Origin: Rhynchopus sp. YZ270_cl-10
Taxonomy: Eukaryota
DNA length: 64,000 nucleotides
Reading direction: 5' to 3'
Assembly (NCBI GenBank): GCA_964035575.1
Contig: OZ037837.1
Coordinates: 1,240,001 to 1,304,000, forward strand
Below are positions 1 through 64,000 of this stretch, one piece after another. The notes beneath the pieces were generated by a model. It worked only from the letters and a program-made list of their open reading frames with translations. It did no database searches and was not told where the DNA came from. The translations under genes and the position numbers were made by a program. Numbering within the stretch: position 1 is the stretch's first letter; the number at the start of each line of letters is the position of its first letter.

Positions 1-146
1 GCGATGTAAACACGACACAACTTATCCACAGAAAAGTTTTTGATTTTGTCCCTACACACTCCACAAAAATTCGGTGCGATCAACGAAAAATTCTTTTTCT
101 GATTTCGTTTCTTTCTTTATCAGACTAGCTCAAACTCAGATAACAG

Positions 147-193
<47 letters not shown>

Positions 194-335
194 ACACAGG
201 AGGGTGTTCAAATTTCCCGTTTTTCCCTTTTCTCCCGTTTTTCCCTTTGTCTTTGCCATTTTTTTTTCCAAAAAAAAAAAAATTTTTTTTTTTTGACGAG
301 GCAATTTTCACTTAGGTGAAAACTTTCACTTAAGG

Positions 336-1989
336 TGAAAAAAAAAATTTTTTTTTCGAAAAATTTTTGGCCCCCTGGGGTGGGTCTTGGGGCACCGAAA
401 AATGCCAAAAAACGCAAAAATCGGGTGTTTTGAGCATCTGTGGTTACACCATATACACGTCTCTGAACAAGCCTATACTATACCCAAAAGTGGCTAGGCA
501 AGGCCGTGTTTGACCAAAAAAAAAATTTTTTTTTTTCAAAAAAACCTCAGTCCGGAAGTATCACCTCAACCGGTTACCTGCCGTAAAAGAGAGAGAGGTT
601 ACAGAACTATTGTAAGAAATTAAAAAAAAATTCAAAAAAAAATCGAGTTTTCGTCACCTGTGGGTGGTCGTAGGATCGAAATTTGCGAAAAATTTTCACT
701 TTTTTTTTTTGACCCAAAAAATTTTTTTTCGACAAGGCAACGGGAAAAATGACTAAGGGGAAAAGGGAAAAAAGTTTTATTTTGCCTGGACGGGGATGGG
801 GGCGGCTTTGTCTAGATTGTTTTTATTTTGTAGTCTTTTGTTGGGTTAAGGGGATTGGCAGACAACACTGAGGACCTCCTTGGGCCACAGCTGTTGGCGT
901 TGTCTAGCTCTACCCGGCTGTACACGGTCGGCCTGAAAACAGGTCCGAATCTAGGCTATGTGAACGAAATAAAAATAGCCAAAAAAGAAGGAGAAAGGGA
1001 AGAAGGGGGGGGGAGAGGGGAGAAAAAGTAAAAAGAAGTCTCTAAAGTCTATGCGGCGGAGCGAAGGCGCGTCTGCACAAGACTCCTCAGGCGATTGCAC
1101 AGCGTCGACGCCTTCCTCAGCTCCTCCTGACTCAACATCGGCCTCACTGCAGTCCTCCACCGCCCACAGTACTCGAAAGCCTCCGCCGCCGTCATAGAGT
1201 CCCCGCCTTGGGAGCTGAAATGAGTGGTAGTGGGATAGAACAACCCCTCCCACTCATCCGCGGTCTCTGGAATAGGCAAGTCAAACCCGGGGCAGGGCGC
1301 TATGTCATTCCATACCGGCACAGGGTTCGGGAGGGCTGGTGGTGCGGATTGGTAGCCACTCTCCGATGGTGTGTCTGTGCTGGGGACCGAGGTTGCGCCA
1401 GGCAAGGGAACTGCGTGCTGGGACCCGCCAAGGAGGTCCGCGGAGTACGCACTGTCTTGCGAGGCGACGTGTGGCTGCTCACTCGTGTCAGCGTGAGAGT
1501 GAGCTGCCTCAGAGGACGTGTATACGGGGAGGGCTGGGGTGGTGTTTGAATAGCCACTCTCCGTATGGGTCCTTGATGGCTGCGCCTGCGACGTAGCGAC
1601 CTGCGGAACAGCGTGAGGCTGCTCTCTCGTGCTGGTGGATGAGGGAACAGCCACATCAGACGCGGGTACGGGGAGGGCTGCGTGGGTGTTGTAATAGCCA
1701 CTCTCCGTATTTGTCTGATGCTGCTGAGACTCGTCCGATGCAGAGTGCGCCTGCGACGAAGTGCCAGGTTGGACAGGGGTCTGCACGACCTGGGGCGCGT
1801 GGGAATTTTGAGGATCCTCTATTTTGAGGATCGTTTTCACAGTCACATTTTACCTTAGCAAAATCTGAAAAAAAAAATTTTTTTTTCGAAAAATTTTTAG
1901 ACCCCTGGGGTGGGTCTTGGGGCACCGAAAAATGCAAAAAAACGTAAAAATCGGGTGTTTTGAGCATCTGTGGTTACACCATATACACG
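336..1989. repeat. Two ~124-bp direct repeats (336-459 and 1866-1989) bracketing a minus-strand ORF; module of a dispersed element family
   Basis: TGAAAAAAAAAATTTTTTTTTCGAAAAATTTTT..CCCCTGGGGTGGGTCTTGGGGCACCGAAAAATGC...TCGGGTGTTTTGAGCATCTGTGGTTACACCATATACACG occurs twice with few mismatches; related text at ~51660-51770 and ~13130-13200. Confidence 0.85.
1049..1846 (-). CDS. Hypothetical protein: Ser/Thr/Pro/Gln-rich with three ESGY..PALP repeats and a globular-looking C-terminus; possibly element-encoded
   Basis: 265-aa open frame in a GC-rich island; TAGCCACTCTCC repeated at ~1353, 1551, 1695; ORF starts at GTG so the true start or upstream exon is uncertain. Confidence 0.4.
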   Translation of the reverse strand: MTVKTILKIEDPQNSHAPQVVQTPVQPGTSSQAHSASDESQQHQTNTESGYYNTHAALPVPASDVAVPSSTSTREQPHAVPQVATSQAQPSRTHTESGYSNTTPALPVYTSSEAAHSHADTSEQPHVASQDSAYSADLLGGSQHAVPLPGATSVPSTDTPSESGYQSAPPALPNPVPVWNDIAPCPGFDLPIPETADEWEGLFYPTTTHFSSQGGDSMTAAEAFEYCGRWRTAVRPMLSQEELRKASTLCNRLRSLVQTRLRSAA

Positions 1990-3543
1990 CCTGTAACTCC
2001 ACATAGGACCATTACCATGGTTTCGTTAGCCCTTGTGGCATTCCCCCTGCAGTTTCCTGCTCATCGGCGGCCTCTAGTCCGTGTGGACTTGGCCCACTAC
2101 CAGCTTCCGGAGGAGCGACGCTCACGTGCGAGCGTCGGACCGGTCACTGCTCTGGGTGCCATGTGCTCTAGCCAATTCTTGACGAGGATAGGGGTGCAGA
2201 CCGCCAAGTCCGGACGGTCGGAGGGAACCTTCCCCACCACACGTCAGTTCTCCTTAGCTCCTTGTGACTTGACTCGTGCCGGTGCTGGTGTCTACAAGCT
2301 TCAACCTCTTCTTGTGACCCACCGAGCACGCAGCCAACAGTGCGTCAAACCCTCAAGATCCTGTAGCACCGAGGATGTGTGAGCCCCAAGCGTCTGCGCC
2401 AGGACATACGCCGTCTGCCATCAAGCGGAGGGTGCTCCAATACTCCTCAGACACGAAGGAGCAATCACAGCGATCACGAACCACGCGATTGAGGCGGTTT
2501 CACAGGTGGTCAGCGGGAGGCTTCACAAAGCAACACCGCTTCCGGAGATGACCGGCTCCCCTCTTCCTCAACATGCACCAGAGCCCTATTTTTCACAAGC
2601 GGTCCCGAAACCTTAAAGTTTGCGCAAGCCCTGGAGTCATCCGATGACGCAAGGCAAGTCACTCTCCCAAAGCGATGCCATTGGATGGCAGTATCCGAAG
2701 TCAGACCTCCGGGAACTATTGAATCCTTAATGGACGACTTCAATGTGATCGCTGCCTTCTCCCTCTACGCCCCACCCTTCAAGAACACGGAGACTCGCAA
2801 GCTGCAAGTAATTTGAGGTTGTTTCTGCGAGCCCCGACCTAAACCGTTCATCTTCAGAGATATGTACAATGTGCGCACTACTTTCCGCAGGAAGAACGGG
2901 CCCATTTTGGGCTCCGACCTCAGAGGCCGTTTTCGAAGACAGCTACAGTGGGATATTTTGGTTCCTCAATTTTTTATAACAAAAGCGAAAATCTGCCTAT
3001 GTGCTTGAAAAATGCTGTGCATTTTTGGTAGAATTTTTTAAAAATTGCTATACTCCCCTATGACTGGACCCAACTCCCCTCACTCTTTTTTTGGTCAAAA
3101 ACCCCAAATTTTTCTACCGTTTTTTCCGTTTTTGACCTTTTTAGACACCCTCCACAGCAATTTTGTGATTCAGTTTCTGGTTTGCGAATCAAATTGGAAA
3201 CGGTGGAGTTTTCTTTGTATCGGAAGAGAGGCGCATATTGCAGAGGATAGAGAAACTGAAAAGTCGTGACACTCAAAATTGAGGAGCAGCCAACGAAAGG
3301 ATGATAGCCAGATTCAAAAGGAAAACATAGTGGAGCAGATCCTCGGGGTGTCCACACAACAGCAAAGCTTTCAAAAACAAAAGACCTCTCCCCTGGCAAC
3401 TGTTTGTTGTCTCTTGCACACCACACCACACCCTTCCACCCCCCTTTAAATGCGAAGTAGTTTGATTTGGATGTCTTGTGGGAAACGAAGCAACTAAGTC
3501 AGTAGGTACCCAAAACATCTGCACAAAACAGAGACACAACACA

Positions 3544-4680
3544 ATGGAAATATGTGTGAAGAGCTTTGACGGAGAGAAGTACACAATCGATGTGGGTGTG
3601 GATGACACAACTGAGGACATACGGCGGAAGGCGGCGTCTGCAGCAGAGTTGCGCGAAGACGGCTTTGACATAAGCTTTGGCGGGAAGGTGATGGCAGAAG
3701 GAGACGACACGACGCAGCTGAGTGCTGGGGACACGATTGTGCTGACGAAGACGAAGTCGGAGAAGGACGACGCCATTGCAGCTCTTTGTGCCTCCGCCTT
3801 GGGTGAGACAAGGCTGACCGCAGAGTGGTTCGAACGTCTGGCAGATCCCAATCTGGTTCATTTGTATCTGCTGGCGGAAGTTGTTACTGAGATCCCCTCT
3901 AACTGTTTAAAACGGGGCACGTTCGAAAAACTTGATCTCAGTGGTGTGTCAGTTGTGACTACAGTACGAGACCACTTCGTCTTTGACTGTACCTCATTGC
4001 ACACTGCTGATTTATCTGGGTGGGGCAATGTGACGCACATTGGGAGGGGCTTCTTCTATGGGTGCACCTCGTTGACGGCACTTGACATATCTGGGTGGCG
4101 CAGTGTGACGCAAATAGGTGACTCCCTCCTCTCCCACTGCAGCGCCTTGAGAACCGTTGACTTGTCTGGGTGGAGCAACCTGACCCAAATTGGGAACTCA
4201 CTTCTCCAGGGCTGCAGCGCGTTGACAACACTTGACTTTTCTGGATGGAGCAATACGACGGTAATAGGAGACTACTTCCTCCGCAGCTGCACCGAATTGA
4301 GAACCGTTGACTTCTCTGGGTGGAGCAACGTGACGCACGCCGGGCCCTTCTTCCTCTACAACTGCTGCGCCTTGACCACACTAGACTTGTCTGGGTGGAA
4401 CAAAGTGACGTACATTGACAAGAACTTCGTCAGCGAGTGCACCTCATTAACCAATCTTAACTTGTCCGGGTGGAACAATGTAACACGAATTGAGGACGAC
4501 TTCGTCTCCAACAGCTCGTTGACAACACTTAACTGGTCTGGGTGGATGAGTGTGACACATATTGGTCATGGAGCACTCAAGGCATGCGACATACGTAAAT
4601 GCAGCATCAACGTCACCGGATCGAGCAGTGTTGTGTCAGGGTTTGTTCACGCCAAGAAACGCCAGTGTGTGTGCATGTGA
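3544..4680 (+). CDS. Ubiquitin-like domain + BspA/LRR_5-type leucine-rich repeats + C-terminal CaaX
   Basis: N-term MEICVKSFDGEKYTIDVGVDDTTEDIRRK..FGGKVM (UBL pattern); about 9-10 ~25-aa repeats LxxLDLSGWxNVTxIGxxFLxxCxx; ends KKRQCVCM; first ATG at 3544. Confidence 0.88.
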   Translation: MEICVKSFDGEKYTIDVGVDDTTEDIRRKAASAAELREDGFDISFGGKVMAEGDDTTQLSAGDTIVLTKTKSEKDDAIAALCASALGETRLTAEWFERLADPNLVHLYLLAEVVTEIPSNCLKRGTFEKLDLSGVSVVTTVRDHFVFDCTSLHTADLSGWGNVTHIGRGFFYGCTSLTALDISGWRSVTQIGDSLLSHCSALRTVDLSGWSNLTQIGNSLLQGCSALTTLDFSGWSNTTVIGDYFLRSCTELRTVDFSGWSNVTHAGPFFLYNCCALTTLDLSGWNKVTYIDKNFVSECTSLTNLNLSGWNNVTRIEDDFVSNSSLTTLNWSGWMSVTHIGHGALKACDIRKCSINVTGSSSVVSGFVHAKKRQCVCM

Positions 4681-5059
4681 GGCAGACCCGTAAACTCGTA
4701 ACCCCTTCATCTGGACGTTCATCTGTGCTGGTTTTTCTGTCGAGCTTTCTTATGTTTTTGTTTTATTTTTTGCAAGGATGTGTGAGTTTGGGGAAGCGTT
4801 TAAAAATAGTTAACCCCTCATCCACGATTCCCAACGATTTTTACCCTCAAGCCTGAGTCAAGGGGGTGTGAGAATCAATAACGTAGAGATGTCACAACGT
4901 CGAGCACCGACCCGCCAGCGCCACCAGAGCATTCTGTCCCTTCGCATGACAGCATGCACACCCCGTGCCTTCCCACCCGCCATTGCCTTCTTCAGTGTTC
5001 TGCGTGATTCAGTGTCAGCCAAGTGAGTGGCCACGTTGTCCCCTCAACTCCCACGGTCC

Positions 5060-5751
5060 CGCGAAGTGATCGTCAAAGATGACTAAGGCAGCTCGCATGT
5101 GATTGGGGTGGGTGTGGATGACACAACGGAGACGATGCGGCAGAAGGTGGCGACAGCAGTGATGTTGGCTGAGGACAGCTTCCACATGGGACGCAGGAAG
5201 GAGAGGACATCATGGCCACTTTCCTTCCAACTGCGAGAGCCTCACAGCACCAGGCTTCTCAGCACTCTGCAATACGCAGATCGGTGAATACGTTCTTGCA
5301 GCTGAAGCAGCATCACAAAACTGTACTTGACATCAGTGAACAGGAATACACACATTAATCACAGATTTCTTTTTAGCTGCAACAGCCTCGAACTGGATTT
5401 GCCTCCACTCAACAGGATTGCACATATTGGCAACGCCTTTCTTTTCAACTGCAGCAGCCTCAAAGCGGAGCTGCTACTCAACAGTACTACGCACATCGGC
5501 AGCGATTTCCTTGTCAACTGCAACCTCACAGAACTGGACTCGTCACACTTCTCATCAGAATTGCACATATGGGTGCACGGGTTGCGATGGGTTGCACTTC
5601 GTTGAAGAGCATCCACCTCTCCGGCTGCAGCAGCGCTGTGTCGAGTCGAGTACAGGAAAGCAACCTGAAGGAGCTTGTTGATGCACGTCCGAAACGTAGC
5701 AGAGACGAATCTCCCGAGCAGTGCCGCAAGCGACGGAGAGGCTCAGAATGA
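5060..5751 (+). pseudogene. Frameshifted paralog of the UBL-LRR gene
   Basis: Fragments in different frames: IGVGVDDTTETMRQKVATA (UBL), IAHIGNAFLFNCSSL and THIGSDFLVNC (LRR), GCTSLKSIHLSGCSS; stops and frameshifts between them. Confidence 0.75.
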
Positions 5752-6128
5752 TAGAAGGCCGCAGTACGTTAAGGAGAGGGGAAGGAGCTTTGTGGTTGAA
5801 GACCTCGGAACATCTTACCCGAAACAGACTTCGCCAGCTTACCCTCTACGCCTTCGTCACTACCTATGCCCTCCAGTGCACCGCAGCTTTGTGTTGATCA
5901 ACAGTGCGAAATGCAGCAGACACCGAATCCCTTCTGCAGCAGCGACGGCGTTGTGGGCTGTTGTGCAGTGTACCTCCAACCCGGTTCTTTAGTACAGTGG
6001 GTATGGGGGGGCTCGCGTGGTGCGCATTGAAAAAAATGAAAAAATGAAACTAAAAACAAGGGTGGATTCGGGGTTTCGGGAAATGGGGGGGGGGGGGGGG
6101 GGGGGGGCCTAGGCATACCTACACGGTG

Positions 6129-6281
6129 GCTTGGTCAGGTGACTGACCAGGCTTTGACCAAGCTAAAAACATGACCAAGGGGGCTTGGTCATGACCAAGC
6201 CCCCCCTTGGTCATGACCGAGGGGGGGCCTGGTCATGACCAAGGGGGGGCTTGGTCAGACCAGGCCCCCCCTTGGTCCTGA
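6129..6281. repeat. Cluster of palindromic TTGGTCATGACCAA motifs separated by G or C runs
   Basis: GGTCATGACC or TGACCAAG repeated about 8 times in both orientations. Confidence 0.8.
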
Positions 6282-6347
6282 CGGGTAAAAATGCACGGTG
6301 GGGGGTTTGAAAACCCTGCAAAAAACACAAAATAAGAGCACAAAGCA

Positions 6348-7129
6348 TGTATACTGTGTATACTGTGTATACTACTGTGTATACTGTGTATACTGTGTAT
6401 ACTGTGTATACTGTGTATACTGTGTATACTGTGTATACTGTGTATACTGTGTATACTGTGTATACTGTGTATACTGTGTATACTGTGTATACTGTGTATA
6501 CTGTGTATACTGTGTATACTGTGTATACTGTGTATACTGTGTATACTGTGTATACTGTGTATACTGTGTATACTGTGTATACTGTGTATACTGTGTATAC
6601 TGTGTATACTGTGTATACTGTGTATACTGTGTATACTGTGTATACTGTGTATACTGTGTATACTGTGTATACTGTGTATACTGTGTATACTGTGTATACT
6701 GTGTATACTGTGTATACTGTGAAAACTGTGTATACTGTGTATACTGTGTATACTGTGTATACTGTGTATACTGTGTATACTGTGTATACTGTGTATACTG
6801 TGTATACTGTGTATACTGTGTATACTGTGTATACTGTGTATACTGTGTATACTGTGTATACTGTGTATACTGTGTATACTGTGTATACTGTGTATACTGT
6901 GTATACTGTGTATACTGTGTATACTGTGTATACTGTGTATACTGTGTATACTGTGTATACTGTGTATACTGTGTATACTGTGTATACTGTGTATACTGTG
7001 TATACTGTGTATACTGTGTATACTGTGTATACTGTGTATACTGTGTATACTGTGTATACTGTGTATACTGTGTATACTGTGTATACTGTGTATACTGTGT
7101 ATACTGTGTATACTGTGTATACTGTGTAT
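6348..7129 (+). repeat. 9-bp satellite (TATACTGTG)n, roughly 85 copies
   Basis: Near-perfect tandem array with variants at ~6370 and ~6722 (GAAAACTGT). Confidence 0.98.
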
Positions 7130-7911
7130 GCTGCGCGCGAGATACCACAGCACAGGACCTCATAAGCTCTCAGTAAGCTCTCACGGCTCCCACTAGTTCT
7201 CACTAAGCTCTCAGAGCTCTCAGTAAGCTCACAGCCTGTGTTACGTGTCTCACGGCCAAAAGACAGAAGCTTGATTGTTTTCTTTGAGTACCGGCCGCGT
7301 ACATATGACGTCGCGTACTAATTAAGTCGGTTAGGGCAAATGCCGACTTAATTAGTACGCGACGTAATAAGTGTGCGACGTAATTAATTTTTGGAAGAAA
7401 ACAAAATCTACGTACAAGGTGAGTGGGAAGGGTTTCTGGAATTTCTCTTGGTGTTGGCGTGTTGGCCCTCGGCCCTTTACAAGGATACATTGGGCAGAGA
7501 TTGCAGCATGGAAACGTTTTTTTAATGTTTGTTGAAATATGAATGAATAGCTCAAATTGCGGATTTGAGGAACTCCATTGGCACTTCCCACTCCTCTTGC
7601 GCATACGGAGGTGCTAGACGCACTGTGGCAGAGTTCTCACCGATTTCTTCCACCTTACCCTGTGTCGTCTACACGCGCCGCGTGTTGGGTTTGCTCTCCT
7701 CCTCGTTCACACGATCTGCGATGGCCTTCGAGATTGTGTGGGTTTGGTGGTATCCCCCCAGTGATGTGCCCACACCAGCTGTGTTCCAACATGATTACCC
7801 CCACTTTTTTTCACCTTACGGTGTGTACTAATTACGTCGCTTTTTGGGGGCCCAAGGGCCCCCAAAAAGCGACTTAATTAGTACGCGACGTAATAAATAC
7901 GCGACGTAATA

Positions 7912-9316
7912 CAGTGTGACACAGAATTAATGGCCGATGACGACATTTTGTAAAAATTGTTATATTATTCTAAAAAATAGGCAAAATTTGACTCATTTCA
8001 TTGCATTTTCAACTGGCCGTGTATGAAAAGTGTGTGTGTGGGGAAAATATTAACATGGAAATATCCCTTTTTGGTAAAAAAGGGTGTATGTGTAAAAAAA
8101 AAAAAATACAGTGTAGCAGTACAAACGAGTGGGTGCACAAAAATAAATAGAGCATGCATTAGTATTTTGTGTGCATTCCGTTGGAATTGCGAACTGCGTC
8201 TAGGCGTCGTGGCATTGACATGATGTAACGTGCAACGAAGCTATTGTCCATCTTGGACCATTCCTTGTTGATGGCACGTTTAAGTGCTGACACGTCTTTG
8301 GGCTCCCGTTCGTTGACTGCAGTCTGCAGCTTGGCCCACAGGTTCTCAATAGGATTGAGATCAGGGGAGTTGCCTGGCCAGTCAGCTTTAGGGAGGAACG
8401 AGAAAGGTTGGGAGGAGAGGAATGCTTGAGTAACGTTCGCAGTGTGGCAGGGTGCCCCATCCTGCTGAAACGTGTAGCTACTGTCAGGCAGGAGTTCTTT
8501 TATTTCTTTGAGCGCTTTCTGTAAGACGAGCGTACGGTACTTCTCTGCATTGAGAGCACCGTCATAGAAATAGAGCTTCGTCTTACCTCTGGTGGTGATT
8601 CCTCCCCAGACGTGAACCTTCTGCGTAGCCCTGACCTTATCAACGGTTGGGGGCGGCTCATCACCATCTGCAACCCAGACAACATCGTTCTTCTTGCTCA
8701 CCCGAGAAAAAAGCCAAAAGTCTTTTTCATCGGTGAACATCACCTTTGACCAGTCGGTGTTTCGATGCGTTTCAGCAAACTCTATCCGGGCAGTGATGTT
8801 CTTTTCCGAGAGCTTTGGTTTGCTCTTCGTTTGAACGGGCTTCAGCCCCTTCTCCTTCAGGCACCTGCGGACACTCTCCCTCGAAATCTGTAGTCGCGAC
8901 GCTACTTTCCTGCAAGACTGAAACCGCTTGCCCCGCATGTGTCTAACCACCCTATTCTTAACGGTGTCGGTGGTGGCCGATCTCTTGCGTCCCCTCCCTG
9001 GCTTGTCCGAAAAATTCCGCTCTCCAGCGCGGTACTCCTTCACCCACCTACCCAAACTCCTCTTCGCAACGTTCAGCAACTCCGCCACCTCATCATGGCT
9101 CTTACCGCCAACAACGACTAGCGACGCTGCCTGTAGGCGCAACCCTTCCCTCGTGGCCTCAGTGTTCACTTTACCCTTAACCATTATATTTTTGCTTTTA
9201 TTGTGTTCCTGGGCGTAAATATTTTATGTTTTGGGGGTGTTTTGAATATGTCCTTGTCAAAATTTGCCGTTTTTTTATAAAATGTCTTCATCGGCCATTA
9301 ATTCTGTGTCACACTG
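7912..9316 (-). mobile_element. Full-length Tc1/mariner (IS630-Tc1-mariner) DNA transposon, 1405 bp
   Basis: 29-bp perfect TIR CAGTGTGACACAGAATTAATGGCCGATGA, extending imperfectly to ~45 bp; TA on both sides (7910-7911, 9317-9318); single transposase ORF. Confidence 0.96.
8159..9184 (-). CDS. Tc1-like transposase, DD37E
   Basis: N-terminal HTH regions, GRGRKR linker, FTDEK, VWGGI, FQQDGAPCH, WPGNSPDLNPIENLW; 37 residues between second D and E. Confidence 0.95.
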   Translation of the reverse strand: MVKGKVNTEATREGLRLQAASLVVVGGKSHDEVAELLNVAKRSLGRWVKEYRAGERNFSDKPGRGRKRSATTDTVKNRVVRHMRGKRFQSCRKVASRLQISRESVRRCLKEKGLKPVQTKSKPKLSEKNITARIEFAETHRNTDWSKVMFTDEKDFWLFSRVSKKNDVVWVADGDEPPPTVDKVRATQKVHVWGGITTRGKTKLYFYDGALNAEKYRTLVLQKALKEIKELLPDSSYTFQQDGAPCHTANVTQAFLSSQPFSFLPKADWPGNSPDLNPIENLWAKLQTAVNEREPKDVSALKRAINKEWSKMDNSFVARYIMSMPRRLDAVRNSNGMHTKY

Positions 9317-9789
9317 TATGTACGCGGCCGGTACTCAATTAACCAGAACAACCGTACTTCAGTTTAACACATTTTTTCACCTTATTGTTTTCCGGCTTGG
9401 AGCGCACAAACAACATGGATAACCAAGTTTTTGCAGGTTCAAAAACGATGGCAGTAGGCATCTTCACGCTTCAGAGCACTATGCGCTTGTTACAGCTTGA
9501 CGTTGGGAGAAGTCTCACCACTACAAGCTGAGGGTTTGTTGAAGGCCTTCATGTCAACCTCGTTGAGAGGAGGTGGCGTGTCCACGCTTAGTGAATTGTT
9601 GTAACGCTCAGTGACTTGTCCACGTGGGGTGGCATGTCCACTCTTAGTTACTTGTTGTAAATACGGCCCGGCTTTGCGCGCACAAACAAAAGACCCGATA
9701 TTTTTGCGTGTCACATTCCCTCAATTCAAGTGTGAGTCACTCACACTTGAAGTCATGTGCCACTGCGTGGGTACCTGTGTACCTGTGTT

Positions 9790-9922
9790 CACAGTATACA
9801 CAGTATACACAGTATACACAGTATACACAGTATACACAGTATACACAGTATACACAGTATACACAGTATACACAGTATACACAGTATACACAGTATACAC
9901 AGTATACACAGTATACACAGTG
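9790..9922 (-). repeat. 9-bp satellite (CACAGTATA)n, reverse complement of the 6348-7129 array, about 14 copies
   Basis: Direct reading. Confidence 0.97.
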
Positions 9923-11646
9923 TGGATATTCTGAGAGACCAAAAAGGCCTCAAGAATATCTTCCGGTAGTCAAGGTAGAACCGAATGAACGGCCCAAGAC
10001 CCCCGTGGAGAAGTTAAATGTTGTAATGCTATCAAGTAGAAACTGCGAACACTGTCTTACCCTCCTCAATGCATGGTGGAAGATGTCTTTCACAACAAAT
10101 ATCCTGTACCCAGGTACCCAGGTTCCCAGACCCACGCAGTACCACGTCGCAGTACTACGCAAAATTTACCACCAGCCCTGTCTTCGTGCACCTGAAGTAC
10201 AACGCCGCAGACAGGCCAAACATGCGTTGGACTCAGAGGAATGCCCGCTGTGCAGGTATCATGAGAACCAACTCCCAGCAACAAGGGGCGCCTTTTGGCG
10301 GGCGTTGTTGAGGGTGTTTGGGGTGCAAAGTTTTCCACAATTTTGATGCGCGGGTACAGAAGTGTTGTCTTGTTCTTTCATCTCTAGGAATGTAAATGTC
10401 AATCGCGTTTAACTACCACTAGGGCTTGTTTAGTGAACCCACGAGGGGTCGAAGGGGGTTGGTTATCCCATATCTATCAAAGGTTGTGTCGACCAGGCGA
10501 AACCACTATGTTACGCTGTACGTTGTTAAATCCGAAGAAATAACACTTTAGCAGCCGCAGGAAGTTTGCTAAAAAGAGTGCCTCACGCTACACAAACCAC
10601 CACCCGCGATTGACTTAGATGTTATAACAAAGAGAATTCAGAACAAAACAACACCCTGCCCCATACACACTAAATTGTCATGCTTCAAGAGCATGCCTGG
10701 GCCAAAATTACTATGACGAAAAGGCAACAAGACCACCCACAAGGAGTGTGAATTGTGCACTGGTTTTCTGGGGGAACGCAATATTTTCTTGTGTCTAGCC
10801 CTCCGCGAGCAGAGGACAGACTTTCCGGAAGGTTTCCAAAGTCGAATTTCTTGCACTAGCTATGCTCCCTGGGTTAATGGCTATAGCAGTGACTAACAAA
10901 GTGTTCCCACCCCCTTTTCACCGTAGATATTCTCCCGAGATTGATGCCGGTGAACGCCCTTTGAATTTTGAGTTCCAAATGTCGGAGAGCGGCGAAGGTT
11001 CAATATGTTCGCAATATAAATGTCCAATATGTTCGCTCGTTCTGCGCAGTTGGTTCTCGATGTTGCACTCGCGATACCTGTTTAAAAGTGAAGTTGTGAG
11101 TGGTGGGGAAATTAAAGAAGGTGACTTCTTAAAAAAATAAGTTGGCCTGAGGGTGTAAAATATTCTGCATCATAGTAACTGCAAATGAGAGAATGACGAG
11201 GAGGGACGATGGGGAGTGAGAGGAGAGGTGGAGTGAAAGTGAACATTGAAATCATTTGAGTAAAAAGGTGGGTATCTAGGTTGTTGAATATTCACCACTA
11301 AACATATTTACATACCTTGTCTTGCGCCTTCGCTGCTGTCAAGGTGCCTTCTCTGGGTGCCCAGTACCTAGTGTACCTGGGTACCTGGGTCAGTCAGTAC
11401 CCAGTACCCAGTACCCAGTACCCAGTACCCAGTACCCAGTACCCAGTACCCAGTACCCAGTACCCAGTACCCAGTACCCAGTACCCAGTACCCAGTACCC
11501 AGTACCCAGTACCCAGTACCCAGTACCCAGTACCCAGTACCCAGTACCCAGTACCCAGTACCCAGTACCCAGTACCCAGTACCCAGTACCCAGTACCCAG
11601 TACCCAGTACCCAGTACCCAGTACCCAGTACCCAGTACCCAGTACC

Positions 11647-12393
11647 CAGTGTTCTAAAATACGTGACATACCCCCCACGTATTCGTATTAATACGTATTA
11701 ATACGCGTACGTATTAATACGTGACTTTCGTATTAATACGTGGCTTTTTCCAGCAAAAAAAAAAACACCCCCTTGATGGTCAAAACACCAAATTTTTGCG
11801 TTTTTTGGATTTTATTGGTGCCCAAAGAGCCAACCAGGGGTCAAAATTTTCTCTGAAATTTTTCAATTTTTGCTAAGGCGCTGGCCCATACAAATGTACA
11901 GGGTCACAAGATTGCCGTGGAATATATTACAGATGCTCAAAACGGCAAAATTCTTGCTTTATTTGCATTTTTGGGCTCAGGCAGGTACAAAAAAATAACC
12001 AGAACTTTTTTTCCTGGTATCACTTGGGATACAGTTTCTACGGATAGACATGAAAACGGGCACATAGGTGATGCCATTTTTTCCAACCGACACAAGTGGG
12101 GGCGTGTTTCCCAAACAACAAAAAGCAAATACTTCTCAGACGTCGCGTCCAGTTTAGGGGCTGGCTTCGCTGCGGGTGTAGACATAGTAAGTATGCAAAA
12201 TTGAAATTATTCCTGACGGGGAGTGCGTGAAGTGTGGGGGAGATTGGTTGTCTGTGTATCCATGTAACAGTACCATATGATACCGGGGGAAAAAAAAGTC
12301 ACGTATTTCCAAAAATACCCCCCACGTACGCGTATTAATACGTATTAATACGCGTACGTATTAATACGAATCAGTACGTATTTTTGAACGCTG
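11647..12393 (+). mobile_element. ~750-bp non-autonomous TIR element, copy 1
   Basis: Ends CAGTGTTCTAAAATACGT ... ACGTATTTTTGAACGCTG; subterminal CGTATTAATACG palindromes; flanked by CCCAGTACC on both sides. Confidence 0.88.
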
Positions 12394-12563
12394 CCCAGTA
12401 CCCAGTACCCAGTACCCAGTACCCAGTACCCAGTACCCAGTACCCAGTACCCAGTACCCAGTACCCAGTACCCAGTACCCAGTACCCAGTACCCAGTACC
12501 CAGTACCCAGTACCCAGTACCCAGTACCCAGTACCCAGTACCCAGTACCCAGTACCCAGTACC

Positions 12564-13336
12564 CAGCGTTCAAAAATACGTACTGATTCGTATTAATACG
12601 TACGCGTATTAATACGTATTAATACGCGTACGTGGGGGGTATTTTTGGAAATACGTGACTTTTTTTTCCCCGGTATCATATGGTACTGTTACATGGATAC
12701 ACAGACAACCAATCTCCCCCACACTTCACGCACTCCCCGTCAGGAATAATTTCAATTTTGCATACTTACTATGTCTACACCCGCAGCGAAGCCAGCCCCT
12801 AAACTGGACGCGACGTCTGAGAAGTATTTGCTTTTTGTTGTTTGGGAAACACGCCCCCACTTGTGTCGGTTGGAAAAAATGGCATCACCTATGTGCCCGT
12901 TTTCATGTCTATCCGTAGAAACTGCATCCCAAGTGATACCAGGAAAAAAAAAGCTCTAGCTATTTTTTTGTACCTGCCTGAGCCCAAAAATGCAAATAAA
13001 GCAAGAATTTTGCCGTTTTGAGCATCTGCAATTTATTCCACGGCAATCTTGAGACCCTGTACATTTGTATGGGCCAGCGCCTTAGCAAAAATTGAAAAAT
13101 TTCAACCAAAAAAAAAATAAAAATCGAGAAAATTTTGACCCCTGGTTGTCTTTGGGCACCAAAAAAATCCAAAAAAACGCAAAAATTTGGTGCTTTGACC
13201 ATCAGGGGGGGGGGGGGGGGTTTTTTTTGCTGGAAAAAGCCACGTATTAATACGAAAGTCACGTATTAATACGTACGCGTATTAATACGTATTAATACGA
13301 ATACGTGGGGGGTAGGTCACGTATTTTAGAACACTG
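12564..13336 (-). mobile_element. ~770-bp non-autonomous TIR element, copy 2, inverted relative to copy 1
   Basis: Near-identical reverse complement of 11647-12393 with small indels; same flanks. Confidence 0.88.
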
Positions 13337-14064
13337 CCCAGTACCCAGTACCCAGTACCCAGTACCCAGTACCCAGTACCCAGTACCCAGTACCCAGTAC
13401 CCAGTACCCAGTACCCAGTACCCAGTACCCAAAATATTTTCGATAATACCCATTTTTTCTTTTCTTTAATACCCACTTTTTATTTTCGTTAGTACCCACT
13501 TTTGAAAATGGGTATTAACGAAAATGGGTACTAGGAAAATGGGTATTAAAGAGAAAAACCCAAAGTTAAAACCCTGAACCGAGTTTCTCCCGTGGACTAC
13601 CCTGCAACTCGGTCAGAGATAAAAGGATTTTGCCAAAATCCCATATTTTTTTTAGATTTGTCGAACTTGAAGAAGTCTTCGACAACAAAAAAACCCAAAA
13701 TAAAAAAGTTGTCGAAGTTAAGGCTTAACTTCGACACGTTGAAGGCCCTGTTCCTAAAGTACCTCCCTTTCAATTTGCTGTCCTCCTGAAGAAAAGGTTG
13801 AAGGGAGAGGGGTGAAACAAAGAAGGGGGAAAAACAATAACAACCATAGAAAAGTTCAATGAGTGCTAACCACACAAAAGCGCAGTACTGCATCCTCTTC
13901 CCATCTCTCTCTTTTCCTTCTCCTTCCCCGCTTTAATCTTCCTTTCGCGAAGCAAATCGTGTGTGGCATTCGTCCGTATATTTTACGACTTAATAGACGC
14001 CAGCACCAAAGTGTCACGAACTTAAAACACCTATCCCCACACAACAGAGTTACTCTCCCTGAAC

Positions 14065-14600
14065 ATGGACATCACAGGACACTTCGAGTCTGCAAGCTGT
14101 GTGATAGAAGTGGACAGGAGCGCCACCCTTGCACAGGTGAAGGGGAAGCTTCTTGCGGAGCTTGGCGTGGCACATGCTCGGCATGTTGGTGTGCGGATGA
14201 AAGGCGGTGGCGACATCGGCAACGACGACTTGCGCATCTGCGACACGGAGATGGATGAGGGATGTGCCGTTGAGCTGTACTGCACTGGTGCCAACATCAG
14301 TCCTGGGGTGATACCTCTTTCGGATGTCTTCTCCCTCACATTCTCCCCGTGTGACAGGTTCCTTGCAGTGAGTAGTTTCGATTGTAATGTGGTGATCTTC
14401 GACACAGAAACACATGAGTGTCTGTGCAGCTTCCCTTGCTGTTATGTTTGCATTCCAACATTCTCACCGTGCAGTGAGTGGATCTCATCCGCAAAGATGT
14501 GTTGAAATGCGTCACGTGAAGACAGGTGCATTGAAGCACTCCTCTGGGATGGAGGTGATGACTGCGCCACGGCATGGTCGCCCTGCGGAACAAAGCTGTT
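14065..14600 (+). pseudogene. Ubiquitin-like + WD40 gene, truncated/frameshifted
   Basis: MDITGHFESASCVIEVDRSATLAQVKGKL..ICDTEMDEGCAVEL (UBL-like), VFSLTFSPCDRFLAVSSFDCNVVIFD (WD40); stop at 14505, then cut off by the duplicated segment at ~14608. Confidence 0.6.
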
Positions 14601-14607
14601 GTCGTGC

Positions 14608-15257
14608 AGTCTCTCAAGCCTTTTTGTACTCTTTTTCTACAAAAGTGGCATATTTGAGCCACACCACAAATACAAAATGCTTCTGGCCACCCCTTTATCA
14701 CGCCCCCACCACCACCACACCCACCAGCATTACAGGCATCCTTGCCTCTCTTCCCCACAACACACAACACACAACACACCTTTTCTTTCCTCCATACCCT
14801 CCTCCCCTCCCCTCCTTTTTCACTACATCCCTTCCGTAGCCTTTCGTTTGGACCGATATTGTCTTCGTCCTGGTGGTGGCGTCGCTGTGTGGGGTGTGCA
14901 GTTTGGTGTTCGGGATTGGGATGGGCTTGGTGATCAGAAGGAGGAAAGAGGCGAGGGATCAGAAACGTGCCACCGCTGTTCAAAACGCTGAGGTCTTTGT
15001 TGCAAGCGCTGACAGCACAGAGGAGGACATCCCGCTTGACACATACTCAGAACAGTTTGAAGTCTGCTCGGAGCTCTCGCATTTCGAGCTCGAAGGGGAA
15101 GCAGCCCACCCTCAGCACGCAATGGTGTCGTTAGATGCGATTCTCCAGAGCACGTCTCTCCACTCGATGACAAGGAAGCCAATCCCATTTCATGCTATCG
15201 ACATGGATTGCGATGGGAGAGAGGTGTTTGGATCGGAGATAGTTGTGTAGAAGGAGG
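14608..15257 (+). pseudogene. Deleted duplicate of the membrane-protein gene at 26539-27066
   Basis: Near-identical to 26259-27073 but lacks ~157 bp containing the ATG and signal peptide (junction GCCTTTCGTTT|GGACCGATATT at ~14849). Confidence 0.9.
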
Positions 15258-17427
15258 AGGAGGCTTCCCCCCACAAAACAGGGCCACGTGAGATAGACGC
15301 GGTGTAGTGTTTCTCGTCCCTGCACCGAAGTAGACAGACTCGTGTTGCTTTTATGATACGCCGTTCCTCGAACACCGTCAGAATCGTGTGTCTCCCCACA
15401 ACGGCACGCTTGTGGTTTGAGGTGATTGTTTGCTGTGTGTTTGTTGGGAAAGGAAAGGAGGCGCCGATGATGGCAGACGCAGCTGCACCCACCTGAATGG
15501 GGTCAGAAGTCCGTCCCGTTGCAAGACACTGAGTACAGTAGGTTGTCCGCAACAGCAACGATCTTTCAAACTGAAACGTCCCCCCTTGCACGACAGTGAC
15601 GTCCTCAACGTGCATCGTCATGAGCTCTCTGCGGACGTTGTCTCCTTTGCGGAGCTGTTGTACGAATGCCACTGCAAAGTGTTGCTTGAGTCGCAGGGGG
15701 CGGGGCTGACAACACATGACCACGAGAAGATGCCTGAGGGGATGACGACCGCACTGTGGAGGTCGAAGCAGACCCTTCATGGTTGCAAGGCTATCTCCCG
15801 AAGACGTATCTGCTGAGGAACGTTGTGTGTCTCCCGAGAAGTGTTCTCAGAAACACTGATGGTTTCCCCATCCAAAAGTAGTGGCGAAGACGATCATGTT
15901 TCCAGCCATCCTAGCCTCAGTATCATAGCAAAGCACGAGGCCGTTTTGTACGTCCTGTGCCGTGTCTCAGCAGAGGCTTCTCCGCTTTGACTGGGCTTAT
16001 CAACGACACGCTTTGCGTCTTTGTGGTGGAAGGCTTTCTGTGCTCTGCACGGCAGTTCTTTTCGTGCGCATTGCTTGCAACAGCTAATTGGGGAAGGGAT
16101 GGCGGTCGTCTTTGTTAGGGTGAGACCACGCCTCACTGCCCACTGCTACAATGCTGTTTTTGGTTGGGAGGCAACTACCTGGTCTCACATCGAGGTGGAG
16201 ACTGGGAGGCTGTTGCGTCATGATATGGGGTGTGGTGCGCTGCTTCGGCATTGGTGCGTTGTGTCCGTAATGTGTATCTCTGGGAGTGCGGACGTGGGTT
16301 CAGCGGTGGCATGTTGTGCAGTCCGCATCTGTTTCAGTGATGCGTGTGAACACGGCCTGCGTCTGATTCCCCCACTTGGCGGAAGTGTCGCAGAACTGTG
16401 AGAAATATGGTTCTCTGATATTTGAGGATAAGGTTCACGGTTTGGGTTCCGTCTTGTGTCCTTCAGATATTATGGCAAAGACAACTGAACACGAGAGGCT
16501 TAGGTTCATCTCATCAAATTTACTATTTTCCGGTCAAAGGCCTCGTCATCGTCAGACGCTAGTGACGAGCGGTAAGGGTGACTTGAGTGACATCGATCAT
16601 TGTATTGAGCTTGTTTCATAGTGGTTCACTATTTGACACACAGTTGGGCATCTTTTGTGTGGTCCTGGGGTGGACCTCACAATGCACCACCGGGGTACGT
16701 TCCTCCAGAAACTCTATGAAGGTGTTGACCGCTCGAGCCGATGTCTCCTACCTGAGAGATTGCACTCCCTTTCACTTTGTGTTTGGAGAACTGTTGTTTC
16801 CTATTTAACACACAGTTGCGGCCGGTTGGAGCACTGTTGCTTGCATCCTATTTAACTCACGTTGGCAGTGAGCGCAGATGCAGACTATTTTGAAGCACAG
16901 TTGATACTCTTATGCGTCTTATTTAACACCCCGCAAATATTCGTTTCCTTCCCCATGTTTTTTCACTTCCCAGAGTACTCAAACAACACCCCCCAAAGGA
17001 GAAGCGTCGCGCCCCTCCGAGCCACACAGCAACCTACGTCCAGCATGAGCTTCTCTAGCTTTATGGGTCCACAGAAGCAGCAGCCTGTGGATTCCTGCAC
17101 TGGAACGTCGGGCCTACCCTTCTGAGAAGGGATGATGGCCGTTACAGCAAGAACGGAGGTTTTGTGACATACGCGCGAAGTAGGGCGAAGCAGTGAGGCG
17201 CGAGGTTCGACGTGTGCAGGTGACTGCGAGCTCAGAGGCACATGCAAAGCTGTACGTAGCAGCACAGTGTTGTTCTCCACGCATGACGTGGGACGGTGTT
17301 ATTGGCTGTGCCCGTCTCGAGCGGTGCACTGTTGCAGTTTTGCGTGCTTCTGGGATGTGGATTGAGAAGCATGCACACACACACACCCTCCACACACCAC
17401 ACACCTTGCAGGAAGCAACACACCACC

Positions 17428-20400
17428 ATGTTCGGCCCACATGAGCAGGTGCAAGCATACGCAAAGCAGCACAGCATCCTGAAGCTGGTCGACGAGCTTG
17501 TGAACGAGCTGCTTCAGCATAAGCCGTGCGACCCGTTGGCGCACCTGGCGTGCTACATCGACGGCCTGCGTGGGGCAGCGCCTGCGACGGACGTGGAGAA
17601 GAACAAGCTTGCGGCAGAAGGCAGCACTGCGGCGTGCGCAGAGGTGTCGCACACCTCGAGCACATCATCATCGCTCGAAGCGGCGCTGGGGACACTCTGG
17701 GACGCGTGCAGACCCAACCACGCGACGTTCAAGGAGCGTTTCGAGAAGGACGTTTCGCAGGGCCTTCGAGATGTGCTTGCGACAGTCTTCGCGAAGGCCG
17801 GGAAGGCGAAGGGGCAGGCCGGGAAGGGACAGGAGGCAAAGGACACACCTGTGCAGACACAACTGAAGTTCGACGCCTCAGCAGACGTGACGCAAGCAAA
17901 TGCGGGACAAAGTGTGCAGCTGGTGGACCCCTACAGCGCCGAGTACAGACCCACGCAGAGTGTGTCGGAGGTGGTCGACGGGCTTGCAGACTGGTTCGGA
18001 CCTGGACGGAAGCTGTGGCCGCGGAGTGCTGTGGACAGGGTGAAGCACAACTGCACCTTCATGCAGCACAAGCACAACTACGGGGAGGTGGCGGAGGTGG
18101 TGGTGCCGCTCTTCATCTACTCGATTGCGGTCATGAAGGAGTACACGTGGGCCTTCTGGGTGGCCTCGGATGGGCGCGGACGGTGGACGCCGTTCTCGTC
18201 GGTGCACGCAGTTGTGCTGGAGAAGGACTTCCTTGCGCACTGCACGAAGGACGGGGCACCCCTGTGTGGGGAGGACGAAGACCTGACACGTCCACGGGGG
18301 CTGCCGCTCGCACCACTGAACGGCACCATCACAGAGGCAAGGCGTGCGCTTGCAAGGGTTGCGGAGGACACGAAGGGTGCGGGCACCACCCCCAGCAGGC
18401 AGCCGGCTCGTGCCGCCTTCGAGCTGCCCACGCAGATGCAGGTGGTGTTCTGCGACGGGCGCATGGTGGGCGGCAGCAGCAGCGAGGGGGACGAACGGGG
18501 GCGTGGCTTTGCAGGGAAGGTTGGTGGGGTGTTTGCGGGCTGGGAGGGGCTCACGGTCTTTGTGAGCACGCCCTTCCTTGAGGGTTGCAAATGTCGTGAT
18601 GAGGTCACCAGCACCACCACCACGAACACGACCAAGGACGTGGCAAAGGAGTTCTACATAGCACGGTACAAACTGGCAGATGTGAGGGCAGAGTACGAGG
18701 CTGCTTTGCGTGCAAACACGCAAAGCACGGCGGATGCGGAGACACTCGCGAGCCTGAAGAAACGTGTTGCGCTGCACCCGTACTCGGACTCGGTTGCGTG
18801 GCTTCCGGCCCCGTCCTGCATCTTTGAAGGCCTCCACACTGCGACGGCGGACGTGCAGCGCACACAGACGATGTCTGTGTCTCTCGCACGACTGCCCCCA
18901 CCCGGTGTGCTGGAGTACTTGCAAAGCAGACGCACCTGTGAGCACCTTGAGATTGCCGAGGGTGGTCTGCACTATCTGCGTTCGGAGGATGCGTTTGCGT
19001 GCCGTGCGCGTGAGGAGAAGGTGCTGCTTGCGGGGAGGAAGGACAAGGTGGCGGGGACAGAGACAGCGTACGTCCGCTGTGACGACAGCTGCTGCTTCTT
19101 CTGTGCGGTGGGTGCGCTGAAGGACCGTTGCGTGCGCGAGAAGAACCAGCAGCAGTACGACAAAGGCTGCAAGGAAGACCTCGACGCACTGAGTACCGAG
19201 CACAAACAAGACTACAGCCCGTTCCAAGCGCTCGTGGCACACAAGGTCGCCATCGCCGTGCGTGAGGCCCCCGAAGGCCAGGCACCGACGCCGCTGACGA
19301 TCCTCCACGCTCTCGACATCCAGGCCGTGTACTGGTCCTCGGCAGGCGTGGCAGACTGGACACACGTCAAACAACCCCTGCACGCTTCGCTGTCTGGGAA
19401 GAACAAGTTCATTGCCGTACCTGGAGCAGACGTGCCACCGTGTGTGCTGTACAAATCCTGCTGCGAGTTCGCGAAGCAGCCGTACTACGTCTTGAACGCG
19501 TCGATGCGTGATGCGCAGAACAAGGCACACAAGACGCAGATCACAGTGACGCGCAAGGACAAGACGAGCGAGGTCTTCTGTGCACGCAGCGTCGCGTCGC
19601 TTGGGAAGGGTATGGGCACGCTCCGGGAGGTGGCACGCAAGCACGCGACCCTGAGGACCTGCCTCAGAGACCTGATGAAGCTGTCGCACCAGACGTGCTT
19701 CGAATCCGAGACGAGCGGGACGTCGGTCTGGTACACGTCACGCGACATCATCGAGGATAAGAAGAAGGACGACACCCTGCCGCGAAGCGACGAGGACTAC
19801 CTGAACCCTGTGCACCACAGCGGGCTTGGCTACTACCGGTACACGGCACGGTACGACAAGGAGGCACCGGAGTACATAGAACCAAGCACGATGAAGGTGC
19901 AAATGGGGGACTGGGTGTCGGGGCAGGTGCGGCCGCTGCTGTTCTACGTGAACGAGGCAATGAAGGAGATGTCGCCTGTGCTGTCGTACCGGGGGTGGCG
20001 GTGTGCGCCGGAGACAGAGCAGAAGTGCTACCGCGGGCTTGGGAACGCACGCCTGCCCCCTGAGCTCTACGCAACGGGGAACGTGGTGGTGTGGTCTGCG
20101 TTCTCGTCGACGTCGACGGACCAGGGCATCTCGCAGTTCTACGCCAGCTCCGCGAGCGGGATGACGGCGTCGGTCTTCATTGTGACAGGGTCGTCTTGCA
20201 GGCTGATCGCACCCTGGAGCAGGTTCGGCCGTGAAGAGGAGTGGCTGTTCCCACTGAACTCAATGTTCAAGGTGGACTCGATGCTGACGGAGGACCAGCA
20301 GTCGATTCTCGGGAAGAAAGACTTCCAGCTCTTCGAGATCTCTGAGGTCGACGAGCTGTCGATGGAGAAGATCCGCATCCGCTGCTCCCTGGCAAGCGCA

Positions 20401-23400
20401 CAGACGAAGGAGGTCGCGCGTGTGGTCTTCTCAGCAGTGTCTGCAGTGGACTCTGGGAACGGTGTTCTCGACCTTTCCCTGAAGAGCGCAAGCGAAGGCT
20501 GTGTGGATGCGAAGTGGGTGTACACAGTTGTAGTGAACTTCGACGCACTCCAGCTGTCGCCTGTGATGACAAGCAACAGCACGAAGCTTTGCACTGGCAA
20601 CGTGGCCGACAGCTGGAACAGTTTCCTGTCCGATGCCCACAAGCTGAATCGCTTCACCCACGAGCACCCCTGTGTGATCTTTGACAAGTCCTCGGAGGAG
20701 GGGCGGCAGGTGCTCAACGCAGTGTCTTTGGTTCTCGGCCTGCGCCACTCGAAAGCGCTCACGTTTGTTGAGGTGACGTGCCACCTGAAGCCCTCGAAGG
20801 CGAAGGACGCCCGCAGCCTGCAGGAGGAAGAGAACGCAAGCTCGGGCTACTACCAGCTGAAGGCGATGAACCCGACGGAGCAGTGGGAGGTGAGCATCGA
20901 GATGCGGCGTGAGGATGGCCAGGAAGGGCTTGCTTTTCTCGATGCAGGTGCTGTGCTGCTGCACAAGATCATCGCGAAGCAGGTGCACCTGGTGAGGGTT
21001 GACATCCGCAACAACGGTGTCGGTGTCGAGGGTGCGGAGCTCCTTCTGCAGGCGCTGCGTGTCAACAGGCATGTTGTGCAGCTCAGCATCTGCGACACTG
21101 AGCAGCAAAACCAAAACCAAAAGCAAAAGCAAAGACCTCTGCAGGTGCGTGACACACACACATGCGACGCAGAGGACGGGGACGATCCACACCTGGGGGA
21201 GGTTGCGGCACAGCGCATGATGCACATCCAGCAGGTCATCAACATCAGGTGTGCGCACAACAGAGGCACCCTTGTGTCAAGCACGTTCTCCGACCTGGGT
21301 GACACCTGGCCGCAGTGCGCCACGGAAGCGCTGTACGACGTGGACGTGGTGGATATGGCCTTCTCGGACCTGTTCGACACCCGCCAGCGTGAGGCTGTTC
21401 TCTTCATCGAACTCCTGCAGAAGGCGGTTGACGCACAGCACCACTCAGCACAACAGGAACTTGCTTCGAACAGGACGTACCCAAAGCTCCCCGGCGCGCT
21501 TGTTGCTGCTGCGCGTTGGTGCGACGCGTCGGTGATGACGTTGCTTCTGGACATGCAATGCGACGCCTGCGAGACGGACGCGTTTGGCGAAACACCACAA
21601 CTGAAGATGTCGCGCCGTCAAAACAGAGGCACAGAGAACTATCTTGATGCCTGTGATCGCTCGCAAGACCTGGCGCAGCGCCTTCACGTGTGTCTGGACA
21701 GGCTCCAGCCTGCAGTGCTCCGGTACGACGAGCCGCTGTGGAAGGTGAAGAACTTTGCGCTGGAGGTGATGCGGATGGCAGACGACCGTGAACACATCTC
21801 TCTCGCAGCTGAGCTGATCCGCAACGTGCGTGCCCGCTACGAAGCCTTCTTTGGGAACGAGCCTGCTGCGCTGTGCGCATCTGAGTACGCCGTGCACGTG
21901 GAGCGCATGATGCACGACATCATGGAAGTGTGCAAGACGTGCTCCGTCCTGGCTGTGCTGCAGTGCCCTCTCCGCCGTCAGGAAGCAAGCCTCTTCTGTC
22001 TCAAGGTGCTTTGCTCGCGTGGGAACGAGCTCTTTCCCCTTGTGGATGCAACAGACGAGATGCGTGCAATGACCGATATGCGCAGCACAGGGCGCAGGAA
22101 GTGTCAAGGTGCCGCTGGGTACCAGAGTTGCGCAAAATTGTGCAATCCGAGAAATCAGTTCAGACAGGAGCAGTGGTCTGCTCTTGCTGAGGAGGAGGAG
22201 CTTCCACGCAGAATGGACAAGAACGGAATCCGCTACTTCGAGCACGAAGTTGCTTTGCAGGACACGGAACCATGGTCAGATATGCAAGAGGCAGACGTGT
22301 GCAGCACGAAGCGCAGAATGTACGAAGGCAGCTACGTTACAAAGCAGCAGTATCTGGACACGGTGTGGAGCACAGCCGAGGAGGAGCCGAAGCAGATACG
22401 CAGGCAGAACGCTGACGGCTACTTTGTCTTCAAACACGACTGGGATGAAGCCGTGGAGGGCGGTGCGTGGGAGGACGGGAAGAAGGAGACACTGCCGACG
22501 CTTGTGGAGCAGTTGCGGCAGCCCTCTCTCAACCTGTACGACCCAACGGTGTTTGGGAGCCGCATTGAAACGGAGGAGAGCAGGGCCCAGCTGCACACGT
22601 GGTCGAGGCTGTGGGGTGCTGTGAACGCTGTGCTGGTGACAAGCACGGAGAAGGAGCGGGTGCTCTTCCGCAAGGTGGAGAATGTGGCGGACACTGTGCT
22701 GATCCACCACCTCCACCTGAAGCGTGGTGAGCTGTACTGCCAGCCCGACATCACTCTCTGGGATGTGGAGCGCCGCTACAGAAACCGTGCTGTGAAGCAC
22801 GAGAAGGACAGCAGAAGCGAGACACAGGAAGCAAGGACGAAGGTGGACTTCACGTCTGACTTCAACGACAACTCAGGAAGACTCTGGAAGGCGTCAGAGC
22901 GCAGATGGACAGGGAGGGGTGGCGAGGAGGCTGCGTATGAAGGCGAGCTTTGCTACGAACATGAGTTCAAAGACAAATGCATGCAGGCACACAAGCAGGC
23001 ACGCAAGGAGAGAGGGGAGGACGTGGGGTTTGATCTGAACACGTTACTCAGATGGGAAGATGCGAAGCCTGAGGACCCTTTCCTGACACACGTCCCTGGC
23101 GAGCAAGTTGAGGTGGAGACACGCAAGAAGAGCAGCAGCACCATGACAACGATTCTCTTCAGCGCGCACGGGAAGATGCACGGCGAGTGTGTGGGGCTGC
23201 TGAGCGACGGACACGACTTCCTCCTCCCTGCGCTTGAGATGTTTGTTGTGGAGGATGTTCAGGCACGTGGCACGTGCCTCCATGTCAGCCTCATCTCACG
23301 TGGCTCGCTGCTGCGCACGGACAAAGAGCTCCGTGCCTGGTGCTCTGGCATACAGCGGACTGGCCTGTCTTCTGTTTGGGGCAAGAACGGTGCTGCGGAT

Positions 23401-25645
23401 GAGTGTTTGCGTCCTGAGAACAAGACAGCAAAGGACGATACATTGGACAGGCAGAGCTTCGTGCGCACAGACGAGTGTGACGTGTTCTTCAGCCGTGAGT
23501 CTCAGATGCTCCACGGAACGGAACGGGAGGCAATGTTGCACGATCTGATGGACACTGTCAGACCTGTGAATGACAGCGCATCTTTCAAGATGCAGGGTGC
23601 AAAGGGACAGGTGAGGAACCATGGTGCGTGCACCCTGCCGGAGGCTGTGCCCAGTACGTACCGCCCAGGGAAGACGTTTTTGAGTGGGTTGAACCGCAAG
23701 AAGCGTCCTGAAGGGGATCACACTGCAGAAGGCATGCCAAGACCACACGGTGACGAACTCCCAAACATCCCGCACGTGGAACTCGCGGAGGATTGGGAGA
23801 AGGATATAGATGTGAACGATGTGGTCACTGTTTCGGGAGCATCCATCCAGGCCTACCACGACGAGCACACAGACGAAGACGCGTTCTTCAAGACGATAGT
23901 CAAGCATGCGCGTGACACACCTGAGGAGTGCCCCCCGCCTGTGAGCGATGTGTACGGAAGGAAGGAGTTCCGCATCACTGTCGGGGAGGTGCAGCAGCTG
24001 CTGAAGACAACCACGATAGTCACGTCGCCGTCCCTCCCACTGCGTTTTGTGCAGTGTCTGATCGGCTCGTTCACGTCTGCGAAACAGCGTCTGCTGTTCT
24101 TCAGAGTATTCCGTGCAACGTCGTTGCTCAGCATCGGCAATAAAAAAGATTGGGAACGTGCGAAACGGATTATCAGAGATGCTGTGCAAAGTTTTGTTGC
24201 AAGGGACGAACAAGGCCTAGACTCTGCACGTCGTGACCTGGATGCACGTGGCGATACGAGAAGCTACTACATCCATCTGCTTCTCCTCAGCCTTACTAGA
24301 CAACAACTTGAGTATCTGGACGGCAACCTTGATGACGACGGTGCAGAGCCTATTGAAGTCACCCGTGACAAGTTCACATCGTGGATGGCCACCGTACAGG
24401 CGGAACCTGCACACTACGGCTTCACCTCAAAGGAACATGCGAGACAGACGTTGGCGAAGTCGCTGGTCGAACTGAGCACAGAAATGTGCGTCTCGCAGCA
24501 GGGCTTCTCCTTCACCTCCGGCACGGACGGTGAGCACAGCCAGCTCTGTGAGAAGACGCACCACAGCATCGCCATCCTTGTGGCCACTGGGATGAACTTC
24601 TGTGACCGAAGACCCACCCTGCGTGAGGCACCAAAGTACTTCGTGAGAACAGCACGTGAAGGAACAAAGGCACACGAGGGCTGGACCTACTTCCAAGAAG
24701 GGAAGGAACGTGAATTTGTGGACCGTCTGAAGGTGCTGTACACATGCATCTTCGAATCTGCAAGGAAACAGCGTGTGCGGAACATGTGTGCCATCCCTGT
24801 GTATCTTGCTACTTATTCTGCTCGCCTTGGGTTTGAGCTGAAACTTGAAGTTGCAGAAATGTACTTGCGTGCGCAGTTCGAACTCCTTGCAGAACAGGAT
24901 TGGGGTTTTGAAAACGTATGCATGCTCTTTGTCTTGCTTTGTCTCACTTCTTGCTCTTTCATGTATGCGATACTGTCCTCCCCTCCTGCAACTAAGAAGG
25001 AGGACAGTCAAGCTGTCTGAATGGCGGCCACACTAAAGCAACAGATTATCAAGAACAAGAAAACAACAGCAGCAGAAAACCAAAACCCCATCTTTGTTTC
25101 AAAGACTTTATTGTGTTCCTCTTTCACATTACCTTTAAATCACTGCACAACAGTACTGGTTGAGGGCTCAGGATGACACCGATATGGCACGCCGCATCTT
25201 GAAGAAAGGACTGCACGAGTGTGGCGACTACAACAACGAGGCACAGGGGTTGTATTTGAGGTGCAACATCGTTTTGCACAAGAAAGACGCGAAGTTTCTT
25301 GCAGTACGCCTCGCGCAGCTGAAGAAATCACCTTCGCTTTTGTCCCCATCTGAATCGCCGGCACTGCTGCAGGGACAGCACGGCATGTTTTGGGAGGAAG
25401 CGAGGGATACCTGGTACACGGACGGAGCAGACTGGGCGGCCACATCGACAGGTGCGCTGATGAACTACAACATTTCGAAGAAGGCACTTAACCTCGACTT
25501 TTCTGCATTGAACAGCACCAGCTCCGTTGCCGATGAAGGTGATGAAGACTTCGCTGCAGTTGGAAGACGGATGAATCGGCCGTTGCGGGCTTCGCGTTGC
25601 AGTGGAGGAGACGATAGCGCAGCTGCACTGAACGGACGTGGCTAG
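17428..25645 (+). CDS. Giant multidomain protein: RIIa/Dpy-30-like docking helix, R-S-E ADP-ribosyltransferase, RI-type LRR, ankyrin-like segment, degenerate second ART-like region, macrodomain-like C-terminus; predicted intron 24916-25153
   Basis: 7.5-kb open frame from ATG 17428 (YAKQHSILKLVDELVNELLQHKPCDPLAHL); ART motifs CYRG (~20026), FSSTS (~20101), REEEWLF (~20230); IRNNGVGVEGAELLLQAL; GTATGC..ACAG phase-0 intron joins in frame to ORF 25154-25645. Confidence 0.82.
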
Positions 25646-26538
25646 CGTACCAACAAAGGCGGAGGGTCTTATTACCGTTTCCGTAAAAAATGTTGTGTGT
25701 TTTGCTTTTGGTATATTTTCCCTGCATCAGTGTTTTGATCTTTTTCGGTTTTCCAACCAAGAAGCAAAGTCTTCACTGCATGCACAGTGTTATGTTACCC
25801 TTTTTTATGTTCAGACAAATAATTTGTGGTGGTAAATGATTCAAACGAGAATTTTCTTCATTTCGTTCAGTTAGTCTGACTATTATTTTGCGATGTTTGC
25901 TGACTGTTCCACAGAACGGAACTTGTATGCGATATTTGCCTGGATTGGCAGCAATACGCATGTGCACGGAATACTACACACAACCTTTATAATTTCCTGG
26001 TCGCGATAGTTTTGCAAACTTTCCTGCAGTCAACGCAGGGAAATAATAATAAACGATACAGGATATTGGGTGGTTCAGTGATTCCACAGAACCGACGCCA
26101 TTGATGTGTCTCAACCAAAACCAAATCAATTAAAAAAGAGAGAGCGTTTGAAGTAAAGAAAATTGTTTTCGTTTCTTTTGACTGCATATCCATCTAAAAA
26201 GGGAAGAGTTTTATTTTCCCCTGTTTACAGTCTTTTGAGCAACAAGCAAAGAGTAACGAGTCTCTCGAGCCTTTTTGTACTCCTATTCTACAAAAGTGGC
26301 ATATTTGAGCCACACCACAAATACAAAATGCTTCTTGCCACCCCTTCATCACGCCCTCACCACCACCACCACCACCACCCCCACCAGCATTACAGGCATC
26401 CTTGCCTCTCTTCCCCACAACACACAACACACAACACACCTTTTCTTTCCTCCATACCCTCCTCCCCTCCCCTCCTTTTTCACTACATCCTTCCGTAGCC
26501 TTTCGTTTTCTGCCACCCACCCCCCTGCCCCCCTATCA

Positions 26539-27066
26539 ATGATGACCACTGCGGTGAGTGTCTTGGTGTTGCTGTCTTGCAATGTCCTGTGTTCTGCACA
26601 GGAGGTTGCGCATAACAGCACCGCCGTACCTGCCAGGGTGACCGCGGGGGGAGGAGGCGGGGGAGGGACCGATATTGTCTTCGTCCTTGTGGTGGCGTCG
26701 CTGTGTGGGGTGTGCAGTTTGGTGTTCGGGATTGGGATGGGCTTGGTGATCAGAAGGAGGAAAGAGGCGAGGGATCAGAGACGTGCCACCGCTGTTCAAA
26801 ACGCTGAGGTCTTTGTTGCAAGCGCTGACAGCACAGAGGAGGACATCCCGCTTGACACATACTCAGAACAGTTTGAAGTCTGCTCGGAGCTCTCGCATTT
26901 CGAGCTCGAAGGGGAGGCAGCCCACCCTCAGCACGCAATGGTGTCGTTAGATGCGATTCTCCAGAGCACGTCTCTCCACTCGATGACAAGGAAGCCAATC
27001 CCATTTCATGCTATCGACATGGATTGCGATGGGAGAGAGGTGTTTGGATCGGAGATAGTTGTGTAG
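26539..27066 (+). CDS. Small type-I membrane protein, 175 aa, unknown function
   Basis: Signal-like MMTTAVSVLVLLSCNVLCSA, NST sequon, Gly linker, hydrophobic IVFVLVVASLCGVCSLVFGIGMGLVI followed by RRRK, acidic tail. Confidence 0.75.
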   Translation: MMTTAVSVLVLLSCNVLCSAQEVAHNSTAVPARVTAGGGGGGGTDIVFVLVVASLCGVCSLVFGIGMGLVIRRRKEARDQRRATAVQNAEVFVASADSTEEDIPLDTYSEQFEVCSELSHFELEGEAAHPQHAMVSLDAILQSTSLHSMTRKPIPFHAIDMDCDGREVFGSEIVV

Positions 27067-27556
27067 AAGGAGGGGAGCAAAGAGAGGGGAGGAAGGGGAA
27101 GAGGGTACACCAAAAAAAGGGATTTTTAAAAAAAATATCTTAGGATTCCCCAAGCGGGTCTTTAGGCGATTGTCGACACAACAAAATAAACCTTCAATTT
27201 TTTGTTTTTCTTTAATTTTTTTGTTGATATGATTCAAAACAACAAGACACAGTCTAAATTCCCGAGGAAAGCTTTTAAAGGGAAAATGAGCAGCTCAGGA
27301 TTCAATGCTATACAAACTTTGTTTTTTCTTCTTCTCTTTTTTTTTGGTACACTGTCAGGGCTTTGTATTTCAAGTCAATTTTTTTTTTCCCTTTTGTCCA
27401 CAGTACACCCTTCAACCCTGACACAACACACACATAACAATATTGTACAAAGAAAGCGCAGTACGTACACGTACACACTGCGAATAAAGATACCACATGC
27501 GCTAAGGTGGGTTACAAGCGGCACATGGCTCAAATGGTGTTGTGTGAGTTTGCATA

Positions 27557-27706
27557 TGGGACAGTCCATAAACACCCCCCATCTAAAAGGTAACCTTTTG
27601 ATTTTTTTTTGCACATTAGATAACTTCCACTCGGACTTTTTGCTCAATTTTTGCTTCTTTGAACTCAGGATAACGTTTAGGTGGGGGGTGTTTATGGACT
27701 GTCCCG
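27557..27706. mobile_element. 150-bp MITE, TA-flanked (Tc1/mariner-type)
   Basis: TIR YGGGACAGTCCATAAACACCCCCCAYCTAAA; TA on both sides. Confidence 0.85.
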
Positions 27707-27941
27707 TATAAGATGTGGGGACATTCTACCATTTGAGATGCGCCCTATGAGTGTCTGTGCGACTGTGCGACTGTGTGACCTGCCACACATTTTTCCCTAT
27801 TTTTTTTTTAAAGGTGACTCAGCAACGAGAGGAACATAGGGTCATCTTAGAAACCATTTTTTTTTGAACGCCAAAAAGCCATAGCCTCAGGGATAGTGAA
27901 AGTCTCTCGTTATGGAGGCCTTTTGATCAATGATGATTGTA

Positions 27942-28106
27942 CACGACGTTGAAGTAAATTACTTTACTTGTGGTTTTACATGTCATTTTTTTTACTTTTG
28001 TGTTTAAGCTGTACGCTTACGTTTTTATGTGTACCACAAGTAAACTATTTTTACAAGTAAAATTACATGTAAAACCACAAGTAAAGTCATTTACTTCAAC
28101 GTCGTG
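27942..28106. mobile_element. 165-bp MITE, TA-flanked
   Basis: ~42-bp TIR CACGACGTTGAAGTAAAT.ACTTTACTTGTGGTTTTACATGT; TA on both sides. Confidence 0.88.
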
Positions 28107-28173
28107 TAGGGAAGGGAGGTTTCTCGTAAGTCGATAAGCGAGTTTGCGTCGTATTTTTTTCTTTTTTTTTTAT

Positions 28174-29112
28174 CAGTCCTATTCGTGGTCATTTACCCCC
28201 CCCCCTTTGGGTCGGTGAACCGGAAATTTTGGAAATAAGGGGGTAAAATAAGGGGGGGGGGTAAATGAGGGGGTAAGGGGGGGGGGGGGTAAATTACCAT
28301 GTTATGGGTTAGGTCATGTTTTTGGGTGGGAAGGGGGGACTTTTTCATACACGGTGGGGTAAAATTTTGCACAACACAGTGTGACAACACATGCTCTCAT
28401 GACAAATGTGTCATCTGAAAAAAATTCCTCACTTCCTTGCGACATCGCAAGCAGTCATGCATCATGGATCCACATCATCCACATCATCTTTCTGCCCGTG
28501 CCTGAACCATGACTGGTCAGGGATCACGGTGTTGCCTCAGATTCCGTGAGGTGTCCCAAACGTATCGCCCACGCAGCACAAACGTACCCACCTGCACCCA
28601 TCTACCTGCACACGTGATGTAAAACAGGGTGAAAGATTATTTGCACTTTACCCCTTTCCTCATTTCGAGCTTGTCTCCAGCTTCAAATCAGACGAGTCCT
28701 ACAGTCTCCGGATGTACGACCCGCTGAACACATCAGCCCCTCCCAGCAAGCCATAAAACAAAACAGGTATGCGCTGCACTAAGTGAAACTATTACCCCAT
28801 AATTACACGCCAGGTGGTGTTTTGCCACTCGTTCCCTGAACCCCCTCGCTTCGCTCGTGGGTTTAGGTCACTCGTGACAAAACACCACCTGGCGTGTTGC
28901 GGCGATAATTACCCAAAAATTACCTGGTGGCTGGTACTTTACCCCCCCAGGGGGGTAAAGTACCAGCCACAACAGGGTATTATAAGGGGGGGGGGGGTAA
29001 ATTACCATGTTATTTTGGCCTGAACCGTTTTTTTCTGAAAAAGGGGGTAAAATAAGGGGGGGGGGGGTAAATTTAGGGGGGGGGGGGGGGTAAATGACCA
29101 CGAATAGGACTG
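28174..29112. mobile_element. 939-bp non-autonomous TIR element with GGGGGTAAA subterminal repeats and an internal palindrome
   Basis: TIR CAGTCCTATTCGTGGTCATTTACCCCCC; AT on both sides (alternatively TCAG ends with TA); palindrome 28805-28897 centred on CTCGCTTCGCTCG. Confidence 0.88.
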
Positions 29113-32100
29113 ATATATTTTTCTTTGGTGGGAGTACACTGTCACGAGAGGGCTTTGTATTTCAAGCCAACTTTTCTTTTTTTTTAAAGGTGGCTAAGCA
29201 ACGAGAGGCTTAGGATCATCTTAGAAACTGTTCTTTCTTTTTTTTTGCTGTTGTTGTTCAATGTTTGATACAAAAGAAAGGGTGTACCTCATAACATATT
29301 CATCCTCGATATTGAGAGAGTAGGGGGGGTACACTTCCTAATTTCTATGTATTTTTTTGCCCTCAGAATCCATCAAAATACGGTATTTTGTGTTTTCTGA
29401 CGTCAACCTGAATACAGTGCTCCTTAACACTCTTTACCATTTTGATTTGTTTTTGTCTATTTTTTTTTTTTTTAAACTTTTTGAAACGGCTCACAACTCC
29501 CGCCATGGGTTTCCTGAAGAACTAAAAAAAAAAGAAAAAAATGCATATTTTGTTTGAATATGGATAAGTCAATTTTTTGAGTTGTTCCACAGTTTTGGTT
29601 TACCAAAACAAACAAACAAAATATAGTGGAGTTCATCTTCGGGTGTCTACACTAATACAACCAAGTTTTTCAAAAAAAAAAGAAAAAGTGGGCAATAATA
29701 TTTGGACAAGAATGCTAATACTCTTTCCCCTTACCCTCTTTTTTCCCCCTCCTCCTGTGTGTGGGTGATAGTCTTTGGCAAAACAAACCTCGTTTTTTTT
29801 TTGAGCTTTCATCCGGATGGCTGGCATCGTACGTGGGTCAGTCAGAGGTGTTTGCATCAACAACCACAGTTTTTCTTTCACTCCGGGGTTCGATAACCCA
29901 GGGAGCGTAAGTCTCTGCGTCCCAGAGGCGTTTTGCACTATCAGCTTCACCCTTTTTTTCCCCTTCCCCTCTTTTTTTCTCTTTTATTTTTCTCTTTTTG
30001 CGCACACCTTACCTATTATCTTAGCTTTGGGGTTAGTTAAAGTCTCTCGCTATTTTTTTCTCTCGATATTTAGGCTATGGGTACACGCTGCTTTAAATTA
30101 TTTTTTTTTCATCTTTTTTTGAAATCTTTTTTTTAGCAAAACGAAAAAAGCACATCAATATGGATGCTTATCACAGTAGGTAGGGGGGCCGACTCGCATG
30201 AAAGCAAAATTACTGAAATACTCCCCCCAAAAACAGGGTCCTCAAGGGGGTGCAAAAAAAAAATTTTTGCACCCAACGGCAAGCAGACAGTGCTAACAGG
30301 GACGCCAAAGATGGAGCTTCTTTTTTTTAGGGATAACTTCCCGGTACAGCCTGTCATTGTACCAAGATACACTGTCACAAGAGGGCTTTTGTATTTCAAC
30401 TCTACATTTCTTTACTTTTACTGCCCAAGCAGACAAAAAAAAACACTGTGAAAAGACGAGCTCTCTGTTCTGGGCACACCCTCTGAGCTGTCTTATTTGT
30501 GACTTTTATGTTGCGTACCTTGGAGTGTGTCCCTTTGGGTCCTTGAGCAGGTTTGAGGAGAAGCGCGGTCATCGTGAGCAGCCTTCCTCACCACTTTTGG
30601 GTTATAGGCGGGCCTCCGGCTCACCCTGGAGTGTGTTCCTTTTGGCTCTTTGGTGTCGTTTGCATGAAGACACCTTTTTTTTTTTTGAAGGGAGTGTTTG
30701 TTTTCAAAATAATAGTAGTCTGATGACGAAGTACGAGGCTTCGCCATCATGCAGAGGGTTATCCTAACCCTCTCACCCCCCCTTTATTTTGTGGGTAATT
30801 TTAGTGCACCCTATATTATACCTTCTGTTCAGTAGAATAGAAGGTGTATGAAATGTTTTTGTGGAGTTTCCCCCCCCCCAAAAAAAAAGTGCACGAAATC
30901 AAAGACACGAAAAAGGAAATGATTTTTTTTTTGACCTTTTTGTTGGATATGCCCCTCTCTTTTAGCGTTTAGCTTTTTTATTTTATTTATTTTATTTTTT
31001 TTTTTTTTCCTTTTCAAATTTTGAGTGTTTTTAGAAGCCAACGAACGAACGAGGCTGCTTGCATCTCAAAAAAAAAAAAAATAGGGGGAAAAAAAAGGGG
31101 GGATTTTTTTATTATTTTTCTTTACCTACGGACAATTCATCTGTTTTCTCCCCCTTTCCCCAAAAAGCAGAAACTTTTTGTCACTTTTTTTGTCCCCCTT
31201 TTTTTAAACTTTTCTTACAACCCCCGCCCTTTCCTAATTTGAAATGAGTGTGTCCCTAGGTTGCCTGCATCTATACCCTTGAAATTCATTAGCCTTCGGG
31301 TGACTTTGTGTACAGAACCCGTCTTCGGACAGGTGATTGTCGAAACTACAAAAAAAAACCCCATGATTCATTCAGGATATCGGGATGTATTCATAGTTTC
31401 TCTTTTCTCCCCCTTTTTTTACAAGGTGATTAGTGAGCACAAGAGGCTTCAGGATTCATCTTAGCCATTTTTTTGACCTAAAATGAAATGCCAGTTCATA
31501 CAGGGCCACGCAACGCCAGTTTTATGGTGTTTCGGTGAGCGGCGCGAGACAGCGTGCCCCCTGCGGGTTGCGTATGGGTAGTGGTGCTGCCCAGTGCGCA
31601 CCCTCCATTTTCAAAAGGGTGTGTCCTTTGTATCCTCTTCAGGTAAAAGACAAAAATGTGTTAACACACTACTCTGCCTCAGTACAGTACCAGCCTTTGT
31701 AGGTGCAGACACGCCATCCAAAGTACACAGTCACGAAAGGGATTTGTCTTTCACGTTTAATTCTTAGAAAGCATCAGACGTGTGGTCAGCAAATTTTCTT
31801 CTTTTTTTTCAATTTTTGTTTCTTTCTGAGGGTACATGTTTCGCACCCTCTTTACCTTCTTTCCGTTTAGAAAGTATATGAAATCATTTTTCGTTCTTTT
31901 TTGCGTGGCGTACCAAACTAAAAAGCTGAAAGTGGCTTTATTTGTCTTTTCTTTTTTTTTTTTTCAAAAAGAAATTTGGGAGCATTTTTGTGGATCCTTC
32001 TTCTTCCTGTGCTATCAATTTATTGAATGCATATGTTGAAATACTTTCTTTCAAATACGTACTAGGGAGGGGTGCCGTTCTATCCTTTTGATTTAACGCC

Positions 32101-33192
32101 GGATGTACGTTTCGAGCAGCGCAGCGCAGAGAAATGAAATATCATTTTTTTTTTTTTTAAATGCCACTTTTCCATTTTTTTTCCAATTCCATTTTCCCCA
32201 CCCCAATTATTATTTACTTCCCCTTTTTTTGTTGTTCTGTTTCAGCGTCTATTTTCTTTTGACGATGAAAAAAAAAGTGAAGTGCAAGAAACGAAAAAAT
32301 ACAATTGTATTTTTGTGGACTTTCTTTAAGCAATACAAAGCCCCTAATGTCCCCATATATTTCGCGACAATTTTCTGTGCTCGGGTCCCTTTCGAAAATA
32401 GCCGTACCCTCGGTATTAGATGCAGGTTATTCCTAACTCTGGAGCCTTTTTGCCGAAATTTCAGGGGCTCCGCTACCGTATAAAGTTCTGTTGCGGCGCA
32501 ACAGAAGTCTAAAAAAAAGAAAAAAAAAAAAAAAAAAAAATCCCATGGTTGAACCACGGGAGTACCATGGGGAACTGGGTTGCTGACCGCACTATCCAGT
32601 CTGTACCTCAATTTTTTTTTGCCTGCGGCGCCATTTTTCCTTTTTTGCTCCGCAAAAAAGGATTCTATGTGTGACACTGTGTTGTAAAAAAGCTAGATTC
32701 TTACACCGTACCCTACATTTTTTCGCCTGCGGCGCCATTTGTTTGATTTTTTTTGCTCCGCAAAAAAAAAAAAATTACAGTTCCCTATGTTCCCAATGTC
32801 CCTGGTCAGCAGTGCAGAAAAATTTTTGGGCACAAAAACAGCTAGCGCAGGGTGAAAAAAAAAACCCCGCAACAGAACTCAAAAAAAATCTGAAAACGTA
32901 GCGGAGGGGCTGCGAAATTTTGAAAAAAAAAAAAAAAAAAAGTCGAGCCTTGGGCTAAGTTGAACAAAAAAAAAAAAAAGAAGGATTATATTTTGTGCAA
33001 CCAAATATCAGCCTTTTTGTTTTCGGCTAGCCAACTCTGCAACCGCTTAACGAAATCATACGGTATGATTTCCATGCGATACAAATCGTTAACATGACAC
33101 TTTAAAGAATTTATAATTTCTCGCCTTGAGACTCTACGACCTGGCGGTGGGCCCGTCTGCGATCGATCTCATGCGCCTTGATGTGTCTCTAC

Positions 33193-33241
<49 letters not shown>

Positions 33242-33558
33242 CTAGGTGGTAGAGACTAGCCAAACCCACCTTCCCCCCCCCCCCCCCCCCCTCCCCCCCT
33301 GAGAAAAAAAGCCCCCCCCCCCCCCACCCTTGCCTCTTTGTCTCGGTTGGGGTGCTTCCCGCCCCTTCCGGCTCTCCGCATGCCATCTTCTTCGTCCTGC
33401 CATGGCACTGGGTCTGCCTGGATGAGAACTACTTACCTGGCTGTGCCGTCACGACACTGTTTCTGACGGAGAGAACGTCTGGACTGGGCCTCTGGGTGTC
33501 TACCTCTACTGCTAAACATTAAGTAATCTATTCGGACTACCTCTACTGCTACTACTGA

Positions 33559-34188
33559 CCACTCTTGCACTAGGTCTGCCTGAGTGAGCATCTGGTTTAG
33601 ATCACTGGATGACTACTGCTACTGCTACTGCTACAATAACCACTCTTGCACTAGGTCTGCCTGAGTGAGCCTGGTTTAGATCACCGGATGACTACTGCTA
33701 CTGCTACTGCTACAATAACCACTCTTGCACTAGGTCTGCCTGAGTGAGCCTGGTTTAGATCACCGGATGACTACTGCTACTGCTACTGCTACAATAACCA
33801 CTCTTGCACTAGGTCTGCCTGAGTGAGCCTGGTTTAGATCACCGGATGACTACTGCTACTGCTACTGCTACTGCTACTACTAACCACTCTTGCACGAGGT
33901 CTGCCTGAGTGAGCCTGGTTTAGATCACCGGATGACTACTGCTACTGCTACTGCTACTGCTACAATAACCACTCTTGCACAAGGTCTGCCTGAGTGAGCC
34001 TGGTTTAGATCACCGGATGACTACTGCTACTACTTCTGCTACTACTTCTTCTACTACTTCTGCTACTACTTCTGCTACTGCTAGAATACTGCTATTGCTA
34101 CATCTAACTCCTCTGCACTAGGTCTACCTGGTTGAGTGCGACTTGTGATTGCTAAACCGTTCACGACACGTGATCTGCCTGGATGAGA
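33559..34188 (+). repeat. ~80-bp tandem repeat (about 6-7 visible copies) in the 5' region of the retrotransposon
   Basis: Unit CCACTCTTGCACTAGGTCTGCCTGAGTGAGCCTGGTTTAGATCACCGGATGA(CTACTG)nCTACAATAA starting at 33559, 33640, 33719, 33798, 33884, 33969. Confidence 0.93.
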
Positions 34189-34388
34189 NNNNNNNNNNNN
34201 NNNNNNNNNNNNNNNNNNNNNNNNNNNNNNNNNNNNNNNNNNNNNNNNNNNNNNNNNNNNNNNNNNNNNNNNNNNNNNNNNNNNNNNNNNNNNNNNNNNN
34301 NNNNNNNNNNNNNNNNNNNNNNNNNNNNNNNNNNNNNNNNNNNNNNNNNNNNNNNNNNNNNNNNNNNNNNNNNNNNNNNNNNNNNNNN
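34189..34388. other. Assembly gap, 200 N
   Basis: N run. Confidence 1.
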
Positions 34389-34395
34389 TCACACC

Positions 34396-35853
34396 ATGGA
34401 TACCCTGCGTCTGGTGATGAGTGAGATGGACGTCCTGCGCCAGTGCGCTGTCGACAAGACGCCTCCTCCACCTTCCTTCTCCACTGCTGTCTCCGCGCAG
34501 CTCAACGACGCCTACGACTTGGTTGTCAGGTCCGAGCACGCGCCTGACGACTCCCACGTGCGCTCCGTGGCCGCTTGTGTGGTGTGCGAGATAGTCGCTG
34601 CCAGGCCTGCGTCATCCCCCGCGCCCTCCATCGCTGCCATCCTGCGCATCACTGCTGTTGTGACTAAGTACAACCTGGTGCACCTCGCAGAGCTTCCGGC
34701 GGTCCTTCCTACCCCCGCTTCGTTGTCGACGGACGGCTTGCAGGACGGTGACATTGGCCTTGTCCTCGCGACCCTGGCTGCCATTGCCAAGACTGCCGCT
34801 GCCGCCCCTGCCACCACTACTAATGCTTCGTCCTCCTCCCGCGCCCCGCGGAAGACGATCAACATCGTCCAGCGACTGCGTGAACTGGGGTTGGAGAACC
34901 TGCCGGAGCTTCTTCTCCCCAGCCAGGACCTCGTGCGGGCCATCCAGCTCAAGCGCGAGGACGGGTGCAAGCTCCCCCTGCAGCTGGACCCCAAGGGTAA
35001 GATTTTGTTCCCCCCCAATGCCGCACACTCTGTTTCTTTCGTCCCTTCTTCTCTAGACTTGAACGAGCAAGTGGTAGATGCGGCGGGGCTCGCCTACACG
35101 GTTGAGGGGGTACGTGAGGCCAAGCAAGCACTCCTCCTTCAGACTTCGGCGAAGTTGAAGAATGAAGTCCTCCCCCCTCTGCTACACTCTCTTGTCCGCG
35201 CCAGGCACGCGATAGCCTTAATCGTCTGCGAGGCGGTGGCACCACGCGACTACCTACGTCTCCTCCTCCTAGTCACCTCCATTATGCCTATTGTAGCGAC
35301 ACATGCTATGCTCCAGAACCGGGGGACGCGGGCTTGGGTCTCCACCACCTACGAGTCGTGGATTTTCCAGCGAGTCCACGAGTCTTCGGCGGAGACCACC
35401 GTTTCTGATGCGCTCTCTCTTCTTCAGAAGCTAGACGTAGATAAGATTCGGCATCTCGACTTGTCCGGCTCCGGTATCGTCGAGAGCTCTGCTGGTGAGG
35501 AGTACTCAGGTGGTGGCTACACAGGTGGTGGCAACACAGGTGGTGGCAACACAGGTGGTGGCAACACAGGTAGTGGCAACACAGGTAGTGGCAACACAGG
35601 TAGTGGCAACACAGGTGGTGGGAACTCAGGTGGTGGGAGGTCAGGCCGTGCACGCCGTACCCGACCGGCCCCCTCCTATTCCCCGTACGAGCCGCCGCTC
35701 CAGCATCCTGCCCCGTATGCGCCGCCGGCTTTCGAGGTCATCAGGCCCTCCGACGCGAAGGGGCGGAAGGGGAGCAAAGGGGACAAAGGTGACAAAGGCA
35801 CGCCTAAGACCCAAGGGAGACATGCGAAGGGGAAGGGCAAACGCCAAGAATGA
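34396..35853 (+). CDS. Gag-like ORF1 of the YR retrotransposon
   Basis: First ORF of the element; GGGNT/GSGNT 15-nt repeats and basic KGRKGSKGDKGDKG tail; start could lie in the gap. Confidence 0.7.
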   Translation: MDTLRLVMSEMDVLRQCAVDKTPPPPSFSTAVSAQLNDAYDLVVRSEHAPDDSHVRSVAACVVCEIVAARPASSPAPSIAAILRITAVVTKYNLVHLAELPAVLPTPASLSTDGLQDGDIGLVLATLAAIAKTAAAAPATTTNASSSSRAPRKTINIVQRLRELGLENLPELLLPSQDLVRAIQLKREDGCKLPLQLDPKGKILFPPNAAHSVSFVPSSLDLNEQVVDAAGLAYTVEGVREAKQALLLQTSAKLKNEVLPPLLHSLVRARHAIALIVCEAVAPRDYLRLLLLVTSIMPIVATHAMLQNRGTRAWVSTTYESWIFQRVHESSAETTVSDALSLLQKLDVDKIRHLDLSGSGIVESSAGEEYSGGGYTGGGNTGGGNTGGGNTGSGNTGSGNTGSGNTGGGNSGGGRSGRARRTRPAPSYSPYEPPLQHPAPYAPPAFEVIRPSDAKGRKGSKGDKGDKGTPKTQGRHAKGKGKRQE

Positions 35854-38040
35854 CTGCCCCTCGCATCTCCTCTCCCTACACCCGCTTCCATTTACACGCC
35901 CCTCCCTCCGCCCGATAGCCTCCTGCATAAGGTCTGGCTCCGATCTGACGCACTCCTTCCCGAGCGCACTCCCGATCCCGATCTTGATGAACCCATCGCT
36001 ACTAATATCCCACCCCGCCTCTCACATACTTTCCTGAAGCAAAAAGGGCTCTACGCCACTGTAGAAGCCTCTTCCTTTGAAGACCACCTGAGATGCGTCT
36101 CTTCTCTCGTCATCGACCCGGTGACCCTCCCTGACCTTGATTCCGATTTGGTGGCGTGCTGTGCATCTTACGCATCGCGAACCGCGCCGCAGAACAGGGC
36201 TTTTCGGAAGGACCGGATCAGTTATTGGGAGTCCAGGGGTTCTTCTCTTCGCGCCAATATACCTCTCTTCAATTCCTACTTCGATCCCTCCCATCCCGCC
36301 AAGGACATTGCGATGCGGATAAACGTCCCTCTCGTCGAAGAGCTTCTCCTTGCGATGGGTGCCGCCGCTCCGGGGGTACAGAATGAGTTCGTCAAGCGTC
36401 TGGGCTTCGGCTTCCCTGTTGTTGATGACCTCTCTGAGGTGGGTGTCTTCGACCCTAAGCTCAGCCGCAGTACGAAGAAGGTTGTGATCTCGTCGAAGTC
36501 CCTTCTTGTCACCCATGAGGCTAGCGTACTTCATTCTCTGCGTCGGCGTTGCGTTGAAGATGGTGACCTTCACGAGATTAGCTCACAGCTTTCTGCGGAA
36601 GTCGACAAAGGCTGGCTGGAGGGTCCATACACTCCTGAGTCCCTCCCCGTCGACTCCTTCATCCCCATCCGTCGCTTCATCGTGGCGCAAGGACAGAAGC
36701 GACGTGGGTGCGATAATGCGCGACCGACGAACAAGGGCACACGCATCCACACACCTATTTCCCTGTGCGGAGTGGACAATGCTGTGGCCACGGCGCTGTG
36801 CTTGCAGTCGCATGGTGTCCCCAAGCTTGCTATGGCTGTTCTCGATCAGAGCGATGCCTACAAGTCGCTGATCGTTGACGCCACGCAACGCCGCTACGCT
36901 GTGATTGTCGCGGTGGACCCCGTCTCACTCCAATTGCAGTGTTTTCTGAGCAACGTCCTCTGCTTTGGGACTGAGAGCGCGGTTCTGGACTACAACGTGC
37001 TCTCACGCTTCGTGGTTTGCACCGCTCGCAGACAGTTGGGCATCCCTACATCAGGATATTTCGATGATTTCCTCCTAATGGGCAGCGAGGACGACGCTGA
37101 GTCGATGGCGGACGACTTCCAACACCTCTTCTCGAACGTCATCGGCCTTGTCTTCAGGGACGCCAAAAAGCGTGTAGGTTCGTTGTTGAAGTACCTAGGC
37201 GTCTGTATTGACTTGTCGGCCCCCCCCCTGATTACCTGTCGCATAGCTGATGACCGACAGTGCTCCCTGATTGCGAAGATTGAGTCCATCCTGTCCGCCA
37301 ATTCCCTCTCCTCCACCGATGCTGCAAAACTGCTAGGTCAACTATCGTTTGTCCAGCAGAATATGTGTGGTGCCGTGGGTAGAGCATATCTTCACCCTTT
37401 GTATTCGAGACAGTACTCTAAGTCTCACTTTTTAGTTCTTGGAGCCCGCCTGGAGGGGGCTCTTGTGTGGTGGTTACACGCGCTCAAGCGCTCTACGTTT
37501 TTCAGAATAATTGACCCTCGTTTTATTTCCTCTCCATGTTCACCCCTTTGTGTTTACACGGATGCCTCCTTGGGCTTGTTGGGTGTTTGTATTTTGTACA
37601 AGCAATACCGTTACTATGGCGGCTGCTTGTCAGCCCTGACACATCGAGAGGAGGCGAACATCCAATTATACGAAACGGAGGCCGTACTCTCGGCACAATG
37701 TTTCTGTAACCATTTCTTCTCCTCCCTTTTCCCCTCCCTCGACCTCCCTTACCAGCAAATTCCCCAAGTGTTTTTCGTTGATAATGAGTGTGCTCAAGTG
37801 ACCCTTGTAAAAGGGTACGCTAAACGCATTGTTATTAATGCTATGGTCCGATCCTTCTGGTCTGAGTCGGTCTCATCTGGGGCCTCTCGTGTGTGGCTGG
37901 AGAGGGTTGCTTCTGCAGCTAACATTGCGGATATGCCGTCGCGAAGTCTGGGTCGCATTCAGTGGCTAGAGGAACGTGGCTTCCGTTACCTTAAGAACTT
38001 TGAGAGCGTTTTCGCTTCGAGAGAGTTCCACGAATGGTAA
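35854..38040 (+). CDS. Reverse transcriptase - RNase H (pol), in frame with gag
   Basis: KRRGCDN, LDQSDAY, LCFG, GYFDDF, KYLG; RNase H VYTDAS, LYETE, FVDN, NIADMPSR; frame is open from the gag TGA onward. Confidence 0.93.
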   Translation: MPLASPLPTPASIYTPLPPPDSLLHKVWLRSDALLPERTPDPDLDEPIATNIPPRLSHTFLKQKGLYATVEASSFEDHLRCVSSLVIDPVTLPDLDSDLVACCASYASRTAPQNRAFRKDRISYWESRGSSLRANIPLFNSYFDPSHPAKDIAMRINVPLVEELLLAMGAAAPGVQNEFVKRLGFGFPVVDDLSEVGVFDPKLSRSTKKVVISSKSLLVTHEASVLHSLRRRCVEDGDLHEISSQLSAEVDKGWLEGPYTPESLPVDSFIPIRRFIVAQGQKRRGCDNARPTNKGTRIHTPISLCGVDNAVATALCLQSHGVPKLAMAVLDQSDAYKSLIVDATQRRYAVIVAVDPVSLQLQCFLSNVLCFGTESAVLDYNVLSRFVVCTARRQLGIPTSGYFDDFLLMGSEDDAESMADDFQHLFSNVIGLVFRDAKKRVGSLLKYLGVCIDLSAPPLITCRIADDRQCSLIAKIESILSANSLSSTDAAKLLGQLSFVQQNMCGAVGRAYLHPLYSRQYSKSHFLVLGARLEGALVWWLHALKRSTFFRIIDPRFISSPCSPLCVYTDASLGLLGVCILYKQYRYYGGCLSALTHREEANIQLYETEAVLSAQCFCNHFFSSLFPSLDLPYQQIPQVFFVDNECAQVTLVKGYAKRIVINAMVRSFWSESVSSGASRVWLERVASAANIADMPSRSLGRIQWLEERGFRYLKNFESVFASREFHEW

Positions 38041-38616
38041 TTCTCCTTCGGACCCACCCCCTTCCCTCCCTTTTGTGTTTCTCCCCTGTCCTATCTACAG
38101 TATATAAAAAAAAAAAAAAAAAAAGCGGCTCACCCTTGCTCACCTGTTCTACCCTCTCATCATTCCTTGGCATCATAGCTATGTCGTTATCGCTCTTCCT
38201 CCTTCTCGATCAACTCCTTGCCTGCGTTGGGATATGAAAGCCAGAGATCTGCGTTGGGGATTTCATTATCTCTGAAGCTTTCTGGATTTCTCAAATTATC
38301 GTAGCAGTTCAGATCTCGAATTTCATCTAAAGAAAGAATTTTAGACGAGATCAAAACTCGCACGATTTTTCCCATCGCAGTTGAGCGATTCAGTAAGCTC
38401 AATCAAACAAAGGTTAAAGAGTTTGGCGTTACGAAAACAAAAGAAGGATTATATTTTGTGCAACCAAATATCAGCCTTTTTGTTTTCGGCTAGCCAACTC
38501 TGCAACCGCTTAACGAAATCATACGGTATGATTTCCATGCGATACAAATCGTTAACATGACACTTTAAAGAATTTATAATTTCTCCCGCCCACCCACTCC
38601 AGAGTTTGCATACACG

Positions 38617-39780
38617 ATGAACTCCGCTAACCTAATCCTTTCGAACATCACGGCGGATCAAGTGGTTACGCGCTTGACAAACGACTTGTGCAACAGTGAC
38701 GCTCGGAGGCGTGAACCCCGGTTAAGCCTCAAGCGTAAGATCGAGGAGATGTGTGCAGGTAGCGTTTCTGATGCTAGAGCTGCGGCTCAGGATGCAGCCC
38801 AACGCCTCATTATCTTCTCGATCTCCCCGGCGTCGTGGTATACCTACTTCACGGCGATACGTGCATGGGGATCATATGCAACAGCACTAGACATCCCTCA
38901 CTTCCCCATTAATCCCGTGGACTTCAGTGGTTTTATCGCCATCCACAAGTGCAAGGCGTACGCTGAGACGAACATCAGTGCACTCCAGAAGGTACACCGC
39001 TACTTGGGTAGTGACTGCAATCTACGGACTGCTGTGGTGTCTGAAACCCTCAGAGGTCTCGCGTCACTGAAGGAGCGCTCTGGCCAGAAGGACCCGATCT
39101 GCTCTCCTCTTCTTGACAAGATGGTCTTGTGCCCAGCCATGCTGTCCCATATAACACGGCAACATTTCCAGTTCCTGTGTGTACTATGTTACGTCTTCCT
39201 CCTCAGGTGCCGAAACGAAGCCATTGACCTCCGAAGAGGTGCGCTCGATGACGCCCCCCACACTGCGCTCAAACGGATCAGGGACTCCCAGACCCACAGT
39301 TCTGTTTTCTGTTTTCAAGGCCAACTTTTCATTGTACTGGCTAAGAGAAAGAACATCAGCACCGGTGAGGTACTGTCACGTGGGTGTACGTGTGCCGGAG
39401 TCGAACAAGCGGGTTGGAGGAAGACCTGTCCGGTCCACATCATCTGGCCCTACATTCGTGATACGGTATCCTGTGGTGAGAAGATTTTCTCGTGCTCCTA
39501 TGTCCACTTTCTTAAGGATGTTAAGAGCAAGGCTTCTGCCCACGAGGATCCCTCCCCAGCCGGTTACGGTACGCACAGCTTTCGTAGAGGCGCAGCCCAA
39601 GATGTGTCCATTGCTAACCCAAATTTAGCGATACTCCTAAAAGCGGGGAGTTGGAACTCTCGATCGTTCAAGGACTACATCTGTTGGAACAAACTGGGAC
39701 AGAGGGCTATGACGGACATCGTCCAGGATCCTAACCTCCACCCTGGCCTGGACAGTAGTGACAGTGAGAGTGAATACTAG
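38617..39780 (+). CDS. Tyrosine recombinase
   Basis: FLLRCRNEA (R), KRKN (K), CPVH, THSFRRGAA (HxxR), GSW, FKDY (Y). Confidence 0.95.
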   Translation: MNSANLILSNITADQVVTRLTNDLCNSDARRREPRLSLKRKIEEMCAGSVSDARAAAQDAAQRLIIFSISPASWYTYFTAIRAWGSYATALDIPHFPINPVDFSGFIAIHKCKAYAETNISALQKVHRYLGSDCNLRTAVVSETLRGLASLKERSGQKDPICSPLLDKMVLCPAMLSHITRQHFQFLCVLCYVFLLRCRNEAIDLRRGALDDAPHTALKRIRDSQTHSSVFCFQGQLFIVLAKRKNISTGEVLSRGCTCAGVEQAGWRKTCPVHIIWPYIRDTVSCGEKIFSCSYVHFLKDVKSKASAHEDPSPAGYGTHSFRRGAAQDVSIANPNLAILLKAGSWNSRSFKDYICWNKLGQRAMTDIVQDPNLHPGLDSSDSESEY

Positions 39781-40084
39781 GTTTACTGTCCATTATACAT
39801 CAATATGTCAGAGTGATCATTTTGTCAGACTCTTTTACCAACTATGTTATTTCTCTTTGGCTTTTTTTCGCGCCCCACCCTGGGGATTTCATTATCTCTG
39901 AAGCTTTCTGGATTTCTCAAATTATCGTAGCAGTTCAGATCTCGAATTTCATCTAAAGAAAGAATTTTAGACGAGATCAAAACTCGCACGATTTTTCCCA
40001 TCGCAGTTGAGCGATTCAGTAAGCTCAATCAAACAAAGGTTAAAGAGTTTGGCGTTACGAAAACAAAAAAAAAAAAAAAAAAAA

Positions 40085-41665
40085 GACAGGCAAAAAATCA
40101 CGCAAATTTACTGTGATTGTTTTCCGCTCAAAGAGCTGCATTTCCGAGTCAATCCCGGTTTGTGGTGGAGGAAAAACGGAAAAAACAGACAAAATTTCAG
40201 TGACTTAAACAGCCACTATGTGACCTGCAAGAGTTCACCTGGAATTGGCGTGAAATGCACCTGGCATTTCGTGACAAAATCTGAGAAACTTGGAATGAAA
40301 GCTCTTTCTCGATCCATTGTGTGGTGGTGCATGGCCGCTCCTGGTTGGTGGAGTGATTTTGTCTGGTTGATTCCGTTAACGAACGAGCTCACCTGGACCT
40401 CTATCACATGATCCCGATAGGATCCATTGCTTAATTTTTTAGCGGATTTTGGGGGTTCATTTCGGGCGTTCTCAAATGACCCTTTTTTTGTTTGTGTTTT
40501 TGTGTTTTTTTTGTAAGTTTGGGCTTAGGTTCAGCTTACACTTTGTTTAGTGGCAAGGTGACGAAAGCACAGAGAGTCTTGGGTTCATCTTGTAAACCAG
40601 GCTTCGCGCTAACTTTTGGAAAAAAATCTGAAAAATCGTCTTTCGGGACCAAAAAAACGCACCTCAAATAGTTGTGCGTCAGGGGGTGAAAAAACAGTGT
40701 TTTGTGGCATTTCCGAGCCAATCCCGCGTTGTGGTGGGGCATATTCGGGAAAATGGACAAAATTTTAGTGACTTAAATTTTCACAAAATGTGAACCCATA
40801 CTCTTAAACAAGGGGCATTTTCAGGTCTGAAAACCCAAATTCAGATGGAATTGTGGTGTTTTGACTGGGAACAGGTAGCGCCGCAGGCGCACGGTACCCA
40901 ACTTTTGTCTTTTTATTTTTCCCTTTTTTCTGCTTTCTTTTGATTGCACGAGCCGATTGCTCTCCACGGTGGGGTCACATGTGTGCGCAAAAACACTCTA
41001 AAGTACTCTGAACGATGAGATTCCTCTGGTTTTAGTAAGGAAACCCCTGTTTGCAAAAAGTGCGTAAATTTCCTGTGGCTTTCTCCCGCCAAGAGGTCGT
41101 TTTGTTGCATTTCCGAACCAATCCCGGATTGTGGTGGGGGATGTACGGAAAAATGGACAAAAATGCAGCGACTTAAAATTTGACAAAACATGAGCCCATA
41201 CTCGTAAACAAGGGTTATTTTCAGGTCTGAAAACCCAACGTACTGAAGAAGCTATCGGTAACGTAGTGATGGCGGTGGGGTTTCAGTGACCACAGAGAAG
41301 AGTGAGAAAACCCAGGACGGTTATGGCCTCGGAGGGGGTGTGCCCCATGGCGTCCTAATCAATCTTTATCCGTGAGGGAGGGGGGATCATCCTCAGGGGG
41401 GATGTGGAGTCGTACTCAAAATAAAATGAACTGTACATAAGTACATCGTGTTTAAACATAAAGGAGGGTAGGAACAGGTAGCGCCGCAGGCGCACGGTAC
41501 CCAACTTTTTTCTTTTTTTCTTTTCCCTCTTCTCTGCTTTCTTTTGATCGCGCGAGCCGATTGCTCTCCACGGTGGGGTCACATGTGTGTGTGAAAACAC
41601 TCTAAAGTACCCTTACTATGAAATATGAGATTCTCTGGTTTTCTTAAGGAAACCCCGGTTTGCAA
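40085..41665. repeat. Diverged tandem-like duplications of a repeat module
   Basis: GCATTTCCGA..CAATCCCG..TTGTGGTGG..GGAAAA..GACAAAA at ~40138, 40707, 41107; GGAACAGGTAGCGCCGCAGGCGCACGGTACCCAAC plus ~150 bp at ~40868 and 41471. Confidence 0.8.
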
Positions 41666-41736
41666 AAAAAAAACGCACCACAAAAATATCCAAAAATCCC
41701 GGGACAAAGGACAGAAGTTAGCGCAAAGCCTGTTGT

Positions 41737-41774
<38 letters not shown>

Positions 41775-42391
41775 CCCCCCTTTTTTTTAAATGCAGTGTT
41801 ATCGCTGATATTCTGAGAGTCATTTCTGCACTTCCAACACCCTCCCCTCTCCCCTCTCCTCCCAAACGAAAAGCAGTACTGTTCTTAAAAAAAGATATGA
41901 CTGCTGAGAGACATGACGCGGGTCCTTTTTTGGCCCTTTTTTTAAAAAAAGCCCCTTCTTTCAAATACTTTTGAAATGAAAGATATAACAGGAGCTATTC
42001 TCCACCTAGTCACAGGAAAATATCTTTATCCACAGAAAATTTGTTTTCAGGTGACTCAACGGGGCTGAAGTTATGGGCCTTTTTTTTATTTTATTTTGAT
42101 AAATTGTTGGCTTAGGTGAGAGCCGGGTGAAATATTTTTGTTTCCACAACGACTAAGTCAGGGAAATAGCTTGGGTTTTCCCCAAAATATTTATCAAATT
42201 TTTTTCTCTCTCTCTCTCTCTCTCTTCAGGCCCAAAATACTAAGTACTCGGGATATTTTTTCAAAAAAAATAAGAAAGATACTTTGATTGTACTTCAAGT
42301 ACTTTGGGCATCCGTGTCCCTCTTTTCTTTTCTTTTCTTTTTCCCCTTACACCCCAATTTTTTTTAAAGGGTTCCTCAACACCATCTGATA

Positions 42392-42522
42392 CCGTAAAAA
42401 TATTTATTCTGGGCTGTAACTATTCTGAGACAGAAGTATACTGGACCGGAACAAAACTGGAACACTTGGGGTTTTTGGGGGTGTCCCAGTTTTGTTCCGG
42501 CCCAGAATAAATATTTTTACGG
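42392..42522. mobile_element. 131-bp MITE, TA-flanked
   Basis: 23-bp TIR CCGTAAAAATATTTATTCTGGGC; TA on both sides. Confidence 0.88.
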
Positions 42523-45500
42523 TAGGTGAGAGATAAGTGTGCGTGGAAGCGTTGAACGCATCAAACAACTTCAAGAAGGGGAGGATGAGGGAACGACAAA
42601 TGACACGTTTTTCTCTTTTTTTTTTGAAAAATATTTTTTCATGATGTGATACATCGTATACACGACATATCCATCGTTAAAACCCTTCAAATGTTCTTTA
42701 AGATATGTCTGTGCACGAGAGGCCCATTCATCTTACAGCTCTTTGCTATTTTTTTTGTTTGGGCGATTCACGCCAGAGAGAGATTCCCGATCCGTCCATC
42801 CAAAAAAAATTTTTTTTGCGAGGCTTAGAACCTACCACACCCTTTTTTTTTTGGTACACTGTCACAGGGCTTTGTATTTCAAGTCAATTTTTTTTTTTTT
42901 AAACCCATACCATATTCATTCCCCCATTCTCCCTCTCCATTTCTTTGCTGGAGAAAGGGCCAGCCAAAAAGGCCTCCCTTCTCTAGCATGTGCTGTTCGT
43001 TGGGGGTGTGCAGAGCAGCTCCCCCCCCCCCCACCCCCTTTTTAGAGATGGTGTGCGATGCGAGGCATATTCGTCGTCAAGCAGACCTGACGCTAAACAG
43101 TTACGAAAATCGCACTTTTTGGGCTTGGAATTCGGGTTTTTTTACGGGTTTTTTTACACGGGAAAAAGGTACATTTTTCGACCCTGGCCCATGTCTGGTG
43201 GTGAAAATCATAATTTTTTTGCCCACATGATACGTTTCGAACACACTTATCGCTAAATATGCCGTTTTCCCCGAAAATTTTGAGAACCCCACGTCCAATT
43301 TCTTTCGTTTTTGGTGCTCCGGGAGGGGTCGATATTGACAGGTCGCTGACAGGTCGCTGACACAGGGACTCTATACACACACCCCCTGATATTGACAGGT
43401 CGTTGACCGACTTCCGAAAGCACCAGTTTTGGAGAAAAAAAAATTCGCGCTGCGCGCGAAAAAGGTCCTCAGAAGCTCAATTCCGAAAGCAAATACGGGG
43501 AGCGAAGTCTTCCAACTCCTCCGCCATCAGCAGGAACACCTCCGTTTTCTCTTGAACCTGTTACGCTTGTGCTGAGAAACAAGGCAACAGCGTGTTCAAG
43601 AATATTCCCCATCTTTCCGTTGTTAAACTCGGTGCCTGTTCATGAAGAACCATCAGCTTCTCAATAGTGCTGTGAGAAAGGCGGTGGCGTCTCTTTGCGT
43701 AGATGTAGTCAGGAGAGAGAATCCTTGTTCAACAGCAACCAAAGACGGGGAGTGCACTACCGGTGCGGCCTACAAAACCCGTGCGAGAGTGTCCCCATTT
43801 TCCAAGAAAACTTCGAAAAAACCGCGTTCTGGCGAAGCCACGGTACGCCACATTTCAAAATTGCGCTTAAAATTGCACTTTTTTCGCAGCCAAACTATGT
43901 CATAAGAAGGGTGTAATGCAAGCTTGCGCCGCAGGCGCACGGTACGCTACTTTTTTCTTTGGCCATATCCTTCTTTCTCACTCCTTATTGGGTTCGACGT
44001 GCTCCGTCCGTCAAATGGTGGGGTCACAACATGCAGCAAAGTTTGCAACTACGCAAACTGCCCCCACGTTCACTTTGTACTTTTCCTTCAGAAGACAAGT
44101 GCCATCGGGAACATACGGAACTGAATTTTTTTTTTGCGAAGCAAAAAAAAATAATATAAAATGGCGCCGCAGGCGAAAAAAATTAGGGTACGGTGTAAAA
44201 ATATAGCTATTTACACCACAGAGCAGTCACTCAACGAACCCTTTTTGCGGAGCAAAAAATGAAAAATGGCGCCGCAGGCAAAAAAAAAAATTGAAGGTAC
44301 AGCCTCCCGGGTCAACCCTACAGAATTTTCCCGTAAAAAAAAAAAGACTCCTCAAAATTTCCCGGAAAAAAAAAGGATTTCCCACGTAAAATTTCCCGTA
44401 AAAAAAACGACCTCTCAAGGATTTTGGAATTCCACTACGCGGTTTAGCAACATCCCTGTCGTCAAGCCTTTTTTTTTTTTTTTTTTCCCCCTTTTTTTTT
44501 CTTTTTCTTTTCATCCCCCCCCCGCTAAGGCCTTTGCACTTTCGAACACCCCCTCTTCCAGCTCCCCTTTTATCCATTCCTTTCTTTGTGAACAGCAAGG
44601 ATACGAACATTTTTTTCTTTTCTTTTCCCCCCCCAAGGTCTGTCAAAACAAAAACATTTTCAAACCCCCCTGGTGAAAATATAACTGGAATAACGCGTTA
44701 CAATTTTTTTTTACATTTTTTTTTACAACAAAGTGATCCGAGGCAGTGCCAGCCTAGGGTAATCGTTAAAAACGGGCAGTTTTTTTTTTAATTATGTCAT
44801 AGATTTCCTCTAAAAAGCTACGCTCCGTCTGTCTTGCTTGTCGACGCTTAAGTCACAAGGTATTGGTGATTATTGTGGCTTTTTCTTGGAGCTTTGCGTA
44901 ACACTCACCCGTTTTTTTTTTGTTTGACATTTCCCAACCATCACAACAGGATCCAACACACGAGGTTACCCACTCAGAGGCCGGAAGAAGAAAAGCCTCC
45001 ACCTTTTTGGAACCTCAGTCAGAGCACTGCAAATTTACCCCCTTTCCCCCCCTCGTTTTTCCCTCTCCTTTTTTTTCGTGCTGTTCCGCTTTTCAAAAGG
45101 GGTTTTCATTTTTTTTTGTACCCTAATTTAGTAAAAGAAAAACAACACGCTCTTCATCATTTGTTTGGTGTCTTTTGACCGTTTCAGAAAATTATCAAAA
45201 AAAATTTTTTTAAAAAAAAAAACTATCAGTCAGACAGACCAGAGTTTCTATGTCTCTGCCACAGCTGTTTGTTAGTAATTCCTAGCCCTTTTCTGGATAT
45301 ACTTGCCTTCCCTGGGCACCTTATATGGGCAGGTTATTTGAAGGCCTCTCCATATTTATGTTCTATTATACGTGCTCGGCCCCGACCAAATACCCGTATT
45401 AGTCGTATTAAACGGTATTATACAGAAATATACAGTATTATACGGTGCTGCTGGGGGGACCGAATACTGTATAATTCGTAAAATTAATTATGCGAATTAT

Positions 45501-46722
45501 TCGAATTTTAGAACTTAGCTCCATATAGGGGGAGGGCAAGTATGTCTAGTCAAGAGAGAGCACAGCTCTTGTTAGAAGGGAATTTTTTTTCTCGTCTAAA
45601 CAAAACCAAAAATGATGACATTTCTGTCCGGAGTTACCTGTTTGTGGGGCCCGTACAAAAAATAATAATAAAAACCGTAGTACAAAAGGCTTCGGCCAAC
45701 ATTGAGTACAGACCTGAGTTCTCCCATCTGGTTGGGATAACTCGATGATTTTGTCGACACAACAAAAAAAAAAATCTACATCCCAAAAAAAATATTGAAA
45801 CGCCGCGCTTCCCCTTTCCTGATACGACAGCGCGCCTGATTATTATGCCCCCTTTTTGTTTTTTTAAATTTTTTGTTTTTTTTTGACGCCATTTCCAATA
45901 TATTTTTTTTCCTAGGATCAATTTACCAAACCCCCCCTTTGAGGTGACTAAACTCGCGGGGAAAATGAAGCAAAGATAACAACGAACAAAAGAAAAAAAT
46001 GCACGATTTTTCAACAATCATCGCTGACCTATTTTGTGTTCTTTTTTTTTTCTTCTACTTGGTGACTTTCCTCGCTTCTTTGTGCTGTGGTAGCTCCACG
46101 AGGAAAGCCAGATGTCCATGATATCTGTGCCGTTTCTTTCCTTTTTGGGAGTGGCTTGCCATTACGTTGACCTAACCATTTTCCCACTACGGCCTTTCCA
46201 CTATATGGGGAAGCCGTCCCAGCACCTTTCACCCTCGCATAGACGTTCATAGAGTTTTAAGAAGGAAGTTGCCACAAAAAGGGTCCCCCCCCCCCCCGCG
46301 GATGCAATTTTAACGTCCAGACCAGGGCGTGGTAGTTGCTGGCGTATGTCGTGGGTAGCGTACCAACTAAACAAAAGGAAAGGGATTTTTATTATTTTTG
46401 TTTTTCGTTGTCCGCAGCCATTTAGAAAGCCATTTTAGAAAAAAAAAAAGCTGTCAACGAGAAAACCTAGCACCTATGGTTCCCGTACCCTGATGTTTAG
46501 TATAAAAGGCACCCAGTTGGATCACAATACCCAGCTAGCCCACACAGAACAACATGAGTCCTCCACGGCTAGTAGGGTAAAGTAAAATAAAAATATAAAA
46601 AAAAAGTGAACACCGATAGTAATGTGGGACCGAACAAGGCCTCATCGTACATTTGGCGTTCTTTTGACGGCATCTCGAAAAAGAGCAGGGAAAAGAGATT
46701 TTTTTTTTTTTTAAATTGTTAC

Positions 46723-47313
46723 CAGTGCTGACGCTAAGGCCGGCTGGCCGGTCATATAAAAAAAATTTTTTTGACCTTTTTTTTTTCGGCCGAGCCCGGG
46801 CGCGTGCAGAGTTCGGCACTTCACTGATATTTGTACCAGGCACGCGTGGGATCAGTTTACAATAAGAAACGGCGGTCATGGCACCCAAAGGTTCGTGGCG
46901 AAGCCACGGTACGCAACATTTCAAAAAATTGCGCTTAAAATTGCACATTTTTACTGATATACTATGTCAAAGGGAAGGGTGCGTTGGCAAGCTTGCGCCG
47001 CAGGCGCACGGTACGCTACTTTTATTATTTCGCCACGCTGCCTGCTTCCTTTTCCTTCGGCATTTGACCAATTGAGTCGCGTTCTGGCTGTGACGGGGTC
47101 ACTTTGTTCCTGAGGCCATTTCTGGTCACTCTCAGAGGCTCGTGTGAGGTGCCAACTGGGGGGGACTTCCGACCATCCCCTACCCCACCCTGCCCACCCA
47201 CCCAACACCGGTCATATATGACCGGTCATATATGACCGGCATATTTTCAGACTTTTTTTTTCCTTTTTTTTTTTGGTCATATATGACCGGCTTTTTCCTT
47301 AGCGTCAGCACTG
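46723..47313. mobile_element. 591-bp non-autonomous hAT-type element
   Basis: 17-bp TIR CAGTGCTGACGCTAAGG; exact 8-bp TSD ATTGTTAC (46715-46722, 47314-47321); CCGGTCATATATGACCGG subterminal palindromes. Confidence 0.92.
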
Positions 47314-48355
47314 ATTGTTACAAAACTATAACCCGCTCAATGCTGATTGGTGTATTGACATCCCAATCGCAGCAAAATGTGGGAATTTCTCTTTTATTTT
47401 TATTTTAAAATACCGTATCCATCAATGTTGGACTTGGAAAAGGTCCCAAATTCGGCCCAAAAAAAATTACCAAAAAGCCGCAAGATGTTTTCCAGTTCAA
47501 CATTTTTTATGGACACAGTAGTTCTCTAATTACTCGCGTTCTAGTTGCTTTTCCCCTACCTGCCCTTTTTTTTTGTTCAACAAAAATGTTTTTTTATGGA
47601 AAAAAAGGTACCGTGCCCACGTCAATCGATGGTTTCCAGTGTGCGCAAGGATTGCACCGGAAATGATGACCCCGCCTTCCAGCACAGTTTTGATTTTTCC
47701 CTTTGGCGTTTTTTTTTCCTTTTTTCAGAGCCCTGATCGTAAAAACATCGTTCAGGAGTAACTGATACCAGACCGGACCTCGTTTTTTTCTTTTCTTTTC
47801 TTTTTTTTTTTTTTTGCTTTTTTTTTCTTGCGGCTGCTATAGTACTATATAGTAGTCTAAAATCAAACAAAAGTTGTTTTTTTTTTCCCCTGCTTCTTTT
47901 CTATTTTCAACTTCACCCTTTTATTTTTTTTTCTTCTTTTTTTCTTTTCTTTTCTTTTTTTTTCAATTTTTTTTTCTCTTGATGTCTTGCAAACTGTCAC
48001 TTTCCATGGTCCACACCCTGCCTCTTTACGGCAGCACGCTCCGAGAAGAAAATCCCGTGGACAGACAAACACATGGCGGTGAATACACGATGTCGACATA
48101 TATTTGAAACACAAAAAAAAGGCGGGGGGTGACGACATTTTGCTATAGTATCTCCTCACGACGCAAACAAACACAAACCATTTTCAAAACCCCCTCATGG
48201 GGGTATCCGGGTCATTGGCGTATCCGAACTTAAGGGACACAACTGTTCCCCAATTTCACTGCCATTTGATGTTCCTGAAACACCTGTCAAGGAGATGTCA
48301 ATATCGGCCCCCTCCGGAACACCACCACAGTGCACCGTGCCCATTCTTCATGACC

Positions 48356-48465
48356 GAACACAACACAACACTCTGGTTTATTGCTTTTCCTCTTCCATGC
48401 AAAGCGAACACAACACAACACTCTGGTTTATTGCCTTTCCTCTTCCATGCAAAGCGAACACAACG
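48356..48465 (+). repeat. ~50-bp tandem duplication
   Basis: GAACACAACACAACACTCTGGTTTATTGC.TTTCCTCTTCCATGCAAAGC twice plus a partial third copy. Confidence 0.9.
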
Positions 48466-49273
48466 CAACGAAGCAGGATTTGTACAATCGGAGATGGATT
48501 CGTGGGATCCGTTTCGGCAAATCACGTGGTAATCATAATACCGCCCACCTTGGTCGCTTTGTCCATGTGGTGCCACGAAGCTGACAATGGGGGTGGACAG
48601 TGGATGTTCACCAACATGCTGTCGGTCTTGTTAAACAAAGCGTTTCATGAATGAGTTCGCGATGCAAAGGGCTTGTGTATCTTCTGCTTTTTTGTCAGGT
48701 TTCTGCTTCTTTGTGTGGGAGTGTGTAGACACCTCGCGTTTTTCTTGTGTGAGTTCTACGCATTTCTTTAGAGGACCCAACCGGACCCTACACATTACAC
48801 AGGATTCATTTCCCTGTGTTTGCAATGATCCCCGTTCATCTGGTTGATGAGTGGAAAGCGGGAGTAGCATAAGATGTGAACCACGAAAATGGATTGTAGG
48901 ACTGCATGGTTGGGGTGTCCACCCTCCCGGTACCGCCGGTCATACCAAGGTACACTGTTAGAGGGCTTTTGTATTTCAAGTCAACTTTTTTTTTTTTTTT
49001 GTGCAAAATCAACATCACCACCTCCAGGTTATATGTGCGTTTCTTTCCCCCCCCCCTTTTTGGAATATTACACTCTCATCTCTTCTCCATATTCCCCCCT
49101 CCCTTCTCCCCAACACGGCCAAATTTTTTTGATTGAGTTCCCCGAATCTTCACCCCACAACCCCTTATTCTCTCATTGCCTTCCCCCTCCCCCCCTTTCC
49201 CCTCTCTATACCTGATAACTTAGCCTTTCCGTTTTCCCTCCTCCTCCTCCCTTCTTCCCCCCCTCCTTTCCAA

Positions 49274-49960
49274 ATGTCCCTCCGGTCGTGGACAACGGAA
49301 TTAACTGCTCCGTTGATGTCTTCTGGGACACTGTCTGATGCTCATTGGGGTGAGACCAGTTTGACAGCGCATGCAGGAGCTGCAGGGTTCGCCCACAACC
49401 CTCTCGACGCACTGCACAGAACCGAACGCCGCTCCCTCCACGCTTCCACCCTCACAGTACACATTCCTCACGCACACCGCGACAGCACGCTCCCTTACGA
49501 ATCCAATGACACTTCCTACTCTTCGTACGAAACCACAGAGCCGCAGTACAAAGGGTACATCCTGTGCGACTCATGCATCGGATACGAAGCGCAAGACACT
49601 CTCCTCAGCGCCATCATAGAGGAACCAGGTGCCCCATACGAAATGGTAGACACAAGCCGGGGGTATGAGCGGGCTGACAAAGCATGTAAGCCGCAGGTTC
49701 TGCTGTGCGAGGAGGGTGGGGAGGTGGCAGGGTGTGCGGGGGAGCGGGAGGAGGAGGAGGAGGAGGAGGGAGGGGAGGCGTTGAACAGCTCCGACGAAAG
49801 TGTCCTTGGTGCGTCGCTCCCGAGAGGTGTGAACAGCGTGTTTACGACGCTGCCGAAGGACCCCAAGCCTGCAGAGCTGGCGAACGCATTAGCAGAACTT
49901 CTCGGGCCCGCACCCCTAGGGACATTAGCAGTGCCAATGAGCACAGCAGCCTTGCCTTGA
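49274..49960 (+). CDS. Hypothetical acidic protein, 228 aa
   Basis: GC-rich open frame after a long pyrimidine-rich tract; ATG at 49274; poly-Glu; no recognised domain. Confidence 0.55.
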   Translation: MSLRSWTTELTAPLMSSGTLSDAHWGETSLTAHAGAAGFAHNPLDALHRTERRSLHASTLTVHIPHAHRDSTLPYESNDTSYSSYETTEPQYKGYILCDSCIGYEAQDTLLSAIIEEPGAPYEMVDTSRGYERADKACKPQVLLCEEGGEVAGCAGEREEEEEEEGGEALNSSDESVLGASLPRGVNSVFTTLPKDPKPAELANALAELLGPAPLGTLAVPMSTAALP

Positions 49961-51146
49961 CATACTTCTTTTTTTTTTGGATTTAGCGGAGCTTGATGTG
50001 GCCATAGTTGCATACTGCGAGTTTTCCTGGAAGCGCAGGAAAAAAAATGACGGGAGTGTTGGTGGCTTCGTGACGCAACAGAGCCGGCACACTCGTTGAG
50101 TGCCTCACAAAAACCTAAAATTACTTCTTCTTTGCTTTTATTTATTGTCTTCACGCTTTATCGTTGTTGTTGGGTTGGGAAATAAAACAACCGACACGCT
50201 GGAGAGGCCCTGGCCAAGCATGGAGTGTTAGGGGAAGTATATACGCCGCACAGATAGATCAGAGACCCTACCCAATATGTTTTTGATCTGGGGTGAGAGG
50301 AATTGTTTAACACTGCAACCCCTCCCCCCCATTTTTTCGTTTCGATTTTTACCCCCCCCGCCGTTTTTTAGACAACAAAGAAGTGTGTACGTTGAGATTT
50401 GAAAGAGAAAAAAAGAGAAAAAAAAACGATGATGATGACGACCCCAGCCTAACTTAGGTTAGGGTCGGCCGAAGAAACAGTGGAGACAGTGGAGATTGCG
50501 CAACTGTGGCAATTACACTGCTCCAACAATTTATCAGAAAGAAGAAAAAATCATTTCGTACTACGATTTTTAGTAAACCATTGTAACAAAACAAAAACAA
50601 AAAAAAAAAAAACGGGGGCAACAGTATTGGAGTGTACCATTGGTAAGCAATGGTATTTCAATATAGGTGAGTGACGACACCTCCCCTTTTTTTCCAGTTG
50701 TGTGCACGTTTAGGAAAGGCAATTTCCTATTAAGCCCGCCGACTCCATTTTTCTTGGAGCTTCCAGGGACCGTACATGCTCCGTTCCCCAAAGGAATGGT
50801 AAAAAAGTTTTCAAAAAAACAAACAAAAAAATGGGGAAACAAAGGGCTCCCCCTTCAAGGGGCTGTGGTCTGTACAATTTCACCCTACTTTTATTCGTTT
50901 CACTCCCTTCACCCCTTTCACCCCCTTTTCCTCCCCTTTTTAACTTTTTTTTTTTGTACGAATATGCGATACGTCTAGAAAGACGCGTTCTTCGGTTGCC
51001 ATGAATCTTACCGTTTTCCCCTTCCCCCCCTTTTTTGTGCCCCACCTCTCCCCTGTACTTCAGGACGCCGGTTTTCGTCGAATTTTGTTAGGTGCCTTTT
51101 GATTTAAAGTATTTTTTTGCCAAGTCTTTTTGCGTCTACTACCTCA

Positions 51147-52752
51147 GGGGGATCCGTAAATAGACCGGCAACGACCAGACACGTAATTAGTGTGTATAGC
51201 CGGTCTTTAGCCGGTCTTTAGGGTCCGTAAAAAGACCGGCTCTTAAGGATTACCGGCTATAAGGGCCGGTCCTACCCACCCTCGAAAAAGACCGGCAGAC
51301 CGGGTGTTTAAAAAATCGGGTATTTTTTGTGTGTACAATTGTACACACAAAAAATACCCGATTTTTTGGAAAAAACCAAAGGGACCCTTTGGTCGTCGAA
51401 ATTCCCCAGCCAAAATTGGTCGCAAAATCGGCCGATTTTTCAAAAATCTCAAAAAAAAAAAATCCCAAAATTTTTTTTCACAAGTGTTTTTGAGACCTGT
51501 TCACTACACCCTAGGTGCCCTTCTGGGACCAAAAAGTCAAAAAAAGCAAGAATTGAGCTGTTTTGAGCATCTAGAGTTAATTCCCCGGCCATTTTTCTGC
51601 ACCACCAGTGCATTTTGTATGGGCCAGCGCATTGTCAAAAAATCGAAAAATCTCAAAAAAAAATTTTTTTTTTCGGGAAAATTTCGACCCCTGAGTTGGG
51701 TTTTTGGGCACCAATAAGTGCAAAAAAACGCAAAAATCGGGTGTTTTGACGATCTGGGGGTAAACCATATGCATTATGCACCTTATGCATTACTACAGGG
51801 GCCCACAATTTCGACTTTTCCTTAGCAAATTCCGTCACAAATTTTTTTTCGATTTTGGCAAAGGCAAATCTCAGGCAAAAAAAATCACCCCGATAGTGGG
51901 TCCTTGGGTGTCCAAAGATGCCAAAAACACAAAAAAAATGATGTTTTGACCATCGGTGGGCACCTAAAACGCGCTTTTCTGCCCAAAAAATGAATATCGA
52001 TTTTTCCTTAGCGTTCTTATAGCCGTGATTTTTCAGTTTTTTTTCGCAAAGGGTGAAAAAAAAATTCACCGAAAATAGTGTGTCCTTGGGAGACCAAAAA
52101 CGCAAAAAAACGCAAAATTTTGGTGTTTTGACCCTTCAGAAGCACCCAAAACGCACTTTTGTGTACAAAAACACGCATATTTCACATTTCCTTAGCAATT
52201 CCTTTCACAAGTACAAGGCGATTTTTGACCAGACAAAAAAATTTTTATTGCTCAAAAACGGGCGTGGTAGGCACCCGAAGTCATAAAATGGCCCAAAGAA
52301 TCCAAAAAACCTCAGAAATACATGTTCGTGAAAAACATTTGCAAGTCAAAATTCAACCACAATACGGTCATTTTGTGCATACTCTGTGGCTGTAGTGGTT
52401 AGAGAACACGCATGCAGACTGTTGCTTGCAATTTCCAGTGTTGTGTTTATCAATGCATGCATCCAGAGGACCTCTGGTTTACGTAATCGTAGGCACTCCT
52501 GAGCAAAAATGAAGTCGGTTTTTGACCCAAAATCGGGGTGTGTGGGCCCTAATATGCTCCAAATTTGGCCGAAAATTGGGATTTTTCTGAAAATTTCATT
52601 GTGCTCAGCAAAAATCCTTGCTTTTTTGAAGAATTTTCCAAAAAATATGCTATACCCCCTATGACTGGACCCAACTCCCCTCACCCTTTTTTTTTTTTCA
52701 CCCAAAAGGGCCGGAAATTTTACACACTAATACACAAACTTACGGACCCCCC
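51147..52752. mobile_element. 1.6-kb non-autonomous element, PIF/Harbinger-like ends
   Basis: 13-bp TIR GGGGGRTCCGTAA; 3-bp TCA on both sides; AGACCGGC subterminal repeats; shares internal modules with 336-459, 3020-3100 and 11647-13336. Confidence 0.7.
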
Positions 52753-53543
52753 TCAGTAGTGTACTTTTTTGGCCTAAAAAAAGAGGTTTCCTCTTCACTG
52801 CCAAGGTAGTCAGTGGGAGCGTATTGCAGTAATAAAAATATTACAACAGAATATTTATTCCACACTTTGCGCACAAACAAAAGCGTCGTCACTCGACCAC
52901 GTAGTCGACCATGAATGGTTCCTTGACACTCAGTGTTAAGGTTTTTAAGGTTGCTTGGTCACCCCACCCACCACCCACCCACCCTCACAAGGTTTAGTCT
53001 CAAGCATGAGAATAAGGTTCAACGAACGTAATTTTCTGCACATCAAAGCTCTTGACACAATAGTACAGGGAATGATGGTTATTCTGGTGCTAACATCACA
53101 ACGTGGCCCCTTTTTTTCCACCTTCCTTTTGTGTTGTATATCAAGATACTTGACGATAAACAAAACACAATATTTTTTCATTGTTTTCTTTTTATTCATA
53201 TTCCGAAGTTAGTTTCAATTTTTTTTAAAGAATCCATGTTACTGACAGGTTCAGGTAAGTATGTGAATTAGTTTCGCTCTCTCTCTCTTTTATCTTTCTT
53301 TTAATAACCAAAAATTCTCCCATTTAATAACCATTGATTCGCTCACAGCAACAAAAAAAACACTTTCTTAAATACTGGAAACAATCCAGGTGGTAAAAAA
53401 AAAAGTACCCCCTTCAGATCCTCGGCCCCATTCAAACCACCCAATTTTGTCCAGGGAGGTATTTCAGTGCACGCGTTTTATTTTTTTTTTTCTTCTTCTT
53501 TTTTTTCTCTCTCGATAAATTGATAAATTAACGTGTAGTCACC

Positions 53544-53649
53544 CAGTGTTGGTTTAGTACAGCACACCAATTTTAGTACAAGTTTATTACAGTTTAGTAC
53601 AATTTAGTACACCTGTTTTAAACACCCTGTACTAAACCTGCCAACACTG
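53544..53649. mobile_element. 106-bp MITE with TTTAGTACA internal repeats
   Basis: TIR CAGTGTTGG(..TTTAGTACAG); CC on both sides. Confidence 0.7.
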
Positions 53650-53899
53650 CCCCCCCTTCCCCAAAGGTGAACTTCTATAGCTGAGGTTTAGATTCATCTT
53701 GTAACCTTTTTCTTTTAAAAAATGCTATTTCATTTGCGCGAAGTGCAACACCCCCAATTAGAAACGCGAGTTCCCTTTCACAAAGCCCCTTTTGGTGACT
53801 GAGCACAGACTTACTCATCTTATAAACTATTCTTTAAAAAAGATGTGTTGAAGATGGGCGCATTGGGGGTGTCCGATCTTTCCTGTTATTTTTTTTTTT

Positions 53900-54905
53900 A
53901 TTTATTCGTCTTTTTGCGGAGGTCACGTACAATTTCTACAGGGGGCAGTGAAATAAGAATGGCATTATTCAACTCACGTGAAATAAAGTTTTGGTCGTAA
54001 AATAGCCGTAGCGTGAAAATAAGATGCCTTTATTCGTTTTTTATTTTCACTCGAGCCTTATTTCACGCAGAGAAATACGTTGGAGTAGCCGCGAAAACGC
54101 ACTTTATTCACAGTAATATAAAGCTTTTTTTTGCGTGAAAATAAAGTGAAATAAAATCCTTTTATTTTCACGCACTGTTTCCGCTCAGAATACACCACTA
54201 TTTCAGGCCATTTTTGGCTTAAAAAAGTCCAAAAATGAATTATTTTGTGTCAATACAGTGAATACAGCACGTCTGTGACACACAACGCGGATAAGTCGAC
54301 CTGTGTGGGCACAGGTGCGACCGGATTCACTGGCGCAAGCTGTGGCGAGTGTGCTGCGGGCTACATCGGTTACCACAGACGACGTGCACTGCAGCTCGCA
54401 CAGCAGTGCTGTGATACACAACGTGAACAAGACGGAGTGCTCGTGCACGTGCAACGCTCGCTTTGCTGGTGCGACGTGCGACGTGAGACGAGTGTGCTGC
54501 TGGGTTTGCGGGGTACCCGAATTGCACTGAAGCTGCCCAGCACGCACACTCCATTTGTCACCAAAAAAGTGAGATACTATGTGCATAAAAACCACGATTC
54601 TGCCTCAGGACTTTTCCAACTTGCTTTTTGGGCCGTCACAAACACCACCGTAGACAAAACACGTATATTTTTTCATAACACCTACCCTATTTGACTGCCC
54701 CCCTGTAGAAATTGTACTTTGACCTCCGCAAACGCTGAATAAAATATTGTATTCATGTGAAATAAGATTCATATTTCACGCTCCCTGGCCTGGAGACACG
54801 CGTTTCATAATTTTCACTCGCTACGCTCGTGAAAATTAACCCACTTGTGACTCCAGTCCGGGAGCGTGAAATAAAGGGAATCTTATTTCACGTGAATAAA
54901 TAGTT
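53900..54905. mobile_element. Palindrome-rich element with GTGAAATA repeats carrying a Cys-rich gene fragment
   Basis: Inverted repeats 53913-53949 and 54694-54732; long palindrome ~54750-54898 centred on CTCGCTACGCTCG; true ends not resolved. Confidence 0.65.
54270..54500 (+). pseudogene. Frameshifted EGF/laminin-EGF-like repeat fragment
   Basis: NADKSTCVGTGATGFTGASCGECAAGYIGY and NVNKTECSCTCNARFAGATCD in different frames. Confidence 0.6.
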
Positions 54906-57738
54906 ATTTTTCATAAAATCAGGGTATAAGCTTGGATTTTGGATTTTTTCCAGAATTAGGTTTTTTGAATTTTTTTTTTTTTTGGTGGGGTTATAGCAGT
55001 GTCTTATCCAGGAATCCAGATTTTAAGTTTGGGGGGGGGTCAGTTTGTTTTTTTTTCCCAAATTTTTTTTTCAGCACGACCAGGGAACATAGTGAACTGT
55101 ATATTTTTTTTTTTTGCGGAGCAAAAAAAAACAAAAAAAATGGCGCCGCAGGCGAAAATTTTTTTGGGTACGGTGTAAATGTATAGCTTTTTACACCACG
55201 CCGAGGAAACACCTCAAACCCAGCTGAAAAAACTGACCCCCCCCACCGGCCCAAATTTCCGGAGAAAATTTGGGGGGGGTCACTGACCCCCCCCCCCAAC
55301 CGGCCCAAAAAATACACTGGGTTATAGACCAGCCCCGCCGCCAGGATTTTGGGGTTTGAAAAAGTTCTGTTGATGGTCCAAAAAAAAAATTTCGCGCTTC
55401 GCGCGAAAACCCCTGCAAAGCTCCTTCGTCGTGGCCTCCGGCGGAGAGATGCATGTTCCCCAAGCCTGGTCAGAGTTCCTCCGAATCAGCGACATTTGCT
55501 CTTTCCTCTCACCATGCTGTACATTGTACTTTACGGTGGCCGTCCACAAGCCGTAGTGGGTGTCAGCCTTCTTATCAGTAAGCAGCGGTCATGGTACCCA
55601 AAGGTTCCTGGCGAAGCCACGGTACGCAACATTTTTAAAAAATGTTCCCATAAAATGGAACTGCGTTGGTGGGAGCTGCTTGCGCCGCAGGCGCACGGTA
55701 CGCAACTTTTTTTTTTTCCAACACCCGATTTTGACTTTTTTGGGACGTTTGAGCACTCACCTCTCCATATCTTCTTCTCCTGAGATTTTTTGACAAGTAG
55801 AACGGGTCTGAACCACTCAACAGAAGTTTTTTTTTTTTTTTTTTTTCCCCCGAAAAATTTCAGAATTAGGTTTTTGAACCTAATTCTGAGTACCAAGCTT
55901 ATACCCTGATAAAATATCAAGTCAAGACAACATAAAGACAAAAAAAGAGGAGACGACGCACGCTGGTGGACAAAACTCCATCTTTCGATTGAAAAGAGTA
56001 TCTTAATTTTTTTTTTTTCATAAAATATCAAGTCAAGACCTGTCCAGAACTGACCTATTACTCTTTTTTTTAACCACCATGATGGTGTGTGCGGCAGCTT
56101 TTTTTTCTTCCGGTGACATGACACTTGTGACATATCGTAGGAAATCCTTTAGTATGCGCGAAGACGATTCTTGTGCTCCTCATTCTCCCCACACTATATC
56201 AATACAACAGGTTAGACCGTTTGGTCTGGGAGACGTGTGATCTGGGGTGAGGAAGCGTTCCAACTTTTCAACCTCTTCCCCAATTTACCTTTCACGCTTT
56301 TTTACCCTCCCCCCGTTTTAGAATCAACAGAGAGTGTACGTTAAGATTTCTCTCATTTCCCCCCTTGTGTGTCAATTCAACAATAAAGGTGGTCCGACTT
56401 ACCGTGCGTCGATGTAAGGTGAACATCTACAGGCGTTACAGAGTACACATGATTTCTATTACAGAGATCCGGTATAGGAACGGAGTTCGGGAGTGCATCC
56501 TTAATTGTAAGCGAATTAGATAAAACAATAAGCTCGTCATTTCTTTTTCTCGAACAAATTTTATTCTCTACCCCCCAAAAAAACGTAAACACCACTTTTC
56601 AAAAATATTCTCTCCTTTTTTTCCCTTCCACACGCGCTGGTTTTTTTGTATTTCGCTAATTTTTTTTCTCAAAAAGCTTTCCCCCTTTGCCACCCTAGTT
56701 TCGACTGCGAAATGTTTTCTCATGCATTGCACGGAAACAACACGACATATAGGCGCAGGGTGGTTCCGTGCATATCATAGAACCTGGCATCTTGTGTGTC
56801 TCCCAAAAAACCAAAAGCGTTTGTGTGTGAAGTTTTGAAGGGAAAGTAATATCATGCGAGCCATATGTCGAAATACTATTTAAGGGGAATGGAGTGCGGA
56901 GGGGGCAGCCTTAACTGCAAACCATGCGTGATGTGTAGCTAACTTGTAGCACCAAAAACCATTTATCTTTCAGTACTCCAAAACTATGTTTGGCGTAGAA
57001 AAGAAAGGCGTGAACTCCCAAATCCGCTTTATTTGGATGCCAAGTTGTCTTGAAGGATCAAATGCAGACGTGTCCACAACACTTTTGAGTGTAAAATGAA
57101 TGGAACACCACCCCCCGTTTTTGCTTGGAGGCTAGTTTCCATAAAGGAGCGTTAACCAAAAGAGACTCGAAGATAGTGAGTCTAGAAAACTCAAGCAGAG
57201 TTTAAAGCAATCTTTCTTATCCCTTATCTTTTGCAGTTAGCATCAAGCTAAAATGCCTTTTTTCGGGGGGGAAAAAAACAAAAACCAAAGCAATCCAGAG
57301 AGAACCAACCTTTTTTTTTTTTTTTTGGTTTTCAACACTTTTTTCATTAACCTCGTTTTTGCCTGGAGGCTAGTAATCACAAAACCTTTGGTAGATTTGG
57401 TAGCTTTTCACTCTTTTTTTTCTCTCGACAATTTATTTGTTCGGTCTTTTTAATAAACGCATAAAAACGGTGCACAAACTTTTCTTTCTTTTTTGAACCC
57501 ACAAAGAAAACCTAATTTCTCACAAAACCCCCTCCTCCTCCTCTTCCTCTTCCTCCCCCTCTTCTCCCCCCCCACTCTACAAAGGCTAATAGCAGACAAA
57601 AAAAAAAAAATGCTTTTCTCGGCAAAAATTCAAAACATAAAACCAGAGCAAAACAGAGAACCAACTATTTTCCTTTTTCCTTTTTCCTGTTTCCTTTGTT
57701 CTTTTCTCACTACCTATTGACCTGGTGTCCATAAAGCC

Positions 57739-58023
57739 TTATCCGGACTCTCTTCCGCTCCTTCGCTGACTCAGAATAACATAATAAACACCCATTAGTT
57801 CGGGGGTTATTAAGTACTTCAAGCTCTCTGTCCAGTTTGCCGTCAGCCAGGCTAGTCGCTTCTTGCAGTCCTGCCTGTGGCGGGTCACATTCGTGGCGTC
57901 CAGCCACGTCCCGTCGTCGTCGCTGTTCTTCCCGCAGAACAGGCACCGTACTGTGGTCACTATCGTGACCTCGTCCTCCTCATCCACATCGACGTGGCCT
58001 TCGTCTACACCGAGCTGATGCAA
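57739..58023 (-). pseudogene. Possible BED-type zinc-finger fragment (transposase remnant?)
   Basis: VRCLFC...DATNVTRHRQDC resembles the CxxC..TxNxxRHxxxH/C pattern; no catalytic domain seen. Confidence 0.35.
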
Positions 58024-58278
58024 AAGGGCTTCTCTTCAGCAGTCCAGGGGTGTGCTGTAAACTGCGTTCTGAAAAGTAATCTAGAATTCGAAGAGAGAGA
58101 AAAAAACACACCCACGTAGCAAAAGTGGATCTCCTGCGTGCGGCTGTCGAGAGCCTAGGCAGTACACCCACAGGGGTACCTTCTGTTGCTCTTCTTGCCG
58201 TGGGTATCCTCTCGTCACGCCCACATCCTCGTAACACATCTGCAAAAGGGATAAAAAAAAACTTTTTACACTAGTAAG

Positions 58279-61200
58279 ATGGGGTCCGGAGCGTCGAAGC
58301 CTGAAAAGGATGAGATTGCAAAGGCAATTGCAGGGAAGGAGAGGCCCGTGGACGCAGTGGACAGCGTGGACGGGAGGACAATGCTGCACAGTGCCGTGCT
58401 TGCGGGGGATGTGGAGGCAGTGCGGTTTCTTGTGGTGAATGGTGCAGGGAACGTGTGTGACAGGGACGGGAAGGTGCCGCTGTGGTACGCACTGCAGCAC
58501 AGGGACGCGGATGTGCGGGGGCGACTTGAGGCGGAGCTGGGGGCGCATGCAGCAGAGATCCTTGGTGAGGTGGAGGATGCTGTGCAGGTGTACCTCACTG
58601 ACGGTGTTGCGACAACAACAACAGCAACAGCAGATGTGGACGTGGAACGGAGCAGTGGAGATGCAACGACAGGAGGAAATGCCGTGGACACACACATGAA
58701 GAATGACACGAACACCTCTGCAGACAGACAGTTGGGAGAGGATGACGGGGACACGGAAACACTGCGTCGCACAGACGGGCGGAAGGTGGAGTGGCTGCGG
58801 AAGGAGGACAACAACACCAGCAGCAGCAGCAGCACCGGCAGCAGCAGTGGTGGAAGAGAGCTGCTGTGCTGGCTGCGTGGTCTTCCAAAGGTGGATCCGC
58901 CGTTGGGCTACACAGACGAACACGTGCGGCACATGGAGGGTGGGTTCCGTGTGGTGTGCAAGCGTCTGCTGGAGGACATCAGAAGACGGAGGGAGGCTGC
59001 GGGGACACGTGGTGGGCACGTGGAGGTGGATGACTGGATGGCGGCACGTGACCCGTTTGAGCTGCTGCTGTCGGGATTCCTGTTCACGTCTGACTGTGTG
59101 GAGTATGTGCTGAGCACTGGGGGTGTTGTGTGCGACAAGCAGGGGGCACCAGAGATCACCGTTGGGCCTGACGGGAAGCTGCGGTACATCCGTCTGACGG
59201 AGCGGGCTGTGCTGGACCACCACGGGAGTGCTGCTGAGTCACAGTCGCTTGCACTGTACGCAACGATGAACACTGCGATGCGTGCTGTGGGGTGGCTGCC
59301 TGCGGTGAAGGAGTGGAAGGGGACGGCAGCACCGAACGTGTTTGAGCTGTCACCCGCACCCCCGCAGCTGCACGTGATTGCGACCTTTGCGCCGCTGATC
59401 CGTGGTCTGGACCGGCTGATTGGGAGCCGTCGGAAGCAGTTGCGAACTGTGTTCCGTGGGATCAATGTGAACGTGTCTGCGAAGTACGCGTTGGGGACGC
59501 ACATTGTGTGGAACTGCTTCACGTCGACAACACTGAAGCGGGATGTGGCTCGGAGCTTCATGTACGGGAAGGGGGGCACGTTCTTTGTGGTGGTGGCGAA
59601 GGAGGGTGCTGCAGACGTGAAGTTCTCTTCTGTGTATGCTGGGGAGGACGAGCTGCTGTACACAGCGAACATCGAGTACCGTGTGCAGTGGAAGCTTTCG
59701 CCGACGTTGCTGCGGATGATGGGGCTGCGCTTTGACGTGATTGTGATGCAGGAGGTGTGTTCTGGTGTGGGGGAGACGAGTGCGGCTGAGCAGGTGGGTG
59801 CGCTGCAGGAGGTGATGGGACACACAGTCGCGTTCTTCGAGGACTACCTTGCGCAGTACGTGGAGGGGCGTGTGGGCGACGACACACGTGTGAAGGAGGA
59901 GGAGACACGTCCGCTGATGGAGGAGGTGCGGAGGTGGCTTCGTGCACGTGGAGGTGGAGGTGGGAAGCATATGTCTTCCGTGTTCACACAGGCAGAAGCG
60001 GGTACAGAGTGCAAGCCTGATGTGAATGCTGGAGAAGAGCCACAAGTTGGTGTGCTGTGTGTGATCGGAGAAGGAGGGAGCGGGAAGACGTCTGCTTCGA
60101 TTGCAATTCTGAGCGACCTTGCAACGTCTGCGAGGAAAAACAGCAACAAGGACAGCGACAGCAACAAAGAGGGGGGTGCAAAGCCGTACTTCCCTGTGTT
60201 TGTGGCGCTCCCGACAGTGAAGCAGCACCTGCTTGAGAAGGGAGGGCTGGACAGGTTTGTGCTGGAGTCGTTTGCGCTGCGGGAGGCGGACCGTGCGTAC
60301 CTTGCGGAGACGTACGAGGTGGTGCTGGTGCTGGACTCGCTGGACGAGGTGGGGCTGACGCAGGAGGATGTGGGTGCTGTGGTGGCTGAGGGTGGCCTTC
60401 TGTGCCGGCACCCGTGGGTGGAGGCACACTGCAGCGTTGTTGTGACTGTGCGTGGTGAGTACCTGAAGAGCGTCAATGTTTTCCCGTCTGGTGTATGCGG
60501 AGCTAGTGTGCGTGCTGTGTACATGCAGCCGTTCACAGAGGTGGATGCGAGAACGTACATCGAGCGTGCAAACACAGCCTGGGAGAAGGAACACAAGAAG
60601 GACGGCACATCAGAGGAAGCAGTGCGAGCAGTCTTCGTGCGTGAGGAGGACGTTGAGGGACTTGTGCAGCTGCGGAACCCGTTTGTGCTGCACATGGCGT
60701 GCCACGCACAGTGCAGCGGGAAGGCTTCTGAGGAAGTGATCTACGAGACCTACCTGGAGACGTGGACGAAGAAGGAGATGGCGTCTGGTGCCGGTGCTGA
60801 AGACCTGTCTTTGGAGGATGTGGTGCGTGCAGGGGAGCTTGTTGCATGCAGGATGCTGGAGACAAACGAGTGGCAGGGGACTGTGGGTGTGGCGTCGCAG
60901 ATTCTTGATTCGCAGCACGGTGTGTGTGAGGCTGTGCGGGATGCGTGCTTCCGCTGCCTGCCGTTCCGGATTGAGGACTTTGGGGAGGAGCGGAGTGCGT
61001 TCACATTCCGGCACAAGTCGCTTGGGGAGCACCTTGCAGCACGGCGGCTTGCACGTGATCCAGCAGGGACACTGGGGACACTGGTGCAGCGGAGCTTCAG
61101 CAAGGACTCGCAGCGTGTGCTTGGTTTCTTTGCGGCGCTGGTGTGTGGAGACAGTGGGCTGTACGAACGTGCCTGCACAGAGCTGCTTACGGTTGTGAAG

Positions 61201-63348
61201 GCGACACGTGGAAGTACAGGTGCGGGCGAGGGTGCTGTGACAGCAGGGTCGAATGCAGCAGCACTGCTGGCACGTGCACGCATCCCTGTGAGTGGGGAGG
61301 ATCTGAGCGGGATCCGTGTGTCGAACTGCGACCTGCGCGGGTCTCTGTTTGTGGAGACGGCGCTGACAGGCGCTTCCTTCTCAAACTGCTGGCTGGAGCA
61401 CACTGAGTTCCACACCTGCGACATGGGTGGCACGATGCTGCCTGACTGCTCCCTTGGGGCACCACTTCCCCCATTTCGCCAAACGAGCCAGATAATTAGT
61501 TTGTCACTTACCCCTGACGGGGCTCAAGCAGTTACTGCCGCTTACGACAACACTCTGCGTGTGTGGAGCATGTCGACTGGAAAAGAAGTGATGGTACTGG
61601 AGGGCCACAACGAGGAGGCACGTGTCACAGTGACACCTGACGGAACACGCATAGTTTCCTGCTCCAATGACAAGACCGTGCGTGTGTGGGACATCCACAC
61701 TGGGGAGGCAGTGTTCGTCTTGGAAGGGCACAGCGATTTCGTTGCAGATGTGGCAGTCACCCCGGACAGTTCCAAAATCGTGTCATGCTCGAAGGACAAC
61801 ACCATTCGTGTGTGGGATCTCTCCACCGGGAAGGTAGCGCTGACGATAGAGGCATCTGACATACAGAAAGTTGTCATCACACTCGACGGATGTCGAATTG
61901 TGTCATCCTCAGCGAATGTGCTCCACATATGGGACCTGGCGACGGGGAAGCAGCTCATGCTATTGGAGGGACATACCCGCGCTGTACAGGGCCTGGCAGT
62001 CACTCCGGACGGATGCCACGTGGTCTCATGCTCGTATGATCGTACAGCACGCCTCTGGAGCCTTTCCACTGGGGAGGAGGTGATGGCGTTCGACAGCGAT
62101 TTTGGGTTGCAGTCGGTAACCGTCACACCCGATGGATGCCATGTAGTTGCGGGGTCTGCCAACTACACGATTTGCATCTGGAGCGTGTCAACGGGGAGGG
62201 TGGTGACGGTCTTGGAGGGGCATACCTTCAAGGTGATGGGTGTTGCCGTGACACCAGATGGATGCCACGTGGTGTCTGCCTCTTGCGATAAGTCTGTGCG
62301 CGTGTGGGACATCATGGCTGGGAAGGAGACTCTCGCTCTGCAGAGCCACCTCTTCATCGTGAACAGTATTGCAGTCGTCTCTGATGCATCTCTCCTATCA
62401 TGCTGCCACAATGTGATGTCCACATGGAACCCATCCACGGGCAAGCAGATCCAGCTGTTCGAAGGGCACACCGATACCATATGTGATGTAGCCGTGTTCC
62501 CGGACGGATCTCATGTTGTTTCTGGCTCTGTGGACATGACACTACGTGTGTGGAACAGTGAGACCGGCAAGGAGGTGCCTTTCCGCAATCCCAACGAGAA
62601 GGTGGTCCATGCAGGTCACATACGGTCCGTGGCAGTGTCACCTGACGCGTCTCACGTGGTATCAGGTTCCGCAGACAAGACTGTCCGTGTGTGGAGCCTG
62701 TCGACTGGGAAGGAGGTATCCGTGTTTGATGCAACCTCAAGCGACGTCAATGGAGTCGTAGTGACTCCTGATGGAGTGCATGTGGTTTGCGCCATCGCCA
62801 AAACCGTGTGCATGTGGACACTGCACACTGGTGCGGAGACAATGGTGTTCGAAGGGCATACCGACCGAGTTGTGCGTGTGGCTGTGACCCCCGATGGGTC
62901 TCGTGTTGTTTCATGCGCGTGGGACCAGACCGTGCGTGTGTGGGACGTCGCCAGCGGGAAGGAGGTGCACACCCTATTAGGGCTTTCTTCCGATCCGTTT
63001 GGGGTGGCAGTGACACCCGACGGAGCGCACGTCGTGTCGTCCGCTGCAGACGGCACTGTGCATGTATGGAGCATCACTACTGGCGAGGAGGTGGCTGTGA
63101 TCCATGGGGATTGTGCTGCATTGCGCAGTATTGCTGTGAGCCCCGATGGACGTGAGGTGATGTGTTGTTCCGAAAAATGCGTGCGCGTGTGGAGCATTTG
63201 CAGGGAAGACGGCACGATTGATGGGAAGACGAGGTTGAAGAGAGTGATCGGTGCCCCTGCCACAGTTCCTCGTGCATCAGGCTGTCGCAATGCTGATGCT
63301 GTGGAGCCCGAGCTTGCGAGACGGATTCTTCTGGACAAGAAGGTGTGA
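58279..63348 (+). CDS. NLR-like STAND protein: ankyrin - ADP-ribosyltransferase - NACHT - pentapeptide - WD40 (about 13-14 repeats)
   Basis: MGSGAS start; GRTMLHSAVLAGDVEAVRFLVVNGA; ART VFRG (~59452), FTSTT (~59520), GEDELLY (~59641); Walker A GEGGSGKT (~60067), Walker B LVLDSLDE, RNPFVL, FRHKSLGEHLAA; DLSGIRVSNCDLRGSLF pentapeptides; GH..V..VAVTPDG..VVS.S.D.TVRVW repeats. Confidence 0.95.
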   Translation: MGSGASKPEKDEIAKAIAGKERPVDAVDSVDGRTMLHSAVLAGDVEAVRFLVVNGAGNVCDRDGKVPLWYALQHRDADVRGRLEAELGAHAAEILGEVEDAVQVYLTDGVATTTTATADVDVERSSGDATTGGNAVDTHMKNDTNTSADRQLGEDDGDTETLRRTDGRKVEWLRKEDNNTSSSSSTGSSSGGRELLCWLRGLPKVDPPLGYTDEHVRHMEGGFRVVCKRLLEDIRRRREAAGTRGGHVEVDDWMAARDPFELLLSGFLFTSDCVEYVLSTGGVVCDKQGAPEITVGPDGKLRYIRLTERAVLDHHGSAAESQSLALYATMNTAMRAVGWLPAVKEWKGTAAPNVFELSPAPPQLHVIATFAPLIRGLDRLIGSRRKQLRTVFRGINVNVSAKYALGTHIVWNCFTSTTLKRDVARSFMYGKGGTFFVVVAKEGAADVKFSSVYAGEDELLYTANIEYRVQWKLSPTLLRMMGLRFDVIVMQEVCSGVGETSAAEQVGALQEVMGHTVAFFEDYLAQYVEGRVGDDTRVKEEETRPLMEEVRRWLRARGGGGGKHMSSVFTQAEAGTECKPDVNAGEEPQVGVLCVIGEGGSGKTSASIAILSDLATSARKNSNKDSDSNKEGGAKPYFPVFVALPTVKQHLLEKGGLDRFVLESFALREADRAYLAETYEVVLVLDSLDEVGLTQEDVGAVVAEGGLLCRHPWVEAHCSVVVTVRGEYLKSVNVFPSGVCGASVRAVYMQPFTEVDARTYIERANTAWEKEHKKDGTSEEAVRAVFVREEDVEGLVQLRNPFVLHMACHAQCSGKASEEVIYETYLETWTKKEMASGAGAEDLSLEDVVRAGELVACRMLETNEWQGTVGVASQILDSQHGVCEAVRDACFRCLPFRIEDFGEERSAFTFRHKSLGEHLAARRLARDPAGTLGTLVQRSFSKDSQRVLGFFAALVCGDSGLYERACTELLTVVKATRGSTGAGEGAVTAGSNAAALLARARIPVSGEDLSGIRVSNCDLRGSLFVETALTGASFSNCWLEHTEFHTCDMGGTMLPDCSLGAPLPPFRQTSQIISLSLTPDGAQAVTAAYDNTLRVWSMSTGKEVMVLEGHNEEARVTVTPDGTRIVSCSNDKTVRVWDIHTGEAVFVLEGHSDFVADVAVTPDSSKIVSCSKDNTIRVWDLSTGKVALTIEASDIQKVVITLDGCRIVSSSANVLHIWDLATGKQLMLLEGHTRAVQGLAVTPDGCHVVSCSYDRTARLWSLSTGEEVMAFDSDFGLQSVTVTPDGCHVVAGSANYTICIWSVSTGRVVTVLEGHTFKVMGVAVTPDGCHVVSASCDKSVRVWDIMAGKETLALQSHLFIVNSIAVVSDASLLSCCHNVMSTWNPSTGKQIQLFEGHTDTICDVAVFPDGSHVVSGSVDMTLRVWNSETGKEVPFRNPNEKVVHAGHIRSVAVSPDASHVVSGSADKTVRVWSLSTGKEVSVFDATSSDVNGVVVTPDGVHVVCAIAKTVCMWTLHTGAETMVFEGHTDRVVRVAVTPDGSRVVSCAWDQTVRVWDVASGKEVHTLLGLSSDPFGVAVTPDGAHVVSSAADGTVHVWSITTGEEVAVIHGDCAALRSIAVSPDGREVMCCSEKCVRVWSICREDGTIDGKTRLKRVIGAPATVPRASGCRNADAVEPELARRILLDKKV

Positions 63349-64000
63349 GTGCGCTCTGGGGCGTTCTTCTGCGTTGCCTCTACCAATGCGAATGCAGTCT
63401 GAGTGACGCTGCTAGGTCTTCATCAGCAGGTGAAGCAGTCGCGTAGGGTAAGAGCATCCCCTGGCACATTAAAGTGTGCAAGCCTGTGTAATATTTCCTA
63501 CTTTTTACTTCTTTACCTTTCCAGTTCGGGAGGATCTTGTCTTATTGTTCCGTTTTACAACGGGAGGAAGCGTTCAGCACTTTGCATAGTTACACAGTTA
63601 CAAAGCTTTCAGAAATAAATTTGACTTGAAATACGTTGACCAGGTTGACACCTGGTAAACAAAACAAAAGTTACACAGTTACACCTTCAATTGTATTATT
63701 TTTATGCCTCACTGTGCATATCCGTGTTAACACTTTCATCAGGGTCCACTTTGGGTAAACCACTTGTCCATAAAAATAGTTTTTGTTTCATTCTTGTCCA
63801 AATAAGGCGGATTTCGGGATTTTTGGAGTAACTTTGGCGACTTTTTTTGGACTCCGAACATATTTAGAGTCGTGGAGAGCAAATGGGTTGGGTGGAGTGC
63901 ACAAAAAAGGTGAAAAGAAAGAGCCAAGAGTGCAGCCTTGGACAGGTCCATAGCAACACATTCTTTGCGGATACCACTTTTGTTTTTGATTTTAGTAGCC

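What the first reader, a model, noticed from the sequence alone, without database searches (positions are those of the whole stretch)
17428..25645. Giant protein combining an ART writer with a macrodomain-like eraser/reader
Seen: intact R-S-E motifs (YRG, SSTS, EEE); a second decayed ART-like stretch (VNAVL..VLFRKV..LLPALEMFVVED, ~22600-23300); a C-terminus with LKVLYTCIFESARKQRVRNMCAIPVYLATY and, after splicing, LLSPSE..QGQHGMFW..YTDGADWAATST. Inference: these resemble macrodomain/bacterial-PARG-like elements in permuted order with the acidic pair apparently lost, suggesting an ADP-ribose-binding or self-regulating module. The RIIa/Dpy-30-like N-terminus suggests docking on an AKAP-like scaffold. 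The macrodomain call is tentative.
Basis: partly seen in the sequence, partly recalled or inferred. Interest (0 to 1): 0.72.

Follow-up and report, generated by a model that had tools for sequence, protein, structure and literature searches.

The report
Diplonemid fused ADP-ribose writer and eraser
This gene, likely from a marine protist (a diplonemid), encodes a giant protein that joins an enzyme predicted to attach ADP-ribose tags to a domain predicted to share the fold of a rare tag-removing enzyme; many relatives keep both intact, but this copy has lost the remover's pocket residues and likely only writes the tag.

Summary
The gene is two exons (17428-24915, 25154-25645; 2659 aa spliced; intron inferred from homologues). 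It has an RIIa/Dpy-30-type docking domain, an R-S-E ADP-ribosyltransferase (ART) with an intact ExE motif, a second ART-fold domain without the catalytic motifs, and a C-terminal macrodomain. The macrodomain is not DUF2263/PARG. The closest orthologue's model (pLDDT 93) matches the permuted Larg1/MavL class: Z 21 to Larg1, 15 to MavL, 8 to bacterial PARG. No Pfam model hits it. The fusion is conserved across diplonemids: 21 of 22 ART homologues carry the macrodomain, and 11 of 18 fusions seen whole keep all pocket motifs. A reverse-order fusion exists in a euglenid. The window's copy belongs to a recent expansion and has changed both diphosphate-loop glycines and the acidic pair while keeping structural residues. 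It is probably a writer with a dead eraser, and less likely a reader. Sister copies keep the intact motifs. Known analogues are PARP14 (different ART and macrodomain classes) and the Legionella Ceg3/Larg1 pair (separate proteins). Eight literature searches found no description of this fusion. No activity was measured. Verdict: new variant of a known kind, interest 0.6.

The parts
17428..24915 (+). Exon 1 (aa 1-2496)
   Evidence: Open frame; start supported by aligned homologue N-termini; donor GT at 24916
17440..17574 (+). RIIa/Dpy-30-type dimerisation/docking (D/D) domain, aa about 5-49
   Evidence: Family profile hits FAP385 (E 1.6e-5), PKA RI-alpha D/D (8.6e-5), Dpy-30 (0.004); Pfam RIIa in 7 of 10 family members at E<=1, the window's own at 13.5 bits, under the cut-off of 22.4
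17845..19890 (+). Family-conserved regions of unassigned fold (aa about 140-275 and 480-820); the later part may be an expanded helical lead-in of the ART (inference from a recalled motif)
   Evidence: Conserved in homologues; no meaningful Pfam hit
19924..20304 (+). R-S-E ADP-ribosyltransferase, aa 833-959: R in CYRGL (20026), SSTS (20104), ExE (20233-20241)
   Evidence: Pfam PF01129; SpvB alignment E 3.5e-4; R, S and catalytic E in 23 of 23 rows, ExE in 22 of 23
20986..21045 (+). Possible leucine-rich repeat (weak)
   Evidence: LRR_6 E 0.034, under cut-off
21490..21610 (+). Possible ankyrin-like repeat (weak)
   Evidence: Ank_4/Ank_2 E 0.007-0.022 in 3 of 17 homologues scanned, all under cut-off; none for the window protein
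22486..23346 (+). Pseudo-ART: ART fold without the STS and ExE motifs, with an insertion of about 110 aa in this clade
   Evidence: Model of homologue P0021 (pLDDT 85.6) matches R-S-E ARTs: Foldseek E 8e-6, Z 10-11; motifs not conserved in 20 aligned rows
23944..24915 (+). Larg1/MavL-class permuted macrodomain, first part, with a helical insertion; degenerate diphosphate loop at 24790-24816
24916..25153 (+). Intron, 238 nt, GT..AG, phase 0
   Evidence: Sequence; homologues contiguous across it; same break point in other genomic gene calls
25154..25501 (+). Exon 2, macrodomain second part: adenine-side Asp kept (HKKD), LSPSE at 25340, DGAD in place of GEED at 25421-25432
25502..25645 (+). Exon 2 tail and stop codon
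   Evidence: not conserved in homologues

Best explanation
The gene encodes a giant protein, likely diplonemid, in which an intact R-S-E transferase predicted to add ADP-ribose to arginine is fused to a domain predicted to have the Larg1/MavL-type macrodomain fold; intact family members would erase the tag, whereas this copy has lost the pocket residues and likely acts as a writer only. Shown by sequence: the domain order, the intact ART motifs, the family-wide fusion, and the pocket changes. Predicted: both folds, from models of homologues. Inferred: the protein dimerises and docks through its N-terminal D/D domain (scaffold unknown; flagellar scaffolds are candidates); the ART uses NAD+ to modify an arginine on a docked target or on itself (activity about 0.85, arginine about 0.7); the pseudo-ART and repeats serve as adaptors; the intact macrodomain hydrolyses an ADP-ribose linkage (about 0.8; that it is the ART's own mark about 0.55); this copy's macrodomain is catalytically dead (about 0.85) and binds ADP-ribose poorly (about 0.6). 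Duplication has thus produced a mix of reversible and write-only copies.
For: ART: (ExE in 22 of 23 rows); residues 901-1000 are 99-100% identical in 5 of the 9 nearest copies and 88-89% in the other 4. Macrodomain fold: orthologue P0017 model pLDDT 93, pTM 0.93; Foldseek's top rows are all Larg1, CG3568, CG2909 or MavL; Z 21.1 (rmsd 3.9, 285 aligned) to Larg1, 15.3 (3.9, 251) to MavL, 8.4-8.5 (2.9-4.0, about 150) to bacterial PARG. The family profile independently picks Larg1 as top PDB sequence (E 0.015) and aligns GMGFF with GLGVF, the D351 position with HxKD, and INPSD with LNPSD. Fusion: 21 of 22 ART homologues carry the domain, one only its start; named sources are Diplonema, Rhynchopus, Artemidia, Namystynia and an 'Hpha'-prefixed transcriptome. 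Pocket loss: loop glycines are G in 134 of 141 and 126 of 140 rows (window Y, A); the acidic pair is E in 121 of 137 and 120 of 138 (window G, A). The window differs at 9 of 54 conserved columns: 5 of 7 pocket columns, 4 of 47 others (pocket set chosen after seeing the data). In Larg1, D372A, N379A and E387A lose ADP-ribose binding (PMC10989772, passage). Sister copies keep GLGV[FY] and GEED.
Against: No activity was measured. The spliced window protein itself was not folded; folds come from homologues at 45-49% (macrodomain) and 39% (pseudo-ART) identity. The family lacks the GN[DE] catalytic-loop motif of the arginine-specific class and has a PARG-like Glu-Glu pair instead (PMC10951314), so its substrate may not be arginine. 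The match of GEED to Larg1 E387 is inferred from the aligned range ends, not from a residue-level superposition. The window keeps the adenine-side Asp and has conservative F-to-Y and D-to-E changes, so some binding may remain. The intron rests on homology. That all near-identical copies lie in one genome is inferred.
Confidence: 0.6

Rival explanations
1. The window copy's macrodomain is a reader: it has lost catalysis but still binds ADP-ribosylated targets and keeps the writer on its own marks.
For: Fold-defining columns kept (43 of 47 non-pocket columns), adenine-side Asp kept, aromatic lid residue changed only F to Y. In Larg1, the Phe283 mutation did not affect binding (PMC10989772, passage). 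Reader macrodomains sit beside the writer in PARP14 (PMC10470015, abstract start).
Against: Both diphosphate-loop glycines are replaced, one by tyrosine; this loop binds the diphosphate through its backbone in MavL (PMC10951314, section 9). The acidic residue inferred to match E387 is gone, and E387A loses binding in Larg1. The loop differs again among the newest copies, unlike a maintained pocket.
Confidence: 0.17
2. The family macrodomain is a hydrolase for another linkage (acidic residues, poly-ADP-ribose, nucleic acid or free ADP-ribose derivatives), so writer and macrodomain do not act on the same mark.
For: Glu-Glu pair as in the PARG signature; GN[DE] motif absent. Many family members have no ART hit and are fused to kinases, NADAR or other domains (35 of 168 proteins hit both profiles).
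Against: Closest solved folds are all arginine-specific enzymes (PMC10951314). The partner ART has the ExE motif (established marker of arginine-directed R-S-E ARTs, own knowledge). The two domains are also fused in reverse order in P0110 and P0092.
Confidence: 0.13
3. The window copy is a redundant duplicate under relaxed selection, and the pocket changes are early decay without functional meaning.
For: Many near-identical copies; different losses in different copies, including one with a damaged ART motif (P0010).
Against: 7.5 kb of open frame; ART 98-99% identical to the nearest copies; changes cluster in the pocket, not the core; degenerate macrodomains recur in 7 of 18 complete fusions from other sources.
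Confidence: 0.06
4. The protein is a weapon against prey, bacteria or viruses, and the macrodomain is built-in self-protection that some copies have dropped.
For: Toxin-type ART fold; lineage-specific expansion with fast-changing segments next to the ankyrin-like region and in the macrodomain insertion.
Against: No hydrophobic signal or membrane segment in the spliced product; intracellular D/D domain; conserved architecture across the named diplonemids; dropping self-protection while keeping the toxin would be costly.
Confidence: 0.04

Closest known systems
Larg1 (Lpg0081) with Ceg3 (Lpg0080), Legionella pneumophila
   Same: Permuted macrodomain with the diphosphate loop before the catalytic loop; shared GxGxF, adenine-side Asp and NPSD; paired with an ART that it counteracts (PMC9191684, passages and sections 9-10).
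   Different: Two separate secreted effectors there, one eukaryotic polypeptide here; 13-14% identity; the family lacks GNE and has GEED; the window copy has lost the pocket residues.
MavL / DUF4804 arginine-specific macrodomains (MavL, Drosophila CG2909, CG3568)
   Same: Fold and topology (Z 14-15); Atlas neighbours carry PF24754 MavL in 32-40% of members at score 0.88, a lead only.
   Different: Signature WDxx[SA]xPGN[DE][FY][FWY] absent; no Pfam MavL hit in 60 family proteins scanned; no ART fusion mentioned in the passages read.
PARP14 (writer, reader and eraser in one chain)
   Same: ART and macrodomain hydrolase in one giant protein (PMC10470015, PMC10499325; search listing and abstract starts).
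   Different: PARP14 has a PARP-type ART and canonical macrodomains (own knowledge); here an R-S-E ART and a permuted Larg1-class macrodomain.
Bacterial PARG / DUF2263 (PF10021)
   Same: Macrodomain core (Z 8.4-8.5); a Glu-Glu pair at the start of a helix in intact family members.
   Different: Order of the two loops is reversed; alignment covers only model residues up to about 350; GGG-x6-8-QEE signature absent.
R-S-E ARTs (SpvB, C3, HopU1, vertebrate ecto-ARTs; PF01129)
   Same: R, STS and ExE motifs and fold.
   Different: No signal peptide or delivery domain seen; embedded in a 2659-aa protein with a D/D domain, a pseudo-ART and a macrodomain.

Membership tests
R-S-E ART (first ART domain) | Arg in strand 1 (YRG) | tested here: met
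   CYRGL aligns with SpvB YRGL; 23 of 23 rows
R-S-E ART (first ART domain) | S-T-S motif | tested here: met
   FSSTS aligns with SpvB FMSTS
R-S-E ART (first ART domain) | Catalytic Glu, with ExE | tested here: met
   EEE aligns with SpvB EAE; ExE in 22 of 23 rows
R-S-E ART (first ART domain) | Pfam PF01129 above cut-off | tested here: met
   24.9 bits against 22.3 on a 500-aa piece; 22.1 on the whole protein
R-S-E ART (first ART domain) | NAD+-dependent transfer to arginine | not testable with these tools
   Needs an assay
R-S-E ART (second domain) | ART fold | tested here: met
   Homologue model: Foldseek E 8e-6; Z 10.9 (rmsd 5.2, 139 aligned) and 10.3 (2.8, 116)
R-S-E ART (second domain) | STS and ExE catalytic motifs | tested here: not met
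   Absent in all 20 aligned rows
Larg1/MavL (DUF4804) arginine-specific macrodomains | Permuted macrodomain fold | tested here: met
   Orthologue model, Z 21.1 to Larg1, 15.3 to MavL; not tested on the spliced window protein itself
Larg1/MavL (DUF4804) arginine-specific macrodomains | Diphosphate loop [VIL]xGxGxGx[FWY] | tested here: not met
   Window has IPVYLATY; the family keeps the last two glycines and the aromatic residue (PxGxGxF)
Larg1/MavL (DUF4804) arginine-specific macrodomains | Catalytic loop WDxx[SA]xPGN[DE][FY][FWY] | tested here: not met
   Family has NPSD like Larg1 but no GN[DE]; window has SPSE
Larg1/MavL (DUF4804) arginine-specific macrodomains | Arginine-selective hydrolysis | not testable with these tools
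   Needs an assay
Bacterial PARG / DUF2263 | GGG-x6-8-QEE signature | tested here: not met
   Family GEED without GGG; window DGAD; signature as in PMC9191684 section 9
Bacterial PARG / DUF2263 | Canonical order of macrodomain elements | tested here: not met
   GxGxF precedes the acidic loop in sequence; fold groups with the permuted class
MacroD-type hydrolases | NAAN, GGG and G[VIA][FY]G motifs | tested here: not met
   Not seen in the family motif table; motifs as listed
RIIa/Dpy-30 D/D domains | Two-helix D/D sequence profile | tested here: met
   Family profile hits FAP385 at 1.6e-5 and PKA RI-alpha at 8.6e-5; the window alone is under Pfam's cut-off
RIIa/Dpy-30 D/D domains | Dimerisation and binding of an AKAP-type helix | not tested
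   No complex prediction run; partner unknown

The most novel reading that the evidence does not exclude
Diplonemids run an intracellular arginine ADP-ribosylation switch in a single chain: an R-S-E writer and a Larg1-class eraser of a so-far unnamed family, docked by a D/D domain on a scaffold such as the flagellar axoneme. Recent duplicates repeatedly disable only the eraser pocket, making write-only copies that set how long the mark lasts. The same two domains were fused a second time, in reverse order, in a euglenid.
Probability: 0.35. Interest if true: 0.8.

Novelty: new variant of a known kind. Interest (0 to 1): 0.6.

Why it matters
Arginine-directed macrodomain erasers are known from two Legionella effectors and two Drosophila proteins (PMC10951314). 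This adds a family of 276 representatives that Pfam misses and that is closest to Larg1, in protists and in at least one Legionellales bacterium. It also adds an R-S-E ART fused to such a domain, a parallel to PARP14 from different parts. The Glu-Glu pair on a Larg1-type fold makes the family a test of what sets linkage specificity between PARG and Larg1. Natural intact and degenerate copies allow a direct comparison without engineering.

Tried and rejected
No whole genome is held for the window, so copy number and dN/dS were not measured. No RNA holder was listed; the runs laid are contigs that cross the intron unspliced, which says nothing on expression or splicing. Single-contig depth in the gene is about 7-8 times that of the upstream flank; this fits many copies but is not a copy number. 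A word-based search with the end of exon 1 found nothing among 2970 candidates, a miss, since later searches found many relatives. The five-row profile found no relevant PDB sequence; the 68-row profile gave Larg1 at E 0.015 and an 18-row one at E 0.054, behind an unrelated lectin at 0.045. Pfam gave no macrodomain family for any member. ART1 against ART2 by BLAST (E 0.81) and profile-profile (probability 0.2, same as controls) showed nothing, nor did the ART2 profile against PDB sequences; only the fold did. A WWE-like look at aa about 232-265 (recalled motif) had no Pfam support. The N-terminal region (aa 80-820) stays without an Atlas result. The tree is the quick version without bootstrap and was used only to place the window among recent copies. 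Rejected: the hydrophobic read-through tail (aa 2496-2518) as a membrane anchor, because it is intron sequence and differs among copies. Literature: searches listed no paper on this family or fusion; subscription papers are largely not covered, a review on ART evolution could not be opened, and no supplements were read, where homologue lists for Larg1/MavL could mention these proteins. Three look-ups of earlier scan findings returned nothing.
Full report
Gene model. The frame from ATG 17428 is open to 25020, and a second frame runs to 25645. A GT..AG intron of 238 nt (24916-25153, phase 0) gives a 2659-aa product. The splice is inferred: three homologues found with exon 2 align with the end of exon 1 and with exon 2 in one run, transcript-derived proteins do the same, and genomic gene calls, including two from Diplonema papillatum, stop matching at the same profile position. 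The named relatives of the full-length protein are diplonemids, the closest Rhynchopus euleeides P0017 at 35%, so the window is likely diplonemid.

Writer. Residues 833-959 match Pfam ART and SpvB (E 3.5e-4), with CYRGL, FSSTS and EEE on SpvB's YRGL, FMSTS and EAE. A search with residues 800-1010 gave 22 proteins among 426 candidates of 1391-4428 aa. R, S and the catalytic E are kept in 23 of 23 aligned rows and ExE in 22 of 23. ExE marks arginine-directed enzymes in this clade (own knowledge). Activity is inferred.

Second ART-like domain. Sequence comparisons with the first ART were negative. A model of the compact homologous segment of P0021 (10-row alignment that includes the window's segment; pLDDT 85.6) matched R-S-E ARTs (Foldseek E 8e-6; Z 10-11). 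The STS and ExE motifs are absent in all 20 aligned rows, so it is an old pseudo-enzyme, likely an adaptor.

C-terminal domain. A profile from five rows found 276 representatives at E<=0.001, of which 150 were listed. Pfam names no macrodomain in 60 of them and their kin (3, 57). The P0017 domain, folded with a 68-row alignment (pLDDT 93, pTM 0.93), matches Larg1, then MavL, CG3568 and CG2909, then bacterial PARG (Z 21.1, 15.3, 15.0, 14.1, 8.5). The same alignment as a profile picks Larg1 first among PDB sequences (E 0.015) and pairs GMGFF with GLGVF, the D351 position with HxKD and INPSD with LNPSD (numbering from my count with an offset of 15). The permuted order is the one described for Larg1 (PMC9191684, sections 9 and 10 read). 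The family departs from the MavL-class signature (PMC10951314, passages and sections 9 and 11): it has no GN[DE], and it has a conserved GEED that recalls the PARG Glu-Glu pair. So it works like Larg1 by fold but is not filed as a member, and its substrate is open. That GEED matches Larg1 E387 is inferred from the aligned range ends.

The fusion is a family trait. Of the 22 ART homologues, 21 carry the macrodomain (P0018 only its start; P0014, 1418 aa, ends before it). Of 168 proteins hit by any of three profiles, 35 hit both the first-ART and macrodomain profiles, counting the window and two isoforms of P0017. Of 18 fusions in which both halves of the macrodomain are visible, 11 keep GxGx[FY], the PSD/PCD aspartate and the Glu-Glu pair, and 7 do not (read by eye). 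Two proteins have the domains in reverse order, P0110 from the euglenid Ploeotia vitrea and P0092 from an MMETSP transcript; both ARTs show ExE, and their macrodomain motifs are partly changed. Many members have no ART hit.

This copy. The window differs from the family at both loop glycines (134 of 141 and 126 of 140 rows have G), at the NPSD aspartate (121 of 143) and at both glutamates (121 of 137, 120 of 138). Of 54 columns conserved at 80% or more it differs at 9: 5 of 7 that I assign to the pocket and 4 of 47 others; P0017 differs at 4, none in the pocket (Fisher p 0.0007, with the pocket set chosen after seeing the data). In Larg1, D372A, N379A and E387A lose ADP-ribose binding, D351A lowers it tenfold, and the Phe283 mutation does not affect it (PMC10989772, passage). 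The window keeps the D351-equivalent and an aromatic lid, so weak binding cannot be excluded.

Recent expansion. Five cluster members lie on a contig of 1.30 Mb; four show the degenerate loop, one is a fragment without it, and P0175 is identical to the window in the region used for the tree. Other near copies keep GLGV[FY] or GLGLF (P0007, P0008, P0011-P0013) or have a different change (P0009, P0010). Contigs of two runs show sister sequences reading GEED at the place of DGAD and another reading EGGD, and representative P0103, 69% identical to exon 2, is intact. Among nine copies, residues 901-1000 are 88-100% identical while 1401-1600 and 2201-2300 fall to 42-73% in the seven copies outside the window's sub-clade. 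That these copies share one genome is inferred.

N-terminus. A ten-row profile of the first 50 residues hits FAP385 (E 1.6e-5), the PKA RI-alpha D/D domain (8.6e-5) and Dpy-30. Several other hits are flagellar proteins (own knowledge of the names), so axonemal docking is a lead. No hydrophobic signal or membrane segment is seen in the spliced product.

Comparison and verdict. PARP14 unites writer and eraser in one chain (PMC10470015, PMC10499325; listing and abstract starts only) with other domain classes. Ceg3 and Larg1 are a matched pair as separate proteins (PMC9191684, passages). A survey of viral NAD+-ADP-ribose systems does not name MavL or Larg1 (PMC9503650, passages). Searches listed nothing on this family or fusion; supplements were not read. 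I rate it a new variant of a known kind, interest 0.6, with confidence 0.6 in the write-only reading of this copy.

Noticed in passing
window 58255-63348 (+): 1697-aa open frame with at least 11 WD40 repeats in its C-terminal third; N-terminal part not examined.
   Followed up: no
window 3466-4680 (+): Ubiquitin-like domain followed by BspA-type leucine-rich repeats.
   Followed up: no
window 8159-9223 (-): Open 354-aa frame of a Tc1/IS630-type DDE transposase.
   Followed up: no
window 34174-38040 (+): Two consecutive frames separated by one stop; the second has a weak reverse transcriptase hit (E 0.018), likely a retroelement.
   Followed up: no
window 25993-26300: Very high-copy repeat just downstream of the gene (summed contig depth 19,000-101,000).
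   Followed up: no
P0110, P0092: Reverse-order fusion (macrodomain first, R-S-E ART last) in Ploeotia vitrea and an MMETSP transcript, probably an independent fusion.
   Followed up: partly
P0048, P0057, P0064, P0068; P0028-P0030: Family macrodomain fused behind a protein kinase in four proteins, and present in three or more copies in proteins of about 4400 aa.
   Followed up: no
P0133, P0137, P0143, P0155, P0124, P0132, P0142, P0159, P0146: A distant clade with a shorter catalytic loop, fused to lpg1496 N-terminal, NADAR, cytidylyltransferase-like or RasGEF domains; one member is from a Legionellales bacterium. Possibly unrecognised effectors of this macrodomain type.
   Followed up: partly
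P0085 (Urceolus cornutus): Macrodomain protein without an ART hit that also starts with an RIIa-like segment (E 0.0025), suggesting the docking domain goes with the eraser too.
   Followed up: no
P0010: A near copy with a changed first Glu of ExE and a four-residue gap in the ART, plus an altered macrodomain loop.
   Followed up: no
window 24916-25020: Reading into the intron gives a hydrophobic tail that automatic gene calls include; an artefact to be aware of.
   Followed up: yes
window about 18120-18225: A W..W..L-E pattern that looks WWE-like by eye (recalled motif), conserved in part in homologues; no Pfam hit.
   Followed up: partly

Follow-up and report, generated by a model that had tools for sequence, protein, structure and literature searches.

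In the replication model for split-repeat tyrosine recombinase (YR) retrotransposons, a single RNA spans the element from A1 to B2, and the internal B1-A2 copy is the template from which the joined ends are rebuilt. Integration and expression of these elements are largely untested. In nematode-form Pat1 and in Kangaroo, the internal repeats lie between the methyltransferase (MT) and the YR (Szitenberg 2014, PMC4157794; the PAT layout used here is taken from the text of that paper, as far as it was accessible). In the nematode form, represented by Panagrellus redivivus PAT and by elements of C. briggsae and P. pacificus, they separate pol from a YR in the same orientation.

An element with this placement of the internal repeats was found in a window of 64,000 nt, the whole stretch of DNA analysed here. 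The preliminary description had given its order as A1-gag-pol-B1-A2-YR-B2, a design possibly representing a new lineage. Exact repeats and ORF positions confirm the order, with the link from A1 to gag crossing an unbridged gap. The layout is not unprecedented – according to the accessible text of PMC4157794 it is standard in a described family, nematode-form Pat1, and Kangaroo also places internal repeats before the YR. The layout itself is already known and is no discovery. The element is an MT-less, split-repeat member of the order DIRS that likely copies itself through RNA, inserts into host A-runs by a 4-A core at its junction, expresses Pol by TGA readthrough and expresses the YR from a spliced message.

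Structure and coding content of the element

Self-comparison of the window, together with its ORFs, gives the order A1-leader-gag-pol-B1-A2-YR-B2. All features described below are on the + strand, except a scaffold gap and a junction hairpin, which have no strand. The A repeats are 147 nt long (A1, 32976–33122; A2, 38439–38585) and the B repeats 188 nt (B1, 38255–38442; B2, 39881–40068). The earlier observation that A1 equals A2 and B1 equals B2 holds exactly, over 147 nt (four A's counted) and 188 nt. A 4-A core (38439–38442) is shared by B1 and A2. Split direct repeats of the A1-B1-A2-B2 kind, a trait of the split-repeat type within the order DIRS, are present, with the A1 link crossing the unbridged gap; the inverted terminal repeats and internal complementary region of Dirs1-like elements are absent, self-comparison giving only direct repeats at the ends. 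On the left, the target junction consists of AAC and then a 14-A run (32963–32979), the last 4 A's of which are common to the A repeat. On the right, a 20-A run is followed by GA (40065–40090) and resembles the element's own junction. Both ends lie within A-runs matching the junction core.

The non-coding leader (33123–34188) contains a 79-nt tandem array of about 6 copies (33543–34042) and runs on into a 200-N scaffold gap (34189–34388), which separates the A1 leader from gag within the element and is not bridged. This gap was missed in the preliminary description. In a contig from run X3, position 34389 is preceded by 684 nt that are absent from the window. The A2-YR join is bridged, with 31 nt or more to either side of it, by independent public contigs from runs X3, X6 and X7, in two studies. 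Among the contigs listed, ends fall 5–13 nt short of B1 and reach just 14–23 nt into B2; the pol-B1 and YR-B2 joins therefore rest on the window itself. The YR protein occurs in identical form on three contigs, pol on two plus one, and an 82%-identical pol family on two more. In a word search with the YR protein (2908 candidates of 212–678 aa), the window's own protein was the sole match. The exact repeats and the identical YR protein on three contigs agree with the earlier suggestion of a recent insertion, and the element is an intact split-direct-repeat YR retrotransposon, probably a young one.

The gag-like ORF (34396–35853, 485 aa) is homologous to protein P0012 of Diplonema papillatum (E 3e-48) and weakly similar to Amoebophrya P0029 (E 3.5e-4). 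It has no CCHC knuckle – the Gag zinc finger CX2CX4HX4C, a Pat1 trait, is absent from both the window gag and P0012. The pol frame (35854–38040, 728 codons) encodes reverse transcriptase (RT), with DQSDAY at codon 331 and YFDD at codon 402, and RNase H, with YTDAS at 568, YETEA at 606, FVDNE at 641 and NIADMPSR at 690. Pfam matches to the two domains are weak (E 0.018 and 0.18), with the motifs present. Pol stops 31 residues past the last RNase H motif, and there is no ORF between that point and B1. The methyltransferase that follows RNase H in the PAT group was not found: Dam gave no match even with E allowed up to 1, and the motif [DNS]PP[YFW] is absent. A search of viral contigs returned no relative.

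The YR ORF (38617–39780, 387 aa) encodes a Cre-like tyrosine recombinase. A three-sequence profile matched Cre (E 1e-5), with R197, H320, R323, W346 and Y354 at Cre-equivalent positions, and the protein is 45–46% identical to its D. papillatum homologue. Pfam and PHROGs gave no match for it, and an AlphaFold model built from a four-sequence alignment had a mean pLDDT of 39 and was not relied on. The YR is on the + strand like pol, so the inverted YR of Kangaroo is absent. As first described, the catalytic motifs are intact, in RT and RNase H as well as in the Cre-like recombinase. The combination of RT and RNase H with a tyrosine recombinase in place of a DDE integrase, which defines the order DIRS, is present.

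Expression of Pol and the recombinase

A single in-frame TGA followed by CTG (35851–35856) separates gag from pol and is a candidate readthrough site. The first ATG in pol is only at codon 154, with conserved motifs starting far upstream of it, at codons 28 and 61. In half of the scored related loci (13 of 26), there is an in-frame upstream ORF of at least 300 aa, and all 13 such ORFs end in TGA. C is the next base in 10 of these 13 and CTA follows in 7, but the loci are distant relatives of the window element and are not independent (12 fall in 4 tree clades, and L010 equals L011). By comparison, TGA makes up 48 of 77 other long-ORF stops, with C following in 8 of the 48, and CTA follows 0.56% of all TGA. 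In the window element the TGA is followed by CTG, and there is no folded element 3' of the gag stop (z +0.4). In one relative, P0058, gag-pol is one continuous ORF. On balance, these sequence features favour readthrough of the TGA, with Pol made as part of a Gag-Pol fusion. The literature on UGA readthrough between gag and pol of retrotransposons, in its accessible part, includes the LTR element Tca2; for gag/tyrosine recombinase elements of the order DIRS, no report was found in the non-subscription literature searched. A clade-wide UGA-C readthrough of Pol, part of a speculative scheme given below, is unreported for this order in that literature.

The distance of 31 nt from the end of A2 to the YR ATG is as first described, and the proposed two-cistron design is supported, the YR having its own cistron. 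A stretch rich in pyrimidines (38576–38602; 0.76 across 25 nt) that closes with AG 14 nt before the YR ATG is a candidate splice acceptor, and a 44-T tract followed by AG at 33244–33245 (33195–33245) is a candidate acceptor for the gag message. By pyrimidine score, the AG at 38601–38602 ranks within the top 3.5% of all 3650 AGs in the window, but as an acceptor score this is weak – 21 other AGs within the element equal or exceed it. Protein genes of diplonemids are transcribed as polycistronic RNA and processed by trans-splicing (PMC10161547, accessible text).

The YR message could be cut from a long RNA at the AG preceding its ATG, which in a diplonemid host would happen by spliced-leader trans-splicing; the chances of this reading are about even. 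The preliminary description had instead suggested that A2 may serve as a second promoter, from which the YR would be transcribed separately. Transcription of the element must start at or near A1, and A2, identical to A1, lies close to the YR. Three upstream ATGs with short ORFs lie inside A2 (38528, 38537 and 38557), and in the likely host group, if the host is a diplonemid, genes come from polycistronic RNA. For these reasons an A2 promoter is less likely than the acceptor at 38601–38602, and is on the whole unlikely. Cis-splicing of a leader or gag front piece onto the YR, and possibly onto pol, would give a Gag(N)-YR fusion. Before its ATG, the YR frame stays open as far back as 38569, and two D. 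papillatum gene models (P0005 and P0013) join gag, partial pol and YR via introns. But these models may be ab initio artefacts, no splice donor was identified, and the YR begins with an ATG of its own, which coincides in position with the start of the D. papillatum YR, all of which makes such a fusion doubtful. A transcription start in A2 and later trans-splicing are compatible with each other.

Integration and the origin of the layout

An imperfect inverted repeat spans the B1-A2 junction (38419–38500); its left arm contains the 4-A core, and it is predicted to form a hairpin. It is the strongest predicted fold of 139 windows of 100 nt (z about −6.7), while the two ends of the element show no fold (z +0.4 and −0.4). 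A second small hairpin is predicted in A2 at about 38515–38535. The aligned contigs have no listed variant in 38409–38508; variants and loose ends cluster on either side, and loose contig ends behind the end of B run on into A's (X2, X7). Junction hairpins of relatives are modest (best of 9 windows: L040, z −2.8; L063, z −2.7), and in L015 the best-folding window is mostly upstream of the assumed junction. The asymmetric hairpin would form only where B meets A, and the YR may cross over within its A core, leading to insertion into host A-runs. Integration by YR crossover in the 4-A core of the folded junction is the favoured mechanism, with somewhat better than even chances. The non-subscription literature searched on DIRS junction hairpins and integrons gave no confirmed description for split repeats.

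The nearest relatives named to species are D. papillatum (pol 55%) and Amoebophrya proteins, all unannotated. Among 20 RT relatives looked up, five are named to species – two from Diplonema and three from Amoebophrya. Fused gene models keep the gag-pol-YR order in D. papillatum (P0013) and Amoebophrya (P0029). Further relatives have a YR-gag-pol order and an N-terminal domain resembling, by eye, the cytosine methyltransferase of SymbioDIRS (P0007). Across the supplement files covered (7 of 8, the main supplementary text possibly not among them), the D. papillatum pol has no entry beyond that of a hypothetical protein, and the non-subscription literature searched gave no description of DIRS elements from Diplonema or Amoebophrya. 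A YR profile of the window's group matched none of 73 related loci, and Pfam and PHROGs recognised no recombinase among 44 non-pol ORFs of related loci; a YR-like remnant in L063 was recognised by eye only.

The arrangement could be a composite or an assembly product, with an A-YR-B unit lying beside one of the form A-gag-pol-B, or with the unbridged 200-N gap hiding a join between two copies. Short contigs join the end of A2 (38600–38602) to the 3' end of the YR (39635–39640), showing that there are forms with the structure A-deleted-YR-B, and depth in the A and B bins far exceeds that in the coding bins. However, no target sequence separates B1 from A2, the two sharing exactly the 4-A core, contig depth is similar for gag, pol and YR (X1, X2, X3), host sequence meets both outer ends at A-runs, and the gag-pol-YR order is kept in two other genera; a composite is very unlikely. 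The layout could also have been inherited rather than convergent, if the element were a true PAT, related to nematode-form Pat1, that had lost its methyltransferase and zinc finger. The layout is the same, and an MT-less Pat1-like lineage occurs in C. briggsae (PMC4157794, accessible text). Against this are the lack of both MT and CCHC, the identity of the five species-named RT relatives, and the SymbioDIRS-like methyltransferase domain and YR-gag-pol order of further relatives, and descent from a true PAT is quite improbable. The layout probably arose separately from nematode PAT. A separate protist lineage is likely because the element lacks both a methyltransferase and a Gag zinc finger and its nearest named relatives are Diplonema and Amoebophrya; a new lineage is plausible on a tree that has no named PAT, Ngaro, DIRS or VIPER references.

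The element would copy itself via an RNA running from A1 to B2. Under the established replication model, cargo between A2 and B2, here the YR, leaves replication unaffected, and this neutrality of YR position would explain the recurrence of the layout in nematode Pat1 and Kangaroo. A broader scheme is speculative and rather unlikely as a whole. In it, a separate protist lineage of diplonemids and Amoebophrya relatives would have two interchangeable A...B cassettes, one retro and one recombinase; a circle with two identical hairpin sites would integrate in either order, as the L063 locus hints with its order A-YR-like-B-A-gag-pol-B (the YR-like part recognised by eye), and shed A-YR-B units; the layout would be favoured in trans-splicing hosts (nematodes, euglenozoans, dinoflagellates), the only ones in which a downstream recombinase could be translated; and Pol would be made by clade-wide UGA-C readthrough.

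A young, intact element in several copies, with a close relative in the cultured model D. papillatum, makes direct tests possible. Testable questions include the action of the recombinase on the folded junction, expression behind internal repeats, and Gag-Pol readthrough.

Comparison with described elements

The comparisons below follow the accessible text of the sources cited. Pat1 elements usually carry an MT domain as well as a zinc finger in Gag (PMC4157794); the window element has neither and a protist host. Kangaroo of Volvox carteri shares with it the internal repeats between pol and YR and the lack of a Gag zinc finger, but has an inverted YR and an MT domain, where the element has a co-oriented YR and no MT (PMC4157794). 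Ngaro, for example from Cafeteria burkhardae (PMC8547959) and fungi (PMC3783388), likewise has split direct repeats, gag-RT-RH-YR and no MT. Its internal repeats, however, are downstream of the YR, as A1-[ORFs]-B1A2B2, whereas A2 and B2 flank the YR of the window element.

SymbioDIRS-Dnmt3 elements of Symbiodinium are probable sequence relatives (22–28% pol identity). They share the A-coding-B-A-B repeats, a divergent RT that fits Pfam poorly, and a separate YR ORF with shuffled order (PMC5890265). They differ in that their Pol includes a cytosine methyltransferase and every ORF precedes B1 (PMC5890265), neither of which is true of the window element. SymbioDIRS YRs gave no match to the element's YR profile.

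VIPER, TATE and SIRE of kinetoplastids have split direct repeats and, if the host here is a diplonemid, a trans-splicing euglenozoan host in common with the element, and SIRE is a short A2-B2 derivative like the deleted forms seen here (PMC6681497, PMC12278014). VIPER-like elements differ in that the order is gag-YR-RT/RH, the frames of YR and RT overlap, and all ORFs lie upstream of B1 (PMC6681497, PMC12278014). The window element is a further case in which repeat layout alone is insufficient to classify split-repeat YR elements.

Structure, assembly support and age

The element is a split-repeat tyrosine-recombinase (YR) retrotransposon. Its repeats and ORFs lie in the order A1-gag-pol-B1-A2-YR-B2 given in the preliminary description, all on the plus strand. 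Next to A1 (32976–33122) is a leader without coding sequence, which contains a tract of 44 T's and a tandem array of 79-nt units; then come a 200-N gap (34189–34388), a gag-like ORF (34396–35853), the pol frame (35854–38040), B1 (38255–38442), A2 (38439–38585), a YR ORF of 387 aa (38617–39780), and B2 (39881–40068). A1 and A2 are identical over 147 nt and B1 and B2 over 188 nt, as had been proposed, and self-comparison found no extra copies of A or B elsewhere in the 64-kb window. The catalytic motifs were also correctly described as intact. Pol matches RT and RNase H weakly and carries the expected acidic motifs. The YR ORF has no match in Pfam or PHROGs; a profile of it and its D. papillatum and Amoebophrya homologues matched Cre at E 1e-5, with Cre-equivalent residues at R197, H320-x-x-R323, W346 and Y354.

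Most of the stretch is also present in seven public sequencing runs from three studies. Contig depths, which give no copy number, are similar for gag, pol and YR within runs X1 (354, 363 and 389–397), X2 (410, 390 and 415–427) and X3 (2.8, 2.8 and 2.9–3.5). Contigs of X3, X6 and X7 run across the join of A2 to YR, on which the finding centres; the listed contigs end just before B1 and reach only 14–23 nt into B2. None of the public run contigs bridges the 200-N gap, and one X3 contig carries 684 nt upstream of gag that are missing from the window. The element is therefore probably at least 7.5 kb long, and we infer the link between A1 and gag.

In the coding part upstream of B1, the run contigs differ from the window at two listed sites only, 36395 (K to T) and 37239 (silent). 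An identical YR is found on three contigs, pol on two plus one, and an 82%-identical pol on two more. Split-repeat replication has been modelled as leaving the repeats identical at insertion (PMC6681497). Because the repeats are exact and the copies near-identical, the element is probably young and recently active, in line with the recent insertion first suggested. In the run contigs, depth in the A and B bins (38255–38602, 39635–40068) is tens of times that in the coding bins, and contig joints at 38600–39635, 38602–39640 and 38508–39865 mark short derivatives made of A and B, or solo ends, comparable to the SIRE of VIPER.

Expression of pol and YR

A single TGA, with CTG next, is all that interrupts the common frame of gag and pol. 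Pol has no ATG before codon 154, whereas its conserved motifs begin at codons 28 and 61. Stop contexts were counted at 26 related metagenome loci with enough upstream DNA, and half of these, amounting to only about five lineages, have an in-frame ORF of at least 300 aa ending at the stop before pol (L010, L011, L016, L023, L035, L036, L037, L040, L042, L059, L062, L071, L072). This stop is TGA in 13 of 13, with C next in 10 and CTA next in 7; other long ORFs have TGA at 48 of 77 stops, and TGA-C in 8 of those 48. UGA-C stop contexts are leaky. No fold was found downstream of the window's gag stop. Judged from sequence, a readthrough signal is likely clade-wide in SymbioDIRS-like elements, and the putative signal in the window element is open to testing. 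A gag-UGA-pol junction has been described for the LTR element Tca2; a literature keyword search found none in DIRS. Right behind the pol stop (38041–38124), a stretch rich in pyrimidines and a run of 19 A's form a possible processing signal.

The preliminary description suggested that A2 may be a second promoter. Such a promoter may drive YR, but A2 holds three ATGs upstream of that of YR. A pyrimidine-rich AG at 38601–38602 precedes the YR ATG, and short run contigs without most of YR retain the A2 side up to 38600–38602. In D. papillatum, spliced leaders are reported on essentially all mRNAs (PMC10161547). If the host trans-splices, YR would be released at this AG as a single-gene message. 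The AG is a candidate acceptor and a testable signal; since its score is weak, equalled by those of 21 further AGs of the element, YR may instead be expressed from A2 or by cis-splicing.

The B1-A2 junction and integration

At the internal junction the sequence is AAC-AAAA-GA, with the four A's common to the end of B1 and the start of A2. The left end of the element reads AAC, 14 A's, then A1, and the right end B2, 20 A's, then GA. Neither end has a target duplication beyond this A core, and none is expected of a tyrosine recombinase. Loose contig ends behind B in runs X2 and X7 likewise start with A's.

An imperfect inverted repeat spans the junction (38419–38500), in which a later stretch of A can base-pair with the terminus of B and the beginning of A. 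Folded as single-stranded DNA, the junction scores z -6.1 on one strand and -4.7 on the other, and among 139 windows taken across the element it folds best (z -6.7); the two integrated ends have no fold (z +0.4 and -0.4). The run contigs have no listed variant at 38409–38508, with variants and loose ends numerous to either side. The predicted crossover core lies in one hairpin arm, off centre, a placement closer to integron attC sites than to loxP. In the related loci L040 and L063 this geometry recurs weakly, at z about -2.8 in the best of nine windows, and that of L015 is not clearly like the window's. DIRS-1 cDNA is described as mainly single-stranded (PMC7192593). These features are candidate signals of integration through a hairpin, and they can be tested. 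Within A there is another small hairpin (38515–38535), whose stem is kept, with a different loop, in the loose ends of variant copies.

Relatives, setting and layout

The closest named relatives are hypothetical proteins of D. papillatum (pol 55%, gag E 3e-48, YR 45–46%), and fused gene models of D. papillatum and Amoebophrya have the order gag-pol-YR. A full-library search gave 2542 pol relatives, 150 of them listed; among 20 looked up, those named to species were two Diplonema and three Amoebophrya. A FastTree phylogeny, rooted at the midpoint, was built on 442 columns from the 154 candidates, out of 193, that span the RT-RH core. The window groups there with P0003 and D. papillatum P0004 (support 1.0), and this group falls, together with two Amoebophrya proteins, in a clade supported at 0.87. 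Named sequences of PAT, Ngaro, Dirs1 and VIPER are absent from the tree, which therefore does not place the element among them.

Four long host ORFs in the window are all on the plus strand; unidirectional gene arrays and scattered rRNA pieces are described in D. papillatum (PMC10161547). Some 200 nt beyond the right end of the element lies a eukaryotic SSU rRNA fragment (40273–40400, Rfam E 9e-13), very deep in the run contigs and likely a scattered rDNA piece. The one-way host ORFs, this fragment and the relatives of the element point to a host that is probably diplonemid-like. Large intronless host ORFs (3544–4680, 17371–25020, 58279–63348) include a ubiquitin-LRR protein, whose family has 417 hits; two long host proteins have, by eye, ADP-ribosyltransferase-fold-like segments, one with WD40 repeats. 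An intact 341-aa ORF on the minus strand (8159–9184), Tc1/mariner transposase-like by eye, lies between TATACTGTG-type arrays near 6350–7160 and 9785–9921. There is also a long inverted repeat (11847–13111, arms of 291 and 166 nt, 95–99%), and a 99% direct repeat (14850–15149 and 26666–26965, 11.8 kb apart) flanks a 2549-aa ORF; these are possibly further mobile elements or a duplication.

Layout was scored at 19 of the 73 distant metagenome loci. A YR-like gene is upstream of pol in 8 of the 19 (recognised by motif, not Pfam, with three of the eight in the profile) and downstream in none. L040 has the standard A1-[ORFs]-B1A2...B2 form. L063 holds a decayed element, A-x-B-A-gag-pol-B (317–7701, repeats 92% and 90%), which may be a circularly permuted form of the window's layout; its x region (1663–2262) has a YR-like motif recognised by eye only. 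Downstream of pol in L055 (1–4766) is an ORF 27% identical to the gag-position ORF of L063, representing a tandem copy or another permuted form. L003, L031 and L038 have a long divergent ORF, gag-like by eye, on the opposite strand just upstream of the related pol.

The layout itself is already found in the nematode form of Pat1 (PMC4157794) and so is not new; such a precedent in a described family was one of the two outcomes that the preliminary description had named as refuting its reading. The same source describes a Pat1-like lineage without a methyltransferase in C. briggsae and names homoplasy a strong theme. With this precedent set aside, the element likely represents a protist lineage not described before, in which features are mixed: it departs in at least one structural feature from each of Pat1, Kangaroo, Ngaro, VIPER and Dirs1. 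It shares its layout with nematode Pat1 but is structurally not a member of that group, because it has neither the methyltransferase nor the CCHC zinc knuckle of Gag.

Follow-up and report, generated by a model that had tools for sequence, protein, structure and literature searches.

In the window, i.e. the whole 64,000-nt stretch of Rhynchopus sp. YZ270_cl-10 DNA analyzed here (contig OZ037837.1, positions 1,240,001 to 1,304,000), ORF1 and the reverse transcriptase/RNase H (RT/RH) reading frame (pol) of a tyrosine recombinase (YR) retrotransposon are separated by an in-frame UGA, and readthrough of this codon, which probably joins the two proteins, is the best-supported reading of the sequence. 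With its order A1-ORF1-RT/RH-B1A2-YR-B2, the element represents a tyrosine-recombinase retrotransposon of the split-direct-repeat kind and, judged from its sequence, looks intact. It comprises the following features:

32971..33122, + strand: repeat A1, the 5′ half of the split direct repeat, preceded by an A-tract; 99% identity to 38434-38585
33195..33245, + strand: poly-T tract followed by AG (33244-45) upstream of ORF1, a putative spliced-leader acceptor
33537..34046, + strand: tandem repeats of 79-86 nt in the leader, followed by a 200-N assembly gap (34189-34388)
34396..35853, + strand: ORF1, 485 aa, ATG at 34396, ending GKGKRQE-TGA; homologues P0008 and P0009
35848..35856, + strand: junction GAA-TGA-CTG; GAATGACT is found nowhere else in the window
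35854..38040, + strand: pol ORF, 728 codons, ending with TAA at 38038-38040; no AUG before 36313
38255..38445, + strand: repeat B1; 99% identity to 39881-40071
38434..38585, + strand: repeat A2, joined to B1 by a short A-run; modeled as the circle junction
38575..38602, + strand: pyrimidine tract and AG (38601-02), 14 nt upstream of the YR ATG; likely the acceptor of YR itself
38617..39780, + strand: tyrosine recombinase ORF, 387 aa, with LRCRNE, HSFRRG and GSW...Y (Tyr identified by eye)
39881..40071, + strand: repeat B2, the 3′ terminus, running into an A-tract

With 152 nt for A1/A2 and 191 nt for B1/B2, each pair being 99% identical, the element has the split direct repeats of the order DIRS, and B1A2 (38255-38585) lies upstream of YR (38617-39780), as in the PAT-like layout. 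RNase H is the last domain of pol, whose end lies 214 nt short of B1. Among named organisms, Diplonema papillatum holds the nearest relatives; for pol the order of closeness is diplonemid, followed by Amoebophrya and unnamed metagenomic proteins.

ORF1 consists of a helical N-terminal part, GGNT repeats and a basic Gly/Lys tail, and shares its start Met with P0009 and with P0013 of D. papillatum. The term "gag" is a label by position only, since family, fold and pattern searches of ORF1 yielded no capsid or zinc-knuckle match and no CCHC pattern. In comparison with Atlas the best value was 0.80, under its 0.9 line, with no family or fold match, and the predicted model (pLDDT 46) is confident for aa 1-135 only. 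For pol, a disordered part (aa 1-65), a conserved helical extension (aa ~70-153), RT (YFDD) and RNase H were predicted. Its Pfam matches are weak (RVT_1, E 0.018; RT_RNaseH_2, E 0.18), while its predicted model matched the RT of CaMV, HIV-1 and MLV at E 3e-14 to 1e-12, giving the RT/RH typical of DIRS; neither a D[ST]G[AS] protease motif nor a methyltransferase was detected in pol. The YR, which takes the place of a DDE integrase as in DIRS, is assigned at the motif level: no Pfam match was obtained, and 17 of 18 PDB matches were Cre or Tre, all weak (best E 0.08). It is 44% identical to the YR part of D. papillatum and 28% identical to that of Amoebophrya.

The junction reads AAA CGC CAA GAA TGA CTG CCC CTC GCA, with TGA at 35851-35853. 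The first-pass annotation had described ORF1 and pol as one frame separated by a stop in the context GAA-TGA-CTG, and this was borne out, the frame being open from 35854 to the terminal TAA. Its statement that the stretch behind the stop is free of AUG was also correct, the first in-frame ATG being 36313, but the length is 153 codons and not 89, a figure which extends just to that annotation's own end coordinate, 36120. Of 20,000 base shuffles, 1.7% contained an open frame of 153 codons. As the first 27 codons were open in 72% of the shuffles and the first 75 codons in 18%, openness near the stop is weak evidence alone, and ORF1 and pol would share a frame by chance in one of three cases. GAA accounts for 3 of the 485 ORF1 codons and CT for 14% of the dinucleotides in the 100 nt past the stop, so that GAA-TGA-CT is a match of about 1 in 1000 for a context picked post hoc. 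A reassigned genetic code was ruled out: three of the five long non-element ORFs checked in the window end with TGA (4680, 25020, 63348), the others with TAG and TAA.

If other copies carried a sense codon at this position, the TGA would be a nonsense mutation of one copy. This check was run and no sense codon appeared in any copy examined; going by these sequences, the stop is not a copy-specific lesion. The main contig spans the stop with unchanged letters in X1, X2, X3, X4 and X5, i.e. in five of six runs from three studies, one of which is possibly the source of the window; in run X8 the junction lies outside the coverage. P0008 represents a copy with one extra GGNT repeat, and its ORF1 ends at the same residue. 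Conservation extends to a sister family, whose ORF1 is 57% and whose pol is 82% identical to those of the element. Its ORF1 protein P0009 ends with GKGKRHE compared to GKGKRQE, at the same codon position within an otherwise variable tail, and its pol P0002 is a separate call of 705 aa, the first residue of which corresponds to residue 28 of pol and may be encoded by GTG or ATG; an ATG would directly follow the AG at 35930-31. The sister thus keeps the last ORF1 residue, E, together with TG at +2/+3. An in-frame UGA-C in the sister is inferred, because its DNA read begins at 35855, with 30 letters only at the loose end. A third family of lower depth has no aligned piece over 35690-36095. In D. 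papillatum the last ORF1 residue is R, not E, and the annotated pol starts at a Met roughly 75 codons downstream, so the stop context is not preserved over this distance. DNA of relatives was sought in metagenome_contigs (query A3, 0/188 pattern matches; P0033, 0/17), viral_contigs (0/167) and genome_contigs (0/115), and none was found there.

That the stop is instead an old nonsense mutation in a former single ORF, the copies being dead or moved in trans, appears very improbable. This explanation could draw on the Amoebophrya gene models P0023 and P0025, which each merge ORF1, pol and YR into a single protein, and on two single-ORF copies of TATE in Bodo saltans (available text of PMC6681497). 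The joined models may, however, be intron artefacts, as P0004, P0014 and P0022 of D. papillatum appear to be, and all five were rejected as natural fusions owing to their resemblance to predicted-intron models. A search for longer fused ORF1 proteins returned 0 of 7993 candidates, weak evidence as the known joined P0014 and P0023 were not recovered either. P0009, from a family with 43% divergence in ORF1, has its stop at the same position, which largely refutes an old lesion; the intact frames and 99% identical repeats likewise argue against it.

Downstream of the stop, the sister DNA aligns ungapped to 35855-35951, where two parts can be distinguished:

35855..35884, + strand: first codons past the stop; sister colinear with 12 differences, 7 of them at third positions (P=0.024)
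35885..35951, + strand: nucleotide-conserved island with a C-rich tract and AG at 35917-18 and 35930-31, encoding a WLR motif; the sister differs at 4 of 67 nt

In the pol frame the sister keeps the amino acid in 6 of 9 full codons after the first one, five of them via a third-position change, compared to 2/10 and 2/9 codons in the other two frames (all by eye). By this comparison the sister appears to encode protein in the pol frame right from the codons behind the stop. Neither the −1-frame ORF from ATG 35850 nor the +1 frame is kept in the sister (by eye), and both were discarded. A coding pattern from codon +1 and the TG kept at +2/+3 in the sister would also be accounted for by termination at UGA and restart at, or scanning to, the adjacent CUG, giving free Pol and no fusion; the missing protease fits as well, as RT would not have to be released from a fusion. 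We regard this route as improbable: it leaves the rare GAA ahead of the stop without a role, the AUG at 35850, which opens a different, non-conserved frame of 22 codons across the stop, would compete, and to our knowledge there is little precedent for restart at a non-AUG codon.

A pol start at ATG 36313 was ruled out, too. The corresponding Met154 is replaced by K in P0002 and by E in P0003, and the region that would be cut off is conserved and predicted to be folded: for aa 75-153 the identity amounts to 58/79 with P0002 and 28/77 with P0003, aa 71-160 were modeled with pLDDT 82-98, and a profile of aa 1-153 alone recovered, at E<1e-3, 7 of 149 representatives including D. papillatum itself, compared to 0/149 in a control with reversed sequences. 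As the first Met is not conserved and its use would remove this region, a spliced leader with an AUG start is disfavoured; two out-of-frame ATGs (35987 and 36093) lie ahead of 36313.

The main rival to readthrough is splicing into the AG sites of the island, which lies 32-98 nt downstream of the stop. Pol would be made from spliced RNA in one of two ways: the UGA is spliced out in frame as part of a cis-intron whose donor lies in the ORF1 tail, or a spliced leader is attached at an island AG and Pol starts at a non-AUG codon (CUG 35923). The best-conserved DNA is the two-AG island and not the stop context (4/67 differences vs 12/30 nearer the stop; Fisher P=9e-5), which equally fits a splice acceptor. 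The island is 94% identical between the families compared to 80-85% for the pol core, and the pyrimidine content of its tract and AG (0.71-0.75) is like that of the sites before the YR ATG (0.79) and a host gene (0.68). In-frame donors are present, e.g. 35685 and 35715 (GTATGC) to 35917, and in D. papillatum essentially all mRNAs are trans-spliced and about 41% of the genes have introns (PMC10161547); in the supplementary text files available for that study, DIPPA genes occur in orthogroup rows only, with no splice-site data. Splicing leaves unexplained, however, the shared frame, the same stop codon position and the coding pattern between stop and AG, where the codons would belong to an intron or outron. 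P0009 lacks the Tyr codon that follows the 35715 donor, the leader version requires a non-AUG start in the window, and the W[LI]R motif encoded by the island is present in distant relatives, so that its conservation is partly at the protein level. On balance, we consider splicing unlikely, though a serious competitor.

The RNA around the stop offered little further signal. No stable local 3′ structure was found in four downstream windows (z +0.1 to +1), and a further length scan reached z -2 at 1 of 8 lengths compared to 5 of 35 background windows. Readthrough in MLV depends on UAG and a pseudoknot; no such local structure was found by the stop of the element. One weak lead was a possible long-range helix:

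35862..35869, + strand: 5′ arm of a putative 8-bp helix, pairing with 36090-36097 and beginning 8 nt past the stop

Helices of this kind occurred in 29/2000 and 35/1102 null cases (rate 1.5-3%), and no pairing partner of the island at long range stood out. A hairpin spanning the stop (z -2.2 in 1 of 5 windows) could speak for UGA being altered on the RNA, with A-to-I editing creating a Trp codon, or decoded as selenocysteine. Its G-rich Gly/Lys and C-rich Pro codons pair by composition, though, the sister is unable to form the same stem (by eye), and Rfam gave no match at E<=1 within 32900-40500, SECIS included; such recoding is hardly credible.

The proposal of the first-pass annotation that a Gag-Pol fusion is made by readthrough therefore stands as the best-supported mechanism insofar as the stop position is conserved in the copies and the sister, with splicing via an AG in the island as remaining rival. 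With readthrough, a minority of ribosomes would decode the UGA as an amino acid, yielding mainly ORF1 protein and little ORF1-Pol fusion. The signal would be UGA-CUG with the upstream AA, perhaps aided by the island or the 8-bp helix. Because no protease motif is present, the fusion presumably stays uncleaved, with RT tethered via the disordered linker of about 65 aa and the ORF1 tail. YR, which unlike pol has a tract and AG 14 nt ahead of its ATG, would be translated from its own AUG on a distinct trans-spliced mRNA. It is conceivable, at somewhat below even chances, that programmed UGA readthrough governs the ORF1:RT ratio in a widespread protist YR lineage (diplonemids, Amoebophrya, unnamed marine protists), with a GAAUGACU signal convergent with fission-yeast LTR elements and an uncleaved ORF1-RT fusion.

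The translation mode of RT in DIRS-order elements is not addressed in the accessible parts of PMC6681497, PMC7192593 and PMC8547959, the last of which does not mention "readthrough" there, and the accessible part of PMC12440569 holds nothing on such junctions. Full-text literature searches found no report of readthrough in YR elements. The conserved in-frame UGA and its Tj1-identical context provide a direct, small test of how a DIRS-order RT gets translated. If confirmed, readthrough would explain the expression of an AUG-less RT in YR elements, add a third retroelement class to those with gag-pol readthrough and represent programmed readthrough in a euglenozoan whose genes are otherwise kept apart through trans-splicing. 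Readthrough as such is familiar from other retroelements; the element would add one more well-controlled case and not a new principle.

Among known elements, kinetoplastid VIPER/TATE are likewise euglenozoan YR retrotransposons with split direct repeats, but have B1, A2 and B2 together at the 3′ end and the ORF order gag-like, YR, RT/RH, neither of which is found here (PMC6681497, available text). Ngaro elements, e.g. of Cafeteria burkhardae, share the order ORF1, RT/RH, YR, the split direct repeats and the lack of a methyltransferase, whereas their B1A2B2 lies downstream of YR and in our element YR is located between A2 and B2 (PMC8547959, available text). PAT-like elements (nematode-form Pat1, Kangaroo) are defined by internal B1A2 upstream of YR (PMC4157794); compared to Pat1 and Kangaroo, the element has no methyltransferase domain, no ORF1 zinc finger and no inverted YR (PMC4157794). 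An in-frame gag-stop-pol arrangement is shared with Tca2 of Candida albicans and the gammaretroviruses, and for Tca2 the available text states that the gag-UGA-pol junction alone gave no readthrough in a reporter, which counts against readthrough here (PMC2194720). Closest at the junction are the fission-yeast Ty3/gypsy elements Tj1, Tcry1 and Tosmo1-3, in which, according to the available text, the 8-mer GAATGACT is strictly conserved at the gag-pol stop (bioRxiv 10.1101/2022.12.06.519325) and removal of the Tj1 stop abolished transposition (PMC4600332). They have in common with our element one frame split by a single TGA, the same GAATGACT and a pol with no usable AUG of its own. Tj1-type elements carry LTRs, a protease and a DDE integrase, whereas our element combines split direct repeats with a tyrosine recombinase and lacks a protease motif; given this difference in class, the GAATGACT match would be convergent.

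The ORF1-pol junction of the tyrosine-recombinase (YR) retrotransposon reads CAA GAA TGA CTG CCC, confirming the GAA-TGA-CTG context reported by the first-pass annotation. As also reported there, the frame of ORF1 stays open past the TGA without an in-frame ATG before 36313; the 89 open codons given were an undercount, with 153 codons preceding this ATG and 728 preceding the pol stop. The element comprises the following features:

32971-33122: A1 repeat, 99% identical to A2
34396 (ATG) to 35851-35853 (TGA): ORF1, 485 aa
after TGA 35851-35853 to TAA 38040: pol ORF, in the frame of ORF1
38255-38445: B1 repeat, joined to A2, 99% identical to B2
38434-38585: A2 repeat, joined to B1, 99% identical to A1
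38617-39780: YR ORF (third ORF), tyrosine-recombinase motifs, weak Cre matches
39881-40071: B2 repeat, 99% identical to B1

An open frame of 153 codons is unlikely by chance (1.7% of 20,000 shuffles); open stretches of the first 27 or 75 codons are not (72% and 18%). TGA also closes three of five long ORFs that were checked outside the element in the window, which indicates the standard genetic code. Other features of the window are:

3466-4680: ubiquitin-like and leucine-rich-repeat ORF
6211-7317: simple tandem repeat (near 6.3-7.2 kb)
8159-9223, minus strand: Tc1/mariner-type DDE transposase ORF
17287-25020: intronless ORF, 2577 codons, weak ADP-ribosyltransferase match (Pfam ART, E 1e-4)
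40137-41700: degenerate 400-600-nt repeat directly 3′ of the element
58255-63348: WD40-repeat ORF, 1697 codons

Seven of 18 sequencing runs contained half or more of the words that make up the element. No copy with a sense codon in place of the TGA was found: in five of six runs compared (three studies, one possibly the source of the window) a contig bridged the TGA without any other letter, which shows only the common form of the stop because contigs drop rare variants; contigs of the remaining run (X8) did not cover the junction. P0008, a further ORF1 copy with one extra GGNT repeat, terminates at the same residue. In a sister family, whose ORF1 (P0009) and pol (P0002) are 57% and 82% identical to those of the window and lie on two contigs each, the longest contig being equally long for both, ORF1 ends in GKGKRHE compared with GKGKRQE in the window, following an otherwise variable tail. 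A lesion is an improbable origin of the stop, as two intact families so far diverged are unlikely to share an accident at one codon. Diplonema papillatum does not help in deciding on the mechanism; Arg is the last residue of its ORF1, and the annotated pol start is a Met around residue 75. Runs X1 and X4 contain a third family (35345-35450, 36196-36241), more distant, at about half the sister's depth and with letters unlike P0009 by eye, which had no aligned piece at the junction. The window differed from all contigs compared at two pol positions, 36395 (K in the window and P0010, T in P0001) and 37239. The ORF1-pol junction is real, conserved in its stop position and non-canonical.

Met154 of pol, encoded by the first ATG and numbered from the codon after the TGA, is replaced by Lys in P0002 and by Glu in the D. 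papillatum protein P0003, while residues 75-153 are identical at 58/79 and 28/77 positions, respectively. Among 149 distant representatives, a profile of residues 1-153 alone detected 7 with E<1e-3, including P0022 of D. papillatum, and none of the 149 when they were reversed. Distant relatives share the motif KQ[KR]G (aa 64-67), and some of them have W[LI]R (aa 29-31). In the AlphaFold model, aa 1-65 are disordered and aa 71-160 reach pLDDT 82-98. Two out-of-frame ATGs lie upstream of 36313. Since Met154 is not conserved and is preceded by conserved, predicted-folded residues, the deduced point of entry into Pol lies ahead of about residue 65 and uses no AUG in the family of the window element.

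A contig aligned over 35885-35951 in four runs (4 differences in 67 nt) was assigned to the sister family because its 30 letters behind this island match P0002. Its 30 letters ahead are colinear with 35855-35884 and begin just past the sister's stop codon and base 35854. By eye, they translate as x-P-S-A-S-P-L-L-P-P compared with L-P-L-A-S-P-L-P-T-P in the window; the pol frame keeps the residue in six of nine full codons, five via third-position changes, the other frames in 2/10 and 2/9. Third positions hold 7 of 12 differences (P=0.024) in this single sequence pair of 30 letters, in which 7 of 12 changes are C/T. At sequence level, this pattern points to probable translation from the stop onward.

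Splicing via an AG in the island, either a cis-splice skipping the UGA or a spliced leader with a non-AUG start, is the main alternative, though a less probable one, and draws on several observations. The island is more conserved than the preceding 30 nt (P=9e-5) and the pol core (P=0.001-0.017), its C-rich tract with two AGs looks like the sequence that precedes the YR start codon, and the ORF1 tail offers in-frame splice donors. Nearly all D. papillatum mRNAs are described as trans-spliced, with introns in ~41% of genes (PMC10161547, in part). If P0002 starts at ATG instead of GTG, the sister start falls right behind the island's second AG. Splice models leave the shared frame, the shared stop position, the coding pattern and the Tj1-like context unexplained. 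We regard UGA readthrough between ORF1 and pol, proposed by the first-pass annotation as the source of a Gag-Pol fusion, as moderately probable: conserved stop position, coding pattern and a Tj1-like 8-mer speak for it, and the splicing alternative stands beside it.

Gag-pol readthrough is an established mechanism of LTR elements and gammaretroviruses; for YR elements, full-text searches of the open literature, judged by titles, the opening of abstracts or selected passages, returned nothing relevant. The 8-mer GAATGACT occurs once in the window, at the junction, and is identical to one described as invariant around the stop between gag and pol in five LTR elements of Tj1 type from fission yeasts (bioRxiv 10.1101/2022.12.06.519325, in part); removal of this stop reportedly abolished Tj1 transposition (PMC4600332, in part). 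The GAA codon is scarce in ORF1 (3/485). Counting against such a signal, the portions consulted name UGA-CUA(G) and UGA-CGG as strong contexts (PMC3159437, PMC12233894), and the Tca2 junction by itself directed no readthrough (PMC2194720). Folding found no stable local RNA structure downstream of the stop. A putative perfect 8-bp helix (35862-69 with 36090-97) begins 8 nt after the stop, the spacing described for viral stimulators (PMC3159437, in part). Equivalent helices arose in 29/2000 and 35/1102 null cases; by eye, the sister's three 5′-arm changes would still pair given the P0002 residues and one other pair would break. This helix, found after the fact, may serve as a lead. Near the pol 3′ end, three adjacent 150-nt windows of the RNase H region (37600-37950) fold at z -2.1 to -4.0, a possible RNA element, and a templated A-run (38107-38124) lies between the pol stop and B1.

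The naming of the element as a YR retrotransposon agreed with the tyrosine-recombinase motifs, weak Cre matches and split repeats; ORF1, which had no family, Atlas or fold match, is a gag by position only. A motif R...PY in its low-complexity tail (35650-35690), kept in all three ORF1 proteins (SYSPY, RYQPY, RFTPY), resembles a PY-type nuclear localisation signal. The structure predicted for pol matches those of RTs from retroviruses and caulimoviruses (E 3e-14). Among named proteins, those of D. papillatum are closest (pol 55%, ORF1 30%, YR 44%), which makes a diplonemid host likely; Amoebophrya and unnamed proteins are more distant. A-tracts at both outer ends (32966-32979, 40066-40085) and a short A-run at the B1/A2 junction (38434-38441) are consistent with a recombinase inserting a circle into poly(A). 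Over the B and A repeats (38255-38585, 39881-40071), summed contig depth exceeded that over the body of the element up to ~100x in X1 and 30-50x in X4, and several contigs skip long internal stretches (e.g. 38508 joined to 39865, 38600 to 39635), which suggests numerous solo repeats or short non-autonomous derivatives. The element belongs to the order DIRS. Its internal repeats lie upstream of YR, as in nematode-Pat1 and Kangaroo elements as outlined in PMC4157794, whose methyltransferase and zinc finger are missing here, whereas the sections consulted on Ngaro (PMC8547959) and VIPER (PMC6681497) place the internal repeats after YR.

What the first reader, a model, noticed from the sequence alone, without database searches (positions are those of the whole stretch)
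58279..63348. NLR-like sensor with an ADP-ribosyltransferase effector and predicted membrane anchor
Seen: an intronless 1689-aa ORF with ankyrin, a complete R-S-E triad (FRG / STT / EDE), NACHT Walker A/B and winged-helix FxHKS motif, pentapeptide repeats and a long WD40 array, starting MGSGAS. Established: NACHT-WD40 STAND proteins such as fungal HET-E type and bacterial NLR-like proteins act as non-self sensors that activate an N-terminal effector; an ExE motif typifies arginine-specific ARTC-type transferases; MGxxxS is the N-myristoylation consensus. Inference: a membrane-tethered protist immune receptor that ADP-ribosylates a target or consumes NAD+ on ligand binding. I do not know of a characterised eukaryotic NLR with this architecture.
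Basis: partly seen in the sequence, partly recalled or inferred. Interest (0 to 1): 0.9.

Follow-up and report, generated by a model that had tools for sequence, protein, structure and literature searches.

The report
Protist NLR-like receptor with ADP-ribosyltransferase effector
This gene, likely from a diplonemid (a marine protist group), joins an NLR-type switch and a hypervariable WD40 repeat region to an ADP-ribosyltransferase domain with its catalytic residues intact, and belongs to a family of dozens of close copies, so it is likely an immune-type receptor that would tag a target protein with ADP-ribose on sensing non-self, an output we found no report of for any NLR.

Summary
The ORF is real and its architecture holds: MG-x3-S start, ankyrin, a complete ARTC-type ADP-ribosyltransferase (aa 190-494; R393-S416-E456xE458), a NACHT module, pentapeptide repeats and 14 WD40 repeats. 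It has 65 close relatives at 62-92% identity, 27 of them listed with one contig length. Among 53 of them the ART is 97% identical and the WD40 array 71%. The variation peaks at the propeller-top positions that are positively selected in fungal HET-E. Ninety distant proteins have the ART directly before the NACHT, with WD40, LRR or TPR sensors; 81 keep R-S-E. Of 19 named ones, 18 are Euglenozoa. A model docks the ART on the NACHT through a conserved helix. Best reading: an NLR-related non-self receptor whose output is arginine ADP-ribosylation. Ligand, target, activity and cell death are untested. The membrane anchor is only a conserved myristoylation motif with no second signal. Ten literature searches found no ART-NACHT description. 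New variant of a known kind; high interest.

The parts
58279..63348 (+). Intronless ORF, 1689 aa (P0001): Ank - ART - NACHT - pentapeptide - 14 WD40
58279..58299 (+). Predicted N-myristoylation motif MGSGASK (aa 1-7); no Cys, net charge of first 25 aa is 0
   Evidence: MG-x3-[ST] in 64 of 66 close rows, counting P0007's own start; related motif before the ankyrin in 7 of 14 distant ankyrin-bearing relatives. The consensus itself is recalled.
58342..58575 (+). Short ankyrin region (aa 22-99)
   Evidence: Pfam Ank_2 35.0 bits over aa 10-78; own profile
58576..58845 (+). Low-complexity, indel-rich linker (aa 100-189)
   Evidence: gap and entropy profile among paralogs
58846..59760 (+). ARTC-type ADP-ribosyltransferase domain (aa 190-494): R393 (59455), S416 (59524), E456 (59644), E458 (59650)
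   Evidence: Pfam ART above cut-off; profile hits ART2.2, Vis, HopU1; model pLDDT 86.8; VIA Z 15.5, rmsd 3.9, 207 aligned to HopU1
59698..59724 (+). Hydrophobic helix (aa 474-482) predicted to dock the ART on the NACHT
   Evidence: in the predicted interface; positions 477, 478, 480, 481 hydrophobic in 80, 71, 77, 79 of 84 distant members
59776..61278 (+). NACHT module (aa 500-1000): Walker A 597-604, Walker B 680-690, sensor-1 R725, P801, winged-helix H912, helical domain 2
   Evidence: motif conservation; profile hits Avs7, NLRP6, NLRP3, NLRC4; fold hits NLRC4, NOD2, NLRP3
61288..61464 (+). Pentapeptide-repeat beta-helix (aa 1004-1062)
   Evidence: Pfam PF00805 above cut-off; repeating short strands in the model
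61477..63198 (+). 14 WD40 repeats (aa 1067-1640), likely two 7-bladed propellers; hypervariable top-face positions
63199..63348 (+). C-terminal tail (aa 1641-1689), 86% identical among paralogs, and stop codon

Best explanation
The gene encodes an ankyrin-ART-NACHT-pentapeptide-WD40 protein of an expanded euglenozoan family, likely an NLR-related non-self receptor whose hypervariable WD40 propellers would bind a foreign or altered protein and whose NACHT switch would then license the fused enzyme to ADP-ribosylate an arginine of a target protein. Shown: the domains, intact catalytic and ATPase motifs, the paralog family, a constant core with a sensor variable at its binding face, and the same ART-NACHT cassette with swapped sensors in relatives. 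Predicted: the ART docks on the NACHT through a conserved helix and touches the Walker A helix and the winged-helix domain next to H912; Gly2 is myristoylated. Inferred from known STAND biology: an ADP-bound closed monomer, ligand-driven nucleotide exchange, opening and oligomerisation, which would reposition and cluster the ART domains at a membrane. Inferred from R-S-ExE: arginine as acceptor. Because the ART is 97% identical across paralogs whose sensors differ, the target is likely one conserved host protein or pathway shared by all copies, with growth arrest or cell death as the probable result. Ligand and target are unknown.
For: ART fold and triad; R-S-ExE marks arginine-specific ARTs (PMC3102197, passages). 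Triad kept in 65 of 66 close rows (P0001 included; P0065 was not aligned by my cut) and R-S-E in 81 of 90, with ExE in 73 of 90, distant ART-NACHT proteins. NACHT: 17 of 25 family members match Pfam NACHT at E up to 0.01, best 1.7e-10; top Foldseek hits are autoinhibited NLRC4 and ADP-bound NOD2. Sensor pattern: mean pairwise identity 0.968 ART, 0.931 NTPase, 0.711 WD40 among 53 of 60 close proteins. The four positions matching those under positive selection in HET-E repeats (d-a loop pair and b-c turn pair, spacing 2/16/2; PMC1805685, passages) rank 1, 2, 3 and 5 of 38, with up to 19 residue types at one site, while the opposite-face turns stay at 0.2-0.7 bits. Sensor swapping: LRR in P0102 and P0150, TPR in P0080 and P0171. 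Docking: score 0.66, best of 3 controls 0.01; the mark was reached by 51 of 78 solved complexes and 2 of 108 mismatched pairs; runs agree in at least 86% of contacts; partner pLDDT at least 68. The two chains are adjacent parts of one protein, which favours a pass.
Against: No activity, ligand, target or phenotype is shown. Pfam NACHT is below cut-off for this protein itself. The catalytic residues are not among the named interface residues, so simple blocking of the active site by the NACHT is not indicated and the switching step is unexplained. The repeats lack HET-E's high internal identity (mean 0.44, max 0.72 at core positions). The variability test is at protein level, without dN/dS, and I chose the six-position set after seeing the entropies. 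No second membrane signal is present, and most distant members lack the motif (7 of 90 start with it). That all close relatives lie in one genome is inferred from source, contig lengths and run X1, not shown.
Confidence: 0.64

Rival explanations
1. Same receptor, but the output is NAD+ depletion or a small ADP-ribose signal, as with TIR and SIR2 effectors of STAND proteins.
For: NAD+-targeting effectors are common on bacterial NACHTs (10.1101/2022.07.19.500537, section 12); the closest profile hit, rat ART2, is an NAD+ hydrolase; 8 of 90 distant members have QxE.
Against: This protein and 73 of 90 distant members have the full R-S-ExE; rat ART2's hydrolase behaviour goes with QxE.
Confidence: 0.13
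2. The ART is a built-in regulator: it modifies the receptor itself or a partner reversibly to prime, amplify or switch off signalling, and the true output lies elsewhere (for example ankyrin-recruited partners).
For: The ART is predicted to pack on the NACHT near the nucleotide site with its catalytic residues outside the named interface; accessory N-terminal modules vary (Ank, SAM, RCC1); two relatives, P0071 and P0076, have lost triad residues yet are full length.
Against: The ART is the only N-terminal domain common to all 90 distant members and sits in the canonical effector position; the ankyrin is short and absent from 76 of 90.
Confidence: 0.12
3. The ART is an integrated decoy or bait for pathogen factors, and catalysis is not needed.
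For: Integrated decoys are known in plant NLRs (recalled); a few members have a degenerate triad (9 of 90 distant).
Against: The ART is the least variable domain (0.968) and keeps its triad across diplonemids, euglenids and kinetoplastids; the variation lies in the WD40 face.
Confidence: 0.04
4. A non-immune role: kin, mating or prey recognition, or a housekeeping scaffold whose copies multiplied neutrally in a transposon-rich genome.
For: HET-E-type receptors act in allorecognition (PMC1805685 abstract); the window is rich in transposon remains; truncated copies exist (P0224, P0225, P0227-P0231, P0234).
Against: Neutral multiplication does not explain site-specific hypervariability against a constant core. 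Allorecognition would use the same mechanism and changes only the ligand.
Confidence: 0.07

Closest known systems
Fungal NWD/HNWD receptors (Podospora HET-E, HET-D, NWD2)
   Same: NACHT plus WD40 sensor, N-terminal effector, multigene family, variation at the same four propeller-top positions.
   Different: Effector is an ART, not HET, HeLo, PNP_UDP or a prion motif ('ribosyl' occurs 0 times in PMC4986451; no whole-word hit for ribosyl or PARP in PMC9815663). Repeats lack high internal identity. A pentapeptide spacer, ankyrin and myristoylation motif are added.
Animal NACHT NLRs (NLRC4, NOD2, NLRP3)
   Same: NACHT fold with NBD, HD1, winged helix and HD2; Walker A/B, sensor-1 Arg and winged-helix His.
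   Different: WD40 instead of LRR; enzymatic effector instead of CARD or PYD; 10-16% identity in the structural alignments.
Bacterial NACHT and Avs antiphage receptors (bNACHT; Avs7, PDB 9n00)
   Same: All-in-one enzyme-STAND-repeat design; Avs7 is the best NTPase profile hit (E 2e-11).
   Different: ART is not in the published bNACHT effector list; five ART terms were absent from 7 supplementary files of PMC13581612; 0 of 27 NACHT-only hits, mostly bacterial where named, carry the ART; PADLOC matched only a HEAT-ARM model in the WD40 part.
Arginine-specific ARTC enzymes (HopU1, Tre1, ExoS, Vis, vertebrate ART2)
   Same: Fold over the whole domain (Z 13-15.5) and R-S-ExE motif.
   Different: Those are secreted, injected or cell-surface enzymes (recalled); this one has no transmembrane stretch, has an extra beta-hairpin region (aa about 270-310) and is fused to a NACHT through a conserved helix.
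TeTIR-STAND proteins (TEP1 type; 10.64898/2026.09.21.753143) and plant TIR-NLRs
   Same: An NAD+-using enzyme as the effector of a eukaryotic STAND receptor (abstract start and one passage seen).
   Different: TIR-like NADase fold, not a transferase; that text mentions ADP-ribosyltransferase only for PARP4.

Membership tests
ARTC (R-S-E) ADP-ribosyltransferases | ART fold with N-terminal helical lobe and split beta-sheet | tested here: met
   HopU1 Z 15.5, rmsd 3.9, 207 aligned; ART2.2 Z 14.8, rmsd 3.2, 191 aligned
ARTC (R-S-E) ADP-ribosyltransferases | R-S-E triad at the homologous positions | tested here: met
   profile alignment to ART2.2 and Vis; invariant R, S, E in alignment A1 of 31
Arginine-specific ARTs | Glu two residues before the catalytic Glu (ExE) | tested here: met
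   E456-D-E458; rule from PMC3102197
Arginine-specific ARTs | Measured transfer of ADP-ribose to arginine | not testable with these tools
   needs an enzyme assay
NACHT clade of STAND NTPases | Walker A, hhhhDxhDE Walker B, sensor-1 Arg, HD1 Pro, winged-helix His | tested here: met
   K603, D686/D689/E690, R725, P801, H912 conserved; the motif definitions are recalled
NACHT clade of STAND NTPases | Pfam NACHT score above cut-off | tested here: inconclusive
   18.5 bits against 26.7 for this protein; relatives P0111 (26.9) and P0170 (28.7) pass; 17 of 25 members match at E up to 0.01
NACHT clade of STAND NTPases | NBD-HD1-WHD-HD2 fold closest to NACHT structures | tested here: met
   NLRC4, NOD2, NLRP3 lead Foldseek; NOD2 Z 14.1, rmsd 6.4, 397 aligned, against Z 9.7, rmsd 12.6, 288 aligned for the best plant resistosome row
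NLR in the strict sense (NBD plus LRR) | C-terminal leucine-rich repeats | tested here: not met
   WD40 here; LRR versions exist in the family (P0102, P0150). Filed as NLR-related.
Fungal HNWD family (HET-E type) | N-terminal HET domain | tested here: not met
   Ank and ART instead; no HET hit on the N-terminal pieces
Fungal HNWD family (HET-E type) | WD repeats with high internal identity and concerted evolution | tested here: not met
   internal identity mean 0.44, max 0.72; DNA repeats 61-71% to a reference copy
Fungal HNWD family (HET-E type) | Hypervariable residues on the propeller top face | tested here: met
   the four equivalent positions rank 1, 2, 3, 5 of 38; protein level only
NLR-related immune receptors (functional) | Ligand-induced oligomerisation and a defence or death response | not testable with these tools
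   needs cells and biochemistry
N-myristoylated proteins | Met-Gly start with Ser/Thr at position 6, conserved in relatives | tested here: met
   the modification and the true start codon are not shown

The most novel reading that the evidence does not exclude
Euglenozoans (diplonemids, euglenids, early-branching kinetoplastids) have an undescribed NLR-type immune system built on a fixed ART-NACHT cassette with swappable WD40, LRR or TPR sensors. In this lineage one myristoylated WD40 version has expanded into a repertoire of dozens of receptors diversified at their binding face. Activation triggers arginine ADP-ribosylation, a chemistry known from bacterial toxins and vertebrate ecto-enzymes, as a new class of NLR effector.
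Probability: 0.55. Interest if true: 0.88.

Novelty: new variant of a known kind. Interest (0 to 1): 0.78.

Why it matters
Known NLR outputs are pores, protease recruitment, amyloid relays, nucleases and NAD+ hydrolysis; a protein-modifying arginine ART would add a new one. It would also give single-celled Euglenozoa a diversified receptor repertoire that has arrived at the same hypervariable WD40 positions as fungal HET-E. How such protists defend against viruses and intracellular bacteria is largely open. The family is directly testable: Diplonema papillatum (KAJ9461234.1, KAJ9455072.1) and Euglena gracilis carry members, and both can be manipulated genetically (recalled). A 2010 review stated that arginine ARTs seemed absent from unicellular eukaryotes; later work notes ARTs in microbial eukaryotes and a Bodo virus but, in the passages seen, not fused to a STAND.

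Tried and rejected
No whole genome is held, so paralog DNA, exact copy number and dN/dS were out of reach. Single-sequence AlphaFold of aa 190-514 failed (pLDDT 33.7) and single-sequence PDB search of the ART piece gave nothing under E 0.2; both were rescued by alignments. The PDB search with alignment A1 was swamped by WD40 hits. No RNA holder was listed for the stretch, which says nothing on expression. Summed contig depth over the core is about a hundred times that over the unique WD40 middle and flanks in X1, but the tool states this is no copy number, so it is not used as one. The 40 best-supported differences fall in 15 synonymous and 17 non-synonymous codons, 22 of 40 at third positions: a biased subset, not used. 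Laying contigs on repeats 1-3 gave 9 variant rows, too few for a selection test. Apparent joints (such as 62033-62680, GT..AG, 23 letters on the short side, other letters between) were rejected as introns; they fit paralogous repeats. A GTDB scan with six peptide patterns of this protein gave 1 weak hit of 68 candidates (L001, E 1e-4, 50 aa): a weak search, no proof of absence in prokaryotes. The ESM Atlas gave no answer. No paralog lies elsewhere in the window (tblastn). Earlier scan findings held nothing by sequence or with all words. A transmembrane anchor was rejected (highest 19-residue hydropathy 1.8, inside a WD40 repeat). One review chapter on ART natural history was not held; it, Leipe 2004, de Souza and Aravind 2012 and the closed supplements of the bNACHT preprint may already note an ART-STAND fusion.

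Full report
Observation. Scanned in pieces, ankyrin, ART and pentapeptide pass their Pfam cut-offs, while NACHT (18.5 against 26.7) and nSTAND1 (22.6 against 27.1) do not. WD40 passes strongly and a profile made from the protein's own repeats finds 14. Contigs of run X1 match 61430-63500 and 58100-58305 without a differing letter.

The enzyme domain. A profile of 16 ART-bearing sequences finds rat ART2.2 (E 1.3e-12), Vis (5e-12) and HopU1 (1.9e-10) first, with R, S and E in register. An AlphaFold2 model of aa 190-1064 from 31 sequences has pLDDT 86.8 and pTM 0.81. Its first 305 residues align over the whole of HopU1 (Z 15.5, rmsd 3.9, 207 residues), ART2.2 (14.8, 3.2, 191) and chain 6drh_B (14.6, 3.3, 183; the name Tre1 is recalled). 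E456-x-E458 is the R-S-ExE signature of arginine-specific ARTs (PMC3102197, passages).

The switch. A profile of 25 ART-NTPase sequences finds 9n00 (SeAvs7), NLRP6, NLRP3 and NLRC4. Foldseek ranks autoinhibited NLRC4 and ADP-bound NOD2 first. Walker A, Walker B, sensor-1 Arg and the winged-helix His are conserved. The domain is therefore filed as NACHT on family and fold evidence, although this protein alone is under the Pfam cut-off.

The family near at hand. Searching aa 190-1065 gave 79 proteins of 7,987 candidates scored; 65 are 62-92% identical, all from ENA contigs. Twenty-seven list a longest contig of 1,539,504 bases, 7 one of 1,020,051, and 5 the same length as the window protein's contig. 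In run X1, which holds this copy exactly, 422 of 647 laid contigs are under 99% alike. Together this points to a clustered expansion in one genome or close strains; it is inferred, since no genome was available. R393, S416, E456 and E458 are each present in 65 of 66 close rows, the exception being a row my script did not align. Truncated copies also occur.

Constant core, variable sensor. I used 53 of 60 close proteins, those with a C-terminal part of 560-720 aa. Mean pairwise identity is 0.968 in the ART, 0.931 in the NTPase, 0.94-0.95 in the ankyrin, helical and pentapeptide parts, and 0.711 in the WD40 array. In HET-E-type receptors four codons are under positive selection: a pair in the d-a loop and a pair in the b-c turn, on the top of the propeller (PMC1805685, passages). 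The four positions with that spacing and placement rank 1, 2, 3 and 5 of 38 here (2.93, 2.76, 2.66, 1.81 bits), with up to 19 residue types at a site; the opposite-face turns stay at 0.2-0.7 bits. A six-position set from recalled HET-E numbering was reached by 0 of 100,000 random sets, but I chose it, so the four-position ranking is the cleaner figure. P0001 is 92-94% identical to its nearest relatives in the core but at best 44-83% per repeat. The repeats do not show HET-E's internal near-identity (mean 0.44). No dN/dS could be computed.

The wider family. HMMER over 1.84 billion representatives gave 272 hits, of which the best 150 were listed. Among the 259 proteins then held, 159 have the ART directly before the NTPase; 90 lie outside the close group. 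Of these, 81 keep R-S-E and 73 keep ExE too. Sensors vary: WD40, LRR (P0102, P0150) or TPR (P0080, P0171); so do N-terminal extras: ankyrin, SAM, RCC1 (27 proteins scanned). I looked up 30 of the 90; 19 carry names. They are Lacrimia (5), Diplonema papillatum (2), D. ambulator (1), Namystynia (2), Artemidia (1), a record labelled Hpha (1; read as Hemistasia from recall), Euglena gracilis (3), Apiculatamorpha (3) and Pigoraptor (1). Lacrimia is a diplonemid and Apiculatamorpha a kinetoplastid; the other placements are recalled. Pigoraptor is the one non-euglenozoan and, from recall, is cultured on kinetoplastid prey. Seventeen of the 19 come from EukProt, most with transcript-type names, so relatives are transcribed. 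In a FastTree of 60 sequences (named ones, the nearest and a one-in-three sample of the rest; 366 columns; midpoint root) the window's clade sits with Lacrimia and Hpha sequences (support 0.98), next to a D. papillatum clade (0.91). The host is likely a diplonemid. None of 27 NACHT-only hits has the ART.

Coupling. Folded as separate chains with NAD and ADP, the ART and the NACHT dock with score 0.66, best of 3 controls 0.01; the mark was reached by 51 of 78 solved complexes and 2 of 108 mismatched pairs; runs agree in at least 86% of contacts and partner pLDDT is at least 68. The chains are neighbours in one protein, which favours a pass; no solved entry covering both domains appeared. The interface uses alternating sheet residues and the helix at 474-482, hydrophobic at four positions in 71-80 of 84 distant members. 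On the other side it uses the first helix after the ART, residues just after Walker A, and R897, T909 and R911 beside H912. The catalytic residues are not among those named. The inference is that opening of the winged-helix domain on activation would move the ART, but how that turns on catalysis is unresolved.

Membrane anchor. MG-x3-[ST] starts 64 of 66 close rows while positions 3-5 vary, and a similar motif precedes the ankyrin in 7 of 14 distant ankyrin-bearing members. There is no cysteine, the first 25 residues have net charge 0 and no transmembrane stretch exists. Myristoylation is likely; stable tethering would need oligomerisation or a partner (recalled two-signal model).

Comparison with what is known. 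It works like HNWD, bNACHT and Avs receptors but is a member of none as defined. ART is absent from the bNACHT effector list (section 12 read; 'ribosyl' 0 in the text), from the fungal surveys as searched (passages), and five ART terms are absent from 7 supplementary files of the 2026 STAND survey. The D. papillatum genome paper has 0 occurrences of NACHT, NLR, WD40 or ribosyltransferase in its main text. Ten library searches (listings seen) and passages of PMC7955679, PMC8195603, PMC12881547, PMC9503650, PMC3417536 and 10.64898/2026.09.21.753143 showed no ART-NACHT protein. Subscription papers and one chapter were not seen.

Verdict. It is a new variant of a known kind: an NLR-related receptor family of Euglenozoa with an ART in the effector position. 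Confidence in the full mechanism 0.64; interest 0.78.

Noticed in passing
window 17296-25020 (+), P0002: A second, unrelated-architecture ART gene, 2574 codons, with an apparent R-S-ExE set and a weak Pfam ART hit (22.0 against 22.3 bits); it aligns with the family's ART but has no NTPase hit.
   Followed up: partly
window 3478-4680 (+): Ubiquitin-like domain fused to BspA-type leucine-rich repeats with a 75-nt repeat unit; a related stretch lies near 5108.
   Followed up: no
window 6229-9921 and 11330-13111: A Tc1-like transposase (8159-9184, minus) between inverted arrays of a 9-nt repeat, and an element with long inverted arms and 14-nt tandem repeats.
   Followed up: no
window 34183-38040 (+): An ORF with a weak pentapeptide hit and a 15-nt repeat, followed by one with a weak reverse-transcriptase hit; possibly a retroelement remnant.
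   Followed up: no
P0071, P0076 (relatives): Full-length relatives that have lost ART catalytic residues while keeping NACHT motifs, WD40 repeats and a Met-Gly start; possible sensor-only members.
   Followed up: partly
P0003, P0065, P0066 (contig length 185,426): Rearranged copies: P0003 repeats the winged-helix to WD40 part three times; P0065 has the WD40 part before the Ank-ART-NACHT part. Tandem-array recombination or assembly error.
   Followed up: partly
P0220 (unnamed JGI contig): A 2466-aa protein with PARP-type domain hits plus NACHT, pentapeptide and near-identical WD40 repeats: a parallel fusion of the other ART class to the same chassis; organism unknown.
   Followed up: partly
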